A DNA stretch of 64,000 nt from Micavibrio sp. (GTDB lineage Bacteria; Patescibacteriota; Minisyncoccia; Moranbacterales; GCA-2747515). The DNA is taken from the NCBI GenBank assembly GCA_020718085.1, contig DYDB01000005.1:4109-68108 (forward strand), read 5' to 3'. This document shows, piece after piece, positions 1-64,000 of the stretch. The notes under the pieces are model-generated. The model was not told where the DNA came from and made no database searches. It was given only the letters and a program-made list of their open reading frames with translations. A program made the translations under genes and the position numbers. Position 1 is the first letter of the stretch. The number at the start of each line of letters is the position of its first letter.

Positions 1-1220
1 GGCACCGAGCTATTATCTTTATGATGAAATTGATCATAGTCATATCTGGCAAGACTGTGATCAGCTGTAAGAAAAATATACTCCGATTTTTCAATAAAAT
101 GTCTTAATTTTTTCCCTCTCAATTTTCTTATTGCATAAATTGCGGCAATATCATGTCGCAACGAGGCTTGCGTCTTGTCTTTTTTGCCGTAGGTCATCAG
201 ACGACTTTCTTCATCAATTCCTATCAAAACATCATTCTCACTGAAAGCATAGTCAATATCAATACCCAGCGCATTTAACTTCTCATCTATTTTTTCAATC
301 TCCAAAAAGATACTTGACTTTGTATATCCTTTTCTACACAAAACCGAATACATGGAATTAACTTTAGTCTGAGAATTATAAATACCGTAGTCGCTTAAAA
401 AGCCTTTTAGTTTTCTAATAATCTCATCCTCTGTGAAAGAAAAAATTCTTAGGTCGCAGCCAAAATCTTTAAGTATCGCAAAAATCTCTTGTGCTGGTTT
501 GTTATAGAAATCTTCATGAAAGCCCAATACGCTAAAAACCATGTTTGTATCAAGATACACGACAAGTTTATTGAATTTTGCCTTTGATTCATACCCTCTA
601 ATTAGAAGGGATCTTGAAAGAATACTTCCGTATAAAATAGACTTTAATCTTTTGAAATTAACAGGATCTGATTTCTCAGCATGCATGAAGTACTTTGCAA
701 CTTCAACCTGTAATTCATCGTTTATGTCATTTTTTGATGCATTGTCGTCACCTTCCAGATACAAAATGGCATTATGAGAATTTTTTTCAATAAAAAAACT
801 TATAGCTTTTTCAATTTGATGAATATCGTGTTCCATCTCAAATTCATCATCAAATTGTTTTTTTATATTCATAATGAGAGCCTCTTTTTCTCTTTCGGCA
901 TCTCTAAACTTTTCACATATGGCAACCTTTTCTTTTCTGCCATCATCAAGTAATTTGATTGATTTTATTGAGCTATTACGAATGTCATCAAGATAGACAA
1001 GATGCCTCTTGTGAAGTCGTTTTATTATTGTTCTAACAATATCTTCAGGCACATCAAAGCCTATTTCATCATGAATGATTTTTTGCACATCACAAATAGA
1101 TACCGCAGTATTATCAGATAAATGCTTTAATACTAGACTAGAAAAGACACTGATGACATCATTGCCATTATCATAAAATGATCTTATGGCGGCTAGTGTT
1201 GTGATTTTATTATTAGACAT
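1..1220 (-). CDS. Hypothetical protein, partial. The ATG is at 1218-1220 and the ORF runs open to the window edge (more than 406 aa). The N-terminal region shows no recognisable family. An internal 'KLVVYLDTNMVFSVLGF' segment resembles the first strand and Asp motif of PIN-like nucleases.
   Basis: Manual reverse-complement translation gave MSNNKITTLAAIRSF...LVVYLDTNMVF...LTADHSLARYD with no stop before position 1. The frame is consistent between 1220 and 540. The gene is absent from the ORF track only because its stop lies outside the window. Confidence 0.5.
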   Translation of the reverse strand, partial: MSNNKITTLAAIRSFYDNGNDVISVFSSLVLKHLSDNTAVSICDVQKIIHDEIGFDVPEDIVRTIIKRLHKRHLVYLDDIRNSSIKSIKLLDDGRKEKVAICEKFRDAEREKEALIMNIKKQFDDEFEMEHDIHQIEKAISFFIEKNSHNAILYLEGDDNASKNDINDELQVEVAKYFMHAEKSDPVNFKRLKSILYGSILSRSLLIRGYESKAKFNKLVVYLDTNMVFSVLGFHEDFYNKPAQEIFAILKDFGCDLRIFSFTEDEIIRKLKGFLSDYGIYNSQTKVNSMYSVLCRKGYTKSSIFLEIEKIDEKLNALGIDIDYAFSENDVLIGIDEESRLMTYGKKDKTQASLRHDIAAIYAIRKLRGKKLRHFIEKSEYIFLTADHSLARYDYDQFHHKDNSSV

Positions 1221-1668
1221 AAAAACTTACCAACAAATTAAAACCTCAATATCCAATGATATGAACTAATCGTATACCTACACAATTAAGTTCTTTAGTA
1301 TATAATATCAAATATACACAAATATACTAATGCAATGAAAAAAACGTCACAGAAGCGCAAAATAAGCGTTTCAGGAGTCAATGAGAGGATGATTGGCAAA
1401 ATTAGAAATGTTTCTGAGCAATACGGGATCAGTAAGCCAGAATTCACCATACATACTCCGAGTCCGGATGGCAAAATTCACTATAACTTCTTTTACTCAG
1501 CCAAAATGCCACCAATAGACTTCGGACCAAACAAACAGTCACTTGAAGTTGAAGTCTCTTCTGCTGAACAAGATAACGATAATTTATTGCATTTGTTATT
1601 ATCCTAAAAAACTCTTTCGATATGCAACAAAAAGAGGCTCGTTTAAAGCCTCTTTTTTCAAGCATTTC

Positions 1669-2862
1669 TTATAGTTTACGTTCTAGCACATCAATTCTGA
1701 CGATATTACTACACAGTTTCCACGCAGACTGATCTTTTCCTAGCTTTGTGGGATTATGTATCTCCTTTGCCCGCTCACCAATGGTTGCAGCCAGATCAGC
1801 AGATAGTGAACGAAATGTTTTAATTGGATCAGCTTTCCAAACTACCAAATTGCCTTCGACTTTAACCAAGTTACGAAATGCGGCTAAGACTGGATAAATG
1901 AACGCACTTGGAATCCTGTAATTTGCCTTGTCGGAAATAAAAATCATTTCCTCTCTATGCATTTTTGGTCGATTATTGATTTGAACAACTCCCGTTATGC
2001 CACCAAACTTACCATTCGTAGCTTTGTTATATGCATCAGGTAATTCCTTGTATATTACATCTCGCAATTCAAGTATTTTTGGGATTAGAGGAATAAATTT
2101 CTTCAACTCGGCGCGACGGTTCTTGAAGTGTTCTACGACACCTGATTTCTGGTTATATGCCATCACAGGATGTTTTTCATGATCAAAGTGATCAACATCA
2201 AAACATATCAAGTAAGACAAAATATCCTTAATGTCAACATCCTTCACCTCGCCTTTATCATCTAGCTCATATTCTTTGTATGCAATTCTGTTGGCATATG
2301 GCTTATCCTTAAGAACTTGTTTAATCTCTTCAAAGTGCTGCTTCAACTCTTCGAGACCAATAGCTTGAACTTGTGCGGATGTATTTCGTGCCAATACAAT
2401 CTCAACAGCAGTATCCAAGTCATCAATGCCCTCAATAATCTCCAAGCGAATACAAGCGTTTATATCATTCAACTCATCGGGATCTACGCTTCGAATGTAG
2501 TTTTGAATTACACGATATGTATGACCTCCATCAAGTAAGCCATGCCGTGTTTGGTCAGAAAAATATATGTCCAGCGTGTTAGTTTTGTTGTCGAACAATG
2601 CCTTTTCCACCAATAATGTTATACCTCGATTTCGGAAGAAAAATTGTTCTGGGTTATCCTCTAAAGATTTTTCAATCTTTTTGCTTACACCAGAAGTAAC
2701 CTTTGGATCTCTAGGATTTATTTTCCTCCACTCCTCAATTTCGATTGGCAAACTTTTTACCTCAGCAACTGCAATGTACGATCGAGCCACTGATTCATCG
2801 AAAGGACTTTCAATGCGTCGAAATGATTCAACTGGAATTTTAATTACCGTGCTTTTTTGCAT
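1669..2862 (-). CDS. AIPR-like (abortive infection phage resistance) family protein, tentative
   Basis: The 397-aa ORF contains the motifs 'FFFRNRGITLLV' and 'GLLDGGHTYRVIQ'. These resemble the N-terminal NxGITI and NGxQT signatures I associate with Pfam AIPR. The gene sits on a tRNA-flanked island next to a serine recombinase. Confidence 0.5.
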   Translation of the reverse strand: MQKSTVIKIPVESFRRIESPFDESVARSYIAVAEVKSLPIEIEEWRKINPRDPKVTSGVSKKIEKSLEDNPEQFFFRNRGITLLVEKALFDNKTNTLDIYFSDQTRHGLLDGGHTYRVIQNYIRSVDPDELNDINACIRLEIIEGIDDLDTAVEIVLARNTSAQVQAIGLEELKQHFEEIKQVLKDKPYANRIAYKEYELDDKGEVKDVDIKDILSYLICFDVDHFDHEKHPVMAYNQKSGVVEHFKNRRAELKKFIPLIPKILELRDVIYKELPDAYNKATNGKFGGITGVVQINNRPKMHREEMIFISDKANYRIPSAFIYPVLAAFRNLVKVEGNLVVWKADPIKTFRSLSADLAATIGERAKEIHNPTKLGKDQSAWKLCSNIVRIDVLERKL

Positions 2863-3049
2863 ATATTTATGCTTAATTTAATTAACGGGGCACAAAAAAA
2901 ACGTGCCCAATCCGCACGTTTAGTAATAAATCTATGAATATATATCATTAGGTCATTGACTAAATGTTTGCTGAGATCACTCTACAGCCTCTGCAGTTTT
3001 CACTACCAGAGTCAGTGTGCGGAGCACCACTGATTGACATAATCTTATC

Positions 3050-3540
3050 ACGAGTTTTTCACTTTGTCAAATTTGTTATCTTTACAAACTTTTCTAATTA
3101 TAGAAATATCAACCATTAGCAACCCTTTCATTTCAATATATCGAACTAAAAATGACACTTTTTTGCCATACTATACTGCAACCATTTGCAACCATGTCAA
3201 AAATGATCACAATACTCGAATCACCCTTTATTTTTCAGCAAAACTCAATTTCTGACACTCACCATTACTCACCATCTGATTGCATATTTTTTCAAAGAAA
3301 AAACCATGCTTTTTTCTTATTTTTATATATTCTACATTCCCACCATTATCCACCATTTGTTGTTGATTTAGTGGGATTGAAAATACTCTTTTTTTCTTTT
3401 ATTTTCAAGCAAAAAAGTTGTTTTTTGACTGTTCTCTATATCCACCATTTTCCACCATTATATTTTCACCATTTAGGATCAAAAATGATCCGCAAAACTA
3501 ACAAAAGATGCGTCTTATCAGGGTGGTTTTTGCACACGCT
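3050..3540. repeat. Array of about 10 degenerate direct repeats with core (C/T)CACCATT, e.g. 'tcccaccattatccaccattt' and 'tccaccattttccaccattatattttcaccattt'. It occupies a roughly 500 bp non-coding gap upstream of the AIPR-like gene.
   Basis: Read directly in the sequence at 3107, 3181, 3252, 3336 and 3440-3475. The overlapping + ORF 3152..3670 is His/Pro-rich low complexity generated by the repeat. Confidence 0.6.
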
Positions 3541-3542
3541 AA

Positions 3543-4034
3543 TCAACTCCCGCATTTTTGCAAATATGCCTTATATTCAGTCGCATAAGAATCAGCGTAA
3601 TCTTTTTCTTCTTCGTATGTGTCATCACAATCAGCCCCGCTTACATTCATTTTTTTTAGCTTCTTCTTAGCTTCTTCACACTTTTCTTTAGCCTCATCTG
3701 GACGCTTCATAATATCGTCATATTTTTCCTTGGTATATTTAGCTTTGTTTGTTTCACAGTATGCAATATCAGCAACCTGTTCCTCACTGAGTGAGTTACT
3801 AGCATTCTCTGAAGTATTTTTTATATCTTCAATTTCACCACTTTGAGTGCTCACAATTTCTTCTTGCTTACTAATTTTTTCTTGCTGTTCTCTTACTTGG
3901 TTGTTTAATCTTTCAACCTCCTGAGACAATTCTTCATTCTTTGTAGCAACAGCTTGATTTGATCTGTAGGAATAAAATCCCATAGAAGAGAGCAGGCTAA
4001 TAAAAATGACTGTGAGTATTGCAATGGCTTTCAT
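3543..4034 (-). CDS. Hypothetical secreted or membrane-anchored coiled-coil protein
   Basis: 163-aa ORF with an N-terminal hydrophobic segment (MKAIAILTVIFISLLSS), a Glu/Lys-rich coiled-coil body and paired Cys residues at the C-terminus. Confidence 0.45.
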   Translation of the reverse strand: MKAIAILTVIFISLLSSMGFYSYRSNQAVATKNEELSQEVERLNNQVREQQEKISKQEEIVSTQSGEIEDIKNTSENASNSLSEEQVADIAYCETNKAKYTKEKYDDIMKRPDEAKEKCEEAKKKLKKMNVSGADCDDTYEEEKDYADSYATEYKAYLQKCGS

Positions 4035-4123
4035 AAAATCTAAACTAATGATTATGCTATAAGTATTATTCGATGTGTAATAACGTTTAATTTTTGCATC
4101 ATAGCTTCAAACTGTTTAGTATA

Positions 4124-4690
4124 TTAGCTTTTATTAAAAATTGGATCTGACATAAATGGTCTTGCGCTAGTAAAAAATGCAACGCCATCTGGTAGATAAT
4201 AATCATACACTTGAGGTTTTGCCGTTCGATAATCAGACGAATTTTCCATGTTTTCACGATATATCATCTCGATCAACTTTCCCTCTGTTTTAGAGAAAAT
4301 AACAACTTCTCCTCTATTCAATAAGTTGGCGAAGTGATCCTGATATACCCCCATAAAAAAGCATTCACCATCTTCAAAATCTGCCATTATTTCATTCTTC
4401 GTAGTAATTGAAAGATGCGGATCATCTACATGCTTAAAATAAAAAGCAGCAAAGACATTTTCATCATTAAAGTAAGCGTTACATGTCCCAAGATCGTTTT
4501 TTAGTTTTATTTGCGTCGCTGTTTTTGAATTTCTCCCCATAGAAGAATTACGACGACTCTGAACGCTCATCGAAAAATCATCTGTTTTTTCATCGTGAGA
4601 GTTTTCATCTTTTTCTTTTTGTCGAGCAATTATATATCCAGTCACAAATGAAAGTATTAAGCTTCCCATAATCGCCAATATCTTCAACAT
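4124..4690 (-). CDS. Hypothetical membrane-anchored protein
   Basis: 188-aa ORF with an N-terminal TM helix (ILAIMGSLILSFVTGYIIA). No recognisable family. Confidence 0.45.
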   Translation of the reverse strand: MLKILAIMGSLILSFVTGYIIARQKEKDENSHDEKTDDFSMSVQSRRNSSMGRNSKTATQIKLKNDLGTCNAYFNDENVFAAFYFKHVDDPHLSITTKNEIMADFEDGECFFMGVYQDHFANLLNRGEVVIFSKTEGKLIEMIYRENMENSSDYRTAKPQVYDYYLPDGVAFFTSARPFMSDPIFNKS

Positions 4691-4747
4691 ATATGCTTAT
4701 TTTAGCTTTTATTACATTGGTTTATTGTCATACACGTATGTTGCGTA

Positions 4748-4948
4748 TCAGATATTTTTAACTTTATTTTTTAAATTTTCAAAATCGTTTCTCAGTTTCC
4801 GGTTTTTTTCTTTTAATCGTTCAATATCTTCAAAAGCACGTCGTATTTTGATCCTTACACCTCCAAGCCACATCAATCCTCCTAACAGAGCAAGAGCTAA
4901 TATCGCCCACAATACATTACCTAAAATGAACTTTATGACCATTTCCAT
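4748..4948 (-). CDS. Small membrane protein (66 aa), hypothetical
   Basis: One TM helix (LWAILALALLGGLMWLGG) followed by a charged coiled-coil tail. Confidence 0.35.
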   Translation of the reverse strand: MEMVIKFILGNVLWAILALALLGGLMWLGGVRIKIRRAFEDIERLKEKNRKLRNDFENLKNKVKNI

Positions 4949-4962
4949 ACAAAAAACGACTT

Positions 4963-4990
4963 AATAAATTAAGTCGTCGGGAAGATTTCG
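4963..4990 (-). terminator. Intrinsic terminator reading on the minus strand. A perfect 9-bp stem (cgacttaat / attaagtcg) is followed on the minus strand by a T-run.
   Basis: Plus-strand sequence is 'aaaaaacgacttaataaattaagtcgtcggg'. An A-run precedes it on plus, which is a T-run after it on minus. This implies a minus-strand transcript originating in 5000-5200. Confidence 0.45.
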
Positions 4991-5287
4991 CTTGAGTGGA
5001 CGACCCGACGGGACTCACACTCAAAAAGCATTAAATGCTCCATCATGTGCATCGAGCCGCCCGCTAAAGGGCGTGATGGAGCCTTAAAAATCCGGATTAA
5101 ATCCGGTGCCTATTGAGTATGAGTCCACATATAACGTAACATTTATTACATCAAAATACAACTTTTTGCGCCCGCCACATCCTTCTTATTTCTAAATAAT
5201 TAAAACATTGTTACAATGTACTCATGCAATCGCCAATCTTGCATATATATCTATATACTTATAGTTCGTACCCCTCTCCCTCTAATT

Positions 5288-7057
5288 ATGGATGATATAA
5301 AAAATCGCCAAAGGCCACTAAAAGTTGCCTTGTACATCCGCGTATCTACGGAAGAACAAGCTGAAAAATACGGACCAGAGCTTCAAAAAGATGCCCTGAA
5401 CGGCCTTATTAAGTCCAAAGGGCTTCTCCTGAACGGTAAACCATCGTACGTTTTAGCTGGTGAAAAATATATTTACTCTGATAGAGGCGTTAGTGGCACT
5501 ACGCTTCTTGATGAACGTCCGGAGTTTGCTCGTATGAAAGAGGACGTCTTATTGTCTTCTGAAGATAATAGGCCTTTTGATATTGTCGCCGTATATAAAA
5601 TTGATCGATTTGCTAGAAAACTTACTATACTTCTTGATATCATTGATTTTTTTGAAAGCTACAACATTGGATTTGTCTCTGCCACAGAGAGCATAGATAC
5701 ATCCACACCTTTCGGACGCGCGATATTGAATATCATTGGCGTTATTGCAGAATTGGAAAGAGAAACAATCAAACAACGCACCCAAGCCGGTCGCGAACAA
5801 GCTGCCAAAAGAGGTGTTCTTATGGGCTCATTTTCAGCATATGGTTATGTAAAAAACAATGAGAAGTTCCCTATAATCTTTGAAGAAGAAGCAAAAATCG
5901 TACGTGAAATTTTTGATCTTTTTGTGAATCAAAAGAGATCCGCATATGAAATTGCACAACAGCTTACCTCTAACAAAATACTTTCCAAAGAAGCATCCGC
6001 CGTACAGCATGAAAAGAAAAAAGGTGATATAAAAAAGAAAACCAACATCTTCTTTTGGCGCGATGAAGCAGTGCGCAACATTCTTCGAGATGAAATATAT
6101 ATCGGAAAACTCTATTACAACAAAGGCACGAGAGGTAAAATTGCACCGAAAGAACAATGGAAACTTGCTGAATATGAAGTGCCCCCGATTATTGATGAGC
6201 TTACATTTGAAAAAGCTCAGAGCCTCTTGGAAACATCAAAACATGAGAAAAAACATACGAGAAGTAATCATACATACCTTCTCAGTGGCCTTTTGCGTTG
6301 TGATTCATGTTTTGATGAGTCACAGGATGTGCGAGGTCGCACTCATTGGAACGGTGATCGAAAGAAAGTCAAAAAATCTGGCAGATTTACTTATTCCTAC
6401 AAGTGTGGTCGCAAAAATCCTTCAAAACATGAAAAAAGATGTCACACAATCCCTCTTCCTGCCCATGAAATCGAAAAGTATATCATCGATTTTTGCAAAA
6501 AACTTATTAAAAATCCTGTTGCCGTCTACAATCACCAAATTAAATTACGCTCATCCAAAACGGCAATCAAACATCTTAAAAACAAGGAGGATGAGATCCG
6601 TAAGGCGCTTAGAGCTCTTCCAATCCAAAAAGAACGCCTTTTAGAACAACACCAACATGGCTATATGGATAGCAAAACGCTGGATAAGCGCATCAGGGAT
6701 ATACATACACGCGAATCTGAGTTGAAAAAAAGACAGAATGAGCTTAAAAAGGAGATCTCCCAAAATATACTATCCGAAGAATACAATAAAACTCTACAAT
6801 TATTCTCTGAAAAATATAAGAATGACATTGAAAAAATACTCGTTGATCGATCAAAAACCTATGAATTGGTCCACCTTCTCATTGAAGAAATTATTGTATA
6901 TTCACGCCCAGTGAAAGATACTGACAAAATCGCCGGAATACGAAAAAAGGATCAAAAGATCCCTTTCCGTATTCATATTAAGTTGAAGTTACCCCAAGAG
7001 ATTCTACAGGACCTTACGGACCAGTTCGGGGTAAAAAATACTCCTTTGAGCGGGTGA
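5288..7057 (+). CDS. Large serine recombinase (integrase)
   Basis: The N-terminus 'LKVALYIRVSTEEQ' is the catalytic-serine resolvase/invertase motif. A roughly 590-aa body with Cys pairs (CDSC...CGRK..C) matches the recombinase and zinc-ribbon domains of large serine recombinases. The ORF-track start at 5216 is probably an upstream extension; the likely start is MDDIKNRQ at 5288. The stop at 7055-7057 overlaps the 3' end of tRNA-Gly. Confidence 0.85.
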   Translation: MDDIKNRQRPLKVALYIRVSTEEQAEKYGPELQKDALNGLIKSKGLLLNGKPSYVLAGEKYIYSDRGVSGTTLLDERPEFARMKEDVLLSSEDNRPFDIVAVYKIDRFARKLTILLDIIDFFESYNIGFVSATESIDTSTPFGRAILNIIGVIAELERETIKQRTQAGREQAAKRGVLMGSFSAYGYVKNNEKFPIIFEEEAKIVREIFDLFVNQKRSAYEIAQQLTSNKILSKEASAVQHEKKKGDIKKKTNIFFWRDEAVRNILRDEIYIGKLYYNKGTRGKIAPKEQWKLAEYEVPPIIDELTFEKAQSLLETSKHEKKHTRSNHTYLLSGLLRCDSCFDESQDVRGRTHWNGDRKKVKKSGRFTYSYKCGRKNPSKHEKRCHTIPLPAHEIEKYIIDFCKKLIKNPVAVYNHQIKLRSSKTAIKHLKNKEDEIRKALRALPIQKERLLEQHQHGYMDSKTLDKRIRDIHTRESELKKRQNELKKEISQNILSEEYNKTLQLFSEKYKNDIEKILVDRSKTYELVHLLIEEIIVYSRPVKDTDKIAGIRKKDQKIPFRIHIKLKLPQEILQDLTDQFGVKNTPLSG

Positions 7058-7121
7058 AGGGAATCGAACCCTCGTCCTCAGCTTGGAAGGCTGATATAAT
7101 AAGCCACTATACGACACCCGC
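7049..7121 (-). tRNA. tRNA-Gly (anticodon TCC)
   Basis: Reverse complement is GCGGGTGTCGTATAGTGGCTTATTATATCAGCCTTCCAAGCTGAGGACGAGGGTTCGATTCCCTTCACCCGCT. The acceptor stem is GCGGGTG/CACCCGC. The anticodon stem is TCAGC/GCTGA with loop cTTCCaa. The T-loop is GGTTCGATTCC. CCA is not encoded. Confidence 0.85.
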
Positions 7122-7137
7122 TTGTAGTGCATGAGCA

Positions 7138-7842
7138 CTATCCAAAATTGTCAAAAATGATCTTTTCTTTCGGTACGTTCAGTTCTGTTAACACACCTTG
7201 CATCGCCGTGATAAACTCGCCCGTACCTACAACATAGTACATCTGATTTGTGATATCGTCAACATTTCTTGTGATCATTTCCGCATCAATCCGCCCTTTT
7301 TCTCCACTCCATTCACCCTCTTCACGTGTTAATGTATAAACTGTCTTATAGTGATCTAAAGAAATTTTTTCCAAATCTTCCCTCAAGGCAATATCGGCTC
7401 GTGTTTTATTGGAATAGATCACAATAATTGGACGAAATGATCTAATGTGTTCTTCTTGCTTAAGCATGGAGCGCACAGGTGTGATGCCCACGCCTGCAAT
7501 GATAAACGTGACCGGTTGATGTAAATTTTCTGGAATTGCCACATGTCCCAATGGACATTTGATCAATAATTCATCTCCCACCTGCATCGCACGCATGTTC
7601 TTTTTGAACGCGCTATCACTATCACGCATCACAAACATCAATCGATCTTCGCATGGCGCTGATGCAATTGACATTGCCCGCATACTGGGTTTTTCGTCAC
7701 GATTAACCGGACTCGTAAAATCCAAGAAGGCGTATTGACCGGCGATGAAGTCAAAATTATCCGGTTTTTCAAAAAAATATTGATATGTTTGCGGGGCAAT
7801 TTCATTACGCTCCAAAAGCGTAGATAGAGATTGGGTAATCAT
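7138..7842 (-). CDS. Ferredoxin-NADP reductase-like FAD/NAD(P)-binding oxidoreductase
   Basis: 'RAMSIAS' matches the RxYS FAD-binding motif. 'TFIIAGVGITP' is a GxGxxP NAD(P)-binding motif. The size is 234 aa. Confidence 0.65.
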   Translation of the reverse strand: MITQSLSTLLERNEIAPQTYQYFFEKPDNFDFIAGQYAFLDFTSPVNRDEKPSMRAMSIASAPCEDRLMFVMRDSDSAFKKNMRAMQVGDELLIKCPLGHVAIPENLHQPVTFIIAGVGITPVRSMLKQEEHIRSFRPIIVIYSNKTRADIALREDLEKISLDHYKTVYTLTREEGEWSGEKGRIDAEMITRNVDDITNQMYYVVGTGEFITAMQGVLTELNVPKEKIIFDNFG

Positions 7843-7953
7843 TTTTTTATGTTAGTGAATAAATCAAGACATTTACTATCATAATGAATTTTTGCCACTT
7901 GCGCAATTCGCTTGATGTGCGTACACTAAATTCGTATCGATTTTTACAATCTT

Positions 7954-8709
7954 ATGGAAAAACATCATTTACATCATCACACAACTCATTGGAATTCATT
8001 TTGGTTTGGTTTTATGGTGGCGCTTGCAACCGTATTAGCCTGTCTTCTCATTCTTACGATCACAGAGCACATCTCATTTGATGTGGAAAAAGATCCATCT
8101 TATAAAAAAGCGGAAAAAACGATCTCTGATGAAAATACGGACTCCACACAGTCTCTTACGCAAGTTGTGACAGAACTTGGACTTGACGCCACAGAAATTC
8201 ATAATTGTGTCCTCAGCAAAACATATGCGGAAAAAGTGCAAAGCGATAATGATAGTGGCACAAACGCCGGTGTTAAAGGAACGCCACATAGCTTTGTATT
8301 GATCGATAATGCACTATATGAAATTCCCGGCAATTACGAGGAGGATGGCATTCGAGAGTTTTTTGATGACCTTCTTGCAGACAAAAAACCAAAAGCAAAA
8401 GACATCAGTAACAAAACAGATCTTGCACCAGTCACGAAAAATGACTGGAAACGCGGCAAAGATAATGCGCGTATCACCGTAATAATCTACTCTGACATGG
8501 ATTGCCCTCACTGCAAAACATTTCATACAACCGTTTCCAATATGATGCCAGACTATACTGATACTGTTCGTTGGGTTTTTCGACATATGCCCGTTGACAC
8601 GCTGCACCCGAATGCGCGCGAAAAAGCAGAGACTGCTGAATGTGTTGGTAAAATTGGTGATTCAGAAAAATTTTGGGCATTTCTTGATAAAATGTACGCA
8701 CAAAAATAA
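7954..8709 (+). CDS. DsbA-like thiol:disulfide oxidoreductase (thioredoxin fold), membrane-anchored
   Basis: 'DMDCPHCKTFH' contains a CxxC active site. There is an N-terminal TM helix. The fold resembles DsbA/BdbD. Confidence 0.7.
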   Translation: MEKHHLHHHTTHWNSFWFGFMVALATVLACLLILTITEHISFDVEKDPSYKKAEKTISDENTDSTQSLTQVVTELGLDATEIHNCVLSKTYAEKVQSDNDSGTNAGVKGTPHSFVLIDNALYEIPGNYEEDGIREFFDDLLADKKPKAKDISNKTDLAPVTKNDWKRGKDNARITVIIYSDMDCPHCKTFHTTVSNMMPDYTDTVRWVFRHMPVDTLHPNAREKAETAECVGKIGDSEKFWAFLDKMYAQK

Positions 8710-8798
8710 TCTGCCAAAAATATTTGGGATGAGGTTTTTGCTTTACAAAAGCGGATTTTGATGCTATTATCACAAATAATCGTATCAGAATCACTTTT

Positions 8799-9281
8799 AT
8801 GTTTTTTACCTCTTTTGTGCTATCTGTCGTTGATATTGTGGTTATTACCATTGCTCTGATCGCTTGCATGTGTGCAATCATTGCACTCATTAAAGTGTTT
8901 GCCTTTCAAAAAATGCTCACTGCATTGTGTGCTGGAAAAAAAGGAGCTGCATTAGAAAAAATAATCATACATAACAACGAACGTATCCGTGAATTTGATG
9001 CGGAAATCCATGAGTTGTTTGATATTTCCAATACGATTAACAAACAAGCTAATAAAGGACTGCACAAAATCGGACTTATCCGCTTCAATCCCTTTCGCGA
9101 TTACAGTGGCAATCAAAGTTTCGCCCTCGCCCTTCTCAATAGTAAAAACAATGGAATCATCATCTCATCCATACACACACGAGAAGGAACTCGCATTTAT
9201 ACCAAAGAAGTTCAAGGTAATGCTCCTGTGAACAACGAGTTTACTGCTGAAGAAAAAGAAGCAATCGCAATTGCAAAATAA
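8799..9281 (+). CDS. Hypothetical membrane-anchored protein (160 aa)
   Basis: N-terminal TM helix. No recognisable motif. Confidence 0.45.
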   Translation: MFFTSFVLSVVDIVVITIALIACMCAIIALIKVFAFQKMLTALCAGKKGAALEKIIIHNNERIREFDAEIHELFDISNTINKQANKGLHKIGLIRFNPFRDYSGNQSFALALLNSKNNGIIISSIHTREGTRIYTKEVQGNAPVNNEFTAEEKEAIAIAK

Positions 9282-9304
9282 TTTACTAAATCATATTTAA
9301 TATA

Positions 9305-11065
9305 ATGTCTGAAAAAATTATACACATCACACCAACTGTCACTGTCAAAAAATTCGCCGAGATTTTGGAAATGCCGGCAACCGCAGTGATTACAGAGCTT
9401 ATGAAGAATGGGATCATGGCCACGATCAATGAAGAGATCGATTTCGATACTGCATCGATCATTGCTGAGGATCTCGGATTTCATGCTGAGGAAGATCTTG
9501 AGATTGGTGATGACGAGATGCTCACAATCGAAAAATTACTTGATATTTGCAGCAAAGAAAAAACTTCCGGCGAAAAACTGGATGCACGCCCTCCGATCGT
9601 TACAATTCTCGGACACGTTGATCATGGAAAAACCACCTTACTTGACACAATTCGTAAAGCATCTGTCGCAAGTGGTGAGTCTGGTGGGATCACACAACAC
9701 ATTAGCGCATATCAAGTCAAAAAACGCGGTAAAGTACTCACCTTTATTGATACTCCCGGACATGAAGCATTTTCTGCAATGCGTGAGCGCGGTGTTTCAA
9801 TTGCTGATATTGCAATTCTCGTAGTTGCAGCAGATGATGGTGTACGTCCGCAAACACGCGAGGTTATCACTTATCTCAAAGAAAAAGGCATTCCAACACT
9901 CGTGGCAATCAACAAAATTGACAAACCAAACGCCAATACTGCACGTGTGAAACAAGAACTTGCAGAACTTGAGATCGTTATTGAGGAATGGGGTGGCAAA
10001 GTCATGTGTAATGAAATCAGCGCAAAGAACAACATTGGAATCACAGACCTTTTGGAAAGTATCATCCTTTTGGCGGAAGTTGAGGATTTCAAAGCAAACG
10101 AAAAACGTGACGGACTTGCCGTTGTATTGGAATCACACAAAGATGATCAAAAGGGTCCTGTGGCAACCGTTGTTGTCAAAACAGGTACATTGAAGGTTGG
10201 CCAAGATATCAATGTAGGAAAAACATATGGACGCATTCGCCATATGGCGGATTATCGTGGCAATACGATTGAAAAAGCAACGCCTTCCATGCCGGCAACG
10301 ATCTTTGGGCTCCTCGACACTGCAGAAACCAACGACATCGTTCAGGTCGCAAATGCCAAGCGTAGCGCTCGCCTCAAATCACGTGAAATGGCAATTCGTC
10401 TTGCAGGTGACAAGAAAACGGTTAAGAGCATCACAGATAACGATGGTGTCCCTAAATACAACATTATCATCAAATCTGATGTGCAAGGATCGATTGAGGC
10501 AATTCAACAGATCCTCGACACAATTCCTCAGACAAAAGTTGCGATTAGTTTTATCGATACCGGTGTAGGTAATGTGACAGAATCTGATATTAAAATGGCA
10601 CAAAGCTCCGAAGCAACCATTTATGGTTTTAACGTCACTACCAGTCCTGTGGCTAAACGTATGGCAGAAGATGCGAAAGTAACAGTGCTTAACTACAAAG
10701 TAATCTATGAATTAGTTGATCACATCAAAAATACACTCCTCTCGATGTTACCGGATGAAATTGAACGCACCGACGTCGGTGAGTTGGAAGTGCTTGGTAT
10801 TTTTCGTACAGAAAAAAAGCAAATGATCGTTGGCGGACGTGTTAAAAAAGGCAAGGCTGTTGCCAAAGATGCAAAGATCGATGTATATAGAGGTGAAAAC
10901 CTTATTGGCACGGGCAAGTTGGCGAACCTCCAACACAATAAGGTCAATGTGGATGAAGTAAAGAGAGATCAAGAATGTGGCATCACATTTGATGGAGAAA
11001 CCAAGATCAAAGCTGGTGACACATTTAAAATGTACACAGAGATCCTGAAAGAAAAAGCTTTATAA
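9305..11065 (+). CDS. infB: Translation initiation factor IF-2 (short form)
   Basis: The G1 motif 'GHVDHGKTTLLD' is present, along with 'DTPGHEAF' and 'NKID'. The C-terminal beta-barrel domains are present. Confidence 0.95.
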   Translation: MSEKIIHITPTVTVKKFAEILEMPATAVITELMKNGIMATINEEIDFDTASIIAEDLGFHAEEDLEIGDDEMLTIEKLLDICSKEKTSGEKLDARPPIVTILGHVDHGKTTLLDTIRKASVASGESGGITQHISAYQVKKRGKVLTFIDTPGHEAFSAMRERGVSIADIAILVVAADDGVRPQTREVITYLKEKGIPTLVAINKIDKPNANTARVKQELAELEIVIEEWGGKVMCNEISAKNNIGITDLLESIILLAEVEDFKANEKRDGLAVVLESHKDDQKGPVATVVVKTGTLKVGQDINVGKTYGRIRHMADYRGNTIEKATPSMPATIFGLLDTAETNDIVQVANAKRSARLKSREMAIRLAGDKKTVKSITDNDGVPKYNIIIKSDVQGSIEAIQQILDTIPQTKVAISFIDTGVGNVTESDIKMAQSSEATIYGFNVTTSPVAKRMAEDAKVTVLNYKVIYELVDHIKNTLLSMLPDEIERTDVGELEVLGIFRTEKKQMIVGGRVKKGKAVAKDAKIDVYRGENLIGTGKLANLQHNKVNVDEVKRDQECGITFDGETKIKAGDTFKMYTEILKEKAL

Positions 11066-11079
11066 AAGATTTAGAAAAA

Positions 11080-11110
11080 GAGCCCCCTTGAAAAACATGG
11101 GGGCTTTTTT
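11080..11110 (+). terminator. Intrinsic terminator after infB (gagcccccttgaaaaacatgggggctt followed by a T-run)
   Basis: GC-rich stem gccccc/gggggc followed by TTTTTT. Confidence 0.7.
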
Positions 11111-11120
11111 ATACAAAAAG

Positions 11121-11153
11121 AAGAGCTTCATATGCACGCATATGAAGCTCTTT
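11121..11153. terminator. Perfect 14-bp inverted repeat (aagagcttcatatg / catatgaagctctt), bidirectional terminator
   Basis: Seen directly. A-run on one side and T-run on the other. Confidence 0.55.
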
Positions 11154-11305
11154 ACTCAAAAAAGTGTTGAACGATTCTTCACCAAAAATCGGCTCATAAT
11201 CGTATTTTTCATGGGATTAGCAATTGTAATCTAATCCACAGCAAAATACGGTCTCTTTCCGGTTTTTATGATAAAAACATACTACGAAAGAACAAGTGTC
11301 GTTTT

Positions 11306-11914
11306 TCACTTTTTGCCACGGCCAACGGCAGTCAGTCCAGCGAGACCTGTTAAAAACAAAAGCATCGTTGCTGGTTCGGGGACAGGTGCAGGAGTTGCAG
11401 TGATAACATCCAGTTTACATGCCGCTCCAAGGACCCTCATGTCATCAAAGTCACGATCTCCTCCCCCTAGCTGGTCATCGAGATTTGCCAGTAGCAGGTG
11501 ATCTGACCACTGCACCTTTACATGCTGCACAGCAGTATCAACAGACGTACCACCGGCAAACTGATTGAGCGATGAATCACTAAACCAGCTGTAATCGGCC
11601 TTTTTGTCCTTTTTTCCTTCTGTATACACATCGAAATAAAAGCCGAAGCCCTCATCAAGATATGTCCACATGGATTCGGTCACCTTAAAAAATGCACCCG
11701 GCTCGGAATTTTTGTGATCAAAGATCTTAAACCGTTGGGCAACATCGTTCATGGCGAACAGCCCAAAATCCGACTCATAACTCGCATTTTCCACCAGATC
11801 AGCAAAAATAATTTGATCTGTAGCAAAATACAGCCCTGCTTCTGATTTTGTGGCAAAACCGCAGACTGCCAAAAAAAACAAACTCAGTACTACAATACGT
11901 CTCAGCAACATCAT
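11306..11914 (-). CDS. Secreted protein with a C-terminal PEP-CTERM sorting signal
   Basis: Signal peptide MMLLRRIVVLSLFFLAVCGFATKSEA. The C-terminus 'VPEPATMLLFLTGLAGLTAVGRGKK' follows the PEP, hydrophobic helix, basic tail pattern. A strong RBS 'aagaggaga' sits upstream of the ATG at 11914. The ORF-track start at 11974 is probably too long. Confidence 0.6.
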   Translation of the reverse strand: MMLLRRIVVLSLFFLAVCGFATKSEAGLYFATDQIIFADLVENASYESDFGLFAMNDVAQRFKIFDHKNSEPGAFFKVTESMWTYLDEGFGFYFDVYTEGKKDKKADYSWFSDSSLNQFAGGTSVDTAVQHVKVQWSDHLLLANLDDQLGGGDRDFDDMRVLGAACKLDVITATPAPVPEPATMLLFLTGLAGLTAVGRGKK

Positions 11915-12047
11915 TGTCTCCTCTTTAGAATTGATAGTAATTTTCCTCTGCCAATTTGTTGTTCCGGATTTCACCTCCTTTTTATCATTTTGATGGAAAA
12001 GAACTTGATTGAATATTGTACAAGTATATCACAGTAATGTCAAAGTA

Positions 12048-12950
12048 TTAATTTTTATGATCAAAAAGCGATGTGCTCACATATTTTTCCGCACGATCCG
12101 GAAATACTATCACGATACGCGCTTTATCAACTTTTTTAGAAATTTCACGTGCCGCAACAAGTGCCGCACCACTGCTCATACCTACAGAAATTGCTTCTAC
12201 ACGCATAGCAAGTCGCGACATATCGAATGCATCCTCTGACTCTATCATAATTTTTTCATCAATGAGCGATATATCATAAATTGCCGGTACCAACGCTTCT
12301 TCTAGATTCTTCAATCCTTGAATATAATGCCCTTTTACAGGATGCGCTTCCACAACTTTGATTCTTGCATCGTGATCTTTTAACCCTTTACCAATGCCCA
12401 TGATCGTACCGGATGTGCCCAGTGATGAAACAAGATAGTCAATACGCCCACCCATCTGTTTCCAAATTTCCTCCGCTGTTGTACGATAATGCGCCATTTT
12501 ATTATATGCGTTGGAAAATTGATCAGGATTAAAATATTTATGCGGATATTTTGCTACAAGTTCCCGTACACGAAGAATTGCGCCATCCGTACCTTTTGTG
12601 CCATCCGTAAGAATGATTTTCGCACCATATGCCTTGATCATCTTCTGACGCTCCACGGATACCGCGCCACTCATCACAACGTGCACCTCATATCCTTTGA
12701 TCGCACCGATCATTGCAAGTGCAATACCCGTATTACCGGATGTTGCCTCAATGATGATCTTATCTTTTGTCAGCCTTCCTTCTTGCTCCCCCTGTTCTAT
12801 CATGGCAAGTGCAATACGATCTTTGATTGAACCGCTGGGATTTTGCCCCTCCAATTTTGCAAAAACTTCCACTCCTTCTTTTTTGATCACGTGATTAATA
12901 CGAACCATCGGCGTATTTCCGATCAAACCCAACACATTTTCATATATCAT
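12048..12950 (-). CDS. cysK: Cysteine synthase (O-acetylserine sulfhydrylase, PLP-dependent)
   Basis: 'SSGNTGIALAMIGAIKGY' and 'SVKDRIA'-like 'SIKDRIALAMI' are hallmarks of the CysK/CysM family. Confidence 0.85.
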   Translation of the reverse strand: MIYENVLGLIGNTPMVRINHVIKKEGVEVFAKLEGQNPSGSIKDRIALAMIEQGEQEGRLTKDKIIIEATSGNTGIALAMIGAIKGYEVHVVMSGAVSVERQKMIKAYGAKIILTDGTKGTDGAILRVRELVAKYPHKYFNPDQFSNAYNKMAHYRTTAEEIWKQMGGRIDYLVSSLGTSGTIMGIGKGLKDHDARIKVVEAHPVKGHYIQGLKNLEEALVPAIYDISLIDEKIMIESEDAFDMSRLAMRVEAISVGMSSGAALVAAREISKKVDKARIVIVFPDRAEKYVSTSLFDHKN

Positions 12951-13002
12951 ATGTTTATATTATTTAATAAATCATTTTATAACTCTCGTTCAGAACACTC
13001 TG

Positions 13003-13080
13003 TCATTTCGAGCCTGTCGAGAAATCTCTCAAGATTCCTCCACTACGCCTGCCTGCCGGTAGGCAGGGTCGGAATGACAT
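13003..13080. repeat. Short palindromic interspersed element, copy 1. It is 'tgtcatttcgag...cctgcctgccggtaggcagg...gtcggaatgaca' with TGTCATTYSGA-type inverted termini.
   Basis: Seen in sequence. The core 'cctgcctgccggtaggca' recurs in inverted orientation at 27236-27256. Confidence 0.55.
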
Positions 13081-13644
13081 ACTATTTACAAATTAAAAAC
13101 CCTCATCCAATGAGAGTTGTTTTTGGCCTATGAATTTTACGATGCAAAAATACAACTCTCTATAAGGAGCTGCAACAACAAATCATATTTTGTGTAAATA
13201 TTTGCTTCATGTGGAGATTATATAACATATTATAAAAAAATACAATTTCTTTGAAAACAATTAGTCATCTTTAGGAAAAATTGTCACAAACACAAAAACT
13301 GTATATGATGAGGATGTGGAGCAGTTTCGCGACTTTTCGTAAGTTGCCTATCATTCCCACGGCATAAAAGTATTTTATTCACAAAAAGAACTCTGTGATT
13401 CATAAATGTAGTAATTACTACGTCATGCAATCCTTAGGAATCTAAGGAACAAACCTCTTTGTGAAAAATACACCTCCCGCCGTCAGATAGCACATGATCT
13501 TTGATAACTGCAAAAAAGAACTGACGGGCATATTTCAACATAAATATGCCCGTTCTTCTTATTGTGCACATTGTTTCTATAAATATCATAAAGCCCTCAA
13601 CATATTGCATTGAGGGCTTTTTTACTCATAATCATATTTTCTCA

Positions 13645-13734
13645 TCATTTACAATCTCTGAACATGGCGATCACACAACCGGCTGCGATAGGAAGAAGAA
13701 AAAAGATCAAAAGGAACTGAATTGCATTATTCAT
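13645..13734 (-). CDS. Candidate 29-aa hydrophobic peptide (MNNAIQFLLIFFLLPIAAGCVIAMFRDCK)
   Basis: The RBS GGAGG lies 7 nt upstream of the ATG (plus 13741-13750 is 'gcctccataa'). It is too short for the ORF track and was found by manual translation. Confidence 0.3.
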   Translation of the reverse strand: MNNAIQFLLIFFLLPIAAGCVIAMFRDCK

Positions 13735-13824
13735 GATCACGCCTCCATAAAATTATTTATACACACAGATCATTTTATTTATTTTACTCCAAGATAACCC
13801 AAAAAACCAAATCTGGCACAAAAT

Positions 13825-15309
13825 ATGGTTTTCCGCTATCATGAGAGACATATGATCACAAAAATACCACAAGAAGTAAAAAACATCCTTCGTACGCTGA
13901 CCGAAGCAGGTTTTGAAGCATATATTGTCGGTGGGTGTGTGCGTGACCTCACAATAGATCATGCGCCGAAAGACTGGGATATCACAACTAATGCACGACC
14001 GGAAAAGATCCAGGAGATTTTCCCGGACAGTTTTTATGAAAATGATTTTGGGACAGTCGGTGTGAAAGTTGTGCCATTTCTTCCAACAGGCAAACCGGAC
14101 CGCGAACACGATGTGATCGAAGTGACCACATATCGCATAGAATCCACCTATTCTGACAAGCGCAGGCCAGATTCTGTGCAATTTGCCGATTCAATCCACG
14201 ACGATCTTTCTCGTCGCGATTTTACCATGAATGCGCTTGCACTTGATATTCACAATAACTTAATAGATCCATTTGGCGGTCTTGAAGACATGCACAATAA
14301 GCTCATTCGTTGTGTCGGTGATGCACATGAACGTTTCAACGAGGACGCTCTGCGCATGATTCGTGCCATACGTTTTGCTGCACGTTTACATTTTACAATT
14401 GCACCGGAAACATTTCAGGCAATCACAAACAATCATGGTTTGCTCACACACGTTTCCATGGAGCGCATCAGTGACGAATTCACAAAGATCGTCATGAGCG
14501 ATCATGCACGTCATGGCATTCAAATGTTACACGATACGGAACTATTACAACATTTTTTACCGGAATTGGAAGAAGGGATTGATGTAGAACAAAATCATCA
14601 TCACACATTGACCGTATGGGAACATAATTTGGAAGCGTTGCAACACTGTCCAAGCAAGAAGCTGGAAGTACGCCTAGCTGCGCTCTTTCACGATATTGGC
14701 AAACCTGCATCCAAACAAGGACTTGGTCGCGATTGCACGTTTTATAACCACGAATACACCAGTGCGCGCATGACAAAAGAGATCCTACATCGTCTTAAAT
14801 ATCCCAAAAAGATCATTGATCGTACCGTTCTCCTCGTGCGCAACCACATGTTCTATTACAGTGTGGATGAGGTGACAGAAACAGCGGTGCGACGCATTAT
14901 TACAAAAGTTGGATTGGAAAATATGAAAGATCTGATGGATGTGCGCATCGGCGACAGATTGGGCTCCGGTACAAAAAAGGCTAAACCCTACAAACTGCGT
15001 CATTTCGAATACATGATAGACAAAGTTTCCAATGATCCCATCAGCGTCAAAATGCTCAAGCTTAATGGCGATATTATGATCAAAGACCTGAAATTTTCTC
15101 CCGGCCCGCAAATTGGTGCGATTCTCAATGTGCTTTTGGCAGAAGTCCTTGATGATCCGTCAAAAAATACCTTGGAACACCTCACACAGCGCGCACTCTT
15201 GTTAAAAAACGAAAATCTTGCTACACTGCAAGGTCTTGCAAAAGAAAAGATCCAAGAAAAACGCGAGGAGGACGATCAAAATATTAAGAAAAAACATTGG
15301 GTGAAATAA
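13825..15309 (+). CDS. cca: CCA-adding tRNA nucleotidyltransferase with HD domain
   Basis: 'AYIVGGCVRDL' is the head-domain motif. 'RRDFTMNALA' and the HD motif 'LFHDIGKP' are present. An alternative start is MITKIP at 13852. Confidence 0.9.
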   Translation: MVFRYHERHMITKIPQEVKNILRTLTEAGFEAYIVGGCVRDLTIDHAPKDWDITTNARPEKIQEIFPDSFYENDFGTVGVKVVPFLPTGKPDREHDVIEVTTYRIESTYSDKRRPDSVQFADSIHDDLSRRDFTMNALALDIHNNLIDPFGGLEDMHNKLIRCVGDAHERFNEDALRMIRAIRFAARLHFTIAPETFQAITNNHGLLTHVSMERISDEFTKIVMSDHARHGIQMLHDTELLQHFLPELEEGIDVEQNHHHTLTVWEHNLEALQHCPSKKLEVRLAALFHDIGKPASKQGLGRDCTFYNHEYTSARMTKEILHRLKYPKKIIDRTVLLVRNHMFYYSVDEVTETAVRRIITKVGLENMKDLMDVRIGDRLGSGTKKAKPYKLRHFEYMIDKVSNDPISVKMLKLNGDIMIKDLKFSPGPQIGAILNVLLAEVLDDPSKNTLEHLTQRALLLKNENLATLQGLAKEKIQEKREEDDQNIKKKHWVK

Positions 15310-15317
15310 TTAATTAC

Positions 15318-15445
15318 TTTTTAATTTCCAATTTCGAATTTTAAATGAATTTTTAATGTTAAAAATCAAAAAATAAATGTGATTTTTAAAAACATTCATT
15401 CATTTGATATTCAATCAAAATTGAAAATTCGAAATTCAAAATTAC
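15318..15445. other. Large imperfect palindrome (arms about 40 bp: atttcgaattttaaatgaatttttaatgtt ... aacattcattcattt...aaaattcgaaat) between cca and the next gene. Probably a bidirectional terminator or regulatory hairpin.
   Basis: Seen directly. AT-rich arms. Confidence 0.4.
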
Positions 15446-15446
15446 T

Positions 15447-15743
15447 ATGCGATTTACCATTCCCAACATCTCCACCAATCCTGCTGTAGCACTGAGGCGT
15501 GCCGGTTATACGTTCCAGCATTACACGGCTGACAATGAAATGAGCTTTATACGCGTGATGGGTAGTAGCGGATTTCCACGATTTCATATGTATGTCACCC
15601 TTACCGGACGCGATCTCAATATCAGTTTTCACATTGATCATAAAAAATACACATACGGCGATGATACACGTCACCATGGAGAATATGAAGAGTCTCCCAC
15701 ACTGGAACAAGAGGCGATGCGCGTCAAAGGTCTTATAAAGTGA
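15447..15743 (+). CDS. Hypothetical protein (98 aa)
   Basis: ORF with reasonable composition. No family recognised. Confidence 0.4.
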   Translation: MRFTIPNISTNPAVALRRAGYTFQHYTADNEMSFIRVMGSSGFPRFHMYVTLTGRDLNISFHIDHKKYTYGDDTRHHGEYEESPTLEQEAMRVKGLIK

Positions 15744-15842
15744 ACTGCAAAAAAGATGGTGATCAAACCGTCTTTTTTCAATCTTTAGCTGGACATGGTT
15801 TACATTTTTTGATATGATTGTTTTGTTCTCAAATGCACCCTG

Positions 15843-15926
15843 CTGGGGTGGCGGAATTGGTAGACGCACCAGGTTTAGGCCCTGGCGGGAGCAATCCTGT
15901 GGAGGTTCAAGTCCTCTCTCCAGCAC
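15843..15926 (+). tRNA. tRNA-Leu (anticodon TAG), long variable arm
   Basis: GCTGGGGTGGCGGAATTGGTAGACGC matches the canonical tRNA-Leu 5' half. The anticodon stem is CCAGG/CCTGG with loop TTTAGGC. The T-arm is GGAGGTTCAAGTCCTCT. The acceptor 3' strand is CTCCAGC plus discriminator A. Confidence 0.85.
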
Positions 15927-16082
15927 AAGAGAATGATCGTTACACTGCCGTCAAACGCAAAATTATGATCATTCTGCATCCCTTTAACTGACTTGAGCAG
16001 AAAAGGGTCGGAAAAACACTTGTTTTTCCGTTTGAGGAGAGTATTGAGAACCGAGGGTTCTCAAGGAACGATAGTGACGTGA

Positions 16083-16102
16083 AAGTCCTCTCTCCAGCAC
16101 AA
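16083..16102 (+). repeat. 20-bp perfect direct repeat of the tRNA-Leu 3' end (aagtcctctctccagcacaa, a copy of 15910-15929). att-like duplication or scar.
   Basis: Seen directly. Spacing is about 173 bp. Confidence 0.6.
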
Positions 16103-16195
16103 AAATAAAACAAAGTGATTTTAATATAAGATTGCTTTGTTTTGTTTTTATGTAAAAAACCAATCAATAAAGTCCTTTAACAAAATGAGGTTACC

Positions 16196-16555
16196 ATGCA
16201 CACACGTGTAAAAGTAAAAGAAGCCTTACAAAAATCTCATGTGTACAAGATCAAGCCTGCTGTACCACCGTCTATTCAAAATGACTCACTAATAGCTTGT
16301 GAGATACGTGCATTTCATCAACGATTGTTCAAAAAAAGCACAAAGGGAAAAGAGAAGAAATCCCGATTTGTTTCCGGGTACATTTTTATTTTTCCCATTG
16401 ATGTGCATGGCAACACAGGGAAAAAACCCATACGCATCATCCACACATCGCAAATGACATTGCGTACATTTGCAGAGTTTGCCCGTAATTTTACGCAGGC
16501 AGACAGTCCCCGACTGAAAAAAACTCTCCAAAAACTCACACGTTCATCTGCATGA
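16196..16555 (+). CDS. Hypothetical protein (119 aa) immediately downstream of the tRNA-Leu repeat
   Basis: ORF with RBS 'aaaatgagg'. No family recognised. Confidence 0.35.
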   Translation: MHTRVKVKEALQKSHVYKIKPAVPPSIQNDSLIACEIRAFHQRLFKKSTKGKEKKSRFVSGYIFIFPIDVHGNTGKKPIRIIHTSQMTLRTFAEFARNFTQADSPRLKKTLQKLTRSSA

Positions 16556-16584
16556 GCCGCAATGAACTCTGTTCAAAATTTGCA

Positions 16585-16624
16585 AAAAACACCCCACTTG
16601 GCGCGCAAGTGTGGGTGTTTTCAT
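16585..16624. terminator. Bidirectional intrinsic terminator (acaccccacttggcgcgcaagtgtgggtgt)
   Basis: 12-bp GC-rich stem, A-run before and T-run after. It lies between the convergent ORF 16196..16555 and nrdB. Confidence 0.7.
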
Positions 16625-16626
16625 TT

Positions 16627-17670
16627 CTAGAAATCCCAGCTGCCGTTCATACTGCTCGATTGTGTGTAGTTCACAACTGTTGATTCAAAGAAGTTTCCCT
16701 TATCACTATTTGTGTCCTGTAAACGATCAAGATGTTTATATGGATTTTGAACTGCATCTTTATAAAGTGGCGCGATTCCGAGAAGCTCCAACCTCTGATT
16801 TGCAAGCCATTTGGTATATTCTTCCGTTGTACGCCTATTCATACCTGGCATTTTGTTGCCCAAAATATGTTGTCCCCATACGATTTCCTGTTCTACTGCC
16901 GATTGCATCATTTGCACGATCAAATTTTCATCATAAATTTCTGGGAACTCCGCTTTTATCTCTTTTATTAAGTGAGAAAATAGAGTAACATGCGTCAACT
17001 CGTCACGACGAATATATGAGATCATGCGTCCTGTCGCAAGCATTTTCATTTGATCTACCAGTGTGTCAAAAAATGCAAATCCGTTGTAAAAGTACAGTGA
17101 TTCAAGCAAATAATTTGCTACAATGCCTCGAAAAAAACTTTTATCACTTGGCTTATCAATAAAATCCTGATAGATTTGTCCAATATATTTATTACGTCCA
17201 AGCAAGATCTTATCATCACGCCAGAAATAATAAATCTCTTCACGGTCTTTGGAATCCACAACCGTCTCTAAAATCGTTGCATACGACTGTGAATGGATCG
17301 CTTCTTGATATGCCTGAATTGAAAGGATGAGATTAACTTCCGGTGATGTTACATAATCAGAAAAATTTGGCAAATTTACCGTTTGAATGGAATCAAGAAA
17401 GATCAAAAATGATAAAATGCCCTTATATGCCCGCTGTTCTTCCTCCGTAAGTGTACTATGAAACATGCGCGCATCATCTTTGAGTCCGGACACTTTTTCT
17501 GGAACCCAAAAGTTTCCGACCATTACCTGATATAGTGACGTTGCCCACTGATATTTTGTTGCATTAAGTTGAAACAATCCTGTAGTTTGCCCCTTGATAA
17601 TTGTACGCTTTGCCACATCATCATTCCCTTTTGGATTAAATATTGGATTGCGTTTAAAATTATTTTTCAT
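16627..17670 (-). CDS. nrdB: Ribonucleoside-diphosphate reductase beta subunit (ferritin-like)
   Basis: 'EAIHSQSYATILE' is the di-iron ligand motif. Size 347 aa. Adjacent to nrdA. Confidence 0.9.
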   Translation of the reverse strand: MKNNFKRNPIFNPKGNDDVAKRTIIKGQTTGLFQLNATKYQWATSLYQVMVGNFWVPEKVSGLKDDARMFHSTLTEEEQRAYKGILSFLIFLDSIQTVNLPNFSDYVTSPEVNLILSIQAYQEAIHSQSYATILETVVDSKDREEIYYFWRDDKILLGRNKYIGQIYQDFIDKPSDKSFFRGIVANYLLESLYFYNGFAFFDTLVDQMKMLATGRMISYIRRDELTHVTLFSHLIKEIKAEFPEIYDENLIVQMMQSAVEQEIVWGQHILGNKMPGMNRRTTEEYTKWLANQRLELLGIAPLYKDAVQNPYKHLDRLQDTNSDKGNFFESTVVNYTQSSSMNGSWDF

Positions 17671-17695
17671 TTTTCATTATTAATTTTTAATTATT

Positions 17696-20338
17696 CTACC
17701 CCGAACAACTCACGCACACATTCTCACTTTTTTGTACTTCCCCGGACAAACTACGCACATAATACACCGTTTTGATCTTTTTTTGCCATGCATGCATATA
17801 ATAATCATACAATTGTTTTGGGCTCGTGCGCGCAGGATTGATCATCCACTCAAAACTGATTGACTGATCCACCCACTGATAGATCACGCTCATCATATCG
17901 ATCACTTCCGTCATATCCATTGATACATATTCTTTGTAGTACCAATAATTTTCCTTATTTAGTTTTGGTGCAACACGCACGGTCGGTGCAGAGAGATTTG
18001 TTTCCACAAAATATCTCTTGTAAATAGGTAACAGTGCAGCTGTTGTTCCCACAACTCCCGCAGTTGATGTATTTGGTGCCGGAGCTGTATGATATCCAAA
18101 CCGTAAGCCTGTTTTTTTCATATCCGCAAAAAGTGATTTCCATTTCTCGCCTCGCTTTGTGTTTTTGACATACCATGCCTGTTTGCGACCCAAAAGAATG
18201 CCTTTGCTATATTCACTCCCTGAAAAAAGCTCATATGCACCACGCTCCTTAGCCAGATTTGCTGACGTGCGGTATGTATAATATGTATATTTTTCAAACA
18301 AAACGTTCACTGCATCACGCGCCTTTTGTGTCTCATATGCAATCTTACGTGTAGCCAAGTATTCTGCAAGTCCCAAAAAACCCAATCCCACACTACGATA
18401 TCTCATTGCTGTACGCTCCGCCTCTTGAATGGGATAGTAGTTGAGCGTGATCACATTATCCAATACGCGCATCACTGTCGGCACTACATCCGCAATCGTT
18501 TTTTCATCATAAACTTTTGCCACATTGATCGATGCCAAGTTACAAACAACAAAATCTCCAGGTTCGTATCGAATCACAATTTTTCCATCCTCGATCTTTT
18601 CCTCAATGAACTTTGACGGCGATGTATTCTGACAGATCTCTGTGCACAGTTGTGAGCTATAAATATTTCCTGCATGCTTATTTGGATTAACGGCATTGAT
18701 CGTATCACGGAAAAATGTATACGGCATGCCCGTTTCTACAGTTGCCTTGAGAAATTTTTTGAACAACTCTTTTGCATCCACCGTCTTTTTCAGTGAAAAA
18801 TCCTCTTTTTCCAATTTCTCATAAAATATATCGAAGTCTTTTCCAAAACAATCTTGTAATTTCTTGCCATGCTTTTTTTGAATTTCATATGGATCAAATA
18901 ATGTCCATTTTCCATTTTCTTGCACACGTCGCATGAAAAGATCAGGCACAGAAATTGCCGGAAAAATATCAAATGCTTTTGCACGAATGTCTCCCGTTTC
19001 TGTCTGCAGATCCAAAAAATCATAAATATCCGCGTGCCACACATCCAGCGTTACTGAAATTGCACCAAGACGCGATCCTAACTGATTTACCGCAATTGCC
19101 GTATCGTTGATAATTTTGACCCATGGATTTACCCCGCCTGATGAACCATATACACCACGAATCGCACTTCCACGTGCGCGAATATTACCCATATACACAC
19201 CCACACCCCCACCAAACTTTGAAATTTGCGCCATATTTTCAAAACTGTGATAGATCGCCCGCAGATCGTCATCCACATTTGCCTTGAAGCAGCTGGAGAG
19301 TTGATGATAATTTGTGCGTGCATTTAGCAATGTTGGTGTTGGCAATGATATGCGTTGCTGTGAACAGTGTTCGTAGATCTTAAATGCAAACTTTAAACGA
19401 TCCTCATCTTTTTCCGGAATTGCCAAAAAAAGTGCAACGGACATGTACATCTCCTGTGGCAATTCACGTATTACACCATTTGGATTGAGCAAATATCGCT
19501 TGTCCAAAGACAATACCGTCGTATATTCATACGACTTATCTGTGTCTTCGGAGAGAAGTTTTCCCGCTTCCAAAATATCTTTCTCAGAATAATATTTATA
19601 AAAATCCTTATAATACAAACCCTCCTCAATATACATGTCAAAAAGATCTTTATATGCTTGTGGTGTATAAAGTTCTTTCATTGTCATTTTACGATTACGT
19701 GTCGCCTTTTTATAGAGATTGCTCACAAAAACGCGTGCCGCAACATGTTGCCAGTGCGTATTTTCCACACTTACAAGATCAATGCATGTTTTAACAATGA
19801 GCTTATTAATATCAGACGTTTTTATATCCTCCACAATGTTCTTTTTGAATGCTTCCACAAATTCTTTAAATTTGCATTCTCTCCTATATCCAATCGTCGC
19901 ACGGTCAAAGACCTTTTTAATTTTATCAATATTAAAGGATTCTTTTTTACCATGATCTTTAATTACTTTCAACGTTTGGTGTTCAAATTGTTCTATGAGC
20001 AATTGTTCTTTTTTGGCACGATCTTCACTCCTCTCCGCTCGATACAAGATATACGCCTTAACCACCTCGTATTTGTTTACACGCACCAAATGTCGCTCTA
20101 CGATATCCTGCACTTCTTCCACCGTGATAATTGATTCGCATTGTTCCTCGCTATATACAAAATTGATTTCTTGCATAATGTCATCTGCAAGCGTCACAAT
20201 AAATGATTTATCACGCTCTCCCACTTCATCGCATGCTTTCTCTATCGCCCGTTCGATCCTGGCACGATCAAACGCAACGATCTTTTTATTGCGCTTTTCA
20301 ATTTTTGTTATTGTCATATGTTTGTGTTTAAGGGTCAA
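17696..20338 (-). CDS. nrdA: Ribonucleoside-diphosphate reductase alpha subunit with N-terminal ATP-cone
   Basis: ATP-cone segment 'IEKRNKKIVAFDRARIERAIEKA'. Active-site region 'SQLCTEI' and 'CNLASINV'. Confidence 0.9.
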   Translation of the reverse strand: MTLKHKHMTITKIEKRNKKIVAFDRARIERAIEKACDEVGERDKSFIVTLADDIMQEINFVYSEEQCESIITVEEVQDIVERHLVRVNKYEVVKAYILYRAERSEDRAKKEQLLIEQFEHQTLKVIKDHGKKESFNIDKIKKVFDRATIGYRRECKFKEFVEAFKKNIVEDIKTSDINKLIVKTCIDLVSVENTHWQHVAARVFVSNLYKKATRNRKMTMKELYTPQAYKDLFDMYIEEGLYYKDFYKYYSEKDILEAGKLLSEDTDKSYEYTTVLSLDKRYLLNPNGVIRELPQEMYMSVALFLAIPEKDEDRLKFAFKIYEHCSQQRISLPTPTLLNARTNYHQLSSCFKANVDDDLRAIYHSFENMAQISKFGGGVGVYMGNIRARGSAIRGVYGSSGGVNPWVKIINDTAIAVNQLGSRLGAISVTLDVWHADIYDFLDLQTETGDIRAKAFDIFPAISVPDLFMRRVQENGKWTLFDPYEIQKKHGKKLQDCFGKDFDIFYEKLEKEDFSLKKTVDAKELFKKFLKATVETGMPYTFFRDTINAVNPNKHAGNIYSSQLCTEICQNTSPSKFIEEKIEDGKIVIRYEPGDFVVCNLASINVAKVYDEKTIADVVPTVMRVLDNVITLNYYPIQEAERTAMRYRSVGLGFLGLAEYLATRKIAYETQKARDAVNVLFEKYTYYTYRTSANLAKERGAYELFSGSEYSKGILLGRKQAWYVKNTKRGEKWKSLFADMKKTGLRFGYHTAPAPNTSTAGVVGTTAALLPIYKRYFVETNLSAPTVRVAPKLNKENYWYYKEYVSMDMTEVIDMMSVIYQWVDQSISFEWMINPARTSPKQLYDYYMHAWQKKIKTVYYVRSLSGEVQKSENVCVSCSG

Positions 20339-20404
20339 AATAAGAGGTAACTATTCAAAGACGAACAGATACCCCCCATATGGCTCGTAAAGATTCTCTA
20401 AAAT

Positions 20405-21040
20405 TTAGATCTTTCCTACAAGGTTTATACCCGGCTTGAGAGTTTTATCCCCCGGCACCCATCTCGCAGGACAGACCTGACCTTTGTGTGTTTCCACAAA
20501 TTGTGCCGCTTGGATCTTTCGCACAAGCTCTTGTGCATTACGTCCGATGCTATTGTCATGCACCTCCATTGCTTTTAGCTCACCTTTTGGATTGATAATA
20601 AATGTTCCGCGAAGTGCAAGTCCTTCCTGTTCAATATATACACCAAAATCACGCGACAATTGACCGGTAGGATCTGCAGCCATTGGGAAAGACACTTTTT
20701 TGATCGCTTCTGATGTATCGTGCCATGCTTTGTGTGTGAAAACCGTATCTGTTGACACACTTACCACTTCCACGCCCATTTTTTTGAGTTGTGCATATAC
20801 AGCTGCCAAGTCCTCCAATTCTGTCGGACAGACAAATGTAAAATCTGCAGGGTAGAAAAACAATACGAGCCACGAGCTTTTGTTTAGTTTTGATAAAGAT
20901 GTTCTTGTAAATTTGTTGTTGTGATAAATCTCAAATTCACGATCAAAAACCACTTCACCAATTACCGGTTGACGATTGAAACATTCGCATGCATCATCAT
21001 AGTCATAGATCATTTCTTCCTCTGAACAACATGTATTCAT
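20405..21040 (-). CDS. Peroxiredoxin (AhpC/Prx1 family) with a Cys-rich N-terminal extension
   Basis: 'FTFVCPTE' carries the peroxidatic Cys. The resolving Cys is in 'GQVCPARW'. The N-terminal 20 aa 'MNTCCSEEEMIYDYDDACECF' is atypical. Confidence 0.85.
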   Translation of the reverse strand: MNTCCSEEEMIYDYDDACECFNRQPVIGEVVFDREFEIYHNNKFTRTSLSKLNKSSWLVLFFYPADFTFVCPTELEDLAAVYAQLKKMGVEVVSVSTDTVFTHKAWHDTSEAIKKVSFPMAADPTGQLSRDFGVYIEQEGLALRGTFIINPKGELKAMEVHDNSIGRNAQELVRKIQAAQFVETHKGQVCPARWVPGDKTLKPGINLVGKI

Positions 21041-21125
21041 ATGTTTTAATATTACTACTTAGGATTTATAATTGTAGCACCTCACAGTTCAACGTCAATG
21101 CCACTATTGGTGTTGTTACAAAACA

Positions 21126-21153
21126 AAAAAGCACATCATATTGTGCTTTTTCT
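21126..21153. terminator. Intrinsic terminator (agcacatcatattgtgct flanked by A and T runs) downstream of tatD
   Basis: Seen directly. Confidence 0.55.
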
Positions 21154-21178
21154 TGTTCTTGTGATTTTTGCAGCATAT

Positions 21179-22003
21179 TTACATATGAAAAAGCGCCATC
21201 GCATTTTCTGTTGTTTTTTGCAATACAACGTCAATTGAAACACCTTTGACATCAGCAATTTTTTTGGCCACATAAAACACATCGCACGGTTCACATCGCT
21301 GGTCTCGCGGCAATGGTCGCGGTGGCAAATAGGGACAATCCGTCTCAATTAAGATGTCTTGCAAATCAATATTTCGCAACAATTTATCATATGATTCACC
21401 ATATGTCACGATCCCATTCACACCAATCTTATACCCCATTGTGATGAACTTTTCCGCATTTTTCCAACTTCCGATATAGCTGTGGATGACACCTCGTTTT
21501 TCCACAACATTTTTCTCTAAAATAGTCACTAATTCATCATACCCATCCCAACAATGCACAACGATCGGTTTGCTCACCACATTACATATATTGATGAATT
21601 CTTTGAGAACCTCTCGCTGTTTTTCTTTGATCACCTCCACAGGATCTCCTTCACCAAAGTGGTGATAATCCAATCCGACCTCCCCAATTGCCACCACCTT
21701 GTCATCCTGTGCCAAATGAAAATAAAATTCACGGTCAAATTCTTCGATAAATTGATCTTCCGGCTCACAATTTTTTGCAGAAAACAAATGCAAAGGGTGC
21801 ATGCCGACTGTAGCAAAAATATCTTCCTCCACATGAGCCAGATCAATCGCCTCTTTTGATGTATGCTGATTTGTGCCTACCGTGATCATTCGCGTCATAC
21901 CAGCATTTTGCGCTCTCTGCACAACATCTGCGCGATCACTCTCAAAACGTGGATCATGTAAGTGTGTGTGTGAATCGATCATTGGTGTTTTTTTCTCATT
22001 CAT
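21179..22003 (-). CDS. tatD: TatD family metal-dependent DNase/hydrolase
   Basis: 'MIDSHTHL' N-terminal motif. Size 274 aa. Confidence 0.85.
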   Translation of the reverse strand: MNEKKTPMIDSHTHLHDPRFESDRADVVQRAQNAGMTRMITVGTNQHTSKEAIDLAHVEEDIFATVGMHPLHLFSAKNCEPEDQFIEEFDREFYFHLAQDDKVVAIGEVGLDYHHFGEGDPVEVIKEKQREVLKEFINICNVVSKPIVVHCWDGYDELVTILEKNVVEKRGVIHSYIGSWKNAEKFITMGYKIGVNGIVTYGESYDKLLRNIDLQDILIETDCPYLPPRPLPRDQRCEPCDVFYVAKKIADVKGVSIDVVLQKTTENAMALFHM

Positions 22004-22517
22004 ATTTTTTCAATAATAGATCGCTGTAAGACACTGAGACCAAATCCTCATCTACAATGCCAAATAAGTCAAGATAAAATTGGCACTGCTCCAATAATTT
22101 TTCCTTCCCGATGCTTCCATCGTCGTCGATTGCCTCTATTTCCACAAATGTTCCCAAATTCTCAACCACATCAATATGAAATTTCACATTATCAATGAAA
22201 TAAATCTCCCGTTTTTTGTCCACCACAACTAAAACACCACATGCTTTTGTCAAAATGTCTTTAAGAGTTGATTTTGGTTCGGATTCAAAAAGTGTGATAT
22301 CTGATCGTTTCGGACCTGACACATTTTCCCTCGTATAATGTATGAGCTTATTTTCTATATTTCCCTCTCGCAATTTTAACCTTCCGTCACCAACCTTAAA
22401 ATATGTGTCGATTTGATGATCTATACCTTTAAAATCAGCGTTTTTTGACTTCAAAATCTCTCTTACACGATCTTGATCATGTGATCGTGCCTTGATCTCT
22501 ATGTTGAGATGCTTCAT
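21996..22517 (-). CDS. CYTH domain protein (CyaB-like class IV adenylate cyclase or triphosphatase fold)
   Basis: The N-terminal 'NIEIKARS' matches the EIEIKxxx CYTH signature. Size 173 aa. Confidence 0.7.
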   Translation of the reverse strand: MKHLNIEIKARSHDQDRVREILKSKNADFKGIDHQIDTYFKVGDGRLKLREGNIENKLIHYTRENVSGPKRSDITLFESEPKSTLKDILTKACGVLVVVDKKREIYFIDNVKFHIDVVENLGTFVEIEAIDDDGSIGKEKLLEQCQFYLDLFGIVDEDLVSVSYSDLLLKKYE

Positions 22518-22529
22518 ATTTTTTTATAA

Positions 22530-23060
22530 TTACATTACACTTTTTTGCCACTTATGCAGTTCATCATATATGTCATCTTTCCATTCTTGTGGCTTGTAAT
22601 GAAAGATCATTTCAGCTGTCTTTACACAGTGATCCGTCAATTCTTTTGTATTATTTTGTGCCACATACCACCTAAAACTATCGATGATATCTGCCGTTTT
22701 GACGATCAGAGCTTCGTTTCCGCACATAACACACCGTGCGATCATATCATCAACAACATTATTACTATCGCGATCTTTTGTATTTGCGAGAACAATCGAT
22801 AACACCCACTCACCAAATATATCTTTAATTGCATTAGTAGACATATCTTCCCATTCAACGGTATCATGTAAAAATCCCCCAATAACAACTTCTTTTGCGT
22901 ATCCTCGATCATACAAATACATCCCCACACGCATTGCATGCATCAATCGTGGTTTGCGACTATCGCTTTCCGCAAGTGCTACATTTTTTGCCAAAAATTT
23001 TATTGCTTTTTCACACGCAATATCAGTTGTAACATCCATATTTTGATATAAACAAATCAT
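22530..23060 (-). CDS. HD domain phosphohydrolase
   Basis: 'HAMRVGMY...GGFLHDTVE' matches the H...HD motif. Confidence 0.7.
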   Translation of the reverse strand: MICLYQNMDVTTDIACEKAIKFLAKNVALAESDSRKPRLMHAMRVGMYLYDRGYAKEVVIGGFLHDTVEWEDMSTNAIKDIFGEWVLSIVLANTKDRDSNNVVDDMIARCVMCGNEALIVKTADIIDSFRWYVAQNNTKELTDHCVKTAEMIFHYKPQEWKDDIYDELHKWQKSVM

Positions 23061-23773
23061 TATTTTTTCATTGCTTGATTCTTCATTTTCTGGGGCATTT
23101 TCTCGATCGCATAGCGTAGTGCCGTACGTGGCATCCTTTCTTTATTCTTCATTACATATGCAAAAACTTCTTTTTGATGTGCTTCGCTTGCCACTTTGAG
23201 CATCCACCCATATCCTTTTTGTACCATATCATCGTCATCCATCAAAAGCATACCAGCAATCTCAAAGATCTCATTGAGAAATAATCCTTTTCGTGCTGGA
23301 ACAATTAAGGTGACTGCTGCCGCACGACGCACCCAACGATTTTTGGAACGCACCCACTTTTTGAGATAAGTAATATGTTTTGGATACATTTCCACAACTG
23401 TGCCAACTGTATGATTACACAACGTGTCACACATCGCCCAGTTGGTCACATAATTTTTTACCCACTTTTCAAATATACGAAAATCTCCGGATGTGTAATT
23501 TTTGCGCATTGCGTATGACCACGTACATGCAATACTCGCTTCCTCCATATATCCCGACTGCCACAATTCTTCACAGAGATCAAATATCTCCCTCTTTGAC
23601 AAATGTGCAATTTCTTTGAAGTATTTTTTGGCAATCGCAGTCACTGTAGCGGTTTTGATGCCATATAATTTCACATCTTCTTTGAAAAACCGTTCTCCAC
23701 TTTTTTTTATGACCGGATCAGCGCATTGTTTCAATTCTGCGCGCAACGCCACTAAAACCTTTTTTCTTACCAT
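23060..23773 (-). CDS. DNA alkylation repair protein (AlkD/AlkC-like HEAT-repeat glycosylase family)
   Basis: N-terminus 'LRAELKQCADPVIKKSGERFFKEDVKLYGIKTA' and the size are typical of the family. Confidence 0.7.
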   Translation of the reverse strand: MVRKKVLVALRAELKQCADPVIKKSGERFFKEDVKLYGIKTATVTAIAKKYFKEIAHLSKREIFDLCEELWQSGYMEEASIACTWSYAMRKNYTSGDFRIFEKWVKNYVTNWAMCDTLCNHTVGTVVEMYPKHITYLKKWVRSKNRWVRRAAAVTLIVPARKGLFLNEIFEIAGMLLMDDDDMVQKGYGWMLKVASEAHQKEVFAYVMKNKERMPRTALRYAIEKMPQKMKNQAMKK

Positions 23774-23791
23774 GATTTTTTATATAAGAAA

Positions 23792-24037
23792 TTACGCAAC
23801 GAATTGAAATCTCGGTTTTTCTGTCCCATCTATCATCACCGTCTCACAAAACATCCCTTTTGGTCGCACCCATAAGGCATTTTCCCCATATTCCGCACTG
23901 TCATAAAGTGCACGATACACCACCATTTCTTCCATCGTTTCGCTGTGTTGTGCTACACCGATCACCTCGTATAAATCTCCTTTATAATGCCGATATGTAC
24001 CAACCTTGAAGTTTTCCATAGATTTTATTTGAATCAA
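23792..24037 (-). CDS. DUF1653-like small protein
   Basis: 'YRHYKGDLYEVIGVAQHSET...VVYRALY' resembles DUF1653. Confidence 0.5.
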   Translation of the reverse strand: MIQIKSMENFKVGTYRHYKGDLYEVIGVAQHSETMEEMVVYRALYDSAEYGENALWVRPKGMFCETVMIDGTEKPRFQFVA

Positions 24038-24172
24038 TATTTTTAGTATACCACTCCATTATATATTTTGCTTTAAAAAACAAAAACCGCCCTTTATCCA
24101 AAAATAAGAGCGGCTTATATTTGTTCAACGCACGTTTCCCCTGAGGGGCCATCGTCTTTCATCATTTTACAA

Positions 24173-24448
24173 TTACGAATTATTTTGTTCTGCTAGTTGC
24201 GTTTTGGACTTTTCATCCATATGGAAATAATATGTACTGATCACCGTTCCTACTGCACATCCAAAGGCATACAAGAAGACCAATTGCCAATTATCAATAT
24301 CATCCACGATCTTTTGCAGTACATAGTACCAAATAAGAATATTTACCATCGTCACTGCACCACTGGCCACAACTCTGGTTTCAACAACCATTTTGGTCCA
24401 TAGAGTAACAATGATCATTTCCACAACTCCGACAAAAAATAGCACCAT
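24173..24448 (-). CDS. Small membrane protein (91 aa)
   Basis: Three hydrophobic helices. Confidence 0.4.
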   Translation of the reverse strand: MVLFFVGVVEMIIVTLWTKMVVETRVVASGAVTMVNILIWYYVLQKIVDDIDNWQLVFLYAFGCAVGTVISTYYFHMDEKSKTQLAEQNNS

Positions 24449-24722
24449 ACTGTTTTTACGTTAAATATTATGCGATTGTTAAATATCGACCTTTACACGC
24501 CATGTAAATCAAAAAACACTGACTCAATCCAATAAAAAAGCACTTTTTTTGCAAAAATGCCTATTTATGTAAGATTGTTCAAAGATTGTAGCAAAGATTA
24601 TCTCTTACGTCAATTCATAAATAAATTTAAACCAAAAGATCGTTCATTCGATCATTCATTCTTCACTCAACACCATATAGGAATGGCTCATACATCCACT
24701 TTTATAATGTCACGTTTACTTT

Positions 24723-26144
24723 TCATATCCGTCCAAAAAGAATTATGCGTTCACGTGTTTTCAACGCGCCCGTGATCTTTTCTGCTGATTCTGGCAAAAA
24801 AGGTAGCAACACATCTGCAATAACATGCAAGTCCTGCAATAGCGTAACCATGACTTCTTCAAATTTCTTCTCATCATTTTTACGCAACTCCCATGGCTTA
24901 TTGTCTTCAATAAATTTATTTGCCCGTGATACATGCTCCCAAACTTTTTCCAATGCATGATTTAATTGCATTGCACGCACATCTTCTGCAAGATCGATCT
25001 TTTCCGCTTTTTCCGCATCATACTGCAAATCTCCTGCAAGCGTAATAATGCGCGATGTGAGATTGCCCAAACCATTTGCCAGATCGGCATTGTATTTAGC
25101 TGTCATCTTGTCCCATGAAATATCATTATCCTCGCCAAAATTGCCTTTGGTAAGAAGGAGATATCGCGTACCATCCACGCCATATTTTTCCACCATTTCT
25201 TTTGGTGCGATCACATTGCCCAATGACTTGCTCATTTTTTGTCCATCCACGCCAATAAATCCATTGATGAAAACTTGTTTGCTCGTTGGCAAATCCGCCG
25301 CCATGAGCATTGCTTGCCACATTGCACTTTGTTGACGCAAATTGTCCTTTCCTGCAATTTGCACAGCATTTGGTGATTCAACAGTTCCCCAAAATTTTTC
25401 AAAGTTATCTGCATCCGTCGGCCATCCAAGCGTAGAAACATAATTTGTGAGCGCGTCAAACCACACATACATCACGTGATCATCATCACCCGGCACCGAT
25501 ACGCCCCACGGCATCTTTTCCTTGAGTCGCGAGATCGAGAAATCCTGTAATCCCCCCTCCACAAAGGATGCAATCTCATTCAGTCGTTTTTGCGGGACAA
25601 CAAATTCCGAATCTTTTTTATAAAGTACAAGAAGTTTTTCGGCAAATGCACTAAATTTGAAAAAATAGTTTTCTTCACTGATAAGCTCCAATTCTTTTCC
25701 CGGATGCAGAGGGCATTCTCCATCAACGAGCTCGCTATCAGTTTTTTCCAGTTCACAACCCACGCAATATTTTACACTATATTGTTTTTTGTAAATAAAT
25801 CCATTGGCATCCACACGACGCCACATTTCTTGTGCTGCCTTTTTGTGATGTATATCTGTTGTGCGTATAAAATGTGTATAGCTCAAATTCAAGATGTTTT
25901 TTAATTCATCGAATTTTGCCGCATATTTATCTACATATACTTGTGGATCCATTCCTTCTTCTGTGGCCTTTTGCCAGATCTTGCTCCCATGTTCATCCGT
26001 GCCAGTGTTAAAAACCACTTCATTGCCCGCATGTCGCTCAAATCGTGCACGTACGTCTGCATACACAATTTCACTGGCAAAACCCACGTGTGGTGCCGCA
26101 TTAACATATGGCAAAGTTGTCGTAATATAAAAGTTTTTGTTCAT
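24723..26144 (-). CDS. metG: Methionine--tRNA ligase (short form)
   Basis: HIGH-region 'PYVNAAPHVGF', the KMSKS motif 'KMSKSLGN', and Zn knuckle 'CVGCE...C'. Confidence 0.95.
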   Translation of the reverse strand: MNKNFYITTTLPYVNAAPHVGFASEIVYADVRARFERHAGNEVVFNTGTDEHGSKIWQKATEEGMDPQVYVDKYAAKFDELKNILNLSYTHFIRTTDIHHKKAAQEMWRRVDANGFIYKKQYSVKYCVGCELEKTDSELVDGECPLHPGKELELISEENYFFKFSAFAEKLLVLYKKDSEFVVPQKRLNEIASFVEGGLQDFSISRLKEKMPWGVSVPGDDDHVMYVWFDALTNYVSTLGWPTDADNFEKFWGTVESPNAVQIAGKDNLRQQSAMWQAMLMAADLPTSKQVFINGFIGVDGQKMSKSLGNVIAPKEMVEKYGVDGTRYLLLTKGNFGEDNDISWDKMTAKYNADLANGLGNLTSRIITLAGDLQYDAEKAEKIDLAEDVRAMQLNHALEKVWEHVSRANKFIEDNKPWELRKNDEKKFEEVMVTLLQDLHVIADVLLPFLPESAEKITGALKTRERIILFGRI

Positions 26145-26221
26145 AACGGTATGAAAAGAAGGATTATATCGTCAGCATACCCGAAAAACCGCATAAAATC
26201 AAGAAAAAACCACACTATTTA

Positions 26222-26250
26222 TTGACAATATGTCAATTTAGTGCTATAAT
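26222..26250 (+). promoter_or_regulatory. Consensus sigma70-type promoter: TTGACA, 17 nt, TATAAT
   Basis: ttgaca at 26222-26227 and tataat at 26245-26250, with an exact 17-nt spacer. It lies upstream of ORF 26320. Confidence 0.6.
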
Positions 26251-26319
26251 GCAAGGTTGTTTTTTATTTTTAGTAACTTAACATTCACATAACAAATCAC
26301 CTTACAAGAGAGGTATGTC

Positions 26320-26694
26320 ATGGGTACACTTGCAATTTCTCAACTCACAGCTTTTATCATCACAACAATCAACAACACGGCCTGCAACAAAAAAGATGTT
26401 CTGCGAAGGCTTCTGAGGTTTCATCAGGGTTTTATCTCTGATGCTGAAATTATCGAGATCATCGATTTTTACAAGAGAAAATCAGTAGTTATCGAGGCCG
26501 TCTTGTCCTCTGGTGCCTTGACCGAAGCTGCTGCATATCGCATGTTACAGCTGTTTCCTACAAAGAAACACTACCGAGATCTGGTAGATAAAACCTACGG
26601 ACACGCACAAGATGCATCCAAACAGTCAAAAGACTCTTTTTTCCCACAGCATGAAAGCATGTTTGATGGGAAAATGGTCAATGCACACGCCTAA
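26320..26694 (+). CDS. Hypothetical protein (124 aa)
   Basis: ORF downstream of the consensus promoter, followed by a strong terminator. Confidence 0.45.
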   Translation: MGTLAISQLTAFIITTINNTACNKKDVLRRLLRFHQGFISDAEIIEIIDFYKRKSVVIEAVLSSGALTEAAAYRMLQLFPTKKHYRDLVDKTYGHAQDASKQSKDSFFPQHESMFDGKMVNAHA

Positions 26695-26718
26695 CCACCC
26701 TTAAAGTGATCACAACAC

Positions 26719-26762
26719 ATCAGCACGGTTCATTAATTGAACTGTGCTGATTTCTTTTTTTA
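26719..26762 (+). terminator. Intrinsic terminator (atcagcacggttcattaattgaactgtgctgat followed by a T-run)
   Basis: 11-bp stem followed by TTTCTTTTTTT. Confidence 0.7.
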
Positions 26763-26813
26763 TACGATCAAACATGCTATAGTAGAGACACATAAATATC
26801 TAAATATATACCT

Positions 26814-27149
26814 ATGGTTACACCTCGCAATGAAGCCTCTGTCCCTGCAGAACAGTCACTCTCCTCTCCTGTTGTTGCGGCAATTTCCGAACTTGCAGGA
26901 TCACTTTTGAAACTCGCTCAGGATCGCATCGCTGATCGCATTGAAGAAACAGCCAATCGCATCACACACAATGCCATCATGACATTTACCGTTGTGTTTG
27001 TCGGCATTATCGGTGGTGTGTTCGTTCTCACAGGACTCGCTCTATGGCTCGGCTCGATCACAAAACTCGGCGCATGGTTTGGACTTCTGGTTGTTGGTGT
27101 GATTTTGTTCATCATCTCACTGATCATTGGGCTTGTACGTAAAAAATAA
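26814..27149 (+). CDS. Small membrane protein with two C-terminal TM helices (holin-like topology), hypothetical
   Basis: Two TM segments, 'TFTVVFVGIIGGVFVLTGLALWL' and 'GLLVVGVILFIISLIIGLV', and a basic tail. Confidence 0.4.
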   Translation: MVTPRNEASVPAEQSLSSPVVAAISELAGSLLKLAQDRIADRIEETANRITHNAIMTFTVVFVGIIGGVFVLTGLALWLGSITKLGAWFGLLVVGVILFIISLIIGLVRKK

Positions 27150-27195
27150 TCTTCTCGCATATTAAAAAACTCCCATGTCATGTAGGAGTTTTTAT

Positions 27196-27312
27196 TTTTG
27201 ACATTTCCATAAATTTTCATGTCATCTGAAAAAAGCTTGCCTACCGGCAGGCAGGTTCAGAATGACAAAAGTTTACGCGGGATTGCCACGCCCGCCATAG
27301 GCGGACTTGCAA
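27196..27312. repeat. Short palindromic interspersed element, copy 2 (inverted relative to 13003-13080): 'catgtcatctgaa...gcctaccggcaggcagg ttcagaatgaca...ttgcaatgaca'
   Basis: It shares the 'cctgcctgccggtaggca' core (as its reverse complement) and the GAATGACA termini with copy 1. Confidence 0.55.
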
Positions 27313-27324
27313 TGACACCCAGGT

Positions 27325-28008
27325 TTATTTATAGGCAATCACAACAAATTCTCCACGCACCTTATCCGCATGTTCTTCAAAATATGCCAAGACCTCTACT
27401 ACTGTGCCACGTACGATCTCTTCATGCATTTTTGTCAATTCACGTCCTACGATCACATGTATTTCTTCTTCTGATAATTCTTGAAGAAGTTGTAGATTTT
27501 TGATCACGCGATGCACACTATCATAATAAATTACCGACTCATCTGACGCGATCACTTTTTGAAAAAATGTTTGTCGTCCTTTTTTATGCGGTGGATACGC
27601 CAAAAAAAGAAATTTTTGCAGATCGATCCCCGCAACAGAAGCAATGGCTCCAAGTGCAGAAGCTCCTGGAATTGGTTCAATGCGCACACCCTGCGCAATT
27701 GCTGCTGCCACAAGTTTATTTCCCGGGTCGCTAATGCCTGGTGTACCAGCGTCTGTTACTACAGCAACATTTTTTCCATCAATGATTTCACCAATAATGT
27801 ATTGTGCCTTATCATCTGTTGTGTGCTGATGATAGGAGATGGTTTTTGTGCTGATCTCGTAATGACGCAATAATTTTATCGTCACGCGCGTATCTTCACA
27901 CGCGATAAGATCAACTTTTTTAAGCGTGTCGATCGCACGAAATGTCATGTCACTTAAATTGCCAATCGGCGTTGCCACGACATATAATGTACCGCTTATT
28001 TTTTCCAT
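27325..28008 (-). CDS. rsmI: 16S rRNA (cytidine1402-2'-O)-methyltransferase
   Basis: The tetrapyrrole-methylase-fold N-terminus 'LYVVATPIGNLSDMTFRAIDTLKKVDLIACEDTR' is present. Confidence 0.9.
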   Translation of the reverse strand: MEKISGTLYVVATPIGNLSDMTFRAIDTLKKVDLIACEDTRVTIKLLRHYEISTKTISYHQHTTDDKAQYIIGEIIDGKNVAVVTDAGTPGISDPGNKLVAAAIAQGVRIEPIPGASALGAIASVAGIDLQKFLFLAYPPHKKGRQTFFQKVIASDESVIYYDSVHRVIKNLQLLQELSEEEIHVIVGRELTKMHEEIVRGTVVEVLAYFEEHADKVRGEFVVIAYK

Positions 28009-28011
28009 ATA

Positions 28012-28575
28012 TTATTTTCCCAAATATTTAAGTGCCAACCGCACACATTCTCCCACATCTTTGATATCTTTTGGTACATTGCCCAGTGCATTACGCGCTT
28101 CAGATACACTATACCCCAAAGATCGTAGTGCATCGATCGCATCGGAATGCGTCATTGCATTCCCAATTGCCGCATCTACAGGCGCAATTACTTTGCCAGA
28201 GAGTTCCAAAATGACCTTTTCCGCTGTTTTTTTACCAATGCCTGAAACTTTTGTGAGAATACTTGTATCCTTATGCGCAATTGCTGTGGAAATTGTTGGT
28301 ACGTCTGCGATAGAAAGTATATTAAGCGCAGCTTTTGGACCAATGCCTGAAATACCGATGAGAAGTTCAAACATATCCAGCTCTTCTTTTGTCAAAAAAC
28401 CATAAAGAGAAATCTCTTGTTCGCGCACATGTGTGTGAACAAAGAAAGACGCATCACCGTCAACTTTTTCCACAGCAAATCCAGACAAAAATACTTCATA
28501 TCCCACATCATGCACATCCAAGATCACAGAGTCTTTTGTCTTGGAAATGATATAACCCTTGAGATAACCGATCAT
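28012..28575 (-). CDS. ruvA: Holliday junction DNA helicase RuvA
   Basis: 'MIGYLKG' start, HhH motif 'LIGISGIGPKAALNILS', and a C-terminal domain III. Confidence 0.9.
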   Translation of the reverse strand: MIGYLKGYIISKTKDSVILDVHDVGYEVFLSGFAVEKVDGDASFFVHTHVREQEISLYGFLTKEELDMFELLIGISGIGPKAALNILSIADVPTISTAIAHKDTSILTKVSGIGKKTAEKVILELSGKVIAPVDAAIGNAMTHSDAIDALRSLGYSVSEARNALGNVPKDIKDVGECVRLALKYLGK

Positions 28576-28821
28576 AAATAAATAGTAATTAAAAACATTA
28601 GATCCATAGACAAGTAGTATACAAAATGATCTTTATAATAACAATGTCTCCTGTCACAAGTGTACCACTTTCACAGTACCATTGCCAAAAACAAAGTTCT
28701 ATGCTACAAATAAGAAACGATTGTTTTTGTAGATTTCTCAGTTCTGCAAACATGATCGGTATCTAAATGCTCACCATAGGTGCTTGCAAGCACCACTAAC
28801 TATCATATATATCATAAAACT

Positions 28822-29094
28822 ATGCCAATCATTGATGCAGCAAAGAAGTACGTAAAAGTCACTGCCAAAAAAACAGAGGCAAATCGCAAAACACGCGGAG
28901 CTTATCGAAATGCGATCAAAAAACTTGAAAAAGCAATTGTAGCAAATGATACCAAAGAAATTGACACTTATCTGAAACTCTCACAAAAAGCCCTTGATAA
29001 AGCAGTACAAAAAAATGTGATTAAGAAAAATACAGCTGCCCGCAAGAAATCCCGTCTCAACAAAAAAGTAGTTGCAATAAAGAAGAAAAAATAA
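28822..29094 (+). CDS. rpsT: 30S ribosomal protein S20
   Basis: 'MPIIDAAKKYVKVTAKKTEANRKTRGAYRNAIKK' is Lys/Ala-rich and matches S20 in length and profile. The ORF-track start at 28780 is a likely extension. Confidence 0.75.
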   Translation: MPIIDAAKKYVKVTAKKTEANRKTRGAYRNAIKKLEKAIVANDTKEIDTYLKLSQKALDKAVQKNVIKKNTAARKKSRLNKKVVAIKKKK

Positions 29095-29113
29095 CATTTC
29101 TTTAGACACACAG

Positions 29114-29144
29114 ACATCATCCCCAGCGATGATGTTTTTGTTTG
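29114..29144 (+). terminator. Intrinsic terminator after rpsT (acatcatccccagcgatgatgt followed by a T-run)
   Basis: Seen directly. Confidence 0.65.
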
Positions 29145-29193
29145 TAAAAAAGTCCCTACTAATCATTTTTTGATTGGTAGGGACTTATTCTGT

Positions 29194-30303
29194 TCATGAT
29201 GCAGCATCATAGCGCCAATTTAACATGTGTCCTGACAAAAATGGAACGGCCATTGTGTGTGCACCAATTGCGCGCTCTTGGGCAATTATACCCTCCGCAC
29301 GTGTCAGTTGTACCATATTCTCACTTGGCGCAAATCCATAAAAATCAGGACCGCGTATGGCAGAAAAATCTTCCAAGATCTCCAGGGCACCAAGTTTTTC
29401 AAAAGCGTGTGCATATAATTCCAATGCATACGGCGATGTAAAACACCCACCTTTTCCATCATAGTATTTTTGATATTTTCCATGTGGCGCACTGTCCGTT
29501 CCCAAGAAAAAACGCCTATGAAAAATTGCTCGCGACACCATCATTTGATCTTCGGCAGAATTAATGATCGGAAAACAAAAATTATGCGGTTGTAGTCCGC
29601 CCATAAATAAATGATTTCTATTGAGCATGATGTGTTGTGGTGTAATTGTTGCAGCAATTCTGTCTGACGCATCCATCACAAATTGCACAGCATCTTTGGT
29701 TGATACATGCTCAATAATAATGCGCAGTGACGGAAATTTCTGTGCAATCACGGAAAGATGCCTATGAATGAAAACTCTCTCTCGATCAAAAAAATCTACA
29801 TTCGCATCAGTTACTTCACAATGTACACTAAGAATCATATCCAGATCCTGCATTACAGAAAGCACGGGAAACAATTTTTCAATTGCTGTGACACCTTTGT
29901 GAGACTGAGTGGTTGCACCCATCGGATATAATTTCGCCACACAAATACCTGCCGCATGAGCCGTACGCATGATCATTGGTGTGATCTCATCAGTGAGATA
30001 AATTGGCACGATCACTCGAAAGCTTTGATCATTTTCTTGTCCATATTTTTCAGCAGATCTCTGGTACAAGATCACAACACGTACGCATGTGAGCGGTTCA
30101 AAAGTATTGGGCATTGCCACAGCACATGCAAACTGTCGTGCACTATACGGCACAGTAAAAAACAACTGATCCAGCTCGCGAAAATGTGCATGCGCGTCAA
30201 AACCACTCTTCATCCGCAAAGTCATATGGCCGTCTTTTTCAATAATATCCATGCTATCTCCTTTGATTTCTTCGATTTTTAATGAAACAATATTCTTTTG
30301 CAT
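29194..30303 (-). CDS. pyrC: Dihydroorotase (type II, E. coli PyrC-like)
   Basis: Long colinear similarity to E. coli PyrC. Examples are 'AATITPQHIMLNRNH', 'FLGTDSAPH' and 'GGCFTSPYALELYA'. Confidence 0.85.
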   Translation of the reverse strand: MQKNIVSLKIEEIKGDSMDIIEKDGHMTLRMKSGFDAHAHFRELDQLFFTVPYSARQFACAVAMPNTFEPLTCVRVVILYQRSAEKYGQENDQSFRVIVPIYLTDEITPMIMRTAHAAGICVAKLYPMGATTQSHKGVTAIEKLFPVLSVMQDLDMILSVHCEVTDANVDFFDRERVFIHRHLSVIAQKFPSLRIIIEHVSTKDAVQFVMDASDRIAATITPQHIMLNRNHLFMGGLQPHNFCFPIINSAEDQMMVSRAIFHRRFFLGTDSAPHGKYQKYYDGKGGCFTSPYALELYAHAFEKLGALEILEDFSAIRGPDFYGFAPSENMVQLTRAEGIIAQERAIGAHTMAVPFLSGHMLNWRYDAAS

Positions 30304-30384
30304 CTTTGGTTGCTATCATGTCATATGCGTGAGGAAAAATCAATGAGAATCACATTTTTCAAAATATATTTTATACTAGTATAA

Positions 30385-30420
30385 AACCCCTGCAAAAATT
30401 CTTTTGCAGGGGTTTCTTTT
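30385..30420. terminator. Bidirectional intrinsic terminator (cccctgcaaaa attc ttttgcagggg)
   Basis: 11-bp perfect stem flanked by A and T runs. Confidence 0.7.
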
Positions 30421-30427
30421 TATCACC

Positions 30428-31489
30428 TCACTTGCGAGCATATGCACGATCTATAATGCTTTTCATGCGCCATGGTCTCGTAATTGCTCCTGTTGCTACA
30501 AAAACCGAGTCTGCACCCGCATCAAAAAACAGGTCAACATCTCTTTTACGACGAATGCCATTGCCGCCATTGATATGTTTTTCAAATCCGTGCTCTCGCA
30601 TCGCGGCAATGTAATTTACAGCAAGAGGCAAAACTTGCGGACCGGAAAATGAACCTCCTCCAAATTTTTCAAGTGGCGACTCATATACTCCAGTCTCATA
30701 GGAGCAGTGTTTTGTATCACACGCACGCCACCAGTCAATTGTGTGCCAACCGACAAATACAGGGCTGGAGATACACAGTCCGTCACATGCAGGATGTTCT
30801 CCAATTGCAATAGCTATATCCACCGGCGTTGTTGCAATACTGATCTTGATCATAAGCGGCACATTCAATATTTGAAAAACGGTTAAGAAATCACCGATTT
30901 CTTTATCAAATATGTGTAAATCACTTTGGTTAATGCATGCGAGATCAATCTGTATACCCATCGGGGCCAATGCCACAACATGACTTTTTGCAATCGCACA
31001 AAAATCTTTTGCCTCTTGCAACCTCTCTGCTCTCGTTCTGGCAACTGGCACAAACGAGATCCAAAATGGTTTGGGGTGTTCTTGCCATTGCCCGCGATCG
31101 AAAAGACTCCGTGCACCGGGACCGGTAAAACCCTCTGCGCGCCATGATTGGTTGCGCAAAAAATCATATTTGATACATTCTGGAAACCATTCCACAGGCT
31201 GATAGGTCTCACGATCCAAGCGTAAATTTCCTGCGCGATAGCGAGGGTCACAGTCATCAGGATAACGCCGTTCAAGCGTCGTTGCTTTAGCAACAAATGT
31301 CACACCTTCAAACGTCAGCCCGAGTAATTGTAAAATGCGATAGTGTTTGTACCCTTCACCAAAAAAACTTCTCACACCAGACGCATCCCATATTGGACCA
31401 AAATCAATGTCACGTATGATCGTACCCATACAAACCCCCTTGTGAGCTGTAAATTTATAGTCAAAGAACCAAAAATCTCCTCGTTGCAC
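30428..31489 (-). CDS. Dihydroorotate dehydrogenase family (PyrD-like TIM-barrel flavoprotein)
   Basis: 'IKISIA', 'GGGSFSGPQVLPLAV' and 'NGGNGI' resemble DHOD substrate and FMN motifs. It is adjacent to pyrC. The N-terminal 20 aa of the ORF are likely an extension. Confidence 0.55.
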   Translation of the reverse strand: MQRGDFWFFDYKFTAHKGVCMGTIIRDIDFGPIWDASGVRSFFGEGYKHYRILQLLGLTFEGVTFVAKATTLERRYPDDCDPRYRAGNLRLDRETYQPVEWFPECIKYDFLRNQSWRAEGFTGPGARSLFDRGQWQEHPKPFWISFVPVARTRAERLQEAKDFCAIAKSHVVALAPMGIQIDLACINQSDLHIFDKEIGDFLTVFQILNVPLMIKISIATTPVDIAIAIGEHPACDGLCISSPVFVGWHTIDWWRACDTKHCSYETGVYESPLEKFGGGSFSGPQVLPLAVNYIAAMREHGFEKHINGGNGIRRKRDVDLFFDAGADSVFVATGAITRPWRMKSIIDRAYARK

Positions 31490-31528
31490 CGTATTGTGCC
31501 ATAGAGAAAATCTTTTGGCAATTTTTTG

Positions 31529-32470
31529 TTATACATTCACCACAAAAAGATCCAACGCGCTATAAATATCGCGCTTGCCCGTTTTGATCTCACGATCGAG
31601 AATGGTAAGGTGACGATGCGCATTTGTTAACATTTTTTGTGAAATAGTTTTTATAACCGAGAGTGATTTTTGAACAACAAAGGGATGAACGCCGGCATTT
31701 TTTGCGATCAGCGTCTTATCCTGTATTTTTCCCCATTCTGATGCATTTCCAACTAAAAGTAATGTGCGAATGTGATACGCATACATACTAAATACATAGA
31801 AAGGATCATCACCTTTGGCAAGTTGTTTTTTCAGAAGTGCAAGAGCACGCCCCTTATCGTGAGAAGTTAACGCCTCAATTGTTACAAACATATCCGCATC
31901 CACTTGTCCGTGCACAAGCATATGCACATCGCCAATGACAATTTCTCGCCCCTGCGCGTATGCTACTAATTTTTCAATTTCTTGTACAAGATGCCATAGA
32001 TCGTTATTTACATAAAGGATCAATTCCTCAACAGCATCTCTGTCGATCTTTCCACCTTTGTCCTTTACACATGATATGATCCACGAAGATAGCTCCCGCC
32101 CAAGTAGTTTTTTACCCTCAATGATTTCATCGGCATTTTCACCAAGCCAACCTGCAAGAAATGCATTTTTTCTCGGTATGCCGGTTTCCCAAAAGACAAT
32201 ATGATCTTTTTGTGTAATCGCTTTTTGCAAGGTCTTTTGTTCTTCAATTTTTGTCGTTTGGATAAAATTTTTGATAATGATCATTTTTTCAGAAGCAAAA
32301 AGGTCTTGTGCACCAAATATGCCGCATATTTCGGATATATCACACCTTTCTCCACAGTCAAAAGATATAATATTTCCTTTTCCTTCCATTTTTTTCATAT
32401 ACACATTTTTTATTTCTTCCACTTTGTGAAATGTTGTATATGTTTCTTCGCCAAATATGTACGTGAGCAT
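31529..32470 (-). CDS. holA: DNA polymerase III delta subunit
   Basis: Size 313 aa, with an N-terminal 'IFGEE' start and overall delta-subunit architecture. Assigned by pattern, moderate confidence. Confidence 0.65.
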   Translation of the reverse strand: MLTYIFGEETYTTFHKVEEIKNVYMKKMEGKGNIISFDCGERCDISEICGIFGAQDLFASEKMIIIKNFIQTTKIEEQKTLQKAITQKDHIVFWETGIPRKNAFLAGWLGENADEIIEGKKLLGRELSSWIISCVKDKGGKIDRDAVEELILYVNNDLWHLVQEIEKLVAYAQGREIVIGDVHMLVHGQVDADMFVTIEALTSHDKGRALALLKKQLAKGDDPFYVFSMYAYHIRTLLLVGNASEWGKIQDKTLIAKNAGVHPFVVQKSLSVIKTISQKMLTNAHRHLTILDREIKTGKRDIYSALDLFVVNV

Positions 32471-32550
32471 AGTTTTTCCACTAAAAAAGCGTTCATCTGC
32501 ACATTATAGCACATCCATGAACGCTTTTTATCTTTCATTTTTACAAAGAC

Positions 32551-33801
32551 CTATTCTTCTGTTGTCGCAGCAGTTGATGCCGGTGCAGCAGCCTCTTGTT
32601 CACGTTTCACCTTCTCTTCTGCACGATCTTCTGCTGTGCCAGGATCCCACTTTATTGTCTTGCCGGATGACACAACTTGTAACCAAATCTGCCCTGGTAC
32701 AAAATGGATCTCTTTTCCAGCAGCATCATAAAATGCAAATGGTTTTTTATCCCCGCGTTCTTTCTTCCACATACCAATAATTTCTTGCCCATTCATGTAA
32801 AATTGCGCTTCACCTTCAGTTTTTGTGTCAAACCATGGATCACCAAGCTGGAAGTTTGGATATTGACCGGTATCATTTTTTTGATGTGCGTCATCTACAC
32901 CGGCCCACGGATCACGAAGCCCTTGTGAGACATAGTCTGTATCGGTGTAAAAAGCGTCTTTTTTTGTTTGAATGACAATGACATTTTTTGGTGACACACG
33001 TTCTTTTGTTGCAAAATCATATTCTTCCTTTTTATTGAAAAGGCGGTCATAGGAATTTGTGTCGGGATTATATTCATAATGCACACGGAATGGATTTTCA
33101 TATCCTACTGTAAGAATGCCATATGCCGGTCGTTGATCTTTGGCGATTTCTCCTTGATGCTGAAATCCGGTAAATGTGTTTTGATTGGAATATCCATATT
33201 CACCTGCTGATTTGATGAGCTCCGGCATAGATGTAAATGCCCGATCTTCCATATCCAATGGCACCAAAGCCGTATCGGCACGAAAACATGCAGAAGCCCC
33301 TGCATTTACTCCGCCATCAGCACATGTCAAACTATTCATTACCTTATTATCCAAAAGATTCTTTGTCACACTATCACCGCCCCAGAGAACGAACACCGCA
33401 TCAATTGAATTCGCCACATTCATGAAATCCACGCGCCCAGAACGCATCGGCCCAATTTGTGTTGGTGCATTGCACCCAAAAACACCCATTACACGTGTGC
33501 CGTCATGAATCGCGCGATGTGGCATTTCTACCACCATATCCGCCTTCGTAATATTAGAAAAATATGGTCGCGTTTCCACATCACCGCTATACATCACCCC
33601 AAAAGGACGTTTATCATAATTTTCACATGCCAGACCTGTGATCGGACTTGCATTTGCGGGTTTTTCATATGGCACAATTCCTCCCACAGCTTCCTCTTCC
33701 GAAGATATTTCCTTCGCATCTTTTTTCTTACATCCACATCCTGCAAGTGCAATCACAGCAATGCACCCAATGCTGATCGCATATACATATCCTTTTTTCA
33801 T
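32551..33801 (-). CDS. DUF3048-like lipoprotein (YerB family)
   Basis: Lipobox 'IALAGCGC'. Size 416 aa. A C-terminal Ala/Glu-rich tail. Confidence 0.55.
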   Translation of the reverse strand: MKKGYVYAISIGCIAVIALAGCGCKKKDAKEISSEEEAVGGIVPYEKPANASPITGLACENYDKRPFGVMYSGDVETRPYFSNITKADMVVEMPHRAIHDGTRVMGVFGCNAPTQIGPMRSGRVDFMNVANSIDAVFVLWGGDSVTKNLLDNKVMNSLTCADGGVNAGASACFRADTALVPLDMEDRAFTSMPELIKSAGEYGYSNQNTFTGFQHQGEIAKDQRPAYGILTVGYENPFRVHYEYNPDTNSYDRLFNKKEEYDFATKERVSPKNVIVIQTKKDAFYTDTDYVSQGLRDPWAGVDDAHQKNDTGQYPNFQLGDPWFDTKTEGEAQFYMNGQEIIGMWKKERGDKKPFAFYDAAGKEIHFVPGQIWLQVVSSGKTIKWDPGTAEDRAEEKVKREQEAAAPASTAATTEE

Positions 33802-33874
33802 ATGTTGTTTACATTTTTAGTTAATATTCTGCCGCTAGTATAGCACATATCAGGTGATACGTGCCAGTATGCCA

Positions 33875-36538
33875 CTATAATTCACTCCAACTCGTACCTT
33901 GGGACACATCTACAACAAGTGGCACCTTAAGCACACACACCTGCTCCATAATGCGTACCATATTTTGTGCAAATTCATCTGCCAATCCCGCTCGTACTTC
34001 AAAAATGATCTCATCATGGATCTGCAATACAGCATATCCCTCATTATTTTGATATGCCTTGGCTATGTAACGATCAGCCGCGATCATCGCAAGTTTCATA
34101 ATATCTGCTGCAAGACCTTGGATTGGCATGTTGATTGCTGCACGTTCCCCGGCTGCACGGAGTTGAAAATTCTTCGATTGAATTTCTTTGACATAACGTC
34201 TTCGACCAAATAATGTCTCCACGTAACCACGTTCCGCAGCCTGTTTTTTTGTGTTTTCAATATATGCTTTTACACCGGAAAATTTTTCAAAATACGCTGC
34301 GATAAATTTCTTCGCTTCTTTAGAATCAATACCGGCCGCACGCGCAAAACCAAATTGTCCCATGCCATAGATCAAACCAAAATTCAGCTCTTTGGCACTT
34401 CTGCGCTGTTCCTTTGTGATTTCTTCCGGTGCAACTCCCAAAACTTGTGCTGCAGTATATGTGTGAATATCCATACCATCATTAAATGCCTTGATCAAAA
34501 CAGGATCATCACTCACATGTGCAACACAGCGCAGGTCAATTTGTGAATAATCAACACTTACAAAAACGTATCCTTTTTTAGAAACAAATCCCTCCCGTAG
34601 CCGTCGCCCATCTTCCGTGCGAATGGGAATGTTTTGCAAGTTTGGATCTGATGAAGATAAACGGCCCGTAGTCGCCACTGCTTGATTAAATGTGGTATGG
34701 ATACGATCTTCCGCATCCGTCAATGTCGGTAAAACATCTACATATGTGGTCTTGAGCTTAAATAATTCACGATATCTCTCAATTGCCGTAACGATCGGAT
34801 GTACATCACGAATTTTTTCCAATTCATCAGATGCCGTGGAAAATCCTGTTTTGGTCTTTTTGATATTCTGTGTTGGTATGTGTAATTTATCAAAAAGGAT
34901 GACCCGCAATTGTTGTGTGGAGTTAATGTTAAATATCTCACCTGCGTGATCAAAGATTGTTTTGGTCAATGTTTCGATTTCATCGTTAATCACTTGCGCG
35001 ATTTCTCCAAAACGCACTTTGTCCAAGGCGATTCCACGCTCTTCCATTGCAAAAAGTACGTGGATAAGAGGCATTTCGATAGTATTCAATACAGTTTTGA
35101 TATTTGCCTTGTCGTTTTGTGTTGTGATAATTTCATCGATCTTTGCGCAAAAATGTGCATGAATTTGCACGGTATGAAATGCTCGTGTACATGACTCTGC
35201 GATCTGTTCTTCCGCATCACGCAACATGAGCGACATTTGCGCACTTGTTTTTTTTGTTTCTGTTACCACACCAAGCACATCAAACGCCAAAGCTGAAAGA
35301 TCAAATTTCTTATTTTGTTGCACAACGTATGCTTGCAAGAGCACATCATCGACCACACCCTGTATGACAATGTGCCACTTATACAATTGATGCATTATTT
35401 TTTTGAGATCATATACAACTTTTCGTGCTGTGTTGTTCGTGAGATATTTTTGAATCTCTTTTTTTGTCTTTGTTGTATATGGCACATAATATGTTTGATG
35501 ATCATCACACAAGGTAAACCCATGTAATTGCGCCCCATCCACATCCATTGCGATGCCAACGATCTTTTCTGACAATTCTTCACATACATGTGCCACCTCA
35601 TTCTCTGACACGACTGTCATGAGCATCTTTTTTTCTTTTACATTTGTTTGTCCTTGTGATGCTGTTGACTTCGGAAAACGTCTCAATAAACTGTTAAATC
35701 CAAATTTATGAAAAACTGGACGCGCCTGTTCAAACGTCATCTGTGCTGTGCGCGTACGCTCCAGATCGAGAATCGAGAGAGACACATCGGTACGAATTGT
35801 GCCAAGTGTACGAGAGAGGTATGCGCGATCCTTATCTGTTTCCAGTTTTTTCCGTACACTTTCTTTGATATCTGCAAGGTGTGCATAGATATGATCCAGA
35901 TCATGGTATGCCGACAATAACTCCACAGCTGTTTTTTCCCCAATACCTTTTACGCCCGGTATGTTATCACTTGTATCACCGCGCAGCCCTTTATAATCTA
36001 TGATCTGCTCCACTGTCACACCCATCTTATCTCTGACCAAACTTTGGTCATATAGCACCATGTCATGCAAACCGCGCGACATGGTAAATACACGCACATG
36101 ATCATTTACAAGCTGCAACGTATCTTTATCTCCCGTCACGATCACAACATCCACATCACTATCCATATGTGTCGCAATTGTCCCGATCACATCATCCGCC
36201 TCAAAACCCTCCTTTTCCACGATCGTAATGCCCAGAGATCGCACAACATCTCTCACCAGATCAAATTGCGGCACAAGGTCTTCCGGTGTTTCTTTACGTT
36301 TTGCTTTGTACTCAGGAAACAAATCATGACGGAAATTTTTTCCCGCCACATCAAAGGATGCCACAATATATTCCGGTTGGAACTTCTCCAAAACTGTAAA
36401 AAGCGTTGATACAAAACCATATACTGCATTGGTCTGCACGCCATCGTCAGTTGTCAGTGGTGGAATTGCATGATACGCACGATGAATGATCGCATTACCA
36501 TCAAGTAAAAGCAGTATTTTTTTCTTATTTTTTGTCAT
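33875..36538 (-). CDS. polA: DNA polymerase I
   Basis: 5'-3' exonuclease N-terminus 'LLLDGNAIIHRAYHA'. Polymerase motifs A 'VSVDYSQIDLR', B 'RRSAKELNFGLIYG' and C 'LQIHDEIIFE'. Confidence 0.95.
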   Translation of the reverse strand: MTKNKKKILLLLDGNAIIHRAYHAIPPLTTDDGVQTNAVYGFVSTLFTVLEKFQPEYIVASFDVAGKNFRHDLFPEYKAKRKETPEDLVPQFDLVRDVVRSLGITIVEKEGFEADDVIGTIATHMDSDVDVVIVTGDKDTLQLVNDHVRVFTMSRGLHDMVLYDQSLVRDKMGVTVEQIIDYKGLRGDTSDNIPGVKGIGEKTAVELLSAYHDLDHIYAHLADIKESVRKKLETDKDRAYLSRTLGTIRTDVSLSILDLERTRTAQMTFEQARPVFHKFGFNSLLRRFPKSTASQGQTNVKEKKMLMTVVSENEVAHVCEELSEKIVGIAMDVDGAQLHGFTLCDDHQTYYVPYTTKTKKEIQKYLTNNTARKVVYDLKKIMHQLYKWHIVIQGVVDDVLLQAYVVQQNKKFDLSALAFDVLGVVTETKKTSAQMSLMLRDAEEQIAESCTRAFHTVQIHAHFCAKIDEIITTQNDKANIKTVLNTIEMPLIHVLFAMEERGIALDKVRFGEIAQVINDEIETLTKTIFDHAGEIFNINSTQQLRVILFDKLHIPTQNIKKTKTGFSTASDELEKIRDVHPIVTAIERYRELFKLKTTYVDVLPTLTDAEDRIHTTFNQAVATTGRLSSSDPNLQNIPIRTEDGRRLREGFVSKKGYVFVSVDYSQIDLRCVAHVSDDPVLIKAFNDGMDIHTYTAAQVLGVAPEEITKEQRRSAKELNFGLIYGMGQFGFARAAGIDSKEAKKFIAAYFEKFSGVKAYIENTKKQAAERGYVETLFGRRRYVKEIQSKNFQLRAAGERAAINMPIQGLAADIMKLAMIAADRYIAKAYQNNEGYAVLQIHDEIIFEVRAGLADEFAQNMVRIMEQVCVLKVPLVVDVSQGTSWSEL

Positions 36539-36625
36539 AAAAATTCATCAATATTTGTATTTGTATCATACCACATTGATAAAAAAGAAAAGCGACGGGC
36601 ATTGCTGCACGTCGCTAGGATGAGG

Positions 36626-36835
36626 TTATTTTTTTGAACCGATAAACACTTTGTGTCCATCGATCATTATTACTTGGGTTGCAAAGACATCATCCTCACT
36701 AGATGCGACCCAGAGTGTTTTTCCATCGCCCCATTTTTCAATTGGGACGCAAAAACCCAAACCCTTGGCAATTTCTCCTTTCGCCACAGCATGTGCAGCA
36801 GTCAAGAGAAAATCACCCTTTTTCAAAGTCTCCAT
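36626..36835 (-). CDS. Hypothetical small protein (69 aa)
   Basis: ORF followed by a hairpin at 36588-36613. Confidence 0.3.
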   Translation of the reverse strand: METLKKGDFLLTAAHAVAKGEIAKGLGFCVPIEKWGDGKTLWVASSEDDVFATQVIMIDGHKVFIGSKK

Positions 36836-36923
36836 ATTTTCTCCTTATTATAAGGGATTAATTAAATAAATATAAACAAACTTTGACATTCAATTATATC
36901 ATAAAATATAACAAATGTCAATA

Positions 36924-37850
36924 TCACTTACCCACACCACTATTTGCATCCAAAAACTGTCGCATCATTGAACGTGAGGCTTCTATACCGGCTAAGTCCA
37001 TATCCCGTGCCATATCTGCATTTTTAACATCATCTGCGTAGGCAGATTTTCCAAAATCAATCACGAAAGGCAACCCGGTTTTTTTACAGATCATGATATT
37101 ACGCGGAGCGAGATCATTATGAAAAACCTTTTTTTGTTCATGTAGTGCTGTGATATATTTTTTCAGTCGATCAAAAAAATCGTTAATGTCAAAATTTGGA
37201 GGTAATGGCGCTTTCCCCCGTGCTGCCAATTCAAAATTTACCGCATCCAGCTCTTCCATCACAATAACCGTCAAATCACCTCCGCTGATCGTTTCTTTGA
37301 CAAATGGGGTACGCACACCAGCCACCTCAAAACCACTCAGTTCATTAAGAAATCGCGCTTCTTGCGATACAGAGTTTTCCCTCGCATAACTTACATCATT
37401 GATGACTTTTTTGACACATAAACCCGGCTGATGCGCCAATTTATATACACGGGCAATATTTCCCGAACCCAAGAATAGTTCTTGGTCTGCCGTGGAAGCA
37501 TCGATATCATATACCATGCGCAAGCGTGCCTTGATCACATCACGATCTTTTTCTTGTGAAGATAATCCCGCACGCAAAAACTCCAATGCATTCTTACGTT
37601 TTTGAATGAGGTTTTCCACATAGCAACACGCATCCGCCATCGTCATGATCTTTCGTTCATAAACATCATCGAGCAATTGATCTTCCAATTTTTCGCGCAT
37701 TTCCACAAGACCCAGCTCGCTCAGCTGGTTCAAAAGATCATCAAAAGAATCATCCGTATATATTTCCTTTTGTGTACTTGCTAAAAGATCCTCTATGGGT
37801 TCTCTTTTTTGCGTTTTTGCCACAGGAGCAAAAACTTTTTCAAAATTCAT
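36924..37850 (-). CDS. Protein kinase-like fold protein (ePK/APH-type phosphotransferase)
   Basis: G-loop 'LGSGNIARVY', beta3 Lys 'CVKKV', catalytic loop 'HNDLAPRNIMI', and 'IDFGKS' (DFG). Confidence 0.6.
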   Translation of the reverse strand: MNFEKVFAPVAKTQKREPIEDLLASTQKEIYTDDSFDDLLNQLSELGLVEMREKLEDQLLDDVYERKIMTMADACCYVENLIQKRKNALEFLRAGLSSQEKDRDVIKARLRMVYDIDASTADQELFLGSGNIARVYKLAHQPGLCVKKVINDVSYARENSVSQEARFLNELSGFEVAGVRTPFVKETISGGDLTVIVMEELDAVNFELAARGKAPLPPNFDINDFFDRLKKYITALHEQKKVFHNDLAPRNIMICKKTGLPFVIDFGKSAYADDVKNADMARDMDLAGIEASRSMMRQFLDANSGVGK

Positions 37851-37854
37851 TGCT

Positions 37855-38619
37855 TTATTGTGTGATTTTCACAGACAAGATCTTTATCTCCTCCACAGGC
37901 TTATCCATCGCTCCCGTTTCTACATTTTCGATCTCTGTCACAACATCCATTCCGGCTGTTATTTTACCAAAGACCGTGTGTTTGGTATCCAAATAATTGT
38001 TGTCGTTCACGTTGATAAAAAATTGGCTGCCATTGGTACCATGTCCGGAATTTGCCATTGCGATCGTGCCAGTATTATTTTTGTTGTTTGCATGAATTTC
38101 ATCATCGAATTTATAATCCGGTCCACCTGTCCCCGTGCCTGTCGGATCACCACCTTGGATCATAAAATCCTTGATCACACGATGAAAGATCACGCCATCA
38201 TAAAATCCGTTTTGTGCAAGCGTACAGAAATTTGCCACAGTGATCGGTGCGTCATCATTATAAAATGAAATTGTGACATCGCCCTTGCTCGTTGTGATCG
38301 TTGCGCTTTTGCATGTTTGCGCAAGGCTCATGTTAATTTGAGATGGAATGTTTTCCATAATTTGCTTTTCATTAATAGTTGTTTGTGTTGGCTCTTCTTC
38401 CAGTACGTTCATTGCTTCTTCAATTTTTTTATTTTGTTCTTCCGTTGCTTTTGCAATATTTTCCCGCGACGTTTTATTGACTGACGCTATTGTATCGATG
38501 TATCCTTTTGCTTTTTCTGTTTCTTGTTGCGATTTGTTCGTCAGAACCTCTTGTTGTTCACACCCCGTAAAGATCATACACCCTCCGAGAAATAGAGCGA
38601 TTGCAATATTTTTTTTCAT
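37855..38619 (-). CDS. Cyclophilin-type peptidyl-prolyl cis-trans isomerase, lipoprotein
   Basis: 'FHRVIKDFMIQGGDPTGTGTGGP' is the cyclophilin signature. Lipobox 'LFLGGC'. Confidence 0.9.
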   Translation of the reverse strand: MKKNIAIALFLGGCMIFTGCEQQEVLTNKSQQETEKAKGYIDTIASVNKTSRENIAKATEEQNKKIEEAMNVLEEEPTQTTINEKQIMENIPSQINMSLAQTCKSATITTSKGDVTISFYNDDAPITVANFCTLAQNGFYDGVIFHRVIKDFMIQGGDPTGTGTGGPDYKFDDEIHANNKNNTGTIAMANSGHGTNGSQFFINVNDNNYLDTKHTVFGKITAGMDVVTEIENVETGAMDKPVEEIKILSVKITQ

Positions 38620-38624
38620 ATTTT

Positions 38625-39053
38625 TTATATGTTAATAACATATTTATGCGTTGTGTCATCAATCCATTCACATGTGATATGCACAAACTTTTCCGGCAAA
38701 AGATCTTGGATATGTTCCGGCCATTCAATGATCACGACATTTTTAGGATCATCAATGATCTCCTGCCACCCCAATTCTATCATATCATCACTCTTGATGC
38801 GATATGCATCAATATGATACATTCGCACAAATTCGCGCAATGTAATGTCATATTGTTTCATAATAGTAAATGTGGGACTGGTATACGGACCCTCCGCGCC
38901 ACAATACTGCAATATGCCCTGGGCAAGCGTTGTCTTACCGCCTCCAAGCTCACCATACAGACAAATGACACGGTTGCCGTCGCGTACTTGATCCATAATA
39001 TCCTTTGCCAATGCGTACGTTTGTGCAATTGATGATGAAATAATGGTTTTCAT
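38625..39053 (-). CDS. tsaE: tRNA threonylcarbamoyladenosine biosynthesis protein TsaE
   Basis: 'LYGELGGGKTTLAQGI' is the Walker A motif. Size 142 aa. Confidence 0.85.
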   Translation of the reverse strand: MKTIISSSIAQTYALAKDIMDQVRDGNRVICLYGELGGGKTTLAQGILQYCGAEGPYTSPTFTIMKQYDITLREFVRMYHIDAYRIKSDDMIELGWQEIIDDPKNVVIIEWPEHIQDLLPEKFVHITCEWIDDTTHKYVINI

Positions 39054-39156
39054 ACCTCTCAGAATACGCTATTTTTCTGACAGAAGCAATAATGTTTGAC
39101 AAAGAAAGTGTCTGTTGATACTCTGTACTATCACACAGTAAGAAATATGCTCTGTT

Positions 39157-40308
39157 ATGACACAAGACACCGTCGCACAATTCGAAAAATTGGTCAACAA
39201 TAGCTCTCACATCCTTATACTGTTACCAGAAAGTCCAAAGCATGATCTTTTTTGCTCTGCTTTAGCTCTTTCCCATTTTTGCGAAAACAAAAATATTCGC
39301 ACAACGATCGCATTCTCCGACCCCTATGAGGATACACAGTCTCTCAATTTCCTTCCTCACCCGCAAAACACATCGATCACTCACTCAATTTCAGGTTCTC
39401 GCGACCTCATTCTTTCCTTCAATACAAAATACAACAAAATTCTTCACGTCCGCACAGAACCTCATGACGATCACCTTGAAATTCATATCACACCGGAACA
39501 TGGTATGGTTGACTCACGCGATTTTTCTTTTTTGCCTGGAAAATTTCCTTATGATCTAATCATTGCAATTGGGGCTGTGGAAAAGGAATCCATGGGTAAA
39601 ATTTATGATGATATGCCGGATGTTTTTTATGAAATTCCTATCATTAACATCGACAATAAAAGTGCAAACGAACAATATGGTCAGGTTAATATAATCAATG
39701 CTGTTGCATCTTCCGTTTCTGAGATCATTGGTGATCTTTTGGAAAAATTACATACGCAAAAAATCCCTCAAGCCTGTGCACAATGCCTCCTCACCGGCAT
39801 CATCAGCGAAACAAATAGTTTTCAAAATCACAACACCACACCACATGCACTCACTCTTGCGAGCCATTTAATTGAATTTGGCGCAGATCAACAGATCATC
39901 ATTCGAAATTTATACCGCAATCAGACATTCTCACTGTTACAACTTTGGGGACGCGCCATGAAGAATCTCACCACACTTCCTTGTCACAAAAAAATCGTCA
40001 TCACCACGATCTCTCAGCGTGATTTTGAACAGACAAAGGCGGAAAAACACCAACTGCATGCGATTTTGAAAAAAATGAAACAAAATTATCCTTCCGGTAA
40101 AATTTTTCTTCTTATTTACGAAACTGAAACGGCTAATTTTGCAGCGCTCATTGACACGAAAAATGCCAATTTTTCACTGGATGACACAAGTGAGATCGTT
40201 AAACTTGGTGATTACAATTATGAGCTCCCTCTTACGACATTGACAATTGATGATGCCCATCGCTACATCAATGAATTTTTTGTACCACACGCTCATCTAT
40301 TGGATTAG
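39157..40308 (+). CDS. DHH/DHHA1-family (NrnA-like) phosphoesterase homolog with degenerate catalytic motifs
   Basis: Overall NrnA-like layout ('ILILLPESPKHD...SALAL' and 'TGIISETNSF'), but the canonical DxD, DHH and GGGH motifs are not intact. Confidence 0.5.
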   Translation: MTQDTVAQFEKLVNNSSHILILLPESPKHDLFCSALALSHFCENKNIRTTIAFSDPYEDTQSLNFLPHPQNTSITHSISGSRDLILSFNTKYNKILHVRTEPHDDHLEIHITPEHGMVDSRDFSFLPGKFPYDLIIAIGAVEKESMGKIYDDMPDVFYEIPIINIDNKSANEQYGQVNIINAVASSVSEIIGDLLEKLHTQKIPQACAQCLLTGIISETNSFQNHNTTPHALTLASHLIEFGADQQIIIRNLYRNQTFSLLQLWGRAMKNLTTLPCHKKIVITTISQRDFEQTKAEKHQLHAILKKMKQNYPSGKIFLLIYETETANFAALIDTKNANFSLDDTSEIVKLGDYNYELPLTTLTIDDAHRYINEFFVPHAHLLD

Positions 40309-40444
40309 AACTTTATTCTTTCACTTCTTATTAAAAACTGTTAGAATGACAGTGTTATGATGTGATACCACAATGACTGATCACTTTATTTTTTGATCTG
40401 CATATTGTGTGTTCCGCGTATTATAAAAATGAAAATCAAAACAT

Positions 40445-43400
40445 ATGGTCATCATCACGCATCCAAAGGAACCAGGTGAAAAATTACATGAACGAGAAAC
40501 CGAACGCACCTTGCAACAATTGCAGTCAAAGAGTCAGGAGGAGTTTGCATCTTACACAGCAAAGAGGCTTGGACTTCCTTATATTGATCTAAATATAACA
40601 CCTATTTCAAGCGATGATGTGGCAACCATCACAGAAGAGGATGCCAAAAAGAACCAAGTTGCAGTATTTCATAGTGCCGGAAAATATCTCAAACTTGGCA
40701 CACCACACCCAGAAAATACTGATTTGCATGCTTTTATAGAAAATTTAACAACTGTTAAGGGCTGGGATGTTGAATTGTTCGTAATTTCTCAAGATTCATT
40801 CGAAAAACTCTTACGTCAATACAAAAATTCATATTTCATCGACGCAATCGATACTATGCGATTGACACTGACAGGAAAAGATCTGGAGGAATTTGAAAAG
40901 GGACTTGGGCAATTATTGCGATTAAAAGACAATGTTGATGCACTTCCAACAACAGAGGTGCTCAACATTATTTTTTCTGGCGCTATTATGCTTCTTGCAA
41001 GCGATATTCATTTGGAACCGCAAAGAGAAATTGTGCATATGCGATATCGTATTGATGGTGTTCTGCAAAATGTCGTGTCCTTTCCTCATCACACACACAA
41101 ACTCTTGATCAATCGCATCAAGCTCATGAGCAAAATGAAAATTAACATACGCGATGAAGCGCAGGATGGACATTTTTCTTTTGCTCTGGATAACGAAACT
41201 CAAATTGATGTGCGTGTATCTACAATCCCCGGTAAAGAGTTTGAGGGTGTGGTAATGCGCTTGCTTCGCAGTGATAGCGTAACGGTTGATATCAACAGCC
41301 TAGGTCTTGCAGGCAAAGCTTTTGAAGATGTACAAAAGAACATTGCAAAAAATGCTGGTATGGTTCTCACGACCGGTCCGACAGGATCCGGCAAAACAAC
41401 CACCCTCTACACGCTCATTAATCACATCAAAACTGCGGAGACAAAAATTATTACGATCGAGGATCCAATTGAATATCAGATCGACGGCATTTCTCAAACG
41501 CAGATTTCCAAAGAACGTGGCTACACATTTGCACGAGGTCTCCGTGCGATCGTACGTCAAGATCCGGATGTGATTCTTGTGGGAGAAATTCGTGATGACG
41601 AGACTGCCGACGTTGCCGTCAATGCTGCACTCACAGGTCATCTCGTACTCTCCACATTACACACCAACAACGCGATCGCAACAATTCCTCGTCTCATGGA
41701 ATTAGGTGTCAAACCAACTCTTATTCCATCAGCTACGAACATTTTTATGGCACAGCGTCTTGTGCGCACGCTCTGTGAAAATTGCAAGGAAGAATATGTT
41801 CCTGCACAAGAAACCATTGAAATGTTCATGAAAATGGTCGCTCTCATTTCACCAAAAGCAAAATTAGAGGTGCCAAAACAGATCACAAAAATTCATCGTG
41901 CGGTTGGTTGTGAGAAATGTCATAACACAGGGTATAAAGGGCGTATAGGTATTTTTGAGGTTCTCGCCATGACAAATACCATCGAACAGTTGATCCTTGA
42001 TATGGCAAGTGAGACAGATGTTATGAAAGCAGCTCTTGAGGATGGCTTGGTTACTATGACACAAGATGGCGTGCTCAAAGCACTCAAAGGACAAACAACG
42101 ATCGAGGAGATCATGCGCGTCACCACAGAAGGTGAGTTGATCGAAAAGTTATATGAGGATCTCATGTCCCAATCACTTGCGCGTGGTATCTTCGTAAAAA
42201 ATGAAATTCAAAAACTCACAGCAGGAAATGCACAAAATTTTGATGCGATGAACACATTGATCAATGGCATGGAAGATAATGATGTGCTTCCGGCAATTCT
42301 CGCTTATGGATCAACACTCAAGTCCAGCGATATTCACATTGAACCTCAAGAGGACTTGGTGGACGTACGTATGCGTATTGATGGTGTTCTACAGTCCGTT
42401 GCGCACATGCCAATTATGAGCTACCCTCTTTTTCTCAGTAAAATCAAAGTGGTAAGCAATATTCCAACAACCATTCGCCAGGGAGTCTCCGATAGTCGAT
42501 TTCGCATTATGTATGAAAAAGATGATACCACAGAAAACCATGTGGATGTGCGTGTGTCGATCATCGTTGGTGGTTATGGTGAAACGGTTGTAATGCGTCT
42601 TCTCAACAGAGAAGCTGTGAACATCAATCTTCACACAATCGGTATTCGTGACTACAATCTTGACCGCATCATGTCTCAAGCACATAAACCCTATGGCATT
42701 ATTCTCAATACCGGTCCGACAGGATCCGGTAAAACAACCACACTTTATAGTGTATTGCGTGAGATCAACAGCCCTGACATTAAGATCATCACAATCGAAG
42801 ATCCGATTGAGTATCAATTAGATGGAATTTTGCAAACACAAATAGATAAAAAGGCCGGATACACATTTGCCTCTGCACTTCGTGCACTATTACGTCAAGA
42901 TCCGGACGTTATGCTCGTTGGTGAGATCCGTGATGAAGAAACCGCTGAAACAGCCGTTAATGCCGCTCTTACCGGACATCTCCTCATTTCTTCCCTTCAC
43001 ACCAACGACGCAGTAGGCGCCGTACAGCGCCTCATCCGACTTGGTATCGGCACTGATGACCTTACTACTGCTGTAAATGCTTTCATTGCACAACGTCTTG
43101 TACGCACACTGTGTGACTGCAAAAAAGATCGAACGCCCTCGGAAGAAGAAAAACAGATTATTGAAAAAACACTTGAAGGCATTTCTCCTCTTGTTAAAAT
43201 TCCACGTCCACAAACTGAGAAACTCTATATTCCCGGAGGATGCCCAAAGTGTAATGGAATTGGTTATAAAGGACGTACGGTCGTATCGGAGGTATTTATC
43301 ATGGATGATGATCTTCGTGGACTCATCGCTCATGGCGTACTTGTGTCCGAACTAAAAAACAAAGCCATTGAGAACGGCATGCTCACCATGGAGCAAGATG

Positions 43401-43465
43401 CTCTTCTCAAGGTTCTCGAAGGTGCAACAACATTGGAAGAGGCAAGGCGCGTCACAACATTATAA
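40445..43465 (+). CDS. Tandemly duplicated GspE/PilB-type secretion or pilus assembly ATPase. Two complete N-domain-plus-ATPase modules in one 1006-aa polypeptide.
   Basis: Two Walker A motifs, 'LTTGPTGSGKTTTLY' and 'LNTGPTGSGKTTTLY'. Two Asp boxes 'IITIEDPIEYQ'. Two Walker B motifs 'DPDV(I/M)LVGEIRD'. Two His boxes 'TGHL..S.LHTN'. Two tetra-Cys motifs (CENC...CEKC and CDC...CPKC). Confidence 0.85.
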   Translation: MVIITHPKEPGEKLHERETERTLQQLQSKSQEEFASYTAKRLGLPYIDLNITPISSDDVATITEEDAKKNQVAVFHSAGKYLKLGTPHPENTDLHAFIENLTTVKGWDVELFVISQDSFEKLLRQYKNSYFIDAIDTMRLTLTGKDLEEFEKGLGQLLRLKDNVDALPTTEVLNIIFSGAIMLLASDIHLEPQREIVHMRYRIDGVLQNVVSFPHHTHKLLINRIKLMSKMKINIRDEAQDGHFSFALDNETQIDVRVSTIPGKEFEGVVMRLLRSDSVTVDINSLGLAGKAFEDVQKNIAKNAGMVLTTGPTGSGKTTTLYTLINHIKTAETKIITIEDPIEYQIDGISQTQISKERGYTFARGLRAIVRQDPDVILVGEIRDDETADVAVNAALTGHLVLSTLHTNNAIATIPRLMELGVKPTLIPSATNIFMAQRLVRTLCENCKEEYVPAQETIEMFMKMVALISPKAKLEVPKQITKIHRAVGCEKCHNTGYKGRIGIFEVLAMTNTIEQLILDMASETDVMKAALEDGLVTMTQDGVLKALKGQTTIEEIMRVTTEGELIEKLYEDLMSQSLARGIFVKNEIQKLTAGNAQNFDAMNTLINGMEDNDVLPAILAYGSTLKSSDIHIEPQEDLVDVRMRIDGVLQSVAHMPIMSYPLFLSKIKVVSNIPTTIRQGVSDSRFRIMYEKDDTTENHVDVRVSIIVGGYGETVVMRLLNREAVNINLHTIGIRDYNLDRIMSQAHKPYGIILNTGPTGSGKTTTLYSVLREINSPDIKIITIEDPIEYQLDGILQTQIDKKAGYTFASALRALLRQDPDVMLVGEIRDEETAETAVNAALTGHLLISSLHTNDAVGAVQRLIRLGIGTDDLTTAVNAFIAQRLVRTLCDCKKDRTPSEEEKQIIEKTLEGISPLVKIPRPQTEKLYIPGGCPKCNGIGYKGRTVVSEVFIMDDDLRGLIAHGVLVSELKNKAIENGMLTMEQDALLKVLEGATTLEEARRVTTL

Positions 43466-43470
43466 AATCA

Positions 43471-43504
43471 AAAAACCGCTCACTGGATGTGAGCGGTTTT
43501 TTTG
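43471..43504 (+). terminator. Intrinsic terminator (accgctcactggatgtgagcggt followed by a T-run)
   Basis: Seen directly. Confidence 0.7.
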
Positions 43505-43523
43505 TATTGTTGACATTTTTGTA

Positions 43524-43700
43524 TCTGTAGACAGTTGCTACCTCCTTAGTTGAAACCGTAGGCAGCATACCCGCATGGTCAATGACTCATGCGGGGAGAA
43601 GAAGCGTCGAGGAGAGCCGCAGCCGAAACCACAAGAACCCGATCTGGACGAAACATCTTCCGTATGAGCTTAAAAGATAGAAAAGCCCATAGTTGTGCCT
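43524..43700 (+). ncRNA. Candidate structured RNA, GC-rich relative to its surroundings, closed by the 'gtatctgtag' / 'ctacagatac' stem. Its size and closed-hairpin architecture are compatible with 6S-like RNA, but this is unverified.
   Basis: Internal hairpin cccgcatg/catgcggg. Terminal 10-bp complementarity. It lies between a terminator and the ruvB start. Confidence 0.3.
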
Positions 43701-43771
43701 ACAGATACAAAAAAATCAACTTTTTAATGAATTCATCACAGGACTTACTATCCTAGCACACCTTTGAGTTA

Positions 43772-44878
43772 TTGTCAATAGGTGCTACAATGTACTACGT
43801 AGACATGCACTTTTTCCTTTCACAGAAAGTTTTTTTATACAAAGACACTATGACACTGATCACACATGAACATCACACTGAGATCGAAAATTCACCAGAA
43901 AACATTGACGCTCCTTCCGAGTTCACAATTGACTATACGTTGCGACCACAGCGTCTCTCTGACTACGTAGGGCAAGAAAAGATCAAGAAGCAACTCCGAA
44001 TTTTTCTCGATGCAGCCAAAAAACGCAAAGAGCCTCTTGAGCATATCCTCCTCTACGGACCTCCGGGATTAGGCAAAACCACTCTTGCCAACATCATTGC
44101 ACGCGAAATGAACGTCAATATCAAAACCACATCCGGACCGGCGATCGAGCGTGTGGGTGATCTTGGATCAATTCTTACAAATATGCAAGATGGGGACGTT
44201 CTCTTCATTGATGAAATTCATCGTCTCAATAAGGTGGTGGAAGAAGTCCTCTATCCTGCAATGGAAGATCACAAACTTGATCTCGTTGTAGGAAAAGGAC
44301 CTAGCGCTCAGGCTTTGCAAATAGATCTACCAAAATTCACGCTCATTGGTGCAACTACCCGCATGGGAAATCTCACAGGGCCCTTGCGTGATCGCTTTGG
44401 CGTTATTCATCGATTAGAATTTTACAATCAGGTAGATATTGAAAGTATCATATCCCGCAGCGCGTCAATTCTTACATGTGAAATTGATGAAGGTGGTGCA
44501 ACATGTCTTGCACGAGCCGCGCGTCAAACACCTCGCATTGCCAATCGCCTGCTCAAGCGCGCTCGTGATTGGGCAGATGTGCACGAACATGATCTGATCA
44601 ATGAACATGTTGCACATCAAGCACTTGCGATGTTAGACATTGATGAACACGGCCTAGAACCGACAGATCGTGAATTTTTACGTCTGATCATAGAAAAATT
44701 TGACGGTGGACCTGTTGGCATACAAACAATTGCCAACGCTCTCTCGGAAGAAGTGCAAACAATAGAGGATGTGTACGAGCCTTATCTTATGCAACGCGGA
44801 TTTCTTGCACGCTCACCTCGTGGACGGATCGTAACGGATCATGGCTATGCGCATATTAAAAAAAATAATTTGTTTTAA
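43772..44878 (+). CDS. ruvB: Holliday junction branch migration helicase RuvB
   Basis: '[18 protein letters not shown]', 'LFIDEIHRL' and sensor 2 are present. The likely start is an internal Met (MTLITHE). Confidence 0.95.
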
Positions 44879-44889
44879 ATTTTATTATT

Positions 44890-45114
44890 ATGTTTCCCAT
44901 TCTCGCACTCGTATACATTGCATTTATTCTTCTGATCGTCATATCGAGTTTTTTTATTGTGACGCGCCTGCAAGAATATTCTATTAACCCGACATTTACT
45001 AAGCCGCTTATCATCATGTTTGTCATTGTCACGATCATTTTGATCATTGTAAATTTCTCTTTTTTTGTAGCAATTCCTTTTGATGAAATGTTCTATAGTG
45101 ATAATTTATATTAA
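44890..45114 (+). CDS. Small membrane protein (74 aa)
   Basis: Two hydrophobic helices. Confidence 0.35.
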   Translation: MFPILALVYIAFILLIVISSFFIVTRLQEYSINPTFTKPLIIMFVIVTIILIIVNFSFFVAIPFDEMFYSDNLY

Positions 45115-45119
45115 AAAAT

Positions 45120-45680
45120 ATGAGACCAATTGATTATTATTTTTCTTTACAAAGCGGCAACGAAAAGATCCTGCGCATCATTCATCGACACTGGTTCAAT
45201 ATTGTAATTCAGTTCATCCCAATTTTTGCGTTGCTTGGCATGATGTTTTTGAGCATTGTGCTATATCCATACATTTTTACCGAATTCATCGACGAAAGTG
45301 CCCGCATACTTTTTTATTTTTTGCAAACGTTTTTTGCTCTATTAATGTGGATATATGGTTTTATTATCTGGTTTGACTATTATCTCGACATTTGGATCAT
45401 GACCACCGAACGCGTTGTCAATGTTGAGCAGAAAGGACTTTTTTCACGCCAAGTGAGCGAGCTTAAGTATCGCATGATCCAAGATGTATCTACAGATGTG
45501 AAAGGATTCTTTCCGACAATACTCAATTTTGGTGATTTGACGGTTCAAACGGCGGCTGAACAATCGCGATTCATGTTTCGTTCTGTCGGCAATCCTTATC
45601 ACATCAAAGCAGAGATTATGGCGCAACAAAAGAAAAAGAGCATGGAAGGCGTTACTTCCGTAAAGTTTGATCAATCGTAA
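45120..45680 (+). CDS. Membrane protein with bacterial PH-like (DUF304/bPH_2-type) architecture
   Basis: 'ILRIIHRHWFNIVIQF' followed by two TM helices and then a soluble domain. Confidence 0.45.
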   Translation: MRPIDYYFSLQSGNEKILRIIHRHWFNIVIQFIPIFALLGMMFLSIVLYPYIFTEFIDESARILFYFLQTFFALLMWIYGFIIWFDYYLDIWIMTTERVVNVEQKGLFSRQVSELKYRMIQDVSTDVKGFFPTILNFGDLTVQTAAEQSRFMFRSVGNPYHIKAEIMAQQKKKSMEGVTSVKFDQS

Positions 45681-45787
45681 AAACCACTTTGGGAAGACGA
45701 CTTTTGACATTTAAGATAGTTTTGTTAGAATAAAAAACTATATAAAAAGTACGAGAGCAGGGATCGCATCTCATAAAATCATATTTT

Positions 45788-48442
45788 ATGCGCACGATCG
45801 CTGTTTTTATATTAATATTCTCTCTTCTTTTTAAATTACAATTTGTTTGTGCAGAAAATAGCTCATCACCAGAAATTTTAAAAGATGCAGATGAAGAAGC
45901 AATAGAATCTCCATCAGAAATTGAAAATATATCAGACACAATAGAAGAAAACACATCTTTGCAACCACCTACGGAGGTCATTACAGCAGAAGATCCCAAA
46001 AAATCTATTGATGTGACAAATGGTGCTGAAACGACAATGGAACAACCTTCCGTTCAAGTAACCGAAGAACTCGTTGAGGCCCACACACAAGAAATGACTC
46101 CCTTACAAAGGATCGATCAAGATCCCTCATTAAAAATGCAGGAAAATAAGCAAAAGAAACCACTTGCACAATCCAAGGACATTTCTCTCAATGAAATTTT
46201 AGCTGATCCTGAATCCGGCAACGAATTTATCGAGATTCTAAACACAACAGACCGCCCCTTGAGTTTAGATGGGTGGTACTTATGTGACTTGTCTACATAT
46301 GATTCTGTAAATCAACAATGTGATAAAACAAGATCAAATACATATAAATTTTCACATACAAATATTGATTCGCATGCACTGATCACATTATATACAAAAA
46401 TACATATTAAATTTGGCCTCAATAATACGAGTGAAGAAATTTTCATTGAAGATGATTCTCAACACATCATTGATCATTATGCATATAAAACTTCTCACAA
46501 GGGCAAAAGCTGGAACAGCGATCCATTACAATGGTATGAAGAAACACCCACGCCAAATGCACAAAATATGCCAAATCCTCTCACAAAAGAATATCCCAAC
46601 ATTATCTTGAATGAAATTTTTCCACATCCCAAGGATAATCCAAATGATAATGAATTTATTGAAATATATAATCCCTTAAATGAAGATGTATCATTAGAGA
46701 ATTGGAAACTGATTGACGCCTCGCAATCAGGGTCATTTATATTTTCTTCTACGTCATTTACACCTTGCATCACAGATCCAGTCACGTGTTTTATTGTTCC
46801 CAAAAAAAGTTTTGTGACAGTGTACAGAAGTGACTTTGATTTTGCACTTAATGATAGTGGACCAGAAATAGTTTCTTTGGTCGCACCAAATAATAAAATT
46901 ATTTCCACCATGAGCTATGAAAACTCCGCGGAATCACTGTCACTCAATTTTTCCGCAAAGTGGTATCAGGCAGAGCCCACGCCCGGGAAAGAAAATGTTC
47001 CCGATCCACAAACACAAGCTTATCCCCAAATCCTACTCACAGAAATCCTTCCAAATCCGATTGGGGAAGAAAGTCTGAGAGAATACATCGAATTATATAA
47101 TCCTTTCGATGTGCCGGTTGATCTCAAAAACTGGACACTGCAAGATGCATCTGCTACCAGTCACCATGTCTTTTCGGACAATCTGTTCATCGCCCCATAT
47201 AGTTATCATGTGATCTATCGCGATGCGTTTATATTTGCACTAAATAACAACAAGGAAACTGTATCGCTTGTGGCGCCAAACAGTCAAATAATGAGCAAAA
47301 TATCTTATATCACGTCACGTGAAAACATTGCCTATAGTTATGATATATTAGATAAAAAATGGCGCTGGACCAAACATCTTACACCTGGCGCAAAAAATAT
47401 ATTTAACGACCTTCCTCAAATTTCACAAATTAACATCTCGCCCATCGCTTATAAAAACGTCTACACAAGTTTTACAGTCAGTGCAAAAGATCCAAACAAC
47501 GAACAACTTGCCGTTCGGTGGGATTTTGGCGATGACCACCGAAGTTATTTATGGAATACACGCCACAAGTATGTGTCCGAGGGCATCTATAACGGATCAC
47601 TACGCGTTCAAGATGAAAGCGAGGAGGTCATACACCACTTTACGGTTACTGTGCAAAAATATCCGAAATATGATCTCAAGATCAACAAGATCGCACCAAA
47701 TCCTTCCGGCAAAGATACTGGCGTGGAATATCTCATGATCCATAATCGCTCAAAGAAAGACATTGATCTGAATGGCTGGAGCATCGCAACAGGTTCAACA
47801 AAAAAGACACTTGTCAATCATCCTGTGAATCGCAAATTTACGATCAAAAAAGGCGGTTTGAAGATGATGACGCATAAATATGCCGCCATCACACTTCCCA
47901 ATAAAACTGGCGTCATTGAATTACGTCGACCGGATGGAACTGTAGCTGACCATATATCCTATGGTGATGCATCTCGATCAATTAAAAATGATGCATCTTT
48001 TGAATTGATTGATAATAAGTGGACATGGATCATTCCGGAAAACACTGCTAAAAAACAAGAAACACTTGCAATAATCATGCAAGCAATTGCAAACGAAGAT
48101 GCACTCTACCAACAAAAAAAAGAGCGTGAAATTGCATATGCTAAAATCCATGTTCCCAAAAATAATAATGCTTCCATGCATTTAGCTCATACAAGATATG
48201 CATTTTTGACATACTTATCAGAAGGGATAAATATTTTTCTTGCAAAGCATATTCCCTACATACAAAAAGAACTGATCGTTTTTTGGAAAGAACATACAAA
48301 AACAAAATGGGAACCTGCTGTTTATAAAATTGCCAATGCAAAAAGTCGTTGTTCAATCACACCTATTTTTGCACTGAATAATTCAAAATATGATTTTTGT
48401 GTAGAAAATAAATCAAACACTACTTTCATAAAAAATTTTTAG
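45788..48442 (+). CDS. Secreted protein with four lamin-tail-domain (LTD) repeats and a PKD-like domain
   Basis: Signal peptide. The four LTD repeats are 'NEILADP..NEFIEILN...LDGWYL', 'NEIFPHP...NEFIEIYNP...LENWKL', 'TEILPNP...REYIELYNP...LKNWTL' and 'INKIAPNP...VEYLMIHN...LNGWSI'. The PKD-like segment is 'VRWDFGDDHRS...HKY...G.Y.GSLRV'. Confidence 0.75.
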   Translation: MRTIAVFILIFSLLFKLQFVCAENSSSPEILKDADEEAIESPSEIENISDTIEENTSLQPPTEVITAEDPKKSIDVTNGAETTMEQPSVQVTEELVEAHTQEMTPLQRIDQDPSLKMQENKQKKPLAQSKDISLNEILADPESGNEFIEILNTTDRPLSLDGWYLCDLSTYDSVNQQCDKTRSNTYKFSHTNIDSHALITLYTKIHIKFGLNNTSEEIFIEDDSQHIIDHYAYKTSHKGKSWNSDPLQWYEETPTPNAQNMPNPLTKEYPNIILNEIFPHPKDNPNDNEFIEIYNPLNEDVSLENWKLIDASQSGSFIFSSTSFTPCITDPVTCFIVPKKSFVTVYRSDFDFALNDSGPEIVSLVAPNNKIISTMSYENSAESLSLNFSAKWYQAEPTPGKENVPDPQTQAYPQILLTEILPNPIGEESLREYIELYNPFDVPVDLKNWTLQDASATSHHVFSDNLFIAPYSYHVIYRDAFIFALNNNKETVSLVAPNSQIMSKISYITSRENIAYSYDILDKKWRWTKHLTPGAKNIFNDLPQISQINISPIAYKNVYTSFTVSAKDPNNEQLAVRWDFGDDHRSYLWNTRHKYVSEGIYNGSLRVQDESEEVIHHFTVTVQKYPKYDLKINKIAPNPSGKDTGVEYLMIHNRSKKDIDLNGWSIATGSTKKTLVNHPVNRKFTIKKGGLKMMTHKYAAITLPNKTGVIELRRPDGTVADHISYGDASRSIKNDASFELIDNKWTWIIPENTAKKQETLAIIMQAIANEDALYQQKKEREIAYAKIHVPKNNNASMHLAHTRYAFLTYLSEGINIFLAKHIPYIQKELIVFWKEHTKTKWEPAVYKIANAKSRCSITPIFALNNSKYDFCVENKSNTTFIKNF

Positions 48443-48569
48443 AATATATTATTGCACTGTGTGCCTAACACTGGTCCCAGATGGACGGTATTAAAAAAAT
48501 ATGGTTGAATTGTGAGAGGTTGGAAAGAACATGTACCTTAACACACTTACTAACGGGGAGGATTGATCC

Positions 48570-49856
48570 ATGCACCAATTGACAGTGATTATTTGTGGCG
48601 CATTACTTGGTACGGCATTTTACTATTTGTGCATATATTTGCTTAAAGTAGAAAAAAATCGCACATTTGTACAAGAGAACAACTATCTACATCCAAATAG
48701 CATTTGCTACATACGTACCGTATTGGCATGGTGTGGATACATTGCGTACTTCTTTTATGGATGGCAGGCATGCGGTATCATCGTTTTTACATTTGCGGCA
48801 ATTCTTGACGGCGTTGACGGTCTTGTTGCGCGTCAATGCAATTTGATCACAAAAAAAGGCGAGTCTCTGGACCCGCTTTGTGACAAACTTACATACTTGC
48901 CGCCACTAATCAGTTTTGCATATGATGGTTTTTTGACCATCTGGCTCGTATGGTTGTTCGTTGCCCTGGAATTTTGTGGACAATTTTTTGCGCGCACATT
49001 GTTGGAAAAATTTGATCTTTCTGTATCAGCCAACAACTTTGGCAAGATCAAAACGATCATCAGCTTCATGCTTGTAATCCTTTGTGCACTTAGCGATGCA
49101 AACCCTCATTGGTTCAATATGAACGAAGAGATCTTGGTTTTATGCATACTTCTTGGCTGTGCATCTGTTGTTTTCAAATTTGTAAATCGATCGCTGTATG
49201 CAGATATTTTCTCAATCCTTAATATGATCAGTGGTGTTATCTCTATCATCCTGGCAGTATGTGGACACATCACATTTGCCGTACTTACAGTGGTAATCGG
49301 ACAACTGTTTCATTTGTTGGATGGATACGCCGCGAAAAAATTTGCCATCACGCGATTTAGTGATTCTCTTGATCATTTGGCAGACTTGATCAGCTTTGTT
49401 TTATGTCCATTGGTCATTGTGTCGGTTCGTTGTGGTGACATTGGTATACTACCGGCGTTTGTTTATCTATTATGTGCCGCATATCATGTTACCACACATA
49501 ATTCACACAATACTTCCACCGCTGTATTCACGGGTTTATCCCCAGCTGCTGGCACTATGTCAATTTTGGGCGCATGCTTGGCACTCAACACAACAGGCAT
49601 TGTTATTTTGACCATGCTCGTTTCCATATTGTTAGTAAGTCACATTCGTCTCATGTATTTTGGTGCAATGGTGCGTAAAAAAGCACCTCGACCCGTACTA
49701 TTCGTCGTGAGCGCAGCCATTTTGGTCATCCTTGCATATGTAGTAAAATCACAAGATGCCCAATCCCTTGGCTATTCCATGATCTTATGTACAACGATAT
49801 ATTTTGTGTGTAGTTTTTATTTGTCACGCACATATAAAAATATCGAGATGGCCTAA
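48570..49856 (+). CDS. CDP-alcohol phosphatidyltransferase family membrane protein with two copies of the catalytic motif
   Basis: 'DGVDGLVARQCNLITKKGESLDPLCDKL' matches D-G-x2-A-R...G-x3-D-x3-D. A second copy is 'DGYAAKKFAITRFSDSLDHLAD'. Confidence 0.6.
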   Translation: MHQLTVIICGALLGTAFYYLCIYLLKVEKNRTFVQENNYLHPNSICYIRTVLAWCGYIAYFFYGWQACGIIVFTFAAILDGVDGLVARQCNLITKKGESLDPLCDKLTYLPPLISFAYDGFLTIWLVWLFVALEFCGQFFARTLLEKFDLSVSANNFGKIKTIISFMLVILCALSDANPHWFNMNEEILVLCILLGCASVVFKFVNRSLYADIFSILNMISGVISIILAVCGHITFAVLTVVIGQLFHLLDGYAAKKFAITRFSDSLDHLADLISFVLCPLVIVSVRCGDIGILPAFVYLLCAAYHVTTHNSHNTSTAVFTGLSPAAGTMSILGACLALNTTGIVILTMLVSILLVSHIRLMYFGAMVRKKAPRPVLFVVSAAILVILAYVVKSQDAQSLGYSMILCTTIYFVCSFYLSRTYKNIEMA

Positions 49857-49878
49857 AGTTTCTCAACCTTTCCCCATG

Positions 49879-49917
49879 CCCCCTATCACAATAATTGTGA
49901 TAGGGGGCATTTAAATA
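49879..49917 (+). terminator. Strong intrinsic terminator (gccccctatcacaat aa ttgtgatagggggc followed by atttaaat)
   Basis: 14-bp perfect stem. Confidence 0.7.
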
Positions 49918-49993
49918 ACCGTTGCCAAAAATGAAAAAAAATGTGAAGATATGCACATATCTTTCTTAAATTAAATTATTATCATTTTTCTCT

Positions 49994-50692
49994 ATGTCAG
50001 GACATAATAAATGGTCAGGTATTAAACATCGTAAGGAAGCGCAGGATGCAAAACGTTCCAAAGTTTTCACGCGTATCGCTAAAGCTATTGCTGTTGCAGT
50101 ACAAGATGGCGGTCCGGATGTTGCAACCAACAACTCTTTACGAATTGCAATTGATCAAGCGCGCAAGGCAAATATGCCAAAGGAAAATATTGATCGCGCG
50201 ATCAAACGTGGCAGTGGTGCCGATGGCACACGCATCGAAGAGGTTGTTTATGAGGCAATGGGGCCCGGCGGTGTGGCAATGATGATCGCCTGTGCCACAG
50301 ACAACACCAATCGCACACTTACAGAAATAAAAACGATTCTCAAAAAAAATAATGGAAAATTTGTTCCTAGTGGCAGCGTTGCATTTCAGTTTGATTATGT
50401 TGGATATATCACAACAATTCCGAAAGATCGTGATGAAGCAGAAATGATCGCGATTGAAGCTGGTGCGGACGATGTTTTTATTGAGGATGACAGCGTTGTG
50501 ATCATTACAAAGCCACAAAATTTACATGCCGTACTTGCACAAATCACAGATGACATCACCGAAGCAAAACTTGTATACAACCCAACTCAAACCGTTCAAT
50601 TAAACGATGCAGACAGAGGGGTTTACGAGGCACTATATGATCTTTTGGATGGATCAGATGATGTTGTGGAGATCTTTGACAACATTGCTTAA
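49994..50692 (+). CDS. yebC: YebC/PmpR family DNA-binding transcriptional regulator
   Basis: N-terminus 'MSGHNKWSGIKHRKEAQDAKRSKVFTRIAKAI'. Confidence 0.9.
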   Translation: MSGHNKWSGIKHRKEAQDAKRSKVFTRIAKAIAVAVQDGGPDVATNNSLRIAIDQARKANMPKENIDRAIKRGSGADGTRIEEVVYEAMGPGGVAMMIACATDNTNRTLTEIKTILKKNNGKFVPSGSVAFQFDYVGYITTIPKDRDEAEMIAIEAGADDVFIEDDSVVIITKPQNLHAVLAQITDDITEAKLVYNPTQTVQLNDADRGVYEALYDLLDGSDDVVEIFDNIA

Positions 50693-50723
50693 AAATGCTA
50701 TACTCATCAGTTAAAACAAAATT

Positions 50724-51236
50724 ATGGTTCGTATATTAGGTATAGATCCTGGAACGGCAATTGTGGGATGGGGTGTGATTGATTATAATTCGCAAAAACT
50801 CTCCAGCGCAGTTGTTGCATATGGTCACATTGAAACACCCGCGACACTTACTGACGCTGCACGTCTTGATGAAATTCATTCCGGCATCATTGATCTGATC
50901 AAAACATACAAGCCACAAGAAGCTGGGATTGAAGCGTTGTTTTATTTTAAAAATGCAAAGACTGTGATCACGGTTGCACAGGCACGTGGTGTAATTTTGC
51001 ACACCTGTTATAGACATCACCTTATCATTGGAGAATACACGCCTCTGCAAATAAAACAATCATTAACAGGTTATGGTCGCGCCAATAAAAATCAAATGCA
51101 GGAAATGATCAAAAACGTGTTAAAATTAAAAAAGATACCAGAGCCTGATGACACAGCTGATGCACTCGCTGTTGCAATCTGTCATAGTAATTCTCGCAAG
51201 TATTTACAAACCATTAAATCTCGCATTTATGCCTGA
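50724..51236 (+). CDS. ruvC: Crossover junction endodeoxyribonuclease RuvC
   Basis: 'ILGIDPGTAIVGWGV' carries the catalytic Asp. Size 170 aa. Follows yebC. Confidence 0.9.
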   Translation: MVRILGIDPGTAIVGWGVIDYNSQKLSSAVVAYGHIETPATLTDAARLDEIHSGIIDLIKTYKPQEAGIEALFYFKNAKTVITVAQARGVILHTCYRHHLIIGEYTPLQIKQSLTGYGRANKNQMQEMIKNVLKLKKIPEPDDTADALAVAICHSNSRKYLQTIKSRIYA

Positions 51237-51921
51237 ACTATATTACAATCCGTTGATCAATTTTCTTCTCATGCAACACGTTGATATTTCCACAATCACC
51301 CTTCTTTTACTTTTTCCTGTAATCGTGACAGTTGTGGTAGTTTTGCGTCAAATTGTCGGCATTCAAGCTTTTGGTATTTATACACCATCAATCATCACAC
51401 TTGCATTCGTCTTTATTGGACAACAGCGCTGGTCGGATATCAAATATGCCATCATGGTCTATGTCACAGTGCTTTGTGTTGGCATGATGATGCGCTATGT
51501 GCTCAAAAAACTTAGACTTCTTTACTTACCACGCGTTGCCATAACCCTTACAGTTGTATCCTTTTCTGTTTTGGCAATTCTTGCTTTTGGCGGCAGCATG
51601 GGTCGCACAGGATTTGCATCAGCTCCCATTTTTCCCATTCTCATCATCATCATGCTAGTAGAAAAATTTGTAACTGTGCAAATCGAAAAAGGTTCGCGCA
51701 CAGCAATTATTCTTGCTGTTGAAACACTTTTTATCGCATTGGTGGGATATACAATTCTTTCTCCTACGACGATCATTGGTAAAACATTTATCAGCTTTAC
51801 CCTTATTCATACATGGGTTGTTCTCCTCATTATCCCAATCAACCTCTTCATCGGAAAATGGACCGGCTTGCGTCTTAGTGAGTATTTGCGTTTCCGAGAC
51901 GTTATCAAAAAAATTCAATAA
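51229..51921 (+). CDS. Polytopic (roughly 7-TM) membrane protein, first gene of the ATP-grasp cluster
   Basis: Six to seven hydrophobic helices. The ATG at 51229 is translationally coupled to the ruvC stop. The ORF-track start at 51148 overlaps ruvC. Confidence 0.55.
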   Translation: MPELYYNPLINFLLMQHVDISTITLLLLFPVIVTVVVVLRQIVGIQAFGIYTPSIITLAFVFIGQQRWSDIKYAIMVYVTVLCVGMMMRYVLKKLRLLYLPRVAITLTVVSFSVLAILAFGGSMGRTGFASAPIFPILIIIMLVEKFVTVQIEKGSRTAIILAVETLFIALVGYTILSPTTIIGKTFISFTLIHTWVVLLIIPINLFIGKWTGLRLSEYLRFRDVIKKIQ

Positions 51922-51932
51922 TATTTGCGCTC

Positions 51933-53342
51933 ATGTTTATGTTGTTTTCCGCAAGCAAAAAGATTCTCGGGATGAATGCACGCAATCTCACCTACATTCG
52001 TCCAAATAATCGCAAAAAAGCGAAACGCCTTGCCGATGAAAAAATTACATCAAAGAAATTGCTCAAAAAAGCGGGAGTGCCTGTTCCGCGACTGATCGCA
52101 CAAATTTCTTCCCGTCGAACTTTGGAAAATTTTGACTGGACTATTCTTCCACCAAGCTTTGTACTTAAACCGAATCGCGGTTTGGGTGGTGATGGCATTA
52201 TTGTGGTATATGGTAGAAAAAAAGGTTCTACAGATACATGGGTGAGATCCAATGGCAAGCCAATCACGATCACAGATCTCAAAATGCACATCGGACATAT
52301 TCTTGATGGTGAATTTTCTCTTTCGGGCACACCGGACTTTGCTTTTTTTGAAGAACGTCTTAAACTTTCCAAAGAATTTCGCCCCTATGCCTACAGAGGA
52401 ATACCAGATATTCGTGTGATCGTTTATAATAAAGTTCCTGTCATGGCAATGTTGCGACTTCCGACAAAGGAGTCCGATGGAAAAGCAAATCTCCAACAAG
52501 GAGGAATAGGCGTGGGAATTGATATGGCTCGTGGTATCACTACAACGGCGGTGCAGGGGAAGTCACGCATTGTGGAGTACGTACCTGACACGCGACTTTT
52601 GCTTTCTGGTATTAAAATTCCTTATTGGGATGAGATTCTTCATCTTGCCATTAAATCACAAATCGCTTCGGGACTTGGTTATCTCGGTGCAGATATTGCG
52701 ATCGATCGTGACAATGGGCCAGTAATACTTGAACTTAATGCACGACCAGGTCTTTCCATTCAAGTTGCAAATCTCGCTGGACTTAAACGTCGTCTTGAGC
52801 GTGTAGAGGGACTCAAAATCAATACCATTGCTCGAGGCATTGCTGTTGGTAAAAATCTTTTTGGCGGTGAGATCGAAGAAGAACTTGAAAGTGTTTCAGG
52901 GAAAAGCGTCATCGGTCCAGTGGAAAAAGTTGAGATCATTGGCATCGCAAATAAAAAGATAACCACACAAGCAAAGATCGACACTGGCGCATATTCCACA
53001 TCAATCGACACTGAGCTTGCCCGTGAACTTGGCTTTGGACCAACAATTGATTCATTTGCCAAGATCGACCTCACGGAGTTTGGAGAAGTCACTGAAAAAG
53101 GCCTCGGGATAGGCAAAAAGATTGAAAAAAAATATGGTAGTCGCATCCCTCATCTCATTGAAACATCCGTAACATGGTCTTCCAGCGGCGTCACAATTCG
53201 TCCGATCGTAAAACTCACATTTGTCATGGACAAAAAATCCATCACAACAAAAGTGAACATCGTGGATCGCAGCGACCTAAAATACAATATGATCATCGGT
53301 AAAAGAAACCTTGGAAAATTTCTTGTAGATGTCAGTAAATAA
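51933..53342 (+). CDS. ATP-grasp ligase (alpha-L-glutamate-ligase-related / RimK-like) fused to a C-terminal retropepsin-like (DUF785/RimB-type) domain
   Basis: The N-terminus 'LGMNARNLTYIRPNN...LLKKAGVPVP...FVLKPNRGLGGDGIIVV' has an ATP-grasp core. The C-terminus 'QAKIDTGAYSTSI' is a D-T/S-G-A aspartic-protease-like motif. Confidence 0.7.
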   Translation: MFMLFSASKKILGMNARNLTYIRPNNRKKAKRLADEKITSKKLLKKAGVPVPRLIAQISSRRTLENFDWTILPPSFVLKPNRGLGGDGIIVVYGRKKGSTDTWVRSNGKPITITDLKMHIGHILDGEFSLSGTPDFAFFEERLKLSKEFRPYAYRGIPDIRVIVYNKVPVMAMLRLPTKESDGKANLQQGGIGVGIDMARGITTTAVQGKSRIVEYVPDTRLLLSGIKIPYWDEILHLAIKSQIASGLGYLGADIAIDRDNGPVILELNARPGLSIQVANLAGLKRRLERVEGLKINTIARGIAVGKNLFGGEIEEELESVSGKSVIGPVEKVEIIGIANKKITTQAKIDTGAYSTSIDTELARELGFGPTIDSFAKIDLTEFGEVTEKGLGIGKKIEKKYGSRIPHLIETSVTWSSSGVTIRPIVKLTFVMDKKSITTKVNIVDRSDLKYNMIIGKRNLGKFLVDVSK

Positions 53343-53450
53343 AAGATCATTTTTTTAGACACATATCCTGTGATGTGTCCAATCTGTCATATGTAGACAT
53401 AATCGACACTTCTCTTTTTTACTACTGATATATTTTTATACACACTTTTT

Positions 53451-54338
53451 ATGAAAATTGCATATTTTGGATACAAAAAAGAGAGTTATGCTCCCAAAAC
53501 CATTATCGACTTTTGTAAAAAAAATGGTCACAAAATTACATTTTTCAATGTTGATGATCTACTTTTCTGTAATGGCACCCTAACTAAAAATTTATCACCC
53601 TTAAATTTAGATGATTTTGATGCAGCAATTATCCGTAGTCATGGAAGAGTGACCGATGATACCTATCAAGAAAATTTTGTTTTTACATATCACATAAATA
53701 AGTTACTGCATGATCACTCCATCCCAACGATCAATGGCGCCTTTTTTATTAAAAATCCCTTTTTTGATAAGTTCTCACAATCCCTTTTTTTCGCCCAAAG
53801 AGATATTCCGACAATTCCGACAATCTACAGCGCGTCACCATCTAAACTGCAAAGGAAACATATTCCTTGGGACTTTCCTCTGATCATAAAGGAGATCAAT
53901 GGCTCTTTTGGCTTATCTGTACACAAAATCGATATGTACACAGATTTGGCCATCTGGACTAAAAAAAATCCACATGCACAGATCATTCTACAACAGTTTA
54001 TTCCAGCCACATGTGATTATCGCGTGATCGTTTGTGGAAAAAAAGCGCTAGGCATCATGAGAAGATCCAGCATATCAAATGGATGGAAGCATAATTTTTC
54101 CCAAGGTGCTACAATAGAGGCATACTCTGATGAGCGCATGTCCAAATTTGCCGAACATGTGGCACAAAAATTGCACTGTGATTTTGTTGGTGTGGATATT
54201 ATCGTTGATCAGAAAGGAAATTATTTGGTTGTTGAAATAAACTTATCTGCAAATTTTAAGGGCTTTGAAAAAATTCATGCCAAATATCTTGTAGGAAAAA
54301 ACATTATTGAAACACTTGCTCAAAAAAAAATTTATTAA
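53451..54338 (+). CDS. RimK-like ATP-grasp ligase
   Basis: 'PLIIKEINGSFGLSVHK' matches the K...G.G ATP-grasp motif. Size and layout are RimK-like. Confidence 0.7.
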   Translation: MKIAYFGYKKESYAPKTIIDFCKKNGHKITFFNVDDLLFCNGTLTKNLSPLNLDDFDAAIIRSHGRVTDDTYQENFVFTYHINKLLHDHSIPTINGAFFIKNPFFDKFSQSLFFAQRDIPTIPTIYSASPSKLQRKHIPWDFPLIIKEINGSFGLSVHKIDMYTDLAIWTKKNPHAQIILQQFIPATCDYRVIVCGKKALGIMRRSSISNGWKHNFSQGATIEAYSDERMSKFAEHVAQKLHCDFVGVDIIVDQKGNYLVVEINLSANFKGFEKIHAKYLVGKNIIETLAQKKIY

Positions 54339-54348
54339 GATCATCTCT

Positions 54349-55209
54349 ATGAAAAGATCATTTGCTATTATTGGACCAAAAAGATCACAAAATACCATGG
54401 ATCTTCATAATGAGATCGAAAAACGTGGACATGCCTGCACTATATACACTATCAATGATATATCCGTCAATACACAAAATTATGCTTTGCACCCGTTTTT
54501 TTCTCATGATATTTATTTATTCCGCGGGTACAATAGATCAATTGGTTTTGCACGATCACTTGCCACAATACTCCATTCACTTCATAAAACAGTTATAGAT
54601 AACATTCTGTATACATCGACCCTGAGCAATAAATTTCAAGAATCCATTCTATTAAAAGAAAGAAATATACCACAACCACCAACATATTATGCTTGCTCTT
54701 CGCAACAATGGGAGTTTATTTTGAAAGACATCTCCTTTCCTCTTGTTGTAAAACCCATAAATGGTCAACAGGGACAGGGTATTCACAAATGCTTTACAAT
54801 GGAAGAAGTGCTTGATGTTGTCAAAAGTGATGAAAAAAACTTCATTGCACAAGAATTTTTACCCGCTGATGGAGATGTGCGCATTTTCATAGTCGATCAA
54901 GAGATATTGGGAGCAATAAAACGATTTATCATACCAGGTGATTTCAGATCAAATGCTTCGCTAGGCGCTCGTACCGAAACATATCATTTGTCATCAAAAG
55001 AAAAAGAAATTGCCTTAGCTGCTCATAAGGCATTGGGATATAATGTTTCCGGTGTTGATATGATCATTTCACATGATAAACAGTACATATTAGAGGTGAA
55101 CCACACACCGCAGTGGCAAGCATTTAAGAGAACGACAGACATACATCCGGAACCACATATAATCAATTTTGCATTACACCAATATGAAAAAGAAAATCGG
55201 CTTCAATAA
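54349..55209 (+). CDS. RimK-like ATP-grasp ligase
   Basis: 'PLVVKPINGQQGQGI' and 'GDFRSNASLGARTE' closely parallel E. coli RimK 'PLVVKLVEGTQGIGV' and 'GDFRSNLHRGG'. 'LEVNHTPQW' is also present. The ORF-track start at 54307 overlaps the previous gene, so Met 54349 is preferred. Confidence 0.8.
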   Translation: MKRSFAIIGPKRSQNTMDLHNEIEKRGHACTIYTINDISVNTQNYALHPFFSHDIYLFRGYNRSIGFARSLATILHSLHKTVIDNILYTSTLSNKFQESILLKERNIPQPPTYYACSSQQWEFILKDISFPLVVKPINGQQGQGIHKCFTMEEVLDVVKSDEKNFIAQEFLPADGDVRIFIVDQEILGAIKRFIIPGDFRSNASLGARTETYHLSSKEKEIALAAHKALGYNVSGVDMIISHDKQYILEVNHTPQWQAFKRTTDIHPEPHIINFALHQYEKENRLQ

Positions 55210-56119
55210 AAAAATACAAGGCATTTTTGATGCACAAATGATCTTGCAGATAAAGGAATCTCTATCAAAAAAAATTGATTGCGAGATAATAGATGTTGAT
55301 TTTCGTGAGGGGGTCATCATAAATGATCGCGTTTTTGTCAACGATATATGTCTTAATGACTTGGACCTATATTTTTGGCATGATACCGTTTACCCTCGTG
55401 TGTGGGGTGCTGACAATCACTTTTTGCACATTTTATCCGTATTGGAAAAAACTACTCCAGTTGTAAACTCAAGTAATAGCACGCGCATTGTAAATGACAA
55501 ATTTCTCGCACATTCCGCTCTCAAAAACGCTCATATTCCCGTGGGGGATTTTGCACTCGTACGAGCTGACGATACACAAAATCTTCGTCGTATTTTTTCA
55601 CTATTTAACAACGATGTCCTCCTAAAACCACGCTTCGGTGGCTGGGGAATCGGTATCGCACGCGCCACAAAAATTGACGAGCTTCTGAGCACTGTAGAAT
55701 ATATGATGAGTTTTGTACCGAGATCACATCAATCCATTCTGATTGAAAAATTTCACAAAAATGATCTTTCCAAGTGGATATCTGTTGCACTATTTGGAGA
55801 TAAGATCCTCTTTGGTTATAGAAAACAGCTCATGGGAGATGCCGACTGGAAGATCTACGACCCAAAAAAGATCGACGGAAAAGGTTTGCTTTCCACATTT
55901 ATCGATCCTCCACAAGAAGCAAAAAATATCGTTCTGGCCGCACAAAAAGCAATCGGAAAAGACATTATCGGATTTGATCTCATTTACACAGAAGATGGCT
56001 ATAAGATCATCGATGAGAATGGGCGTCCCGGTTTATATAAAAATTGCATCGATACTGCAGGAATTGATATAGCCTCTGAAATAACAGTGCTTGTAGAGAA
56101 AAAATTTGACCAAATATAA
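55169..56119 (+). CDS. ATP-grasp ligase, divergent fourth paralog
   Basis: 'LLKPRFGGWGIGIARA' is the ATP-grasp K...G.G motif. 'IGFDLIYTEDGYKIIDENGRPG' is also present. Confidence 0.65.
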   Translation: MHYTNMKKKIGFNKKIQGIFDAQMILQIKESLSKKIDCEIIDVDFREGVIINDRVFVNDICLNDLDLYFWHDTVYPRVWGADNHFLHILSVLEKTTPVVNSSNSTRIVNDKFLAHSALKNAHIPVGDFALVRADDTQNLRRIFSLFNNDVLLKPRFGGWGIGIARATKIDELLSTVEYMMSFVPRSHQSILIEKFHKNDLSKWISVALFGDKILFGYRKQLMGDADWKIYDPKKIDGKGLLSTFIDPPQEAKNIVLAAQKAIGKDIIGFDLIYTEDGYKIIDENGRPGLYKNCIDTAGIDIASEITVLVEKKFDQI

Positions 56120-56131
56120 AACTGTTTACTA

Positions 56132-57991
56132 CTATATATTTTCCAAAGATGCTTCCTCCGAAGCATCTTTTTGTTCTTTGAGAAGATATTGATCTTTAAT
56201 CCGATCCCATATTGCAAAAACATGTTTTTGTGCCGTCTGAATTTCTCCTGTATCCATAAGGCCAATCTCTAGAAGCGTAGTAAGAGTGGAGAGATTCATA
56301 CCGGAAAAAAATAAATATTTTTCCAAACCTTTTTCTTGTAGTTTTCGTGCGAGCATAATTTGTTCAAGATATGCCGTATCTTTGCTTTTTGTAAGATGTG
56401 CTGATGATAAACTAAGATCAGCACTATGGCGAAAGAGTCGTTTTGCACGAGCTATCGCCAATCGTATTTGTTCTCTATTTTGTTTTTCGAACTCATCATC
56501 AGATATTTGATTCATTTTCTTCTTCTGAAGCAAAGTGTGTGCACTACTATCATAAGATGCCTTTACACAGTCCATATAGTTACCACCTTCCATTTTTTTG
56601 ATCATTGCACGTACATAATGCGGATTCCCGAGTGACCCTGTGCCAAATATTTCTCGCGCGACATGATCCTGCAACAACATTGCTCCGCCTTCGGCAAAAA
56701 CACTGGAGCGATCCCCTTTGATCTTTTTAAAAAGTCGTAGCGGTATTTTGGAGCTATTGATCGATTGAAGGACATGCCCGATTTCGTGACCGAGCGCTAC
56801 TGTCATCGTATGATAAATATCCTTATTTTTTGTATCAGATTTGATAACTTTTTGTTTTCCATCTATGCTCATGGATTTATAACTATCCTTTGCAATAAAT
56901 TGCCATTTATCGTCCGGCGCCGCACCACTGCGCTTAGCATCATATGTTTCCGGACCGTATGCACTTTTAAGTCCGTACATTTCCAAAAGCTCATTAATGA
57001 GAGTTGTGATTTTCTCAATCGACATATCTTTTGCAAAAACCTTTTCCGGGTCATAGCCTTTTTCCACAATTTTCTGATATTTTTCACTATTACTGCGTTC
57101 ATATTCCACGGAAATCTGCTCGGCGAAACTTTTTAACGTATCACTAATTTGTACACGTTCCCCCTCTGTATAATTCTTATCAGCACCATGGATAAATTTA
57201 TCTCTCCGTGAAAGATTTTTTTGCACATTTTGCATGCCCTTTTGCATTTTTAACAACTCTTTTTCTTCCTCCGTCAATAGATCCTCACCAATAGTTTGCA
57301 TCAGATCCACAACAAGTGAGCTATCAAAAAAATCTTCCGTCAATATCTGATTGTATTTTTTTCTGTATAATTCAATGATCTTTTTCTTCGCAAGATCACA
57401 TTGACTCATATTGCTCAAAGATGCATTGATTTTTTTTACATCATTTTTAAATACTGTTAATTCTGCAATTTTGCCCGCCAATTTTTCTGGCGTTAATAGC
57501 ACATCAATACCTCGCGGATTTGGAATTTCTTTTATATCAATAGTATTTAGTTCATCATTGCGCACAGATAATTGATGCAATAGCATCTCATCATAATATT
57601 TCACAGAAAGCGCTGCGAGGCTTTTTAGATCATCATATTTAACCTGCCGCAAAACATCCCTGTTCAAAAATAGTGTCTTTTTAATATCCTGTTCATTATC
57701 CATATCTGACAAAGTCACACCTGTCACTTGCTCAAATTTGTCACGCCCTTGTGACGTTAAAAAATATTCCACATAAAATGTCACTTTTTGCACTGTGATA
57801 TCGGTAATTTTTTCGAAACGTTTTCCAAGAGCATCCTCAAAATCAAGTATTTCTTCTCGTTCTTGCTCTGACAATCTCATCGGTTGAATCAATTTTCTTT
57901 CAAACCCGTCAACAATATCAACTTGTTCATCAAGGCGATCGAACATACGCTGTGGATATAAAGACTGTTTTTCTATTGACCCCTGTTCCAT
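56132..57991 (-). CDS. DUF1704-like zincin metallopeptidase (HExxH), MATCAP/KIAA0895-like. Convergent with the ATP-grasp genes.
   Basis: 'ALGHEIGHVLQ' is HExxH. The downstream 'FAEGGAMLLQ' is an xEGxA motif. Size 619 aa. Confidence 0.6.
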   Translation of the reverse strand: MEQGSIEKQSLYPQRMFDRLDEQVDIVDGFERKLIQPMRLSEQEREEILDFEDALGKRFEKITDITVQKVTFYVEYFLTSQGRDKFEQVTGVTLSDMDNEQDIKKTLFLNRDVLRQVKYDDLKSLAALSVKYYDEMLLHQLSVRNDELNTIDIKEIPNPRGIDVLLTPEKLAGKIAELTVFKNDVKKINASLSNMSQCDLAKKKIIELYRKKYNQILTEDFFDSSLVVDLMQTIGEDLLTEEEKELLKMQKGMQNVQKNLSRRDKFIHGADKNYTEGERVQISDTLKSFAEQISVEYERSNSEKYQKIVEKGYDPEKVFAKDMSIEKITTLINELLEMYGLKSAYGPETYDAKRSGAAPDDKWQFIAKDSYKSMSIDGKQKVIKSDTKNKDIYHTMTVALGHEIGHVLQSINSSKIPLRLFKKIKGDRSSVFAEGGAMLLQDHVAREIFGTGSLGNPHYVRAMIKKMEGGNYMDCVKASYDSSAHTLLQKKKMNQISDDEFEKQNREQIRLAIARAKRLFRHSADLSLSSAHLTKSKDTAYLEQIMLARKLQEKGLEKYLFFSGMNLSTLTTLLEIGLMDTGEIQTAQKHVFAIWDRIKDQYLLKEQKDASEEASLENI

Positions 57992-58135
57992 ATTGTGTAA
58001 ATTATTTTTTACGAAAAGAAATTTGCGCTTATTATAACACGATCACATAATAATGCTTTACAAAAAGGCTTTTTTTCTTTATAATACATTAACTTCGTTT
58101 TCAAAAACACAATAAAGAGTGTATGATAAAACCAT

Positions 58136-60766
58136 ATGAAAAACATGTATTCGCGCTATAATACACGCACGCAGCCCTATCGCCGTGAGCAATATACTGC
58201 CACTAAAAAGGGCGCCCTTTTACGCTTGTGGCAAAAGATCACAAAATTTTTTACCGTTAAAAAATCACTGTCCTCTCAAAACAAACGAGGTTCACGTGAC
58301 ATCCGTTCGCGAATGTTCCTTTTTTTGAGATTTTTTGGCACTCTCTGTGCTATTGGATTTCTCTTTGTCATTGGTATATTTGCATATTTTGCCAAAGATC
58401 TGCCAGAACCTGGAAAGATCAATGCCCGTTCAATTGATGAAAGCACAAAGATCTACGACCGCACAGGCACAGTACTTCTCTATGATATTCATGGTGAGGA
58501 AAAGCGCACCCTCATTCCACAAGAAGAAATCCCTCTCGTAGTCAAACAGGCAACGATTGCACTGGAAGATCGGAATTTTTATCATCATCCAGGATTTGAT
58601 GTAAAAGGTGTGATCAACGCCGTAATTTCAAATATTTTCAATATTGGTGCGGGTCGCGGCGGTTCCACAATCACACAACAATTTGTAAAAAATTCGATTC
58701 TCACTGATGAGCGCAGTGTTACTCGCAAGATTAAGGAACTTATTCTCGCTGTAGAAATCGAGCTGAGATTCTCCAAAGATGAAATATTGGGAATGTATCT
58801 CAATGAAATTCCTTACGGATCCAATGCATACGGCATTGAAGCGGCATCGCAAACATTCTTCAACAAGCATGCAAAAGATCTAACGTTGGATGAAGCAACA
58901 ATTCTTGCCTCCTTACCACAGGCACCTTCTCGCTATTCGCCCTATGGTTCATACATAGATCGATTGAAAATCCGCCAAGAATATGCCCTTGATCAAATGG
59001 CGGATCTTGGATATATCAGTGCAGATGCTGCAAAAAGCGCAAAAGAGACAAATGTTTTTGCAAAACTTGCCAAGAATTCGGAAAATATCAAAGCTCCCCA
59101 TTTTGTCATGTATGTACGTGATTATCTTGAAGAACAATATGGCACAGAACTTCTCGAAAAAGAAGGCCTTAGAGTGATCACCACGCTCGATTGGGATAAA
59201 CAACAAATTGCTGAGAAGATCGTTCACGATAAAGCAATAGAAAATGAAGAAAAATATGATGCCGAAAATGCTGCACTCGTAGCCGTGGATCCGCAAAATG
59301 GTGATGTAATTACCATGGTGGGCTCACGTGATTATTTTGATGAAAAAATTGATGGTCAAGTAAATGTCGCCATCCGTGACAGACAGCCAGGATCCTCCTT
59401 CAAACCCTATGCCTATCTTTATGCATTTAAAAAAGGTTACACACCAGAGACCATTCTCTTCGATGTTGAAACAAACTTTGGCGTTGATGGAGCTGAGGAC
59501 TATGTTCCACAAAATTACGATGGCACATTTCGCGGTCCAGTAAAAATGAAAGATGCGCTTGCAATGTCATTGAATATTCCTGCCGTTAAAACATTATATT
59601 TAGCAAATCCAGAAGAGGTTATTACGTTTGCAAAACAACTTGGCATTACAAGTCTACAAGACCCAAAGCGCTATGGGCTATCTCTTGTGCTTGGGGGTGG
59701 CGAAGTTAAGCTCCTTGATCATACAGCTGCATTTTCTGTACTTGCCAACAATGGTATAAAGCATGAAAAACGCGCTGTGCTTAGCATTACTGATAAAAAT
59801 GGAGAAAAAATCTTCGAGGCGCAAACTACTGAGGGGGAACGTGTAATTGATGAAAAATATGTTGCCATGCTTTCTCACATTCTCTCAACTAATAAATATC
59901 GTGTTCCAACGTTCGGTGAAAACAGTGTTTTAAAATTCGATGATCGCCCAGTTGCAGCAAAAACCGGTACCACAAATCAAAATCGTGATGCTTGGGTAAT
60001 GGGTTATACGCCAGATATTGCCGTAGGTATATGGAGTGGAAATAACGACAATTCTTCTATGAGTAGTTATGGCGCTGGCGTTAGTGCATCAGGTCCAATA
60101 TTTCGTGATTTTATCGTACAAGCTTATCCAGATCCATCTGGTAAGGAATTTCCAAAATACGACAAGGATGAAAACAAGACAAACAAGGACATCCTTGACG
60201 GTGAGCTTCCTGACATGGAAAAAGTTGAGATATGTGAAATTCCTGGAGAGGATGACAAATATTGTAAAGCAAATAAATATTGTCCGGACAGTAAAAAGGA
60301 TAAGATTCTTTTTGCTGACATCCACAACATTCTCTATTATGTTTCCAAGGATGATCCTCGTGGCGATAAGCCTGAAAATCCAAAATCTGATCCTCAGTTC
60401 AAAAATTGGGAAAAAGGTGTCAAAAAATATTACACAGACAAAGATAAAGATGCGATCTTTGATGAAATTCCCGAGGATTGCAAAGAGGAAGATTTTGAAG
60501 ATCTTACGGCAGAAATCTCCCTATCTGTTCCAGATTCAATTGATTCCGACAAACTCACTATCAAAGTTGACCCAAAAACAGACTATGAGATCGAAAAGAT
60601 CGAATATTACATTGAAGGAGACAGGAAAGCAGAAACAAAGGATGAAAAATATGAATATTCCATTCCGTCAAGTCAAAATAATTCCACAATTACTGTTGAG
60701 GTAATTCTTACAGATTCTGCAGGCAACACAGCTTCTGCAAAAAAATCCGTATCCGTAGCTTACTAA
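58136..60766 (+). CDS. Class A penicillin-binding protein (bifunctional transglycosylase/transpeptidase) with a C-terminal extension
   Basis: GT51 motif 'IALEDRNFYHHPGFD'. TM anchor. Transpeptidase motifs 'SSFKP' and 'KTGT'. Confidence 0.9.
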   Translation: MKNMYSRYNTRTQPYRREQYTATKKGALLRLWQKITKFFTVKKSLSSQNKRGSRDIRSRMFLFLRFFGTLCAIGFLFVIGIFAYFAKDLPEPGKINARSIDESTKIYDRTGTVLLYDIHGEEKRTLIPQEEIPLVVKQATIALEDRNFYHHPGFDVKGVINAVISNIFNIGAGRGGSTITQQFVKNSILTDERSVTRKIKELILAVEIELRFSKDEILGMYLNEIPYGSNAYGIEAASQTFFNKHAKDLTLDEATILASLPQAPSRYSPYGSYIDRLKIRQEYALDQMADLGYISADAAKSAKETNVFAKLAKNSENIKAPHFVMYVRDYLEEQYGTELLEKEGLRVITTLDWDKQQIAEKIVHDKAIENEEKYDAENAALVAVDPQNGDVITMVGSRDYFDEKIDGQVNVAIRDRQPGSSFKPYAYLYAFKKGYTPETILFDVETNFGVDGAEDYVPQNYDGTFRGPVKMKDALAMSLNIPAVKTLYLANPEEVITFAKQLGITSLQDPKRYGLSLVLGGGEVKLLDHTAAFSVLANNGIKHEKRAVLSITDKNGEKIFEAQTTEGERVIDEKYVAMLSHILSTNKYRVPTFGENSVLKFDDRPVAAKTGTTNQNRDAWVMGYTPDIAVGIWSGNNDNSSMSSYGAGVSASGPIFRDFIVQAYPDPSGKEFPKYDKDENKTNKDILDGELPDMEKVEICEIPGEDDKYCKANKYCPDSKKDKILFADIHNILYYVSKDDPRGDKPENPKSDPQFKNWEKGVKKYYTDKDKDAIFDEIPEDCKEEDFEDLTAEISLSVPDSIDSDKLTIKVDPKTDYEIEKIEYYIEGDRKAETKDEKYEYSIPSSQNNSTITVEVILTDSAGNTASAKKSVSVAY

Positions 60767-60780
60767 AAAAAATCGCCATC

Positions 60781-61086
60781 TTATGTGGCGATTTTTATCA
60801 TTTTTACAACCTTACGACCAATCTTTTCATTAAGTGCATCTACAAAAAAATCTCGACGAAGCCAGATCTCCTGCGCCCAAATTGCATTGTGGATCGCAAT
60901 GAATATTGTACCATTTTTATATAGTTTTGGAACAATATTTTTTTCACCTTGTCGCCCATATTCCTCACGTACTGCACGTGCAAAGAGATGCATGATCGTT
61001 TGTTCATCAATAACACTGTTTGTTGAGGTGTTTTTTACATGAGCACTTTTTTGCTTTTTTTGAATATATGCATCAATTCCTTTCAT
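60781..61086 (-). CDS. DUF721/DciA-like protein
   Basis: 'NGTIFIAIHNAIWAQEIWLRRDFFVDALNEKIG' matches the DUF721 core pattern G.L.I.V.s.AWaqEL. It lies immediately downstream of dnaN, as is typical. Confidence 0.6.
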   Translation of the reverse strand: MKGIDAYIQKKQKSAHVKNTSTNSVIDEQTIMHLFARAVREEYGRQGEKNIVPKLYKNGTIFIAIHNAIWAQEIWLRRDFFVDALNEKIGRKVVKMIKIAT

Positions 61087-61091
61087 GTATT

Positions 61092-62234
61092 TTATGCACT
61101 TTTTACAGGCATTACGATGTATGTGTATCTTTCCACAATCTCTCCATTTTTATATCCACGAAACATCACTGGTGACGAATTACTGTTGATCATGACACTT
61201 ACCTCCTCCTCATCAATTCGTCCAATACCATCGATAACAAACCGCGGATTAAGCACGATACCTTGCGGCTCTCCTTTTACTTTTACAGATAGTTCAGTTG
61301 TGTTTTCACCAACTTCTTGTTGTCTTGTTGTAATTTTAAGCGTATTTTCATCAATATCCAAATGGATCTCACCACTTTCTCTACCCGTAAAAACCGTTGT
61401 CACTTTCATTGCCTCCATCAGAGCATCTTTTGTAATTACGATGTCTGTAAGTGCACTCTTTGGAATGATCTGTCTATAGTCTGGATACGAACCATCGATC
61501 AATCTTGCCGTTATGGACAAGTCTCCACAGACAAAAAAGAGATGATTTTCTTCAATGCTGCATTGAATTGTGCCATGTTCATCAGAAAGCTTGTGAATAT
61601 ATGCACATAATTGCTGTGGCAAAATAATATTTTGATTATTCTCCGTAACAGATTGGTATTTTTGCATATCTGTTACCAGCTCATGCGCTGGAATACGAAC
61701 CTCTCCCAAGCGAAAACTGTCTGTTGCAGCACTACAGATCTCATCTGCACCAAAAGACATAAAGACGCCCGTTAACTCGATGCGCGTCTCGGTTTTTGAT
61801 GTAAAATGCAATACTTTTGCAATAGATTCCTTGAGTTGTGGCAGAAGAAGCTCAACCATGTTTTGCGCACTACTTTGTGGAATAATGGGAAAATCATCAA
61901 CATCATATCCGTTCACTCTCGCTTTATGTGCACCGCTTTGCAATGTTAATATGCGCCCCTCTACGCTCATAATTATGTGATCAGTGCCACGCAAAGCTGT
62001 AAGAAAATTTCCCAAAAGACTCGCTGAAACAACAATTTTTCCCGGTGCGTCAATTTTTGCCTGAATTCTCTTTACAATGCCTATTTCTAGATTTGTTGCA
62101 GAAAAACAAAGTTGTCCGCCATCCGTCTCGATTAAAATATTATTAAGAATGGACAATGTTGCACTTTTACTCGTAGCAAATTCCGTTGCATGAAGTGCGC
62201 TCTTCAAGTTCTCATAAGTACATGTTGCCTTCAT
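61092..62234 (-). CDS. dnaN: DNA polymerase III beta sliding clamp
   Basis: N-terminus 'MKATCTYENLKSALHATEFATSKSATLSILNNILIE'. Size 380 aa. Follows dnaA. Confidence 0.9.
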   Translation of the reverse strand: MKATCTYENLKSALHATEFATSKSATLSILNNILIETDGGQLCFSATNLEIGIVKRIQAKIDAPGKIVVSASLLGNFLTALRGTDHIIMSVEGRILTLQSGAHKARVNGYDVDDFPIIPQSSAQNMVELLLPQLKESIAKVLHFTSKTETRIELTGVFMSFGADEICSAATDSFRLGEVRIPAHELVTDMQKYQSVTENNQNIILPQQLCAYIHKLSDEHGTIQCSIEENHLFFVCGDLSITARLIDGSYPDYRQIIPKSALTDIVITKDALMEAMKVTTVFTGRESGEIHLDIDENTLKITTRQQEVGENTTELSVKVKGEPQGIVLNPRFVIDGIGRIDEEEVSVMINSNSSPVMFRGYKNGEIVERYTYIVMPVKSA

Positions 62235-62265
62235 ATGTGTGTATTTTATGATAATTTATATATTT

Positions 62266-63720
62266 TTATGCTGAATAAAGCTTTTCACGCAAAAAACCAA
62301 TCTCTTCCTTGAGTCGTTCATTTTCTTTGAGTTCCCTGCTAATTTTTTCATACGCATGCAATGCTGTAGTGTGATCTCGACCACTGAAATACTTACCAAT
62401 ACCAGGATATGACATATTGAGCTCTTTGCGCAAAAGGTACATCGCAACTTGTCGTGGGTATACAACTTCCTTTTTACGTCCTTTTTTTATAAGCTCTTCT
62501 CTATCAATTTCATAAAATTCAGAAATTACGTCGATAACGTTTTTGTTTTGCACGCACCTTTTTTTACTACTCTGAATAATTTCTCCAAGTGCCTGCTCCA
62601 CCATTTGCTGCGTTGGTTCTTTTTTGTGCAGATCACAAATTGCAATTACACGATTTAGAGCACCTTCCAATTCACGTATATTATTTTTAATATTTTCCGA
62701 CATAAATCGCAACACATCATCACTGAGATAAAAACCTTTTTCCATTGCCTTTGTACGTAGAATTGCAATACGTGTTTCCAAATCTGGCTGACTCACATCC
62801 ACGATCATACCCCCTTCAAAACGTGATCTTAAACGCTCTTCCAAGGTGCTAATTGCCTTAGGTGGACGATCACTTGAAATTACTATTTGTTTATTAAGAT
62901 TGTATAAAACATTGAAAATGTGAAAGAATTCTTGTTGTGTTTTTTCTTTTCCGGCCAAAAACTGAACATCATCAATGATCAACAGATCAACAAGTTGATA
63001 ATCTTCCTTGAACTTATCCGCTTTATTATTTTTGATGGCATTGACCAATTCTGCTGTAAATCGCTCAGATGTTGTATATACGATTTTTTTTGTTGCATCA
63101 TTGGAACGTACGTGATTGCCAATCGCTTGCAGAAGATGTGTTTTCCCCAACCCAACCTTTCCATAAATAAAAAGTGGATTATAAATCCTTCCCAGATTTT
63201 CACACACTGCATGACATGCAGCTTTTGCCAGTTCATTATGTTCTCCCACAATAAAATTATCGAATGTATATCGATTATTGAGGTTGAGATTATTTGCAGA
63301 GAGTAATGAGTTTACAGGTGCAGATTTTGATGAGGTGTTCTGATATGTCCTTTTGACATCTGTTTCTTGCACACTTTTCTTTGTTGTGTATTCTCGGCCA
63401 TCAGAAGATTGCTCTTTTTCTTGATCTTTTCTTGCATAAAAAGCACCTTGTTCATTTTTTTGTTCTACTTCTTGCGGGTTATATACGGCACACCCCATAC
63501 TCACGATTGCCGGCATTTCATCACGAAGTGCCTGCAAAATATACGATTGATATTTATTCTCCAACCATTCTTTTGCGAAACCATTTGGAACACCCACAAT
63601 CACATGATTATTTTCAATTGACAAAATTCTGGTATTTTTAAACCATGTACTAAAGTTTGCTTTTGAAATTGACAATTCAATACTGCCAAGCACCGATCTC
63701 CACAAATCTACATTATTCAT
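62266..63720 (-). CDS. dnaA: Chromosomal replication initiator DnaA
   Basis: Walker A 'GKVGLGKTHLLQAIGN'. Box VII/sensor region. The C-terminal HTH 'YPRQVAMYLLRKELNMSYPGIG' is present. Confidence 0.95.
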   Translation of the reverse strand: MNNVDLWRSVLGSIELSISKANFSTWFKNTRILSIENNHVIVGVPNGFAKEWLENKYQSYILQALRDEMPAIVSMGCAVYNPQEVEQKNEQGAFYARKDQEKEQSSDGREYTTKKSVQETDVKRTYQNTSSKSAPVNSLLSANNLNLNNRYTFDNFIVGEHNELAKAACHAVCENLGRIYNPLFIYGKVGLGKTHLLQAIGNHVRSNDATKKIVYTTSERFTAELVNAIKNNKADKFKEDYQLVDLLIIDDVQFLAGKEKTQQEFFHIFNVLYNLNKQIVISSDRPPKAISTLEERLRSRFEGGMIVDVSQPDLETRIAILRTKAMEKGFYLSDDVLRFMSENIKNNIRELEGALNRVIAICDLHKKEPTQQMVEQALGEIIQSSKKRCVQNKNVIDVISEFYEIDREELIKKGRKKEVVYPRQVAMYLLRKELNMSYPGIGKYFSGRDHTTALHAYEKISRELKENERLKEEIGFLREKLYSA

Positions 63721-64000
63721 TACATTTCACTAATCATTTATTACATTGATACAGTTTCCGTGTAAAGAATTACCCCTATTTAATCCTTTTTACCCACAAA
63801 AACATGTGACTTTTTTGTTATCCACATGATATCCCCATATCAGTGAGTGCATTTTGCCACGTGTTCATTAGGAAAATTATAACACCGTTCCCCTATTACA
63901 CAAAATATAGCTAGTTATCCACAGTTTGTGAACAACCTGTGGATAACTAGCTATATTCCCCGATAAGTTTACCTATATAATATTGACTTCTTTCATTTGA
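63721..64000. other. oriC candidate: perfect DnaA boxes TTATCCACA at 63818-63826 and an inverted pair at 63915-63923 / 63938-63946, in an AT-rich region upstream of dnaA
   Basis: Seen directly: 'ctagttatccacagtttgtgaacaacctgtggataactag'. Confidence 0.65.

Follow-up and report, generated by a model that had tools for sequence, protein, structure and literature searches.

A probable CPR variant of the RimK–RimB and RloABC ligase–peptidase systems with a MATCAP-like peptidase

rimABK is the glutamylation system of ribosomal protein S6. Lormand et al. (2025, mBio; PMC12239564) described the RloABC operon of Pseudomonas aeruginosa, in which RloA is an endopeptidase that needs at least 8 Glu and rloB/rloC deletions suppress a triple-protease mutant, and they found that 96% of RloB matches came from Proteobacteria. 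MATCAP-family enzymes are carboxypeptidases that target protein tails, with deglutamylation among their activities, and their motif is defined as HExxxH plus a downstream Glu ligand (QEGLA/xEGxA) (PMC10499314). Here we analyse a window (the whole stretch of DNA considered, 64,000 nucleotides) from an ultra-small bacterium of the CPR/Patescibacteria, in which six genes probably form a CPR/Patescibacteria variant of ATP-grasp ligase/peptidase systems of the RimK–RimB and RloABC type, with an extra kind of peptidase added. If the substrate is left aside, the most likely reading is that the cluster adds and removes short amino-acid tails.

The 7TM protein and the ligase–retropepsin fusion

The core of the locus consists of an RloB-type 7TM protein and a fusion protein in which an ATP-grasp ligase of the RloC type is followed by a retropepsin of the RimB/RloA type. 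The extras vary by lineage; those in the window are a 619-aa gluzincin and three ligases that resemble RimK (Table 1). All six ORFs listed in an earlier note were confirmed at their coordinates, and the motifs quoted there (GDFRSNASLGARTE, AKIDTGAYSTSI, ALGHEIGHVLQ and FAEGGAMLLQ) were all found, the last two in the convergent 619-aa ORF, as it had said. For ligase 4, the ATG at 55184 (311 aa, also the call of the NCBI record) is a more likely start than the TTG at 55169 (316 aa). The 7TM and fusion genes together represent a version of the rloB/rloC/rloA system already in the literature (PMC12239564), a kinship that had been overlooked.

Table 1. Features of the locus, in window coordinates
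Feature	Coordinates	Strand	Basis
RloB-type 7TM membrane protein, 230 aa	51229..51921	+	Pfam 7TM_transglut PF14402
Fusion, RloC-type ATP-grasp ligase domain, aa 1-308	51933..52856	+	ATPgrasp_ST PF14397
Fusion, acidic inter-domain linker LFGGEIEEELE..., aa 309-328	52857..52916	+	Invariant residues, low pLDDT
Fusion, RimB/RloA-type retropepsin domain, aa 329-469	52917..53342	+	PF05618; DTGA aa 350-353 = nt 52980-52991
RimK-like ATP-grasp ligase 2, 295 aa	53451..54338	+	RimK PF08443
RimK-family ligase 3, 286 aa	54349..55209	+	PF08443, TIGR00768
Divergent LysX/RimK-like ATP-grasp paralog (ligase 4), 311 aa	55184..56119	+	PF08443
619-aa gluzincin peptidase, MATCAP/DUF1704-related	56132..57991	-	HEIGH nt 56774-56788; AEGGA nt 56681-56695
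Perfect 11-bp hairpin with T-rich tail	56145..56170	+	Terminator-like scan

The upstream gene had been described as encoding a protein of about seven TM helices coupled to the ruvC stop, and this holds, as its ATG overlaps the ruvC stop codon by 8 nt (ATGCCTGA) and the product matches 7TM_transglut (E 1.6e-27, 97 bits, cutoff 25); seven hydrophobic helices, judged by eye, are compatible with its sequence. Its match to the NCBIfam RloB model covers positions 313-507 of 508 (84 bits, cutoff 900), and both Pfam and NCBIfam indicate that it is the membrane module alone, with the periplasmic inactive-transglutaminase domain missing. The C-terminal tail is basic, which suggests that this end of the protein is cytoplasmic, and it carries a motif, LGKWxGLRxSEYxRFR, that is kept in 24 orthologs.

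The earlier claim of four ATP-grasp ORFs is borne out by the family models, one passing PF14397 and three PF08443. The one that passes PF14397, the ligase domain of the fusion, does so with an E value of 5.9e-70 (236 bits, cutoff 31.4) and scores slightly below the cutoff of TIGR02291 (288.7 against 314.2 bits). The solved structures closest to it include ArgX, the best match, and LysX/ArgX. The aspartic-protease-like domain that had been noticed at its C-terminus is a retropepsin, with a match to the Zn_protease/RimB-like family (E 4.6e-8, 33.5 bits, cutoff 27) and a catalytic DTGA that is retained in 120 of 120 fusion homologs. K348, R423 and R446 of the fusion are also conserved, and from the sequences we infer that they are the equivalents of K46, R114 and R137, which bind polyGlu in RloA. 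Between the two domains, linker residues L309, F310, G311, G312, E313, E315 and E319 are invariant in two alignments, and residues 313-328 have a pLDDT below 50 and are predicted to be disordered. Hydrophobic segments are absent from the fusion (maximum KD19 = 1.04), and neither a signal peptide nor a TM segment was found in any soluble protein of the cluster; all the soluble parts are, by these sequence features, cytoplasmic. None of the six cluster proteins matched the PADLOC models of anti-phage defence.

Additional ligases and the convergent peptidase

Ligases 2, 3 and 4 are old RimK-like paralogs with a mutual identity of about 25%. The most RimK-like of them is ligase 3, which has the full catalytic set, GDFRSN included, and matches PF08443 (E 6.4e-34), TIGR00768 (149 bits, over the cutoff of 143.4) and, among PDB entries, the RimK structure 7qyr (E 1.8e-20). 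Ligase 2 matches PF08443 (E 2.3e-21) and stays under the TIGR00768 cutoff (102.7 bits); its catalytic motifs are complete in the motif alignment, but the R-x-N motif has Lys for Arg. Ligase 4 is the most distant from PF08443 (E 1e-11; TIGR00768, 70.8 bits) and has a LysX-type protein as its closest PDB relative (3vpd, E 1.5e-9); it lacks the D-x-R motif and the Asn of R-x-N, with SKWISV where 3vpd has RDIRVF. Its dN/dS of 0.095 means that it is maintained. The idea that four ligases would allow a stepwise heteropolymer finds no support, given that the extra ligases number from 0 to 3 depending on the species and that one of them lacks D-x-R.

The 619-aa ORF gave no match to any Pfam or NCBIfam model, and a search with PF08014 returned nothing even at E values up to 10; among 56 diverse members of its family, one reached PF08014 (E 1.9e-4). 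Thus, the DUF1704 assignment is valid at the level of remote homology only. At that level, hhalign related the peptidase to two independent PF08014 proteins with probabilities of 97.5% (E 8e-12) and 96.8% (E 3e-10), and the homology to MATCAP/DUF1704 is upheld by profile–profile comparison and by the fold. Of the DUF1704/MATCAP label in the earlier note, then, the distant relationship stands and membership according to the PF08014 HMM does not, a failure that the note, read to the letter, had itself named as grounds for refuting its proposal. By profile comparison, the protein is a true but distant relative of MATCAP/DUF1704, in a previously unclassified sister family that has no model of its own.

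In this family, the metal motif shows the unusual HExxxH spacing of MATCAP in 17 of 21 motif matches, and the window's protein has HEIGH (HExxH, aa 402-406) through a one-residue deletion; in its AEGGA (aa 433-437), E434 is invariant. The N-terminal region of about 350 aa, beyond the part aligned to PF08014 proteins, is helical, and residues 608-619, at the C-terminus, are not conserved and have a pLDDT below 50. The corresponding non-conserved 3′ end of the gene contains the hairpin of Table 1, which starts 26 nt past the ligase-4 stop codon and may be a terminator. Among the folds nearest to the peptidase, several are carboxypeptidases (MATCAP and the M32 family), with uncharacterised DUF885 proteins ranking between them, and by analogy the enzyme is probably a metallocarboxypeptidase that acts as an exo-eraser. 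The earlier note had proposed this peptidase as the single eraser of the system; the retropepsin is itself an eraser, and there is therefore an endo-eraser plus a probable exo-eraser.

Gene linkage and possible functions

Co-location of the genes in relatives, a check that had been suggested, was found: members of several CPR classes share the order 7TM–fusion–(0–3 variable ligases)–peptidase, which occurs in two chromosomal settings unrelated to each other. An ATP-grasp gene lies within 3 kb of the peptidase in 22 of 28 informative species-level loci, and the 7TM and fusion genes lie upstream of it, on one strand, in 19 of all 31 species-level loci. YebC-RuvC and PBP1 lie on either side of the cluster in group A, and SufBD and RNase H in group B. 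The extra ligases vary in type as well as in count, some neighbouring ligases match TTL weakly (for instance, L014 with 23.3 bits against a cutoff of 20.1), and strand and gene order also vary. The minimal version (L035) has the 7TM protein, the fusion, the peptidase and nothing more. The peptidase is accessory and dispensable; it is missing from all three loci (3 of 3) that were sampled by way of the fusion and is a pseudogene in two others (L039 and L040). Measured against a relative with 83-99% identity, the six genes have dN/dS values of 0.009-0.23 (7TM gene, 0.009; ligase 2, 0.233; ligase 3, 0.061), so all of them are under purifying selection and are real genes, and the constraint on the 7TM gene and the fusion is stronger than that on RuvC and YebC.

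As a mechanism, we propose that one or more ligases would sit at the cytoplasmic surface of the membrane, anchored there by the conserved basic tail of the 7TM protein, and would use ATP to add amino acids to the C-terminus of a protein or peptide acceptor, with alpha-linked L-glutamate as the most likely addition by analogy with RimK and RloA. The retropepsin domain, activated by the pairing of two fusion subunits, would then cut inside long acidic chains, and the MATCAP-like enzyme would trim the C-terminus residue by residue, clearing the short stubs that the endopeptidase could not cut. By analogy, the physiological role could be in envelope or osmotic homeostasis. Several observations speak against this explanation: no acceptor was found, the peptidase fails the MATCAP HMM and has HExxH instead of HExxxH, ligase 4 lacks two catalytic motifs, and the peptidase is dispensable across loci.

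A possible, if rather unlikely, alternative to protein tagging is that the cluster makes a free poly-amino acid or short peptide (for example, poly-alpha-glutamate) whose role would be that of an osmolyte, a metabolite, or a polymer of the envelope or surface, with the 7TM protein exporting or anchoring it and the two peptidases setting chain length or recycling it. RimK itself is known to synthesise free poly-alpha-glutamate, and the Rlo study found no protein substrate and left "polyE peptides" possible (PMC12239564). Furthermore, no conserved small acidic-tailed ORF that could be a cis-encoded acceptor was found near any locus, the phenotypes of the RloB family are related to the envelope (hypo-osmotic survival, and membrane-vesicle overproduction in Shewanella), and the accessory slot is elsewhere also occupied by GNAT, YdjC and methyltransferase genes, which would suit the tailoring of a small molecule or polymer. 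However, of the four proteins structurally nearest to the fusion's ligase domain, three act on protein C-termini (ArgX/LysX/RimK), as the MATCAP family acts on protein tails; a Pfam search recognised no transporter domain in the 7TM protein, and a cytoplasmic location of both peptidases would be odd for an exported product.

It is also conceivable, although quite improbable, that two unrelated modules are merely neighbours, the 7TM protein and the fusion being a self-contained Rlo-like unit while the RimK paralogs and the HExxH protein serve other functions, for instance in modifying S6 or in the general turnover of peptides, and the adjacency being inherited synteny near the replication origin. 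In group A the entire YebC-RuvC...PBP1-DciA-DnaN-DnaA region is syntenic, and the adjacency there is therefore partly inherited; many loci with the fusion have no peptidase, the peptidase lies at six loci with no ATP-grasp gene nearby, and in the window the peptidase is on the opposite strand. Nevertheless, group B has the 7TM-fusion-ligase-peptidase set again, between entirely different flanks and at only 28-56% identity, in L007 and L035 the next gene after the fusion, in the same direction, is the peptidase, and in loci where the fusion is absent (L001, L006, L014, L024 and L028) it still adjoins another ATP-grasp gene. Very improbable, in our view, is the editing of peptidoglycan peptides, in which the ligases, like Ddl or the D-aspartate ligase of Enterococcus, would extend stem peptides or cross-bridges and the peptidases would trim them, together with the adjacent PBP1. 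A class-A PBP gene abuts the cluster in every group-A locus, and Rlo mutants have cell-shape and ampicillin phenotypes, but group B has no PBP neighbour, the best ligase matches are RimK/LysX/ArgX rather than Ddl, and cell-wall metabolism has no known combination of a polyGlu-binding retropepsin with a MATCAP-like enzyme.

Comparison with known systems

Our preferred reading, a variant of the RimK–RimB and RloABC systems, shares features with several others. The tubulin tail cycle (TTL/TTLL against MATCAP/TMCP, CCP and vasohibin) follows the same logic, in which residues are put onto an acidic C-terminal tail by ATP-grasp ligases and taken off again by a metallopeptidase of the MATCAP type, and the weak TTL matches are a further likeness; the resemblance is limited to function, tubulin is absent here, and the ligases resemble RimK rather than TTL proper. 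A bolder idea, which we consider unlikely, is a reversible "tail code" at CPR membranes, in which RimK/TTL-like writers would lengthen a specific protein at its C-terminus, two complementary erasers (the fused retropepsin endopeptidase and the MATCAP-type carboxypeptidase) would shorten it, and a prokaryotic pairing of ligase and MATCAP-like enzyme would be ancestral to the eukaryotic cycle of tubulin tyrosination/glutamylation. Photobacterium, with its co-induced GshB-like and QEGLA genes, may show traces of such a pairing.

Unlike MATCAP/TMCP (KIAA0895L, KIAA0895) and the bacterial DUF1704 "QEGLA motif" proteins (PF08014, TIGR02421), the peptidase fails the family models, carries the extra helical N-terminal region, has HExxH after its deletion and belongs to a family whose members were found in CPR genomes only. 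In the LysX/ArgX–LysW carrier system, whose structures are among the closest to the fusion's ligase domain and, in the LysX type, the closest to ligase 4, the enzymes attach an amino acid to a small protein at its C-terminal Glu; in contrast, genes for a LysW-like carrier or for lysine or arginine biosynthesis are absent from our cluster, and its ligases score far under the LysX equivalog cutoff.

RimK–RimB joins a RimK-family alpha-L-glutamate ligase to a retropepsin that shortens poly-Glu tails, both of them cytoplasmic, and in our cluster ligase 3 passes the TIGR00768 cutoff with all motifs. However, RimA is absent, the ligase fused to the protease is of the RloC/ATPgrasp_ST type and not RimK proper, the best score of any cluster ligase for the S6-ligase equivalog NF007764 is 76.7 bits against a cutoff of 331, the window contains no ribosomal protein S6 gene, and our cluster also has a 7TM partner and a metallopeptidase.

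RloABC differs in that RloA is secreted and RloB has the periplasmic domain. The protease of our locus, in contrast, lacks a signal peptide and forms the C-terminal part of a fusion with a cytoplasmic ligase; because both Pseudomonas features are missing here, the physiology may differ from that of the Pseudomonas system. The three additional RimK-like ligases, the MATCAP-like peptidase and the CPR host also set our locus apart. Nevertheless, the same three families are clustered, namely 7TM_transglut (RloB), a TIGR02291/ATPgrasp_ST ligase (RloC) and a PF05618 retropepsin with DTG (RloA), with the putative polyGlu-binding basic positions kept and the RloC-type ATP-grasp adjoining the other two genes, an adjacency seen in 19 species-level loci.

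A Rlo-type core in the window

The locus is a variant of the Rlo/Rim systems from the Candidate Phyla Radiation (CPR), with two kinds of putative eraser. The earlier note had proposed ligase writers opposed by one eraser, and this outline was right except that the single eraser gives way to two candidates, a retropepsin-like domain fused to the first ligase and a convergent 619-aa peptidase. All six ORFs lie where they had been placed, every quoted motif was found in the ORF listing, the start codon of the membrane protein (7TM) does overlap the ruvC stop (ATGCCTGA), and the four ligases match Pfam ATP-grasp models (table). For ligase 4, the ATG at 55184 is more probably the start.

In the window, the cluster is flanked by YebC, RuvC, a class-A PBP, DciA, DnaN and DnaA. 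The last three lie directly past PBP1, which puts the cluster at most about 5 kb from the probable replication origin region. The same Patescibacteria/CPR sequence is also contained in NCBI assembly GCA_017973895.1, and its nearest relatives are labelled Moranbacteria or Moraniibacteriota. Several other features were observed nearby. Past the ligase-4 stop codon, within the final codons (KDASEEAS) of the peptidase gene, lies a palindromic hairpin with a perfect 11-bp stem and a T-rich tail; it may be a terminator common to both convergent genes. Another protein, of 884 aa, has a hydrophobic N-terminus resembling a signal sequence and may be a large protein of the cell surface; lamin-tail (LTD) and PKD domains occur in its homologs from two related loci (L003 and L041), where they precede YebC–RuvC. 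Judging from its two matched CDP-alcohol phosphatidyltransferase regions, a 428-aa membrane protein resembles a lipid synthase with an internal duplication.

Features of the cluster in the window and at homologous loci from other genomes (L handles). TIGR00768 is the RimK-family model, cutoff 143.4 bits; dN/dS was computed for the window against L003.
Feature	Position (nt)	Pfam match (E value)	TIGR00768 (bits)	dN/dS
884-aa protein	45788-48442
428-aa membrane protein	48570-49856	PF01066
YebC (housekeeping)				0.081
RuvC (housekeeping)				0.103
7TM	51229-51921	7TM_transglut, PF14402 (1.6e-27)		0.009
Fusion (ligase 1)	51933-53342	ATPgrasp_ST, PF14397 (5.9e-70)		0.027
Fusion, retropepsin domain (aa 334-467)	51933-53342	Zn_protease/RimB-like, PF05618 (4.6e-8)
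Fusion, linker (aa 309-328)	52857-52916
Ligase 2	53451-54338	RimK, PF08443 (2.3e-21)	102.7 (below cutoff)	0.233
Ligase 3	54349-55209	RimK, PF08443 (6.4e-34)	149 (passes)	0.061
Ligase 4	55169-56119	RimK, PF08443 (1e-11)	70.8 (below cutoff)	0.095
Hairpin	56145-56170
Peptidase (minus strand)	56132-57991			0.116
DciA, DnaN, DnaA (minus strand)	60781-63720
L006, 75-aa ORF	1352-1579
L014, 256-aa ATP-grasp gene	2626-3396
L024, PF08014 paralog	7992-9305
L028, PF08014 paralog	3222-4526
L039, peptidase fragments	9001-9216
L040, peptidase fragments	9001-10039
L041, 589-aa RimK–DUF3541 fusion	9608-11377

The 7TM and fusion genes represent a variant of the published Rlo system. In NCBIfam, the 7TM matches the C-terminal membrane module of RloB, the ligase domain of the fusion scores 288.7 bits against TIGR02291 (cutoff 314.2), and the C-terminal domain of the fusion matches RloA retropepsins. 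Homologs of the fusion are numerous and highly conserved, with more than 7,800 matches, the best 120 of which have at least 62% identity, equal length and the same architecture, and are annotated only generically in their source records. Among these 120, DTGA, K..G.G.G and DxR are present in all and GKAN in 119. Position K348 of the fusion hardly varies and R423 and R446 do not vary at all; these would be the counterparts of the polyglutamate-binding residues K46, R114 and R137 of RloA. A Glu-rich linker, LFGGEIEEELE, joins the ligase and retropepsin domains; seven of its positions (L309-E313, E315 and E319) never vary, even where overall identity is as low as 48%, and disorder is predicted for residues 313-328. 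Given that the 7TM and the fusion are under tighter constraint than RuvC and YebC, in genomes stripped of most non-essential functions, the product of the cluster is probably important for CPR cell physiology.

Ligases 2, 3 and 4 share only around 25% mutual identity and are thus old paralogs rather than recent duplicates. The catalytic motifs are complete in ligase 3 and in ligase 2, which has an R-to-K change in R-x-N, while ligase 4, whose nearest kin are LysX-type enzymes, has lost both D-x-R (WIS) and the Asn of R-x-N and yet persists under purifying selection. The earlier suggestion that four ligases allow a stepwise or heteropolymeric pathway is not supported, as the set of four is lineage-specific and does not represent a fixed pathway.

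A sister family of MATCAP

Direct searches with the 619-aa protein gave no significant sequence match in Pfam, NCBIfam or the PDB, permissive thresholds included; linking it to MATCAP required a bridging sequence and structure. Only 14 relatives emerged from a word-indexed search, together with one weak match, P0015, which is a marginal but real member of PF08014 (MATCAP; 33.5 bits, cutoff 27). When a 12-sequence peptidase profile was compared with P0015 by hhalign, the two aligned over 223 columns with 97.5% probability (E 8e-12), spanning HE..H, xEGGA and later motifs. Likewise, a 56-sequence profile gave 96.8% probability (E 3e-10) against another and stronger member of PF08014 (52.9 bits), whose gene directly adjoins a family member in L024. 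The DUF1704/MATCAP-like assignment proposed earlier thus stands as regards the MATCAP-like fold and remote homology, but the protein fails the DUF1704 HMM.

Searched exhaustively with a profile, 1.84 billion representatives yielded 482 family members, 235 of them at E ≤1e-30; most are full-length, at around 600 aa, and the family has an extra helical N-terminal region of around 350 residues. G269, H402, E403, H406, E434, Y541 and E543 are invariant in 56 diverse members. Only one of these 56 reaches PF08014 on its own, and yet the profiles align, so the proteins form a sister family of MATCAP/DUF1704 without a model of its own. The HExxxH motif of MATCAP/TMCP enzymes is unusual, and these enzymes also deglutamylate (PMC10499314). 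The peptidase family has HEIEGH at 17 of 21 motif matches, and in the lineage of the window a one-residue deletion has produced HEIGH, with purifying selection kept.

Recurrence of the cluster across CPR lineages

Members of the peptidase family occur in 31 species-representative genomes, every one of them from a CPR lineage (Moranbacteria, Parcubacteria, Paceibacteria, Peribacteria, Gracilibacteria and others). Mapping the proteins of the window onto these loci defined three groups. Group A (12 loci plus the window, L003, L004 and L007) has the order YebC–RuvC–7TM–fusion, then one to three ATP-grasp genes with or without GNAT or YdjC, then peptidase and PBP1. Group B (seven loci) has 7TM–fusion, zero to three ATP-grasp genes and peptidase between SufBD and RNase H flanks, and its identity to the window is only 42% for the 7TM, 56% for the fusion and 28% for the peptidase; the minimal form, L035, consists of 7TM, fusion and peptidase. 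Group C comprises the remaining loci, in which the peptidase occurs without the fusion; in L014, L024, L001, L006 and L028, another ATP-grasp gene lies beside it. The gene neighbourhood proposed from the window is therefore conserved in relatives, both in groups A and B and at the 22 of 28 informative loci where an ATP-grasp gene lies no more than 3 kb from the peptidase. Gene order and strand are rearranged between loci, and such recurrence in different chromosomal contexts argues for functional linkage. No ATP-grasp gene was found in the neighbourhood of P0015.

Some individual loci deserve mention. The ATP-grasp gene of L014, divergent and RimK/TTL-like, starts 7 bp downstream of the peptidase and clears the Pfam thresholds for both RimK (24.4 bits) and tubulin-tyrosine ligase (23.3 bits, cutoff 20.1). 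L024 and L028 each encode a canonical PF08014 paralog of around 430 aa near a 600-aa member and an ATP-grasp gene, and thus two MATCAP-like enzyme types within one locus.

The peptidase was missing from all three loci sampled from the fusion side, its slot being taken by YdjC, a methyltransferase or a RimK–DUF3541 fusion; the latter occupies the peptidase position in a related genome (L041). Neither DUF3541 (hhalign 1%) nor the 321-aa slot gene of L042 (0.1%) proved to be a hidden peptidase relative. The peptidase gene is in fragments in two Moranbacteria genomes (L039 and L040) and split in L026, L034 and L038, which could reflect ongoing loss or assembly frameshifts. Given its absence from the fusion-side loci and its decay in L039 and L040, the core consists of 7TM and fusion, usually with RimK-like ligases, and the peptidase is an accessory module.

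Possible mechanism and relation to Rlo

We propose that the RloC-type ligase, possibly helped by its paralogs, would extend a C-terminus with amino acids on the cytoplasmic side of the membrane, where it could plausibly dock on the conserved basic juxtamembrane tail of the 7TM (LGKWxGLRxSEYxRFR). The residue added would most likely be alpha-L-glutamate, as RimK, RimB and RloA suggest by analogy. The retropepsin, presumably active only as a dimer, would make internal cuts in long acidic runs, and the MATCAP-like enzyme would trim from the C-terminus, also removing stubs too short for an endopeptidase that needs at least eight glutamates. As for the disordered acidic linker, it could be a pseudo-substrate, a site of autoprocessing by retroviral-style self-cleavage or a glutamylation primer.

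It is possible, if rather unlikely, that the ligases instead make a free polymer or peptide. No LysW-like acceptor or small acidic-tailed peptide encoded in cis is conserved at the loci and S6 is absent from the window, both of which would fit such a product, and the authors of the Rlo work, to whom its natural product or substrate was not known, also left a free polymer open (PMC12239564). Two small ORFs were seen as single cases, one of 75 aa with an acidic tail (EEPEESED), which lies in divergent orientation directly upstream of the peptidase in L006 and is not conserved elsewhere, and one of 30 aa in L041. That the cluster consists of two unrelated modules that are mere neighbours is improbable, as group B and the rearranged loci speak against it. 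Editing of peptidoglycan peptides, an idea that the adjacent PBP might suggest, seems very improbable indeed given that group B has no PBP neighbour and that the ligases resemble RimK and LysX-type enzymes. A role in anti-phage defence is unsupported, there being no PADLOC matches. Published work on Klebsiella CfmP proved of no relevance to the cluster.

Returning to C-terminal tagging at the membrane, hints of its physiology come from relatives only. In Pseudomonas aeruginosa, RloA1-3 are secreted retropepsins that cut runs of at least eight glutamates (Lormand et al. 2025, PMC12239564). Survival under hypo-osmotic conditions, biofilm formation, tolerance of antibiotics and cell shape all depend on them. 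The phenotypes of the rlo genes are both hypo-osmotic and envelope-related, and the triple-protease mutant is suppressed by deletion of rloB or rloC, which encodes the ATP-grasp enzyme (PMC12239564). A Shewanella RloB mutant overproduces vesicles, and in Photobacterium, low salt strongly co-induces RimK (52-fold), a GshB-like ATP-grasp gene (38-fold) and a DUF1704/QEGLA gene that carries the locus tag following it (27.5-fold).

These gene contexts were reportedly first described, in all likelihood, in a survey from the Aravind laboratory. In the literature searched, which did not extend to that survey (Iyer et al. 2009), there was no prior description of this CPR system or of the peptidase family. 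The family, with 482 cluster representatives and no Pfam model, connects operons of ATP-grasp ligases in prokaryotes with MATCAP, the tubulin carboxypeptidase of eukaryotes, and this offers a testable hypothesis on the origin of the MATCAP–TTL writer/eraser logic. Furthermore, a writer and an eraser in one polypeptide make a convenient minimal system for finding the product of RloC-type ligases.

Rlo was first described only in 2025, with RloB reported nearly exclusively from Proteobacteria (Lormand et al. 2025, PMC12239564), and our results extend these Rlo/Rim ligase–protease systems to the CPR in a stripped-down, entirely cytoplasmic form. Whereas RloB combines an inactive transglutaminase with a 7TM module (PMC12239564), the membrane protein of the window is the 7TM module alone. 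No soluble protein of the cluster has a hydrophobic segment and, in contrast to the secreted RloA, the retropepsin of the window has no signal peptide and is joined to the C-terminus of a cytoplasmic ligase.
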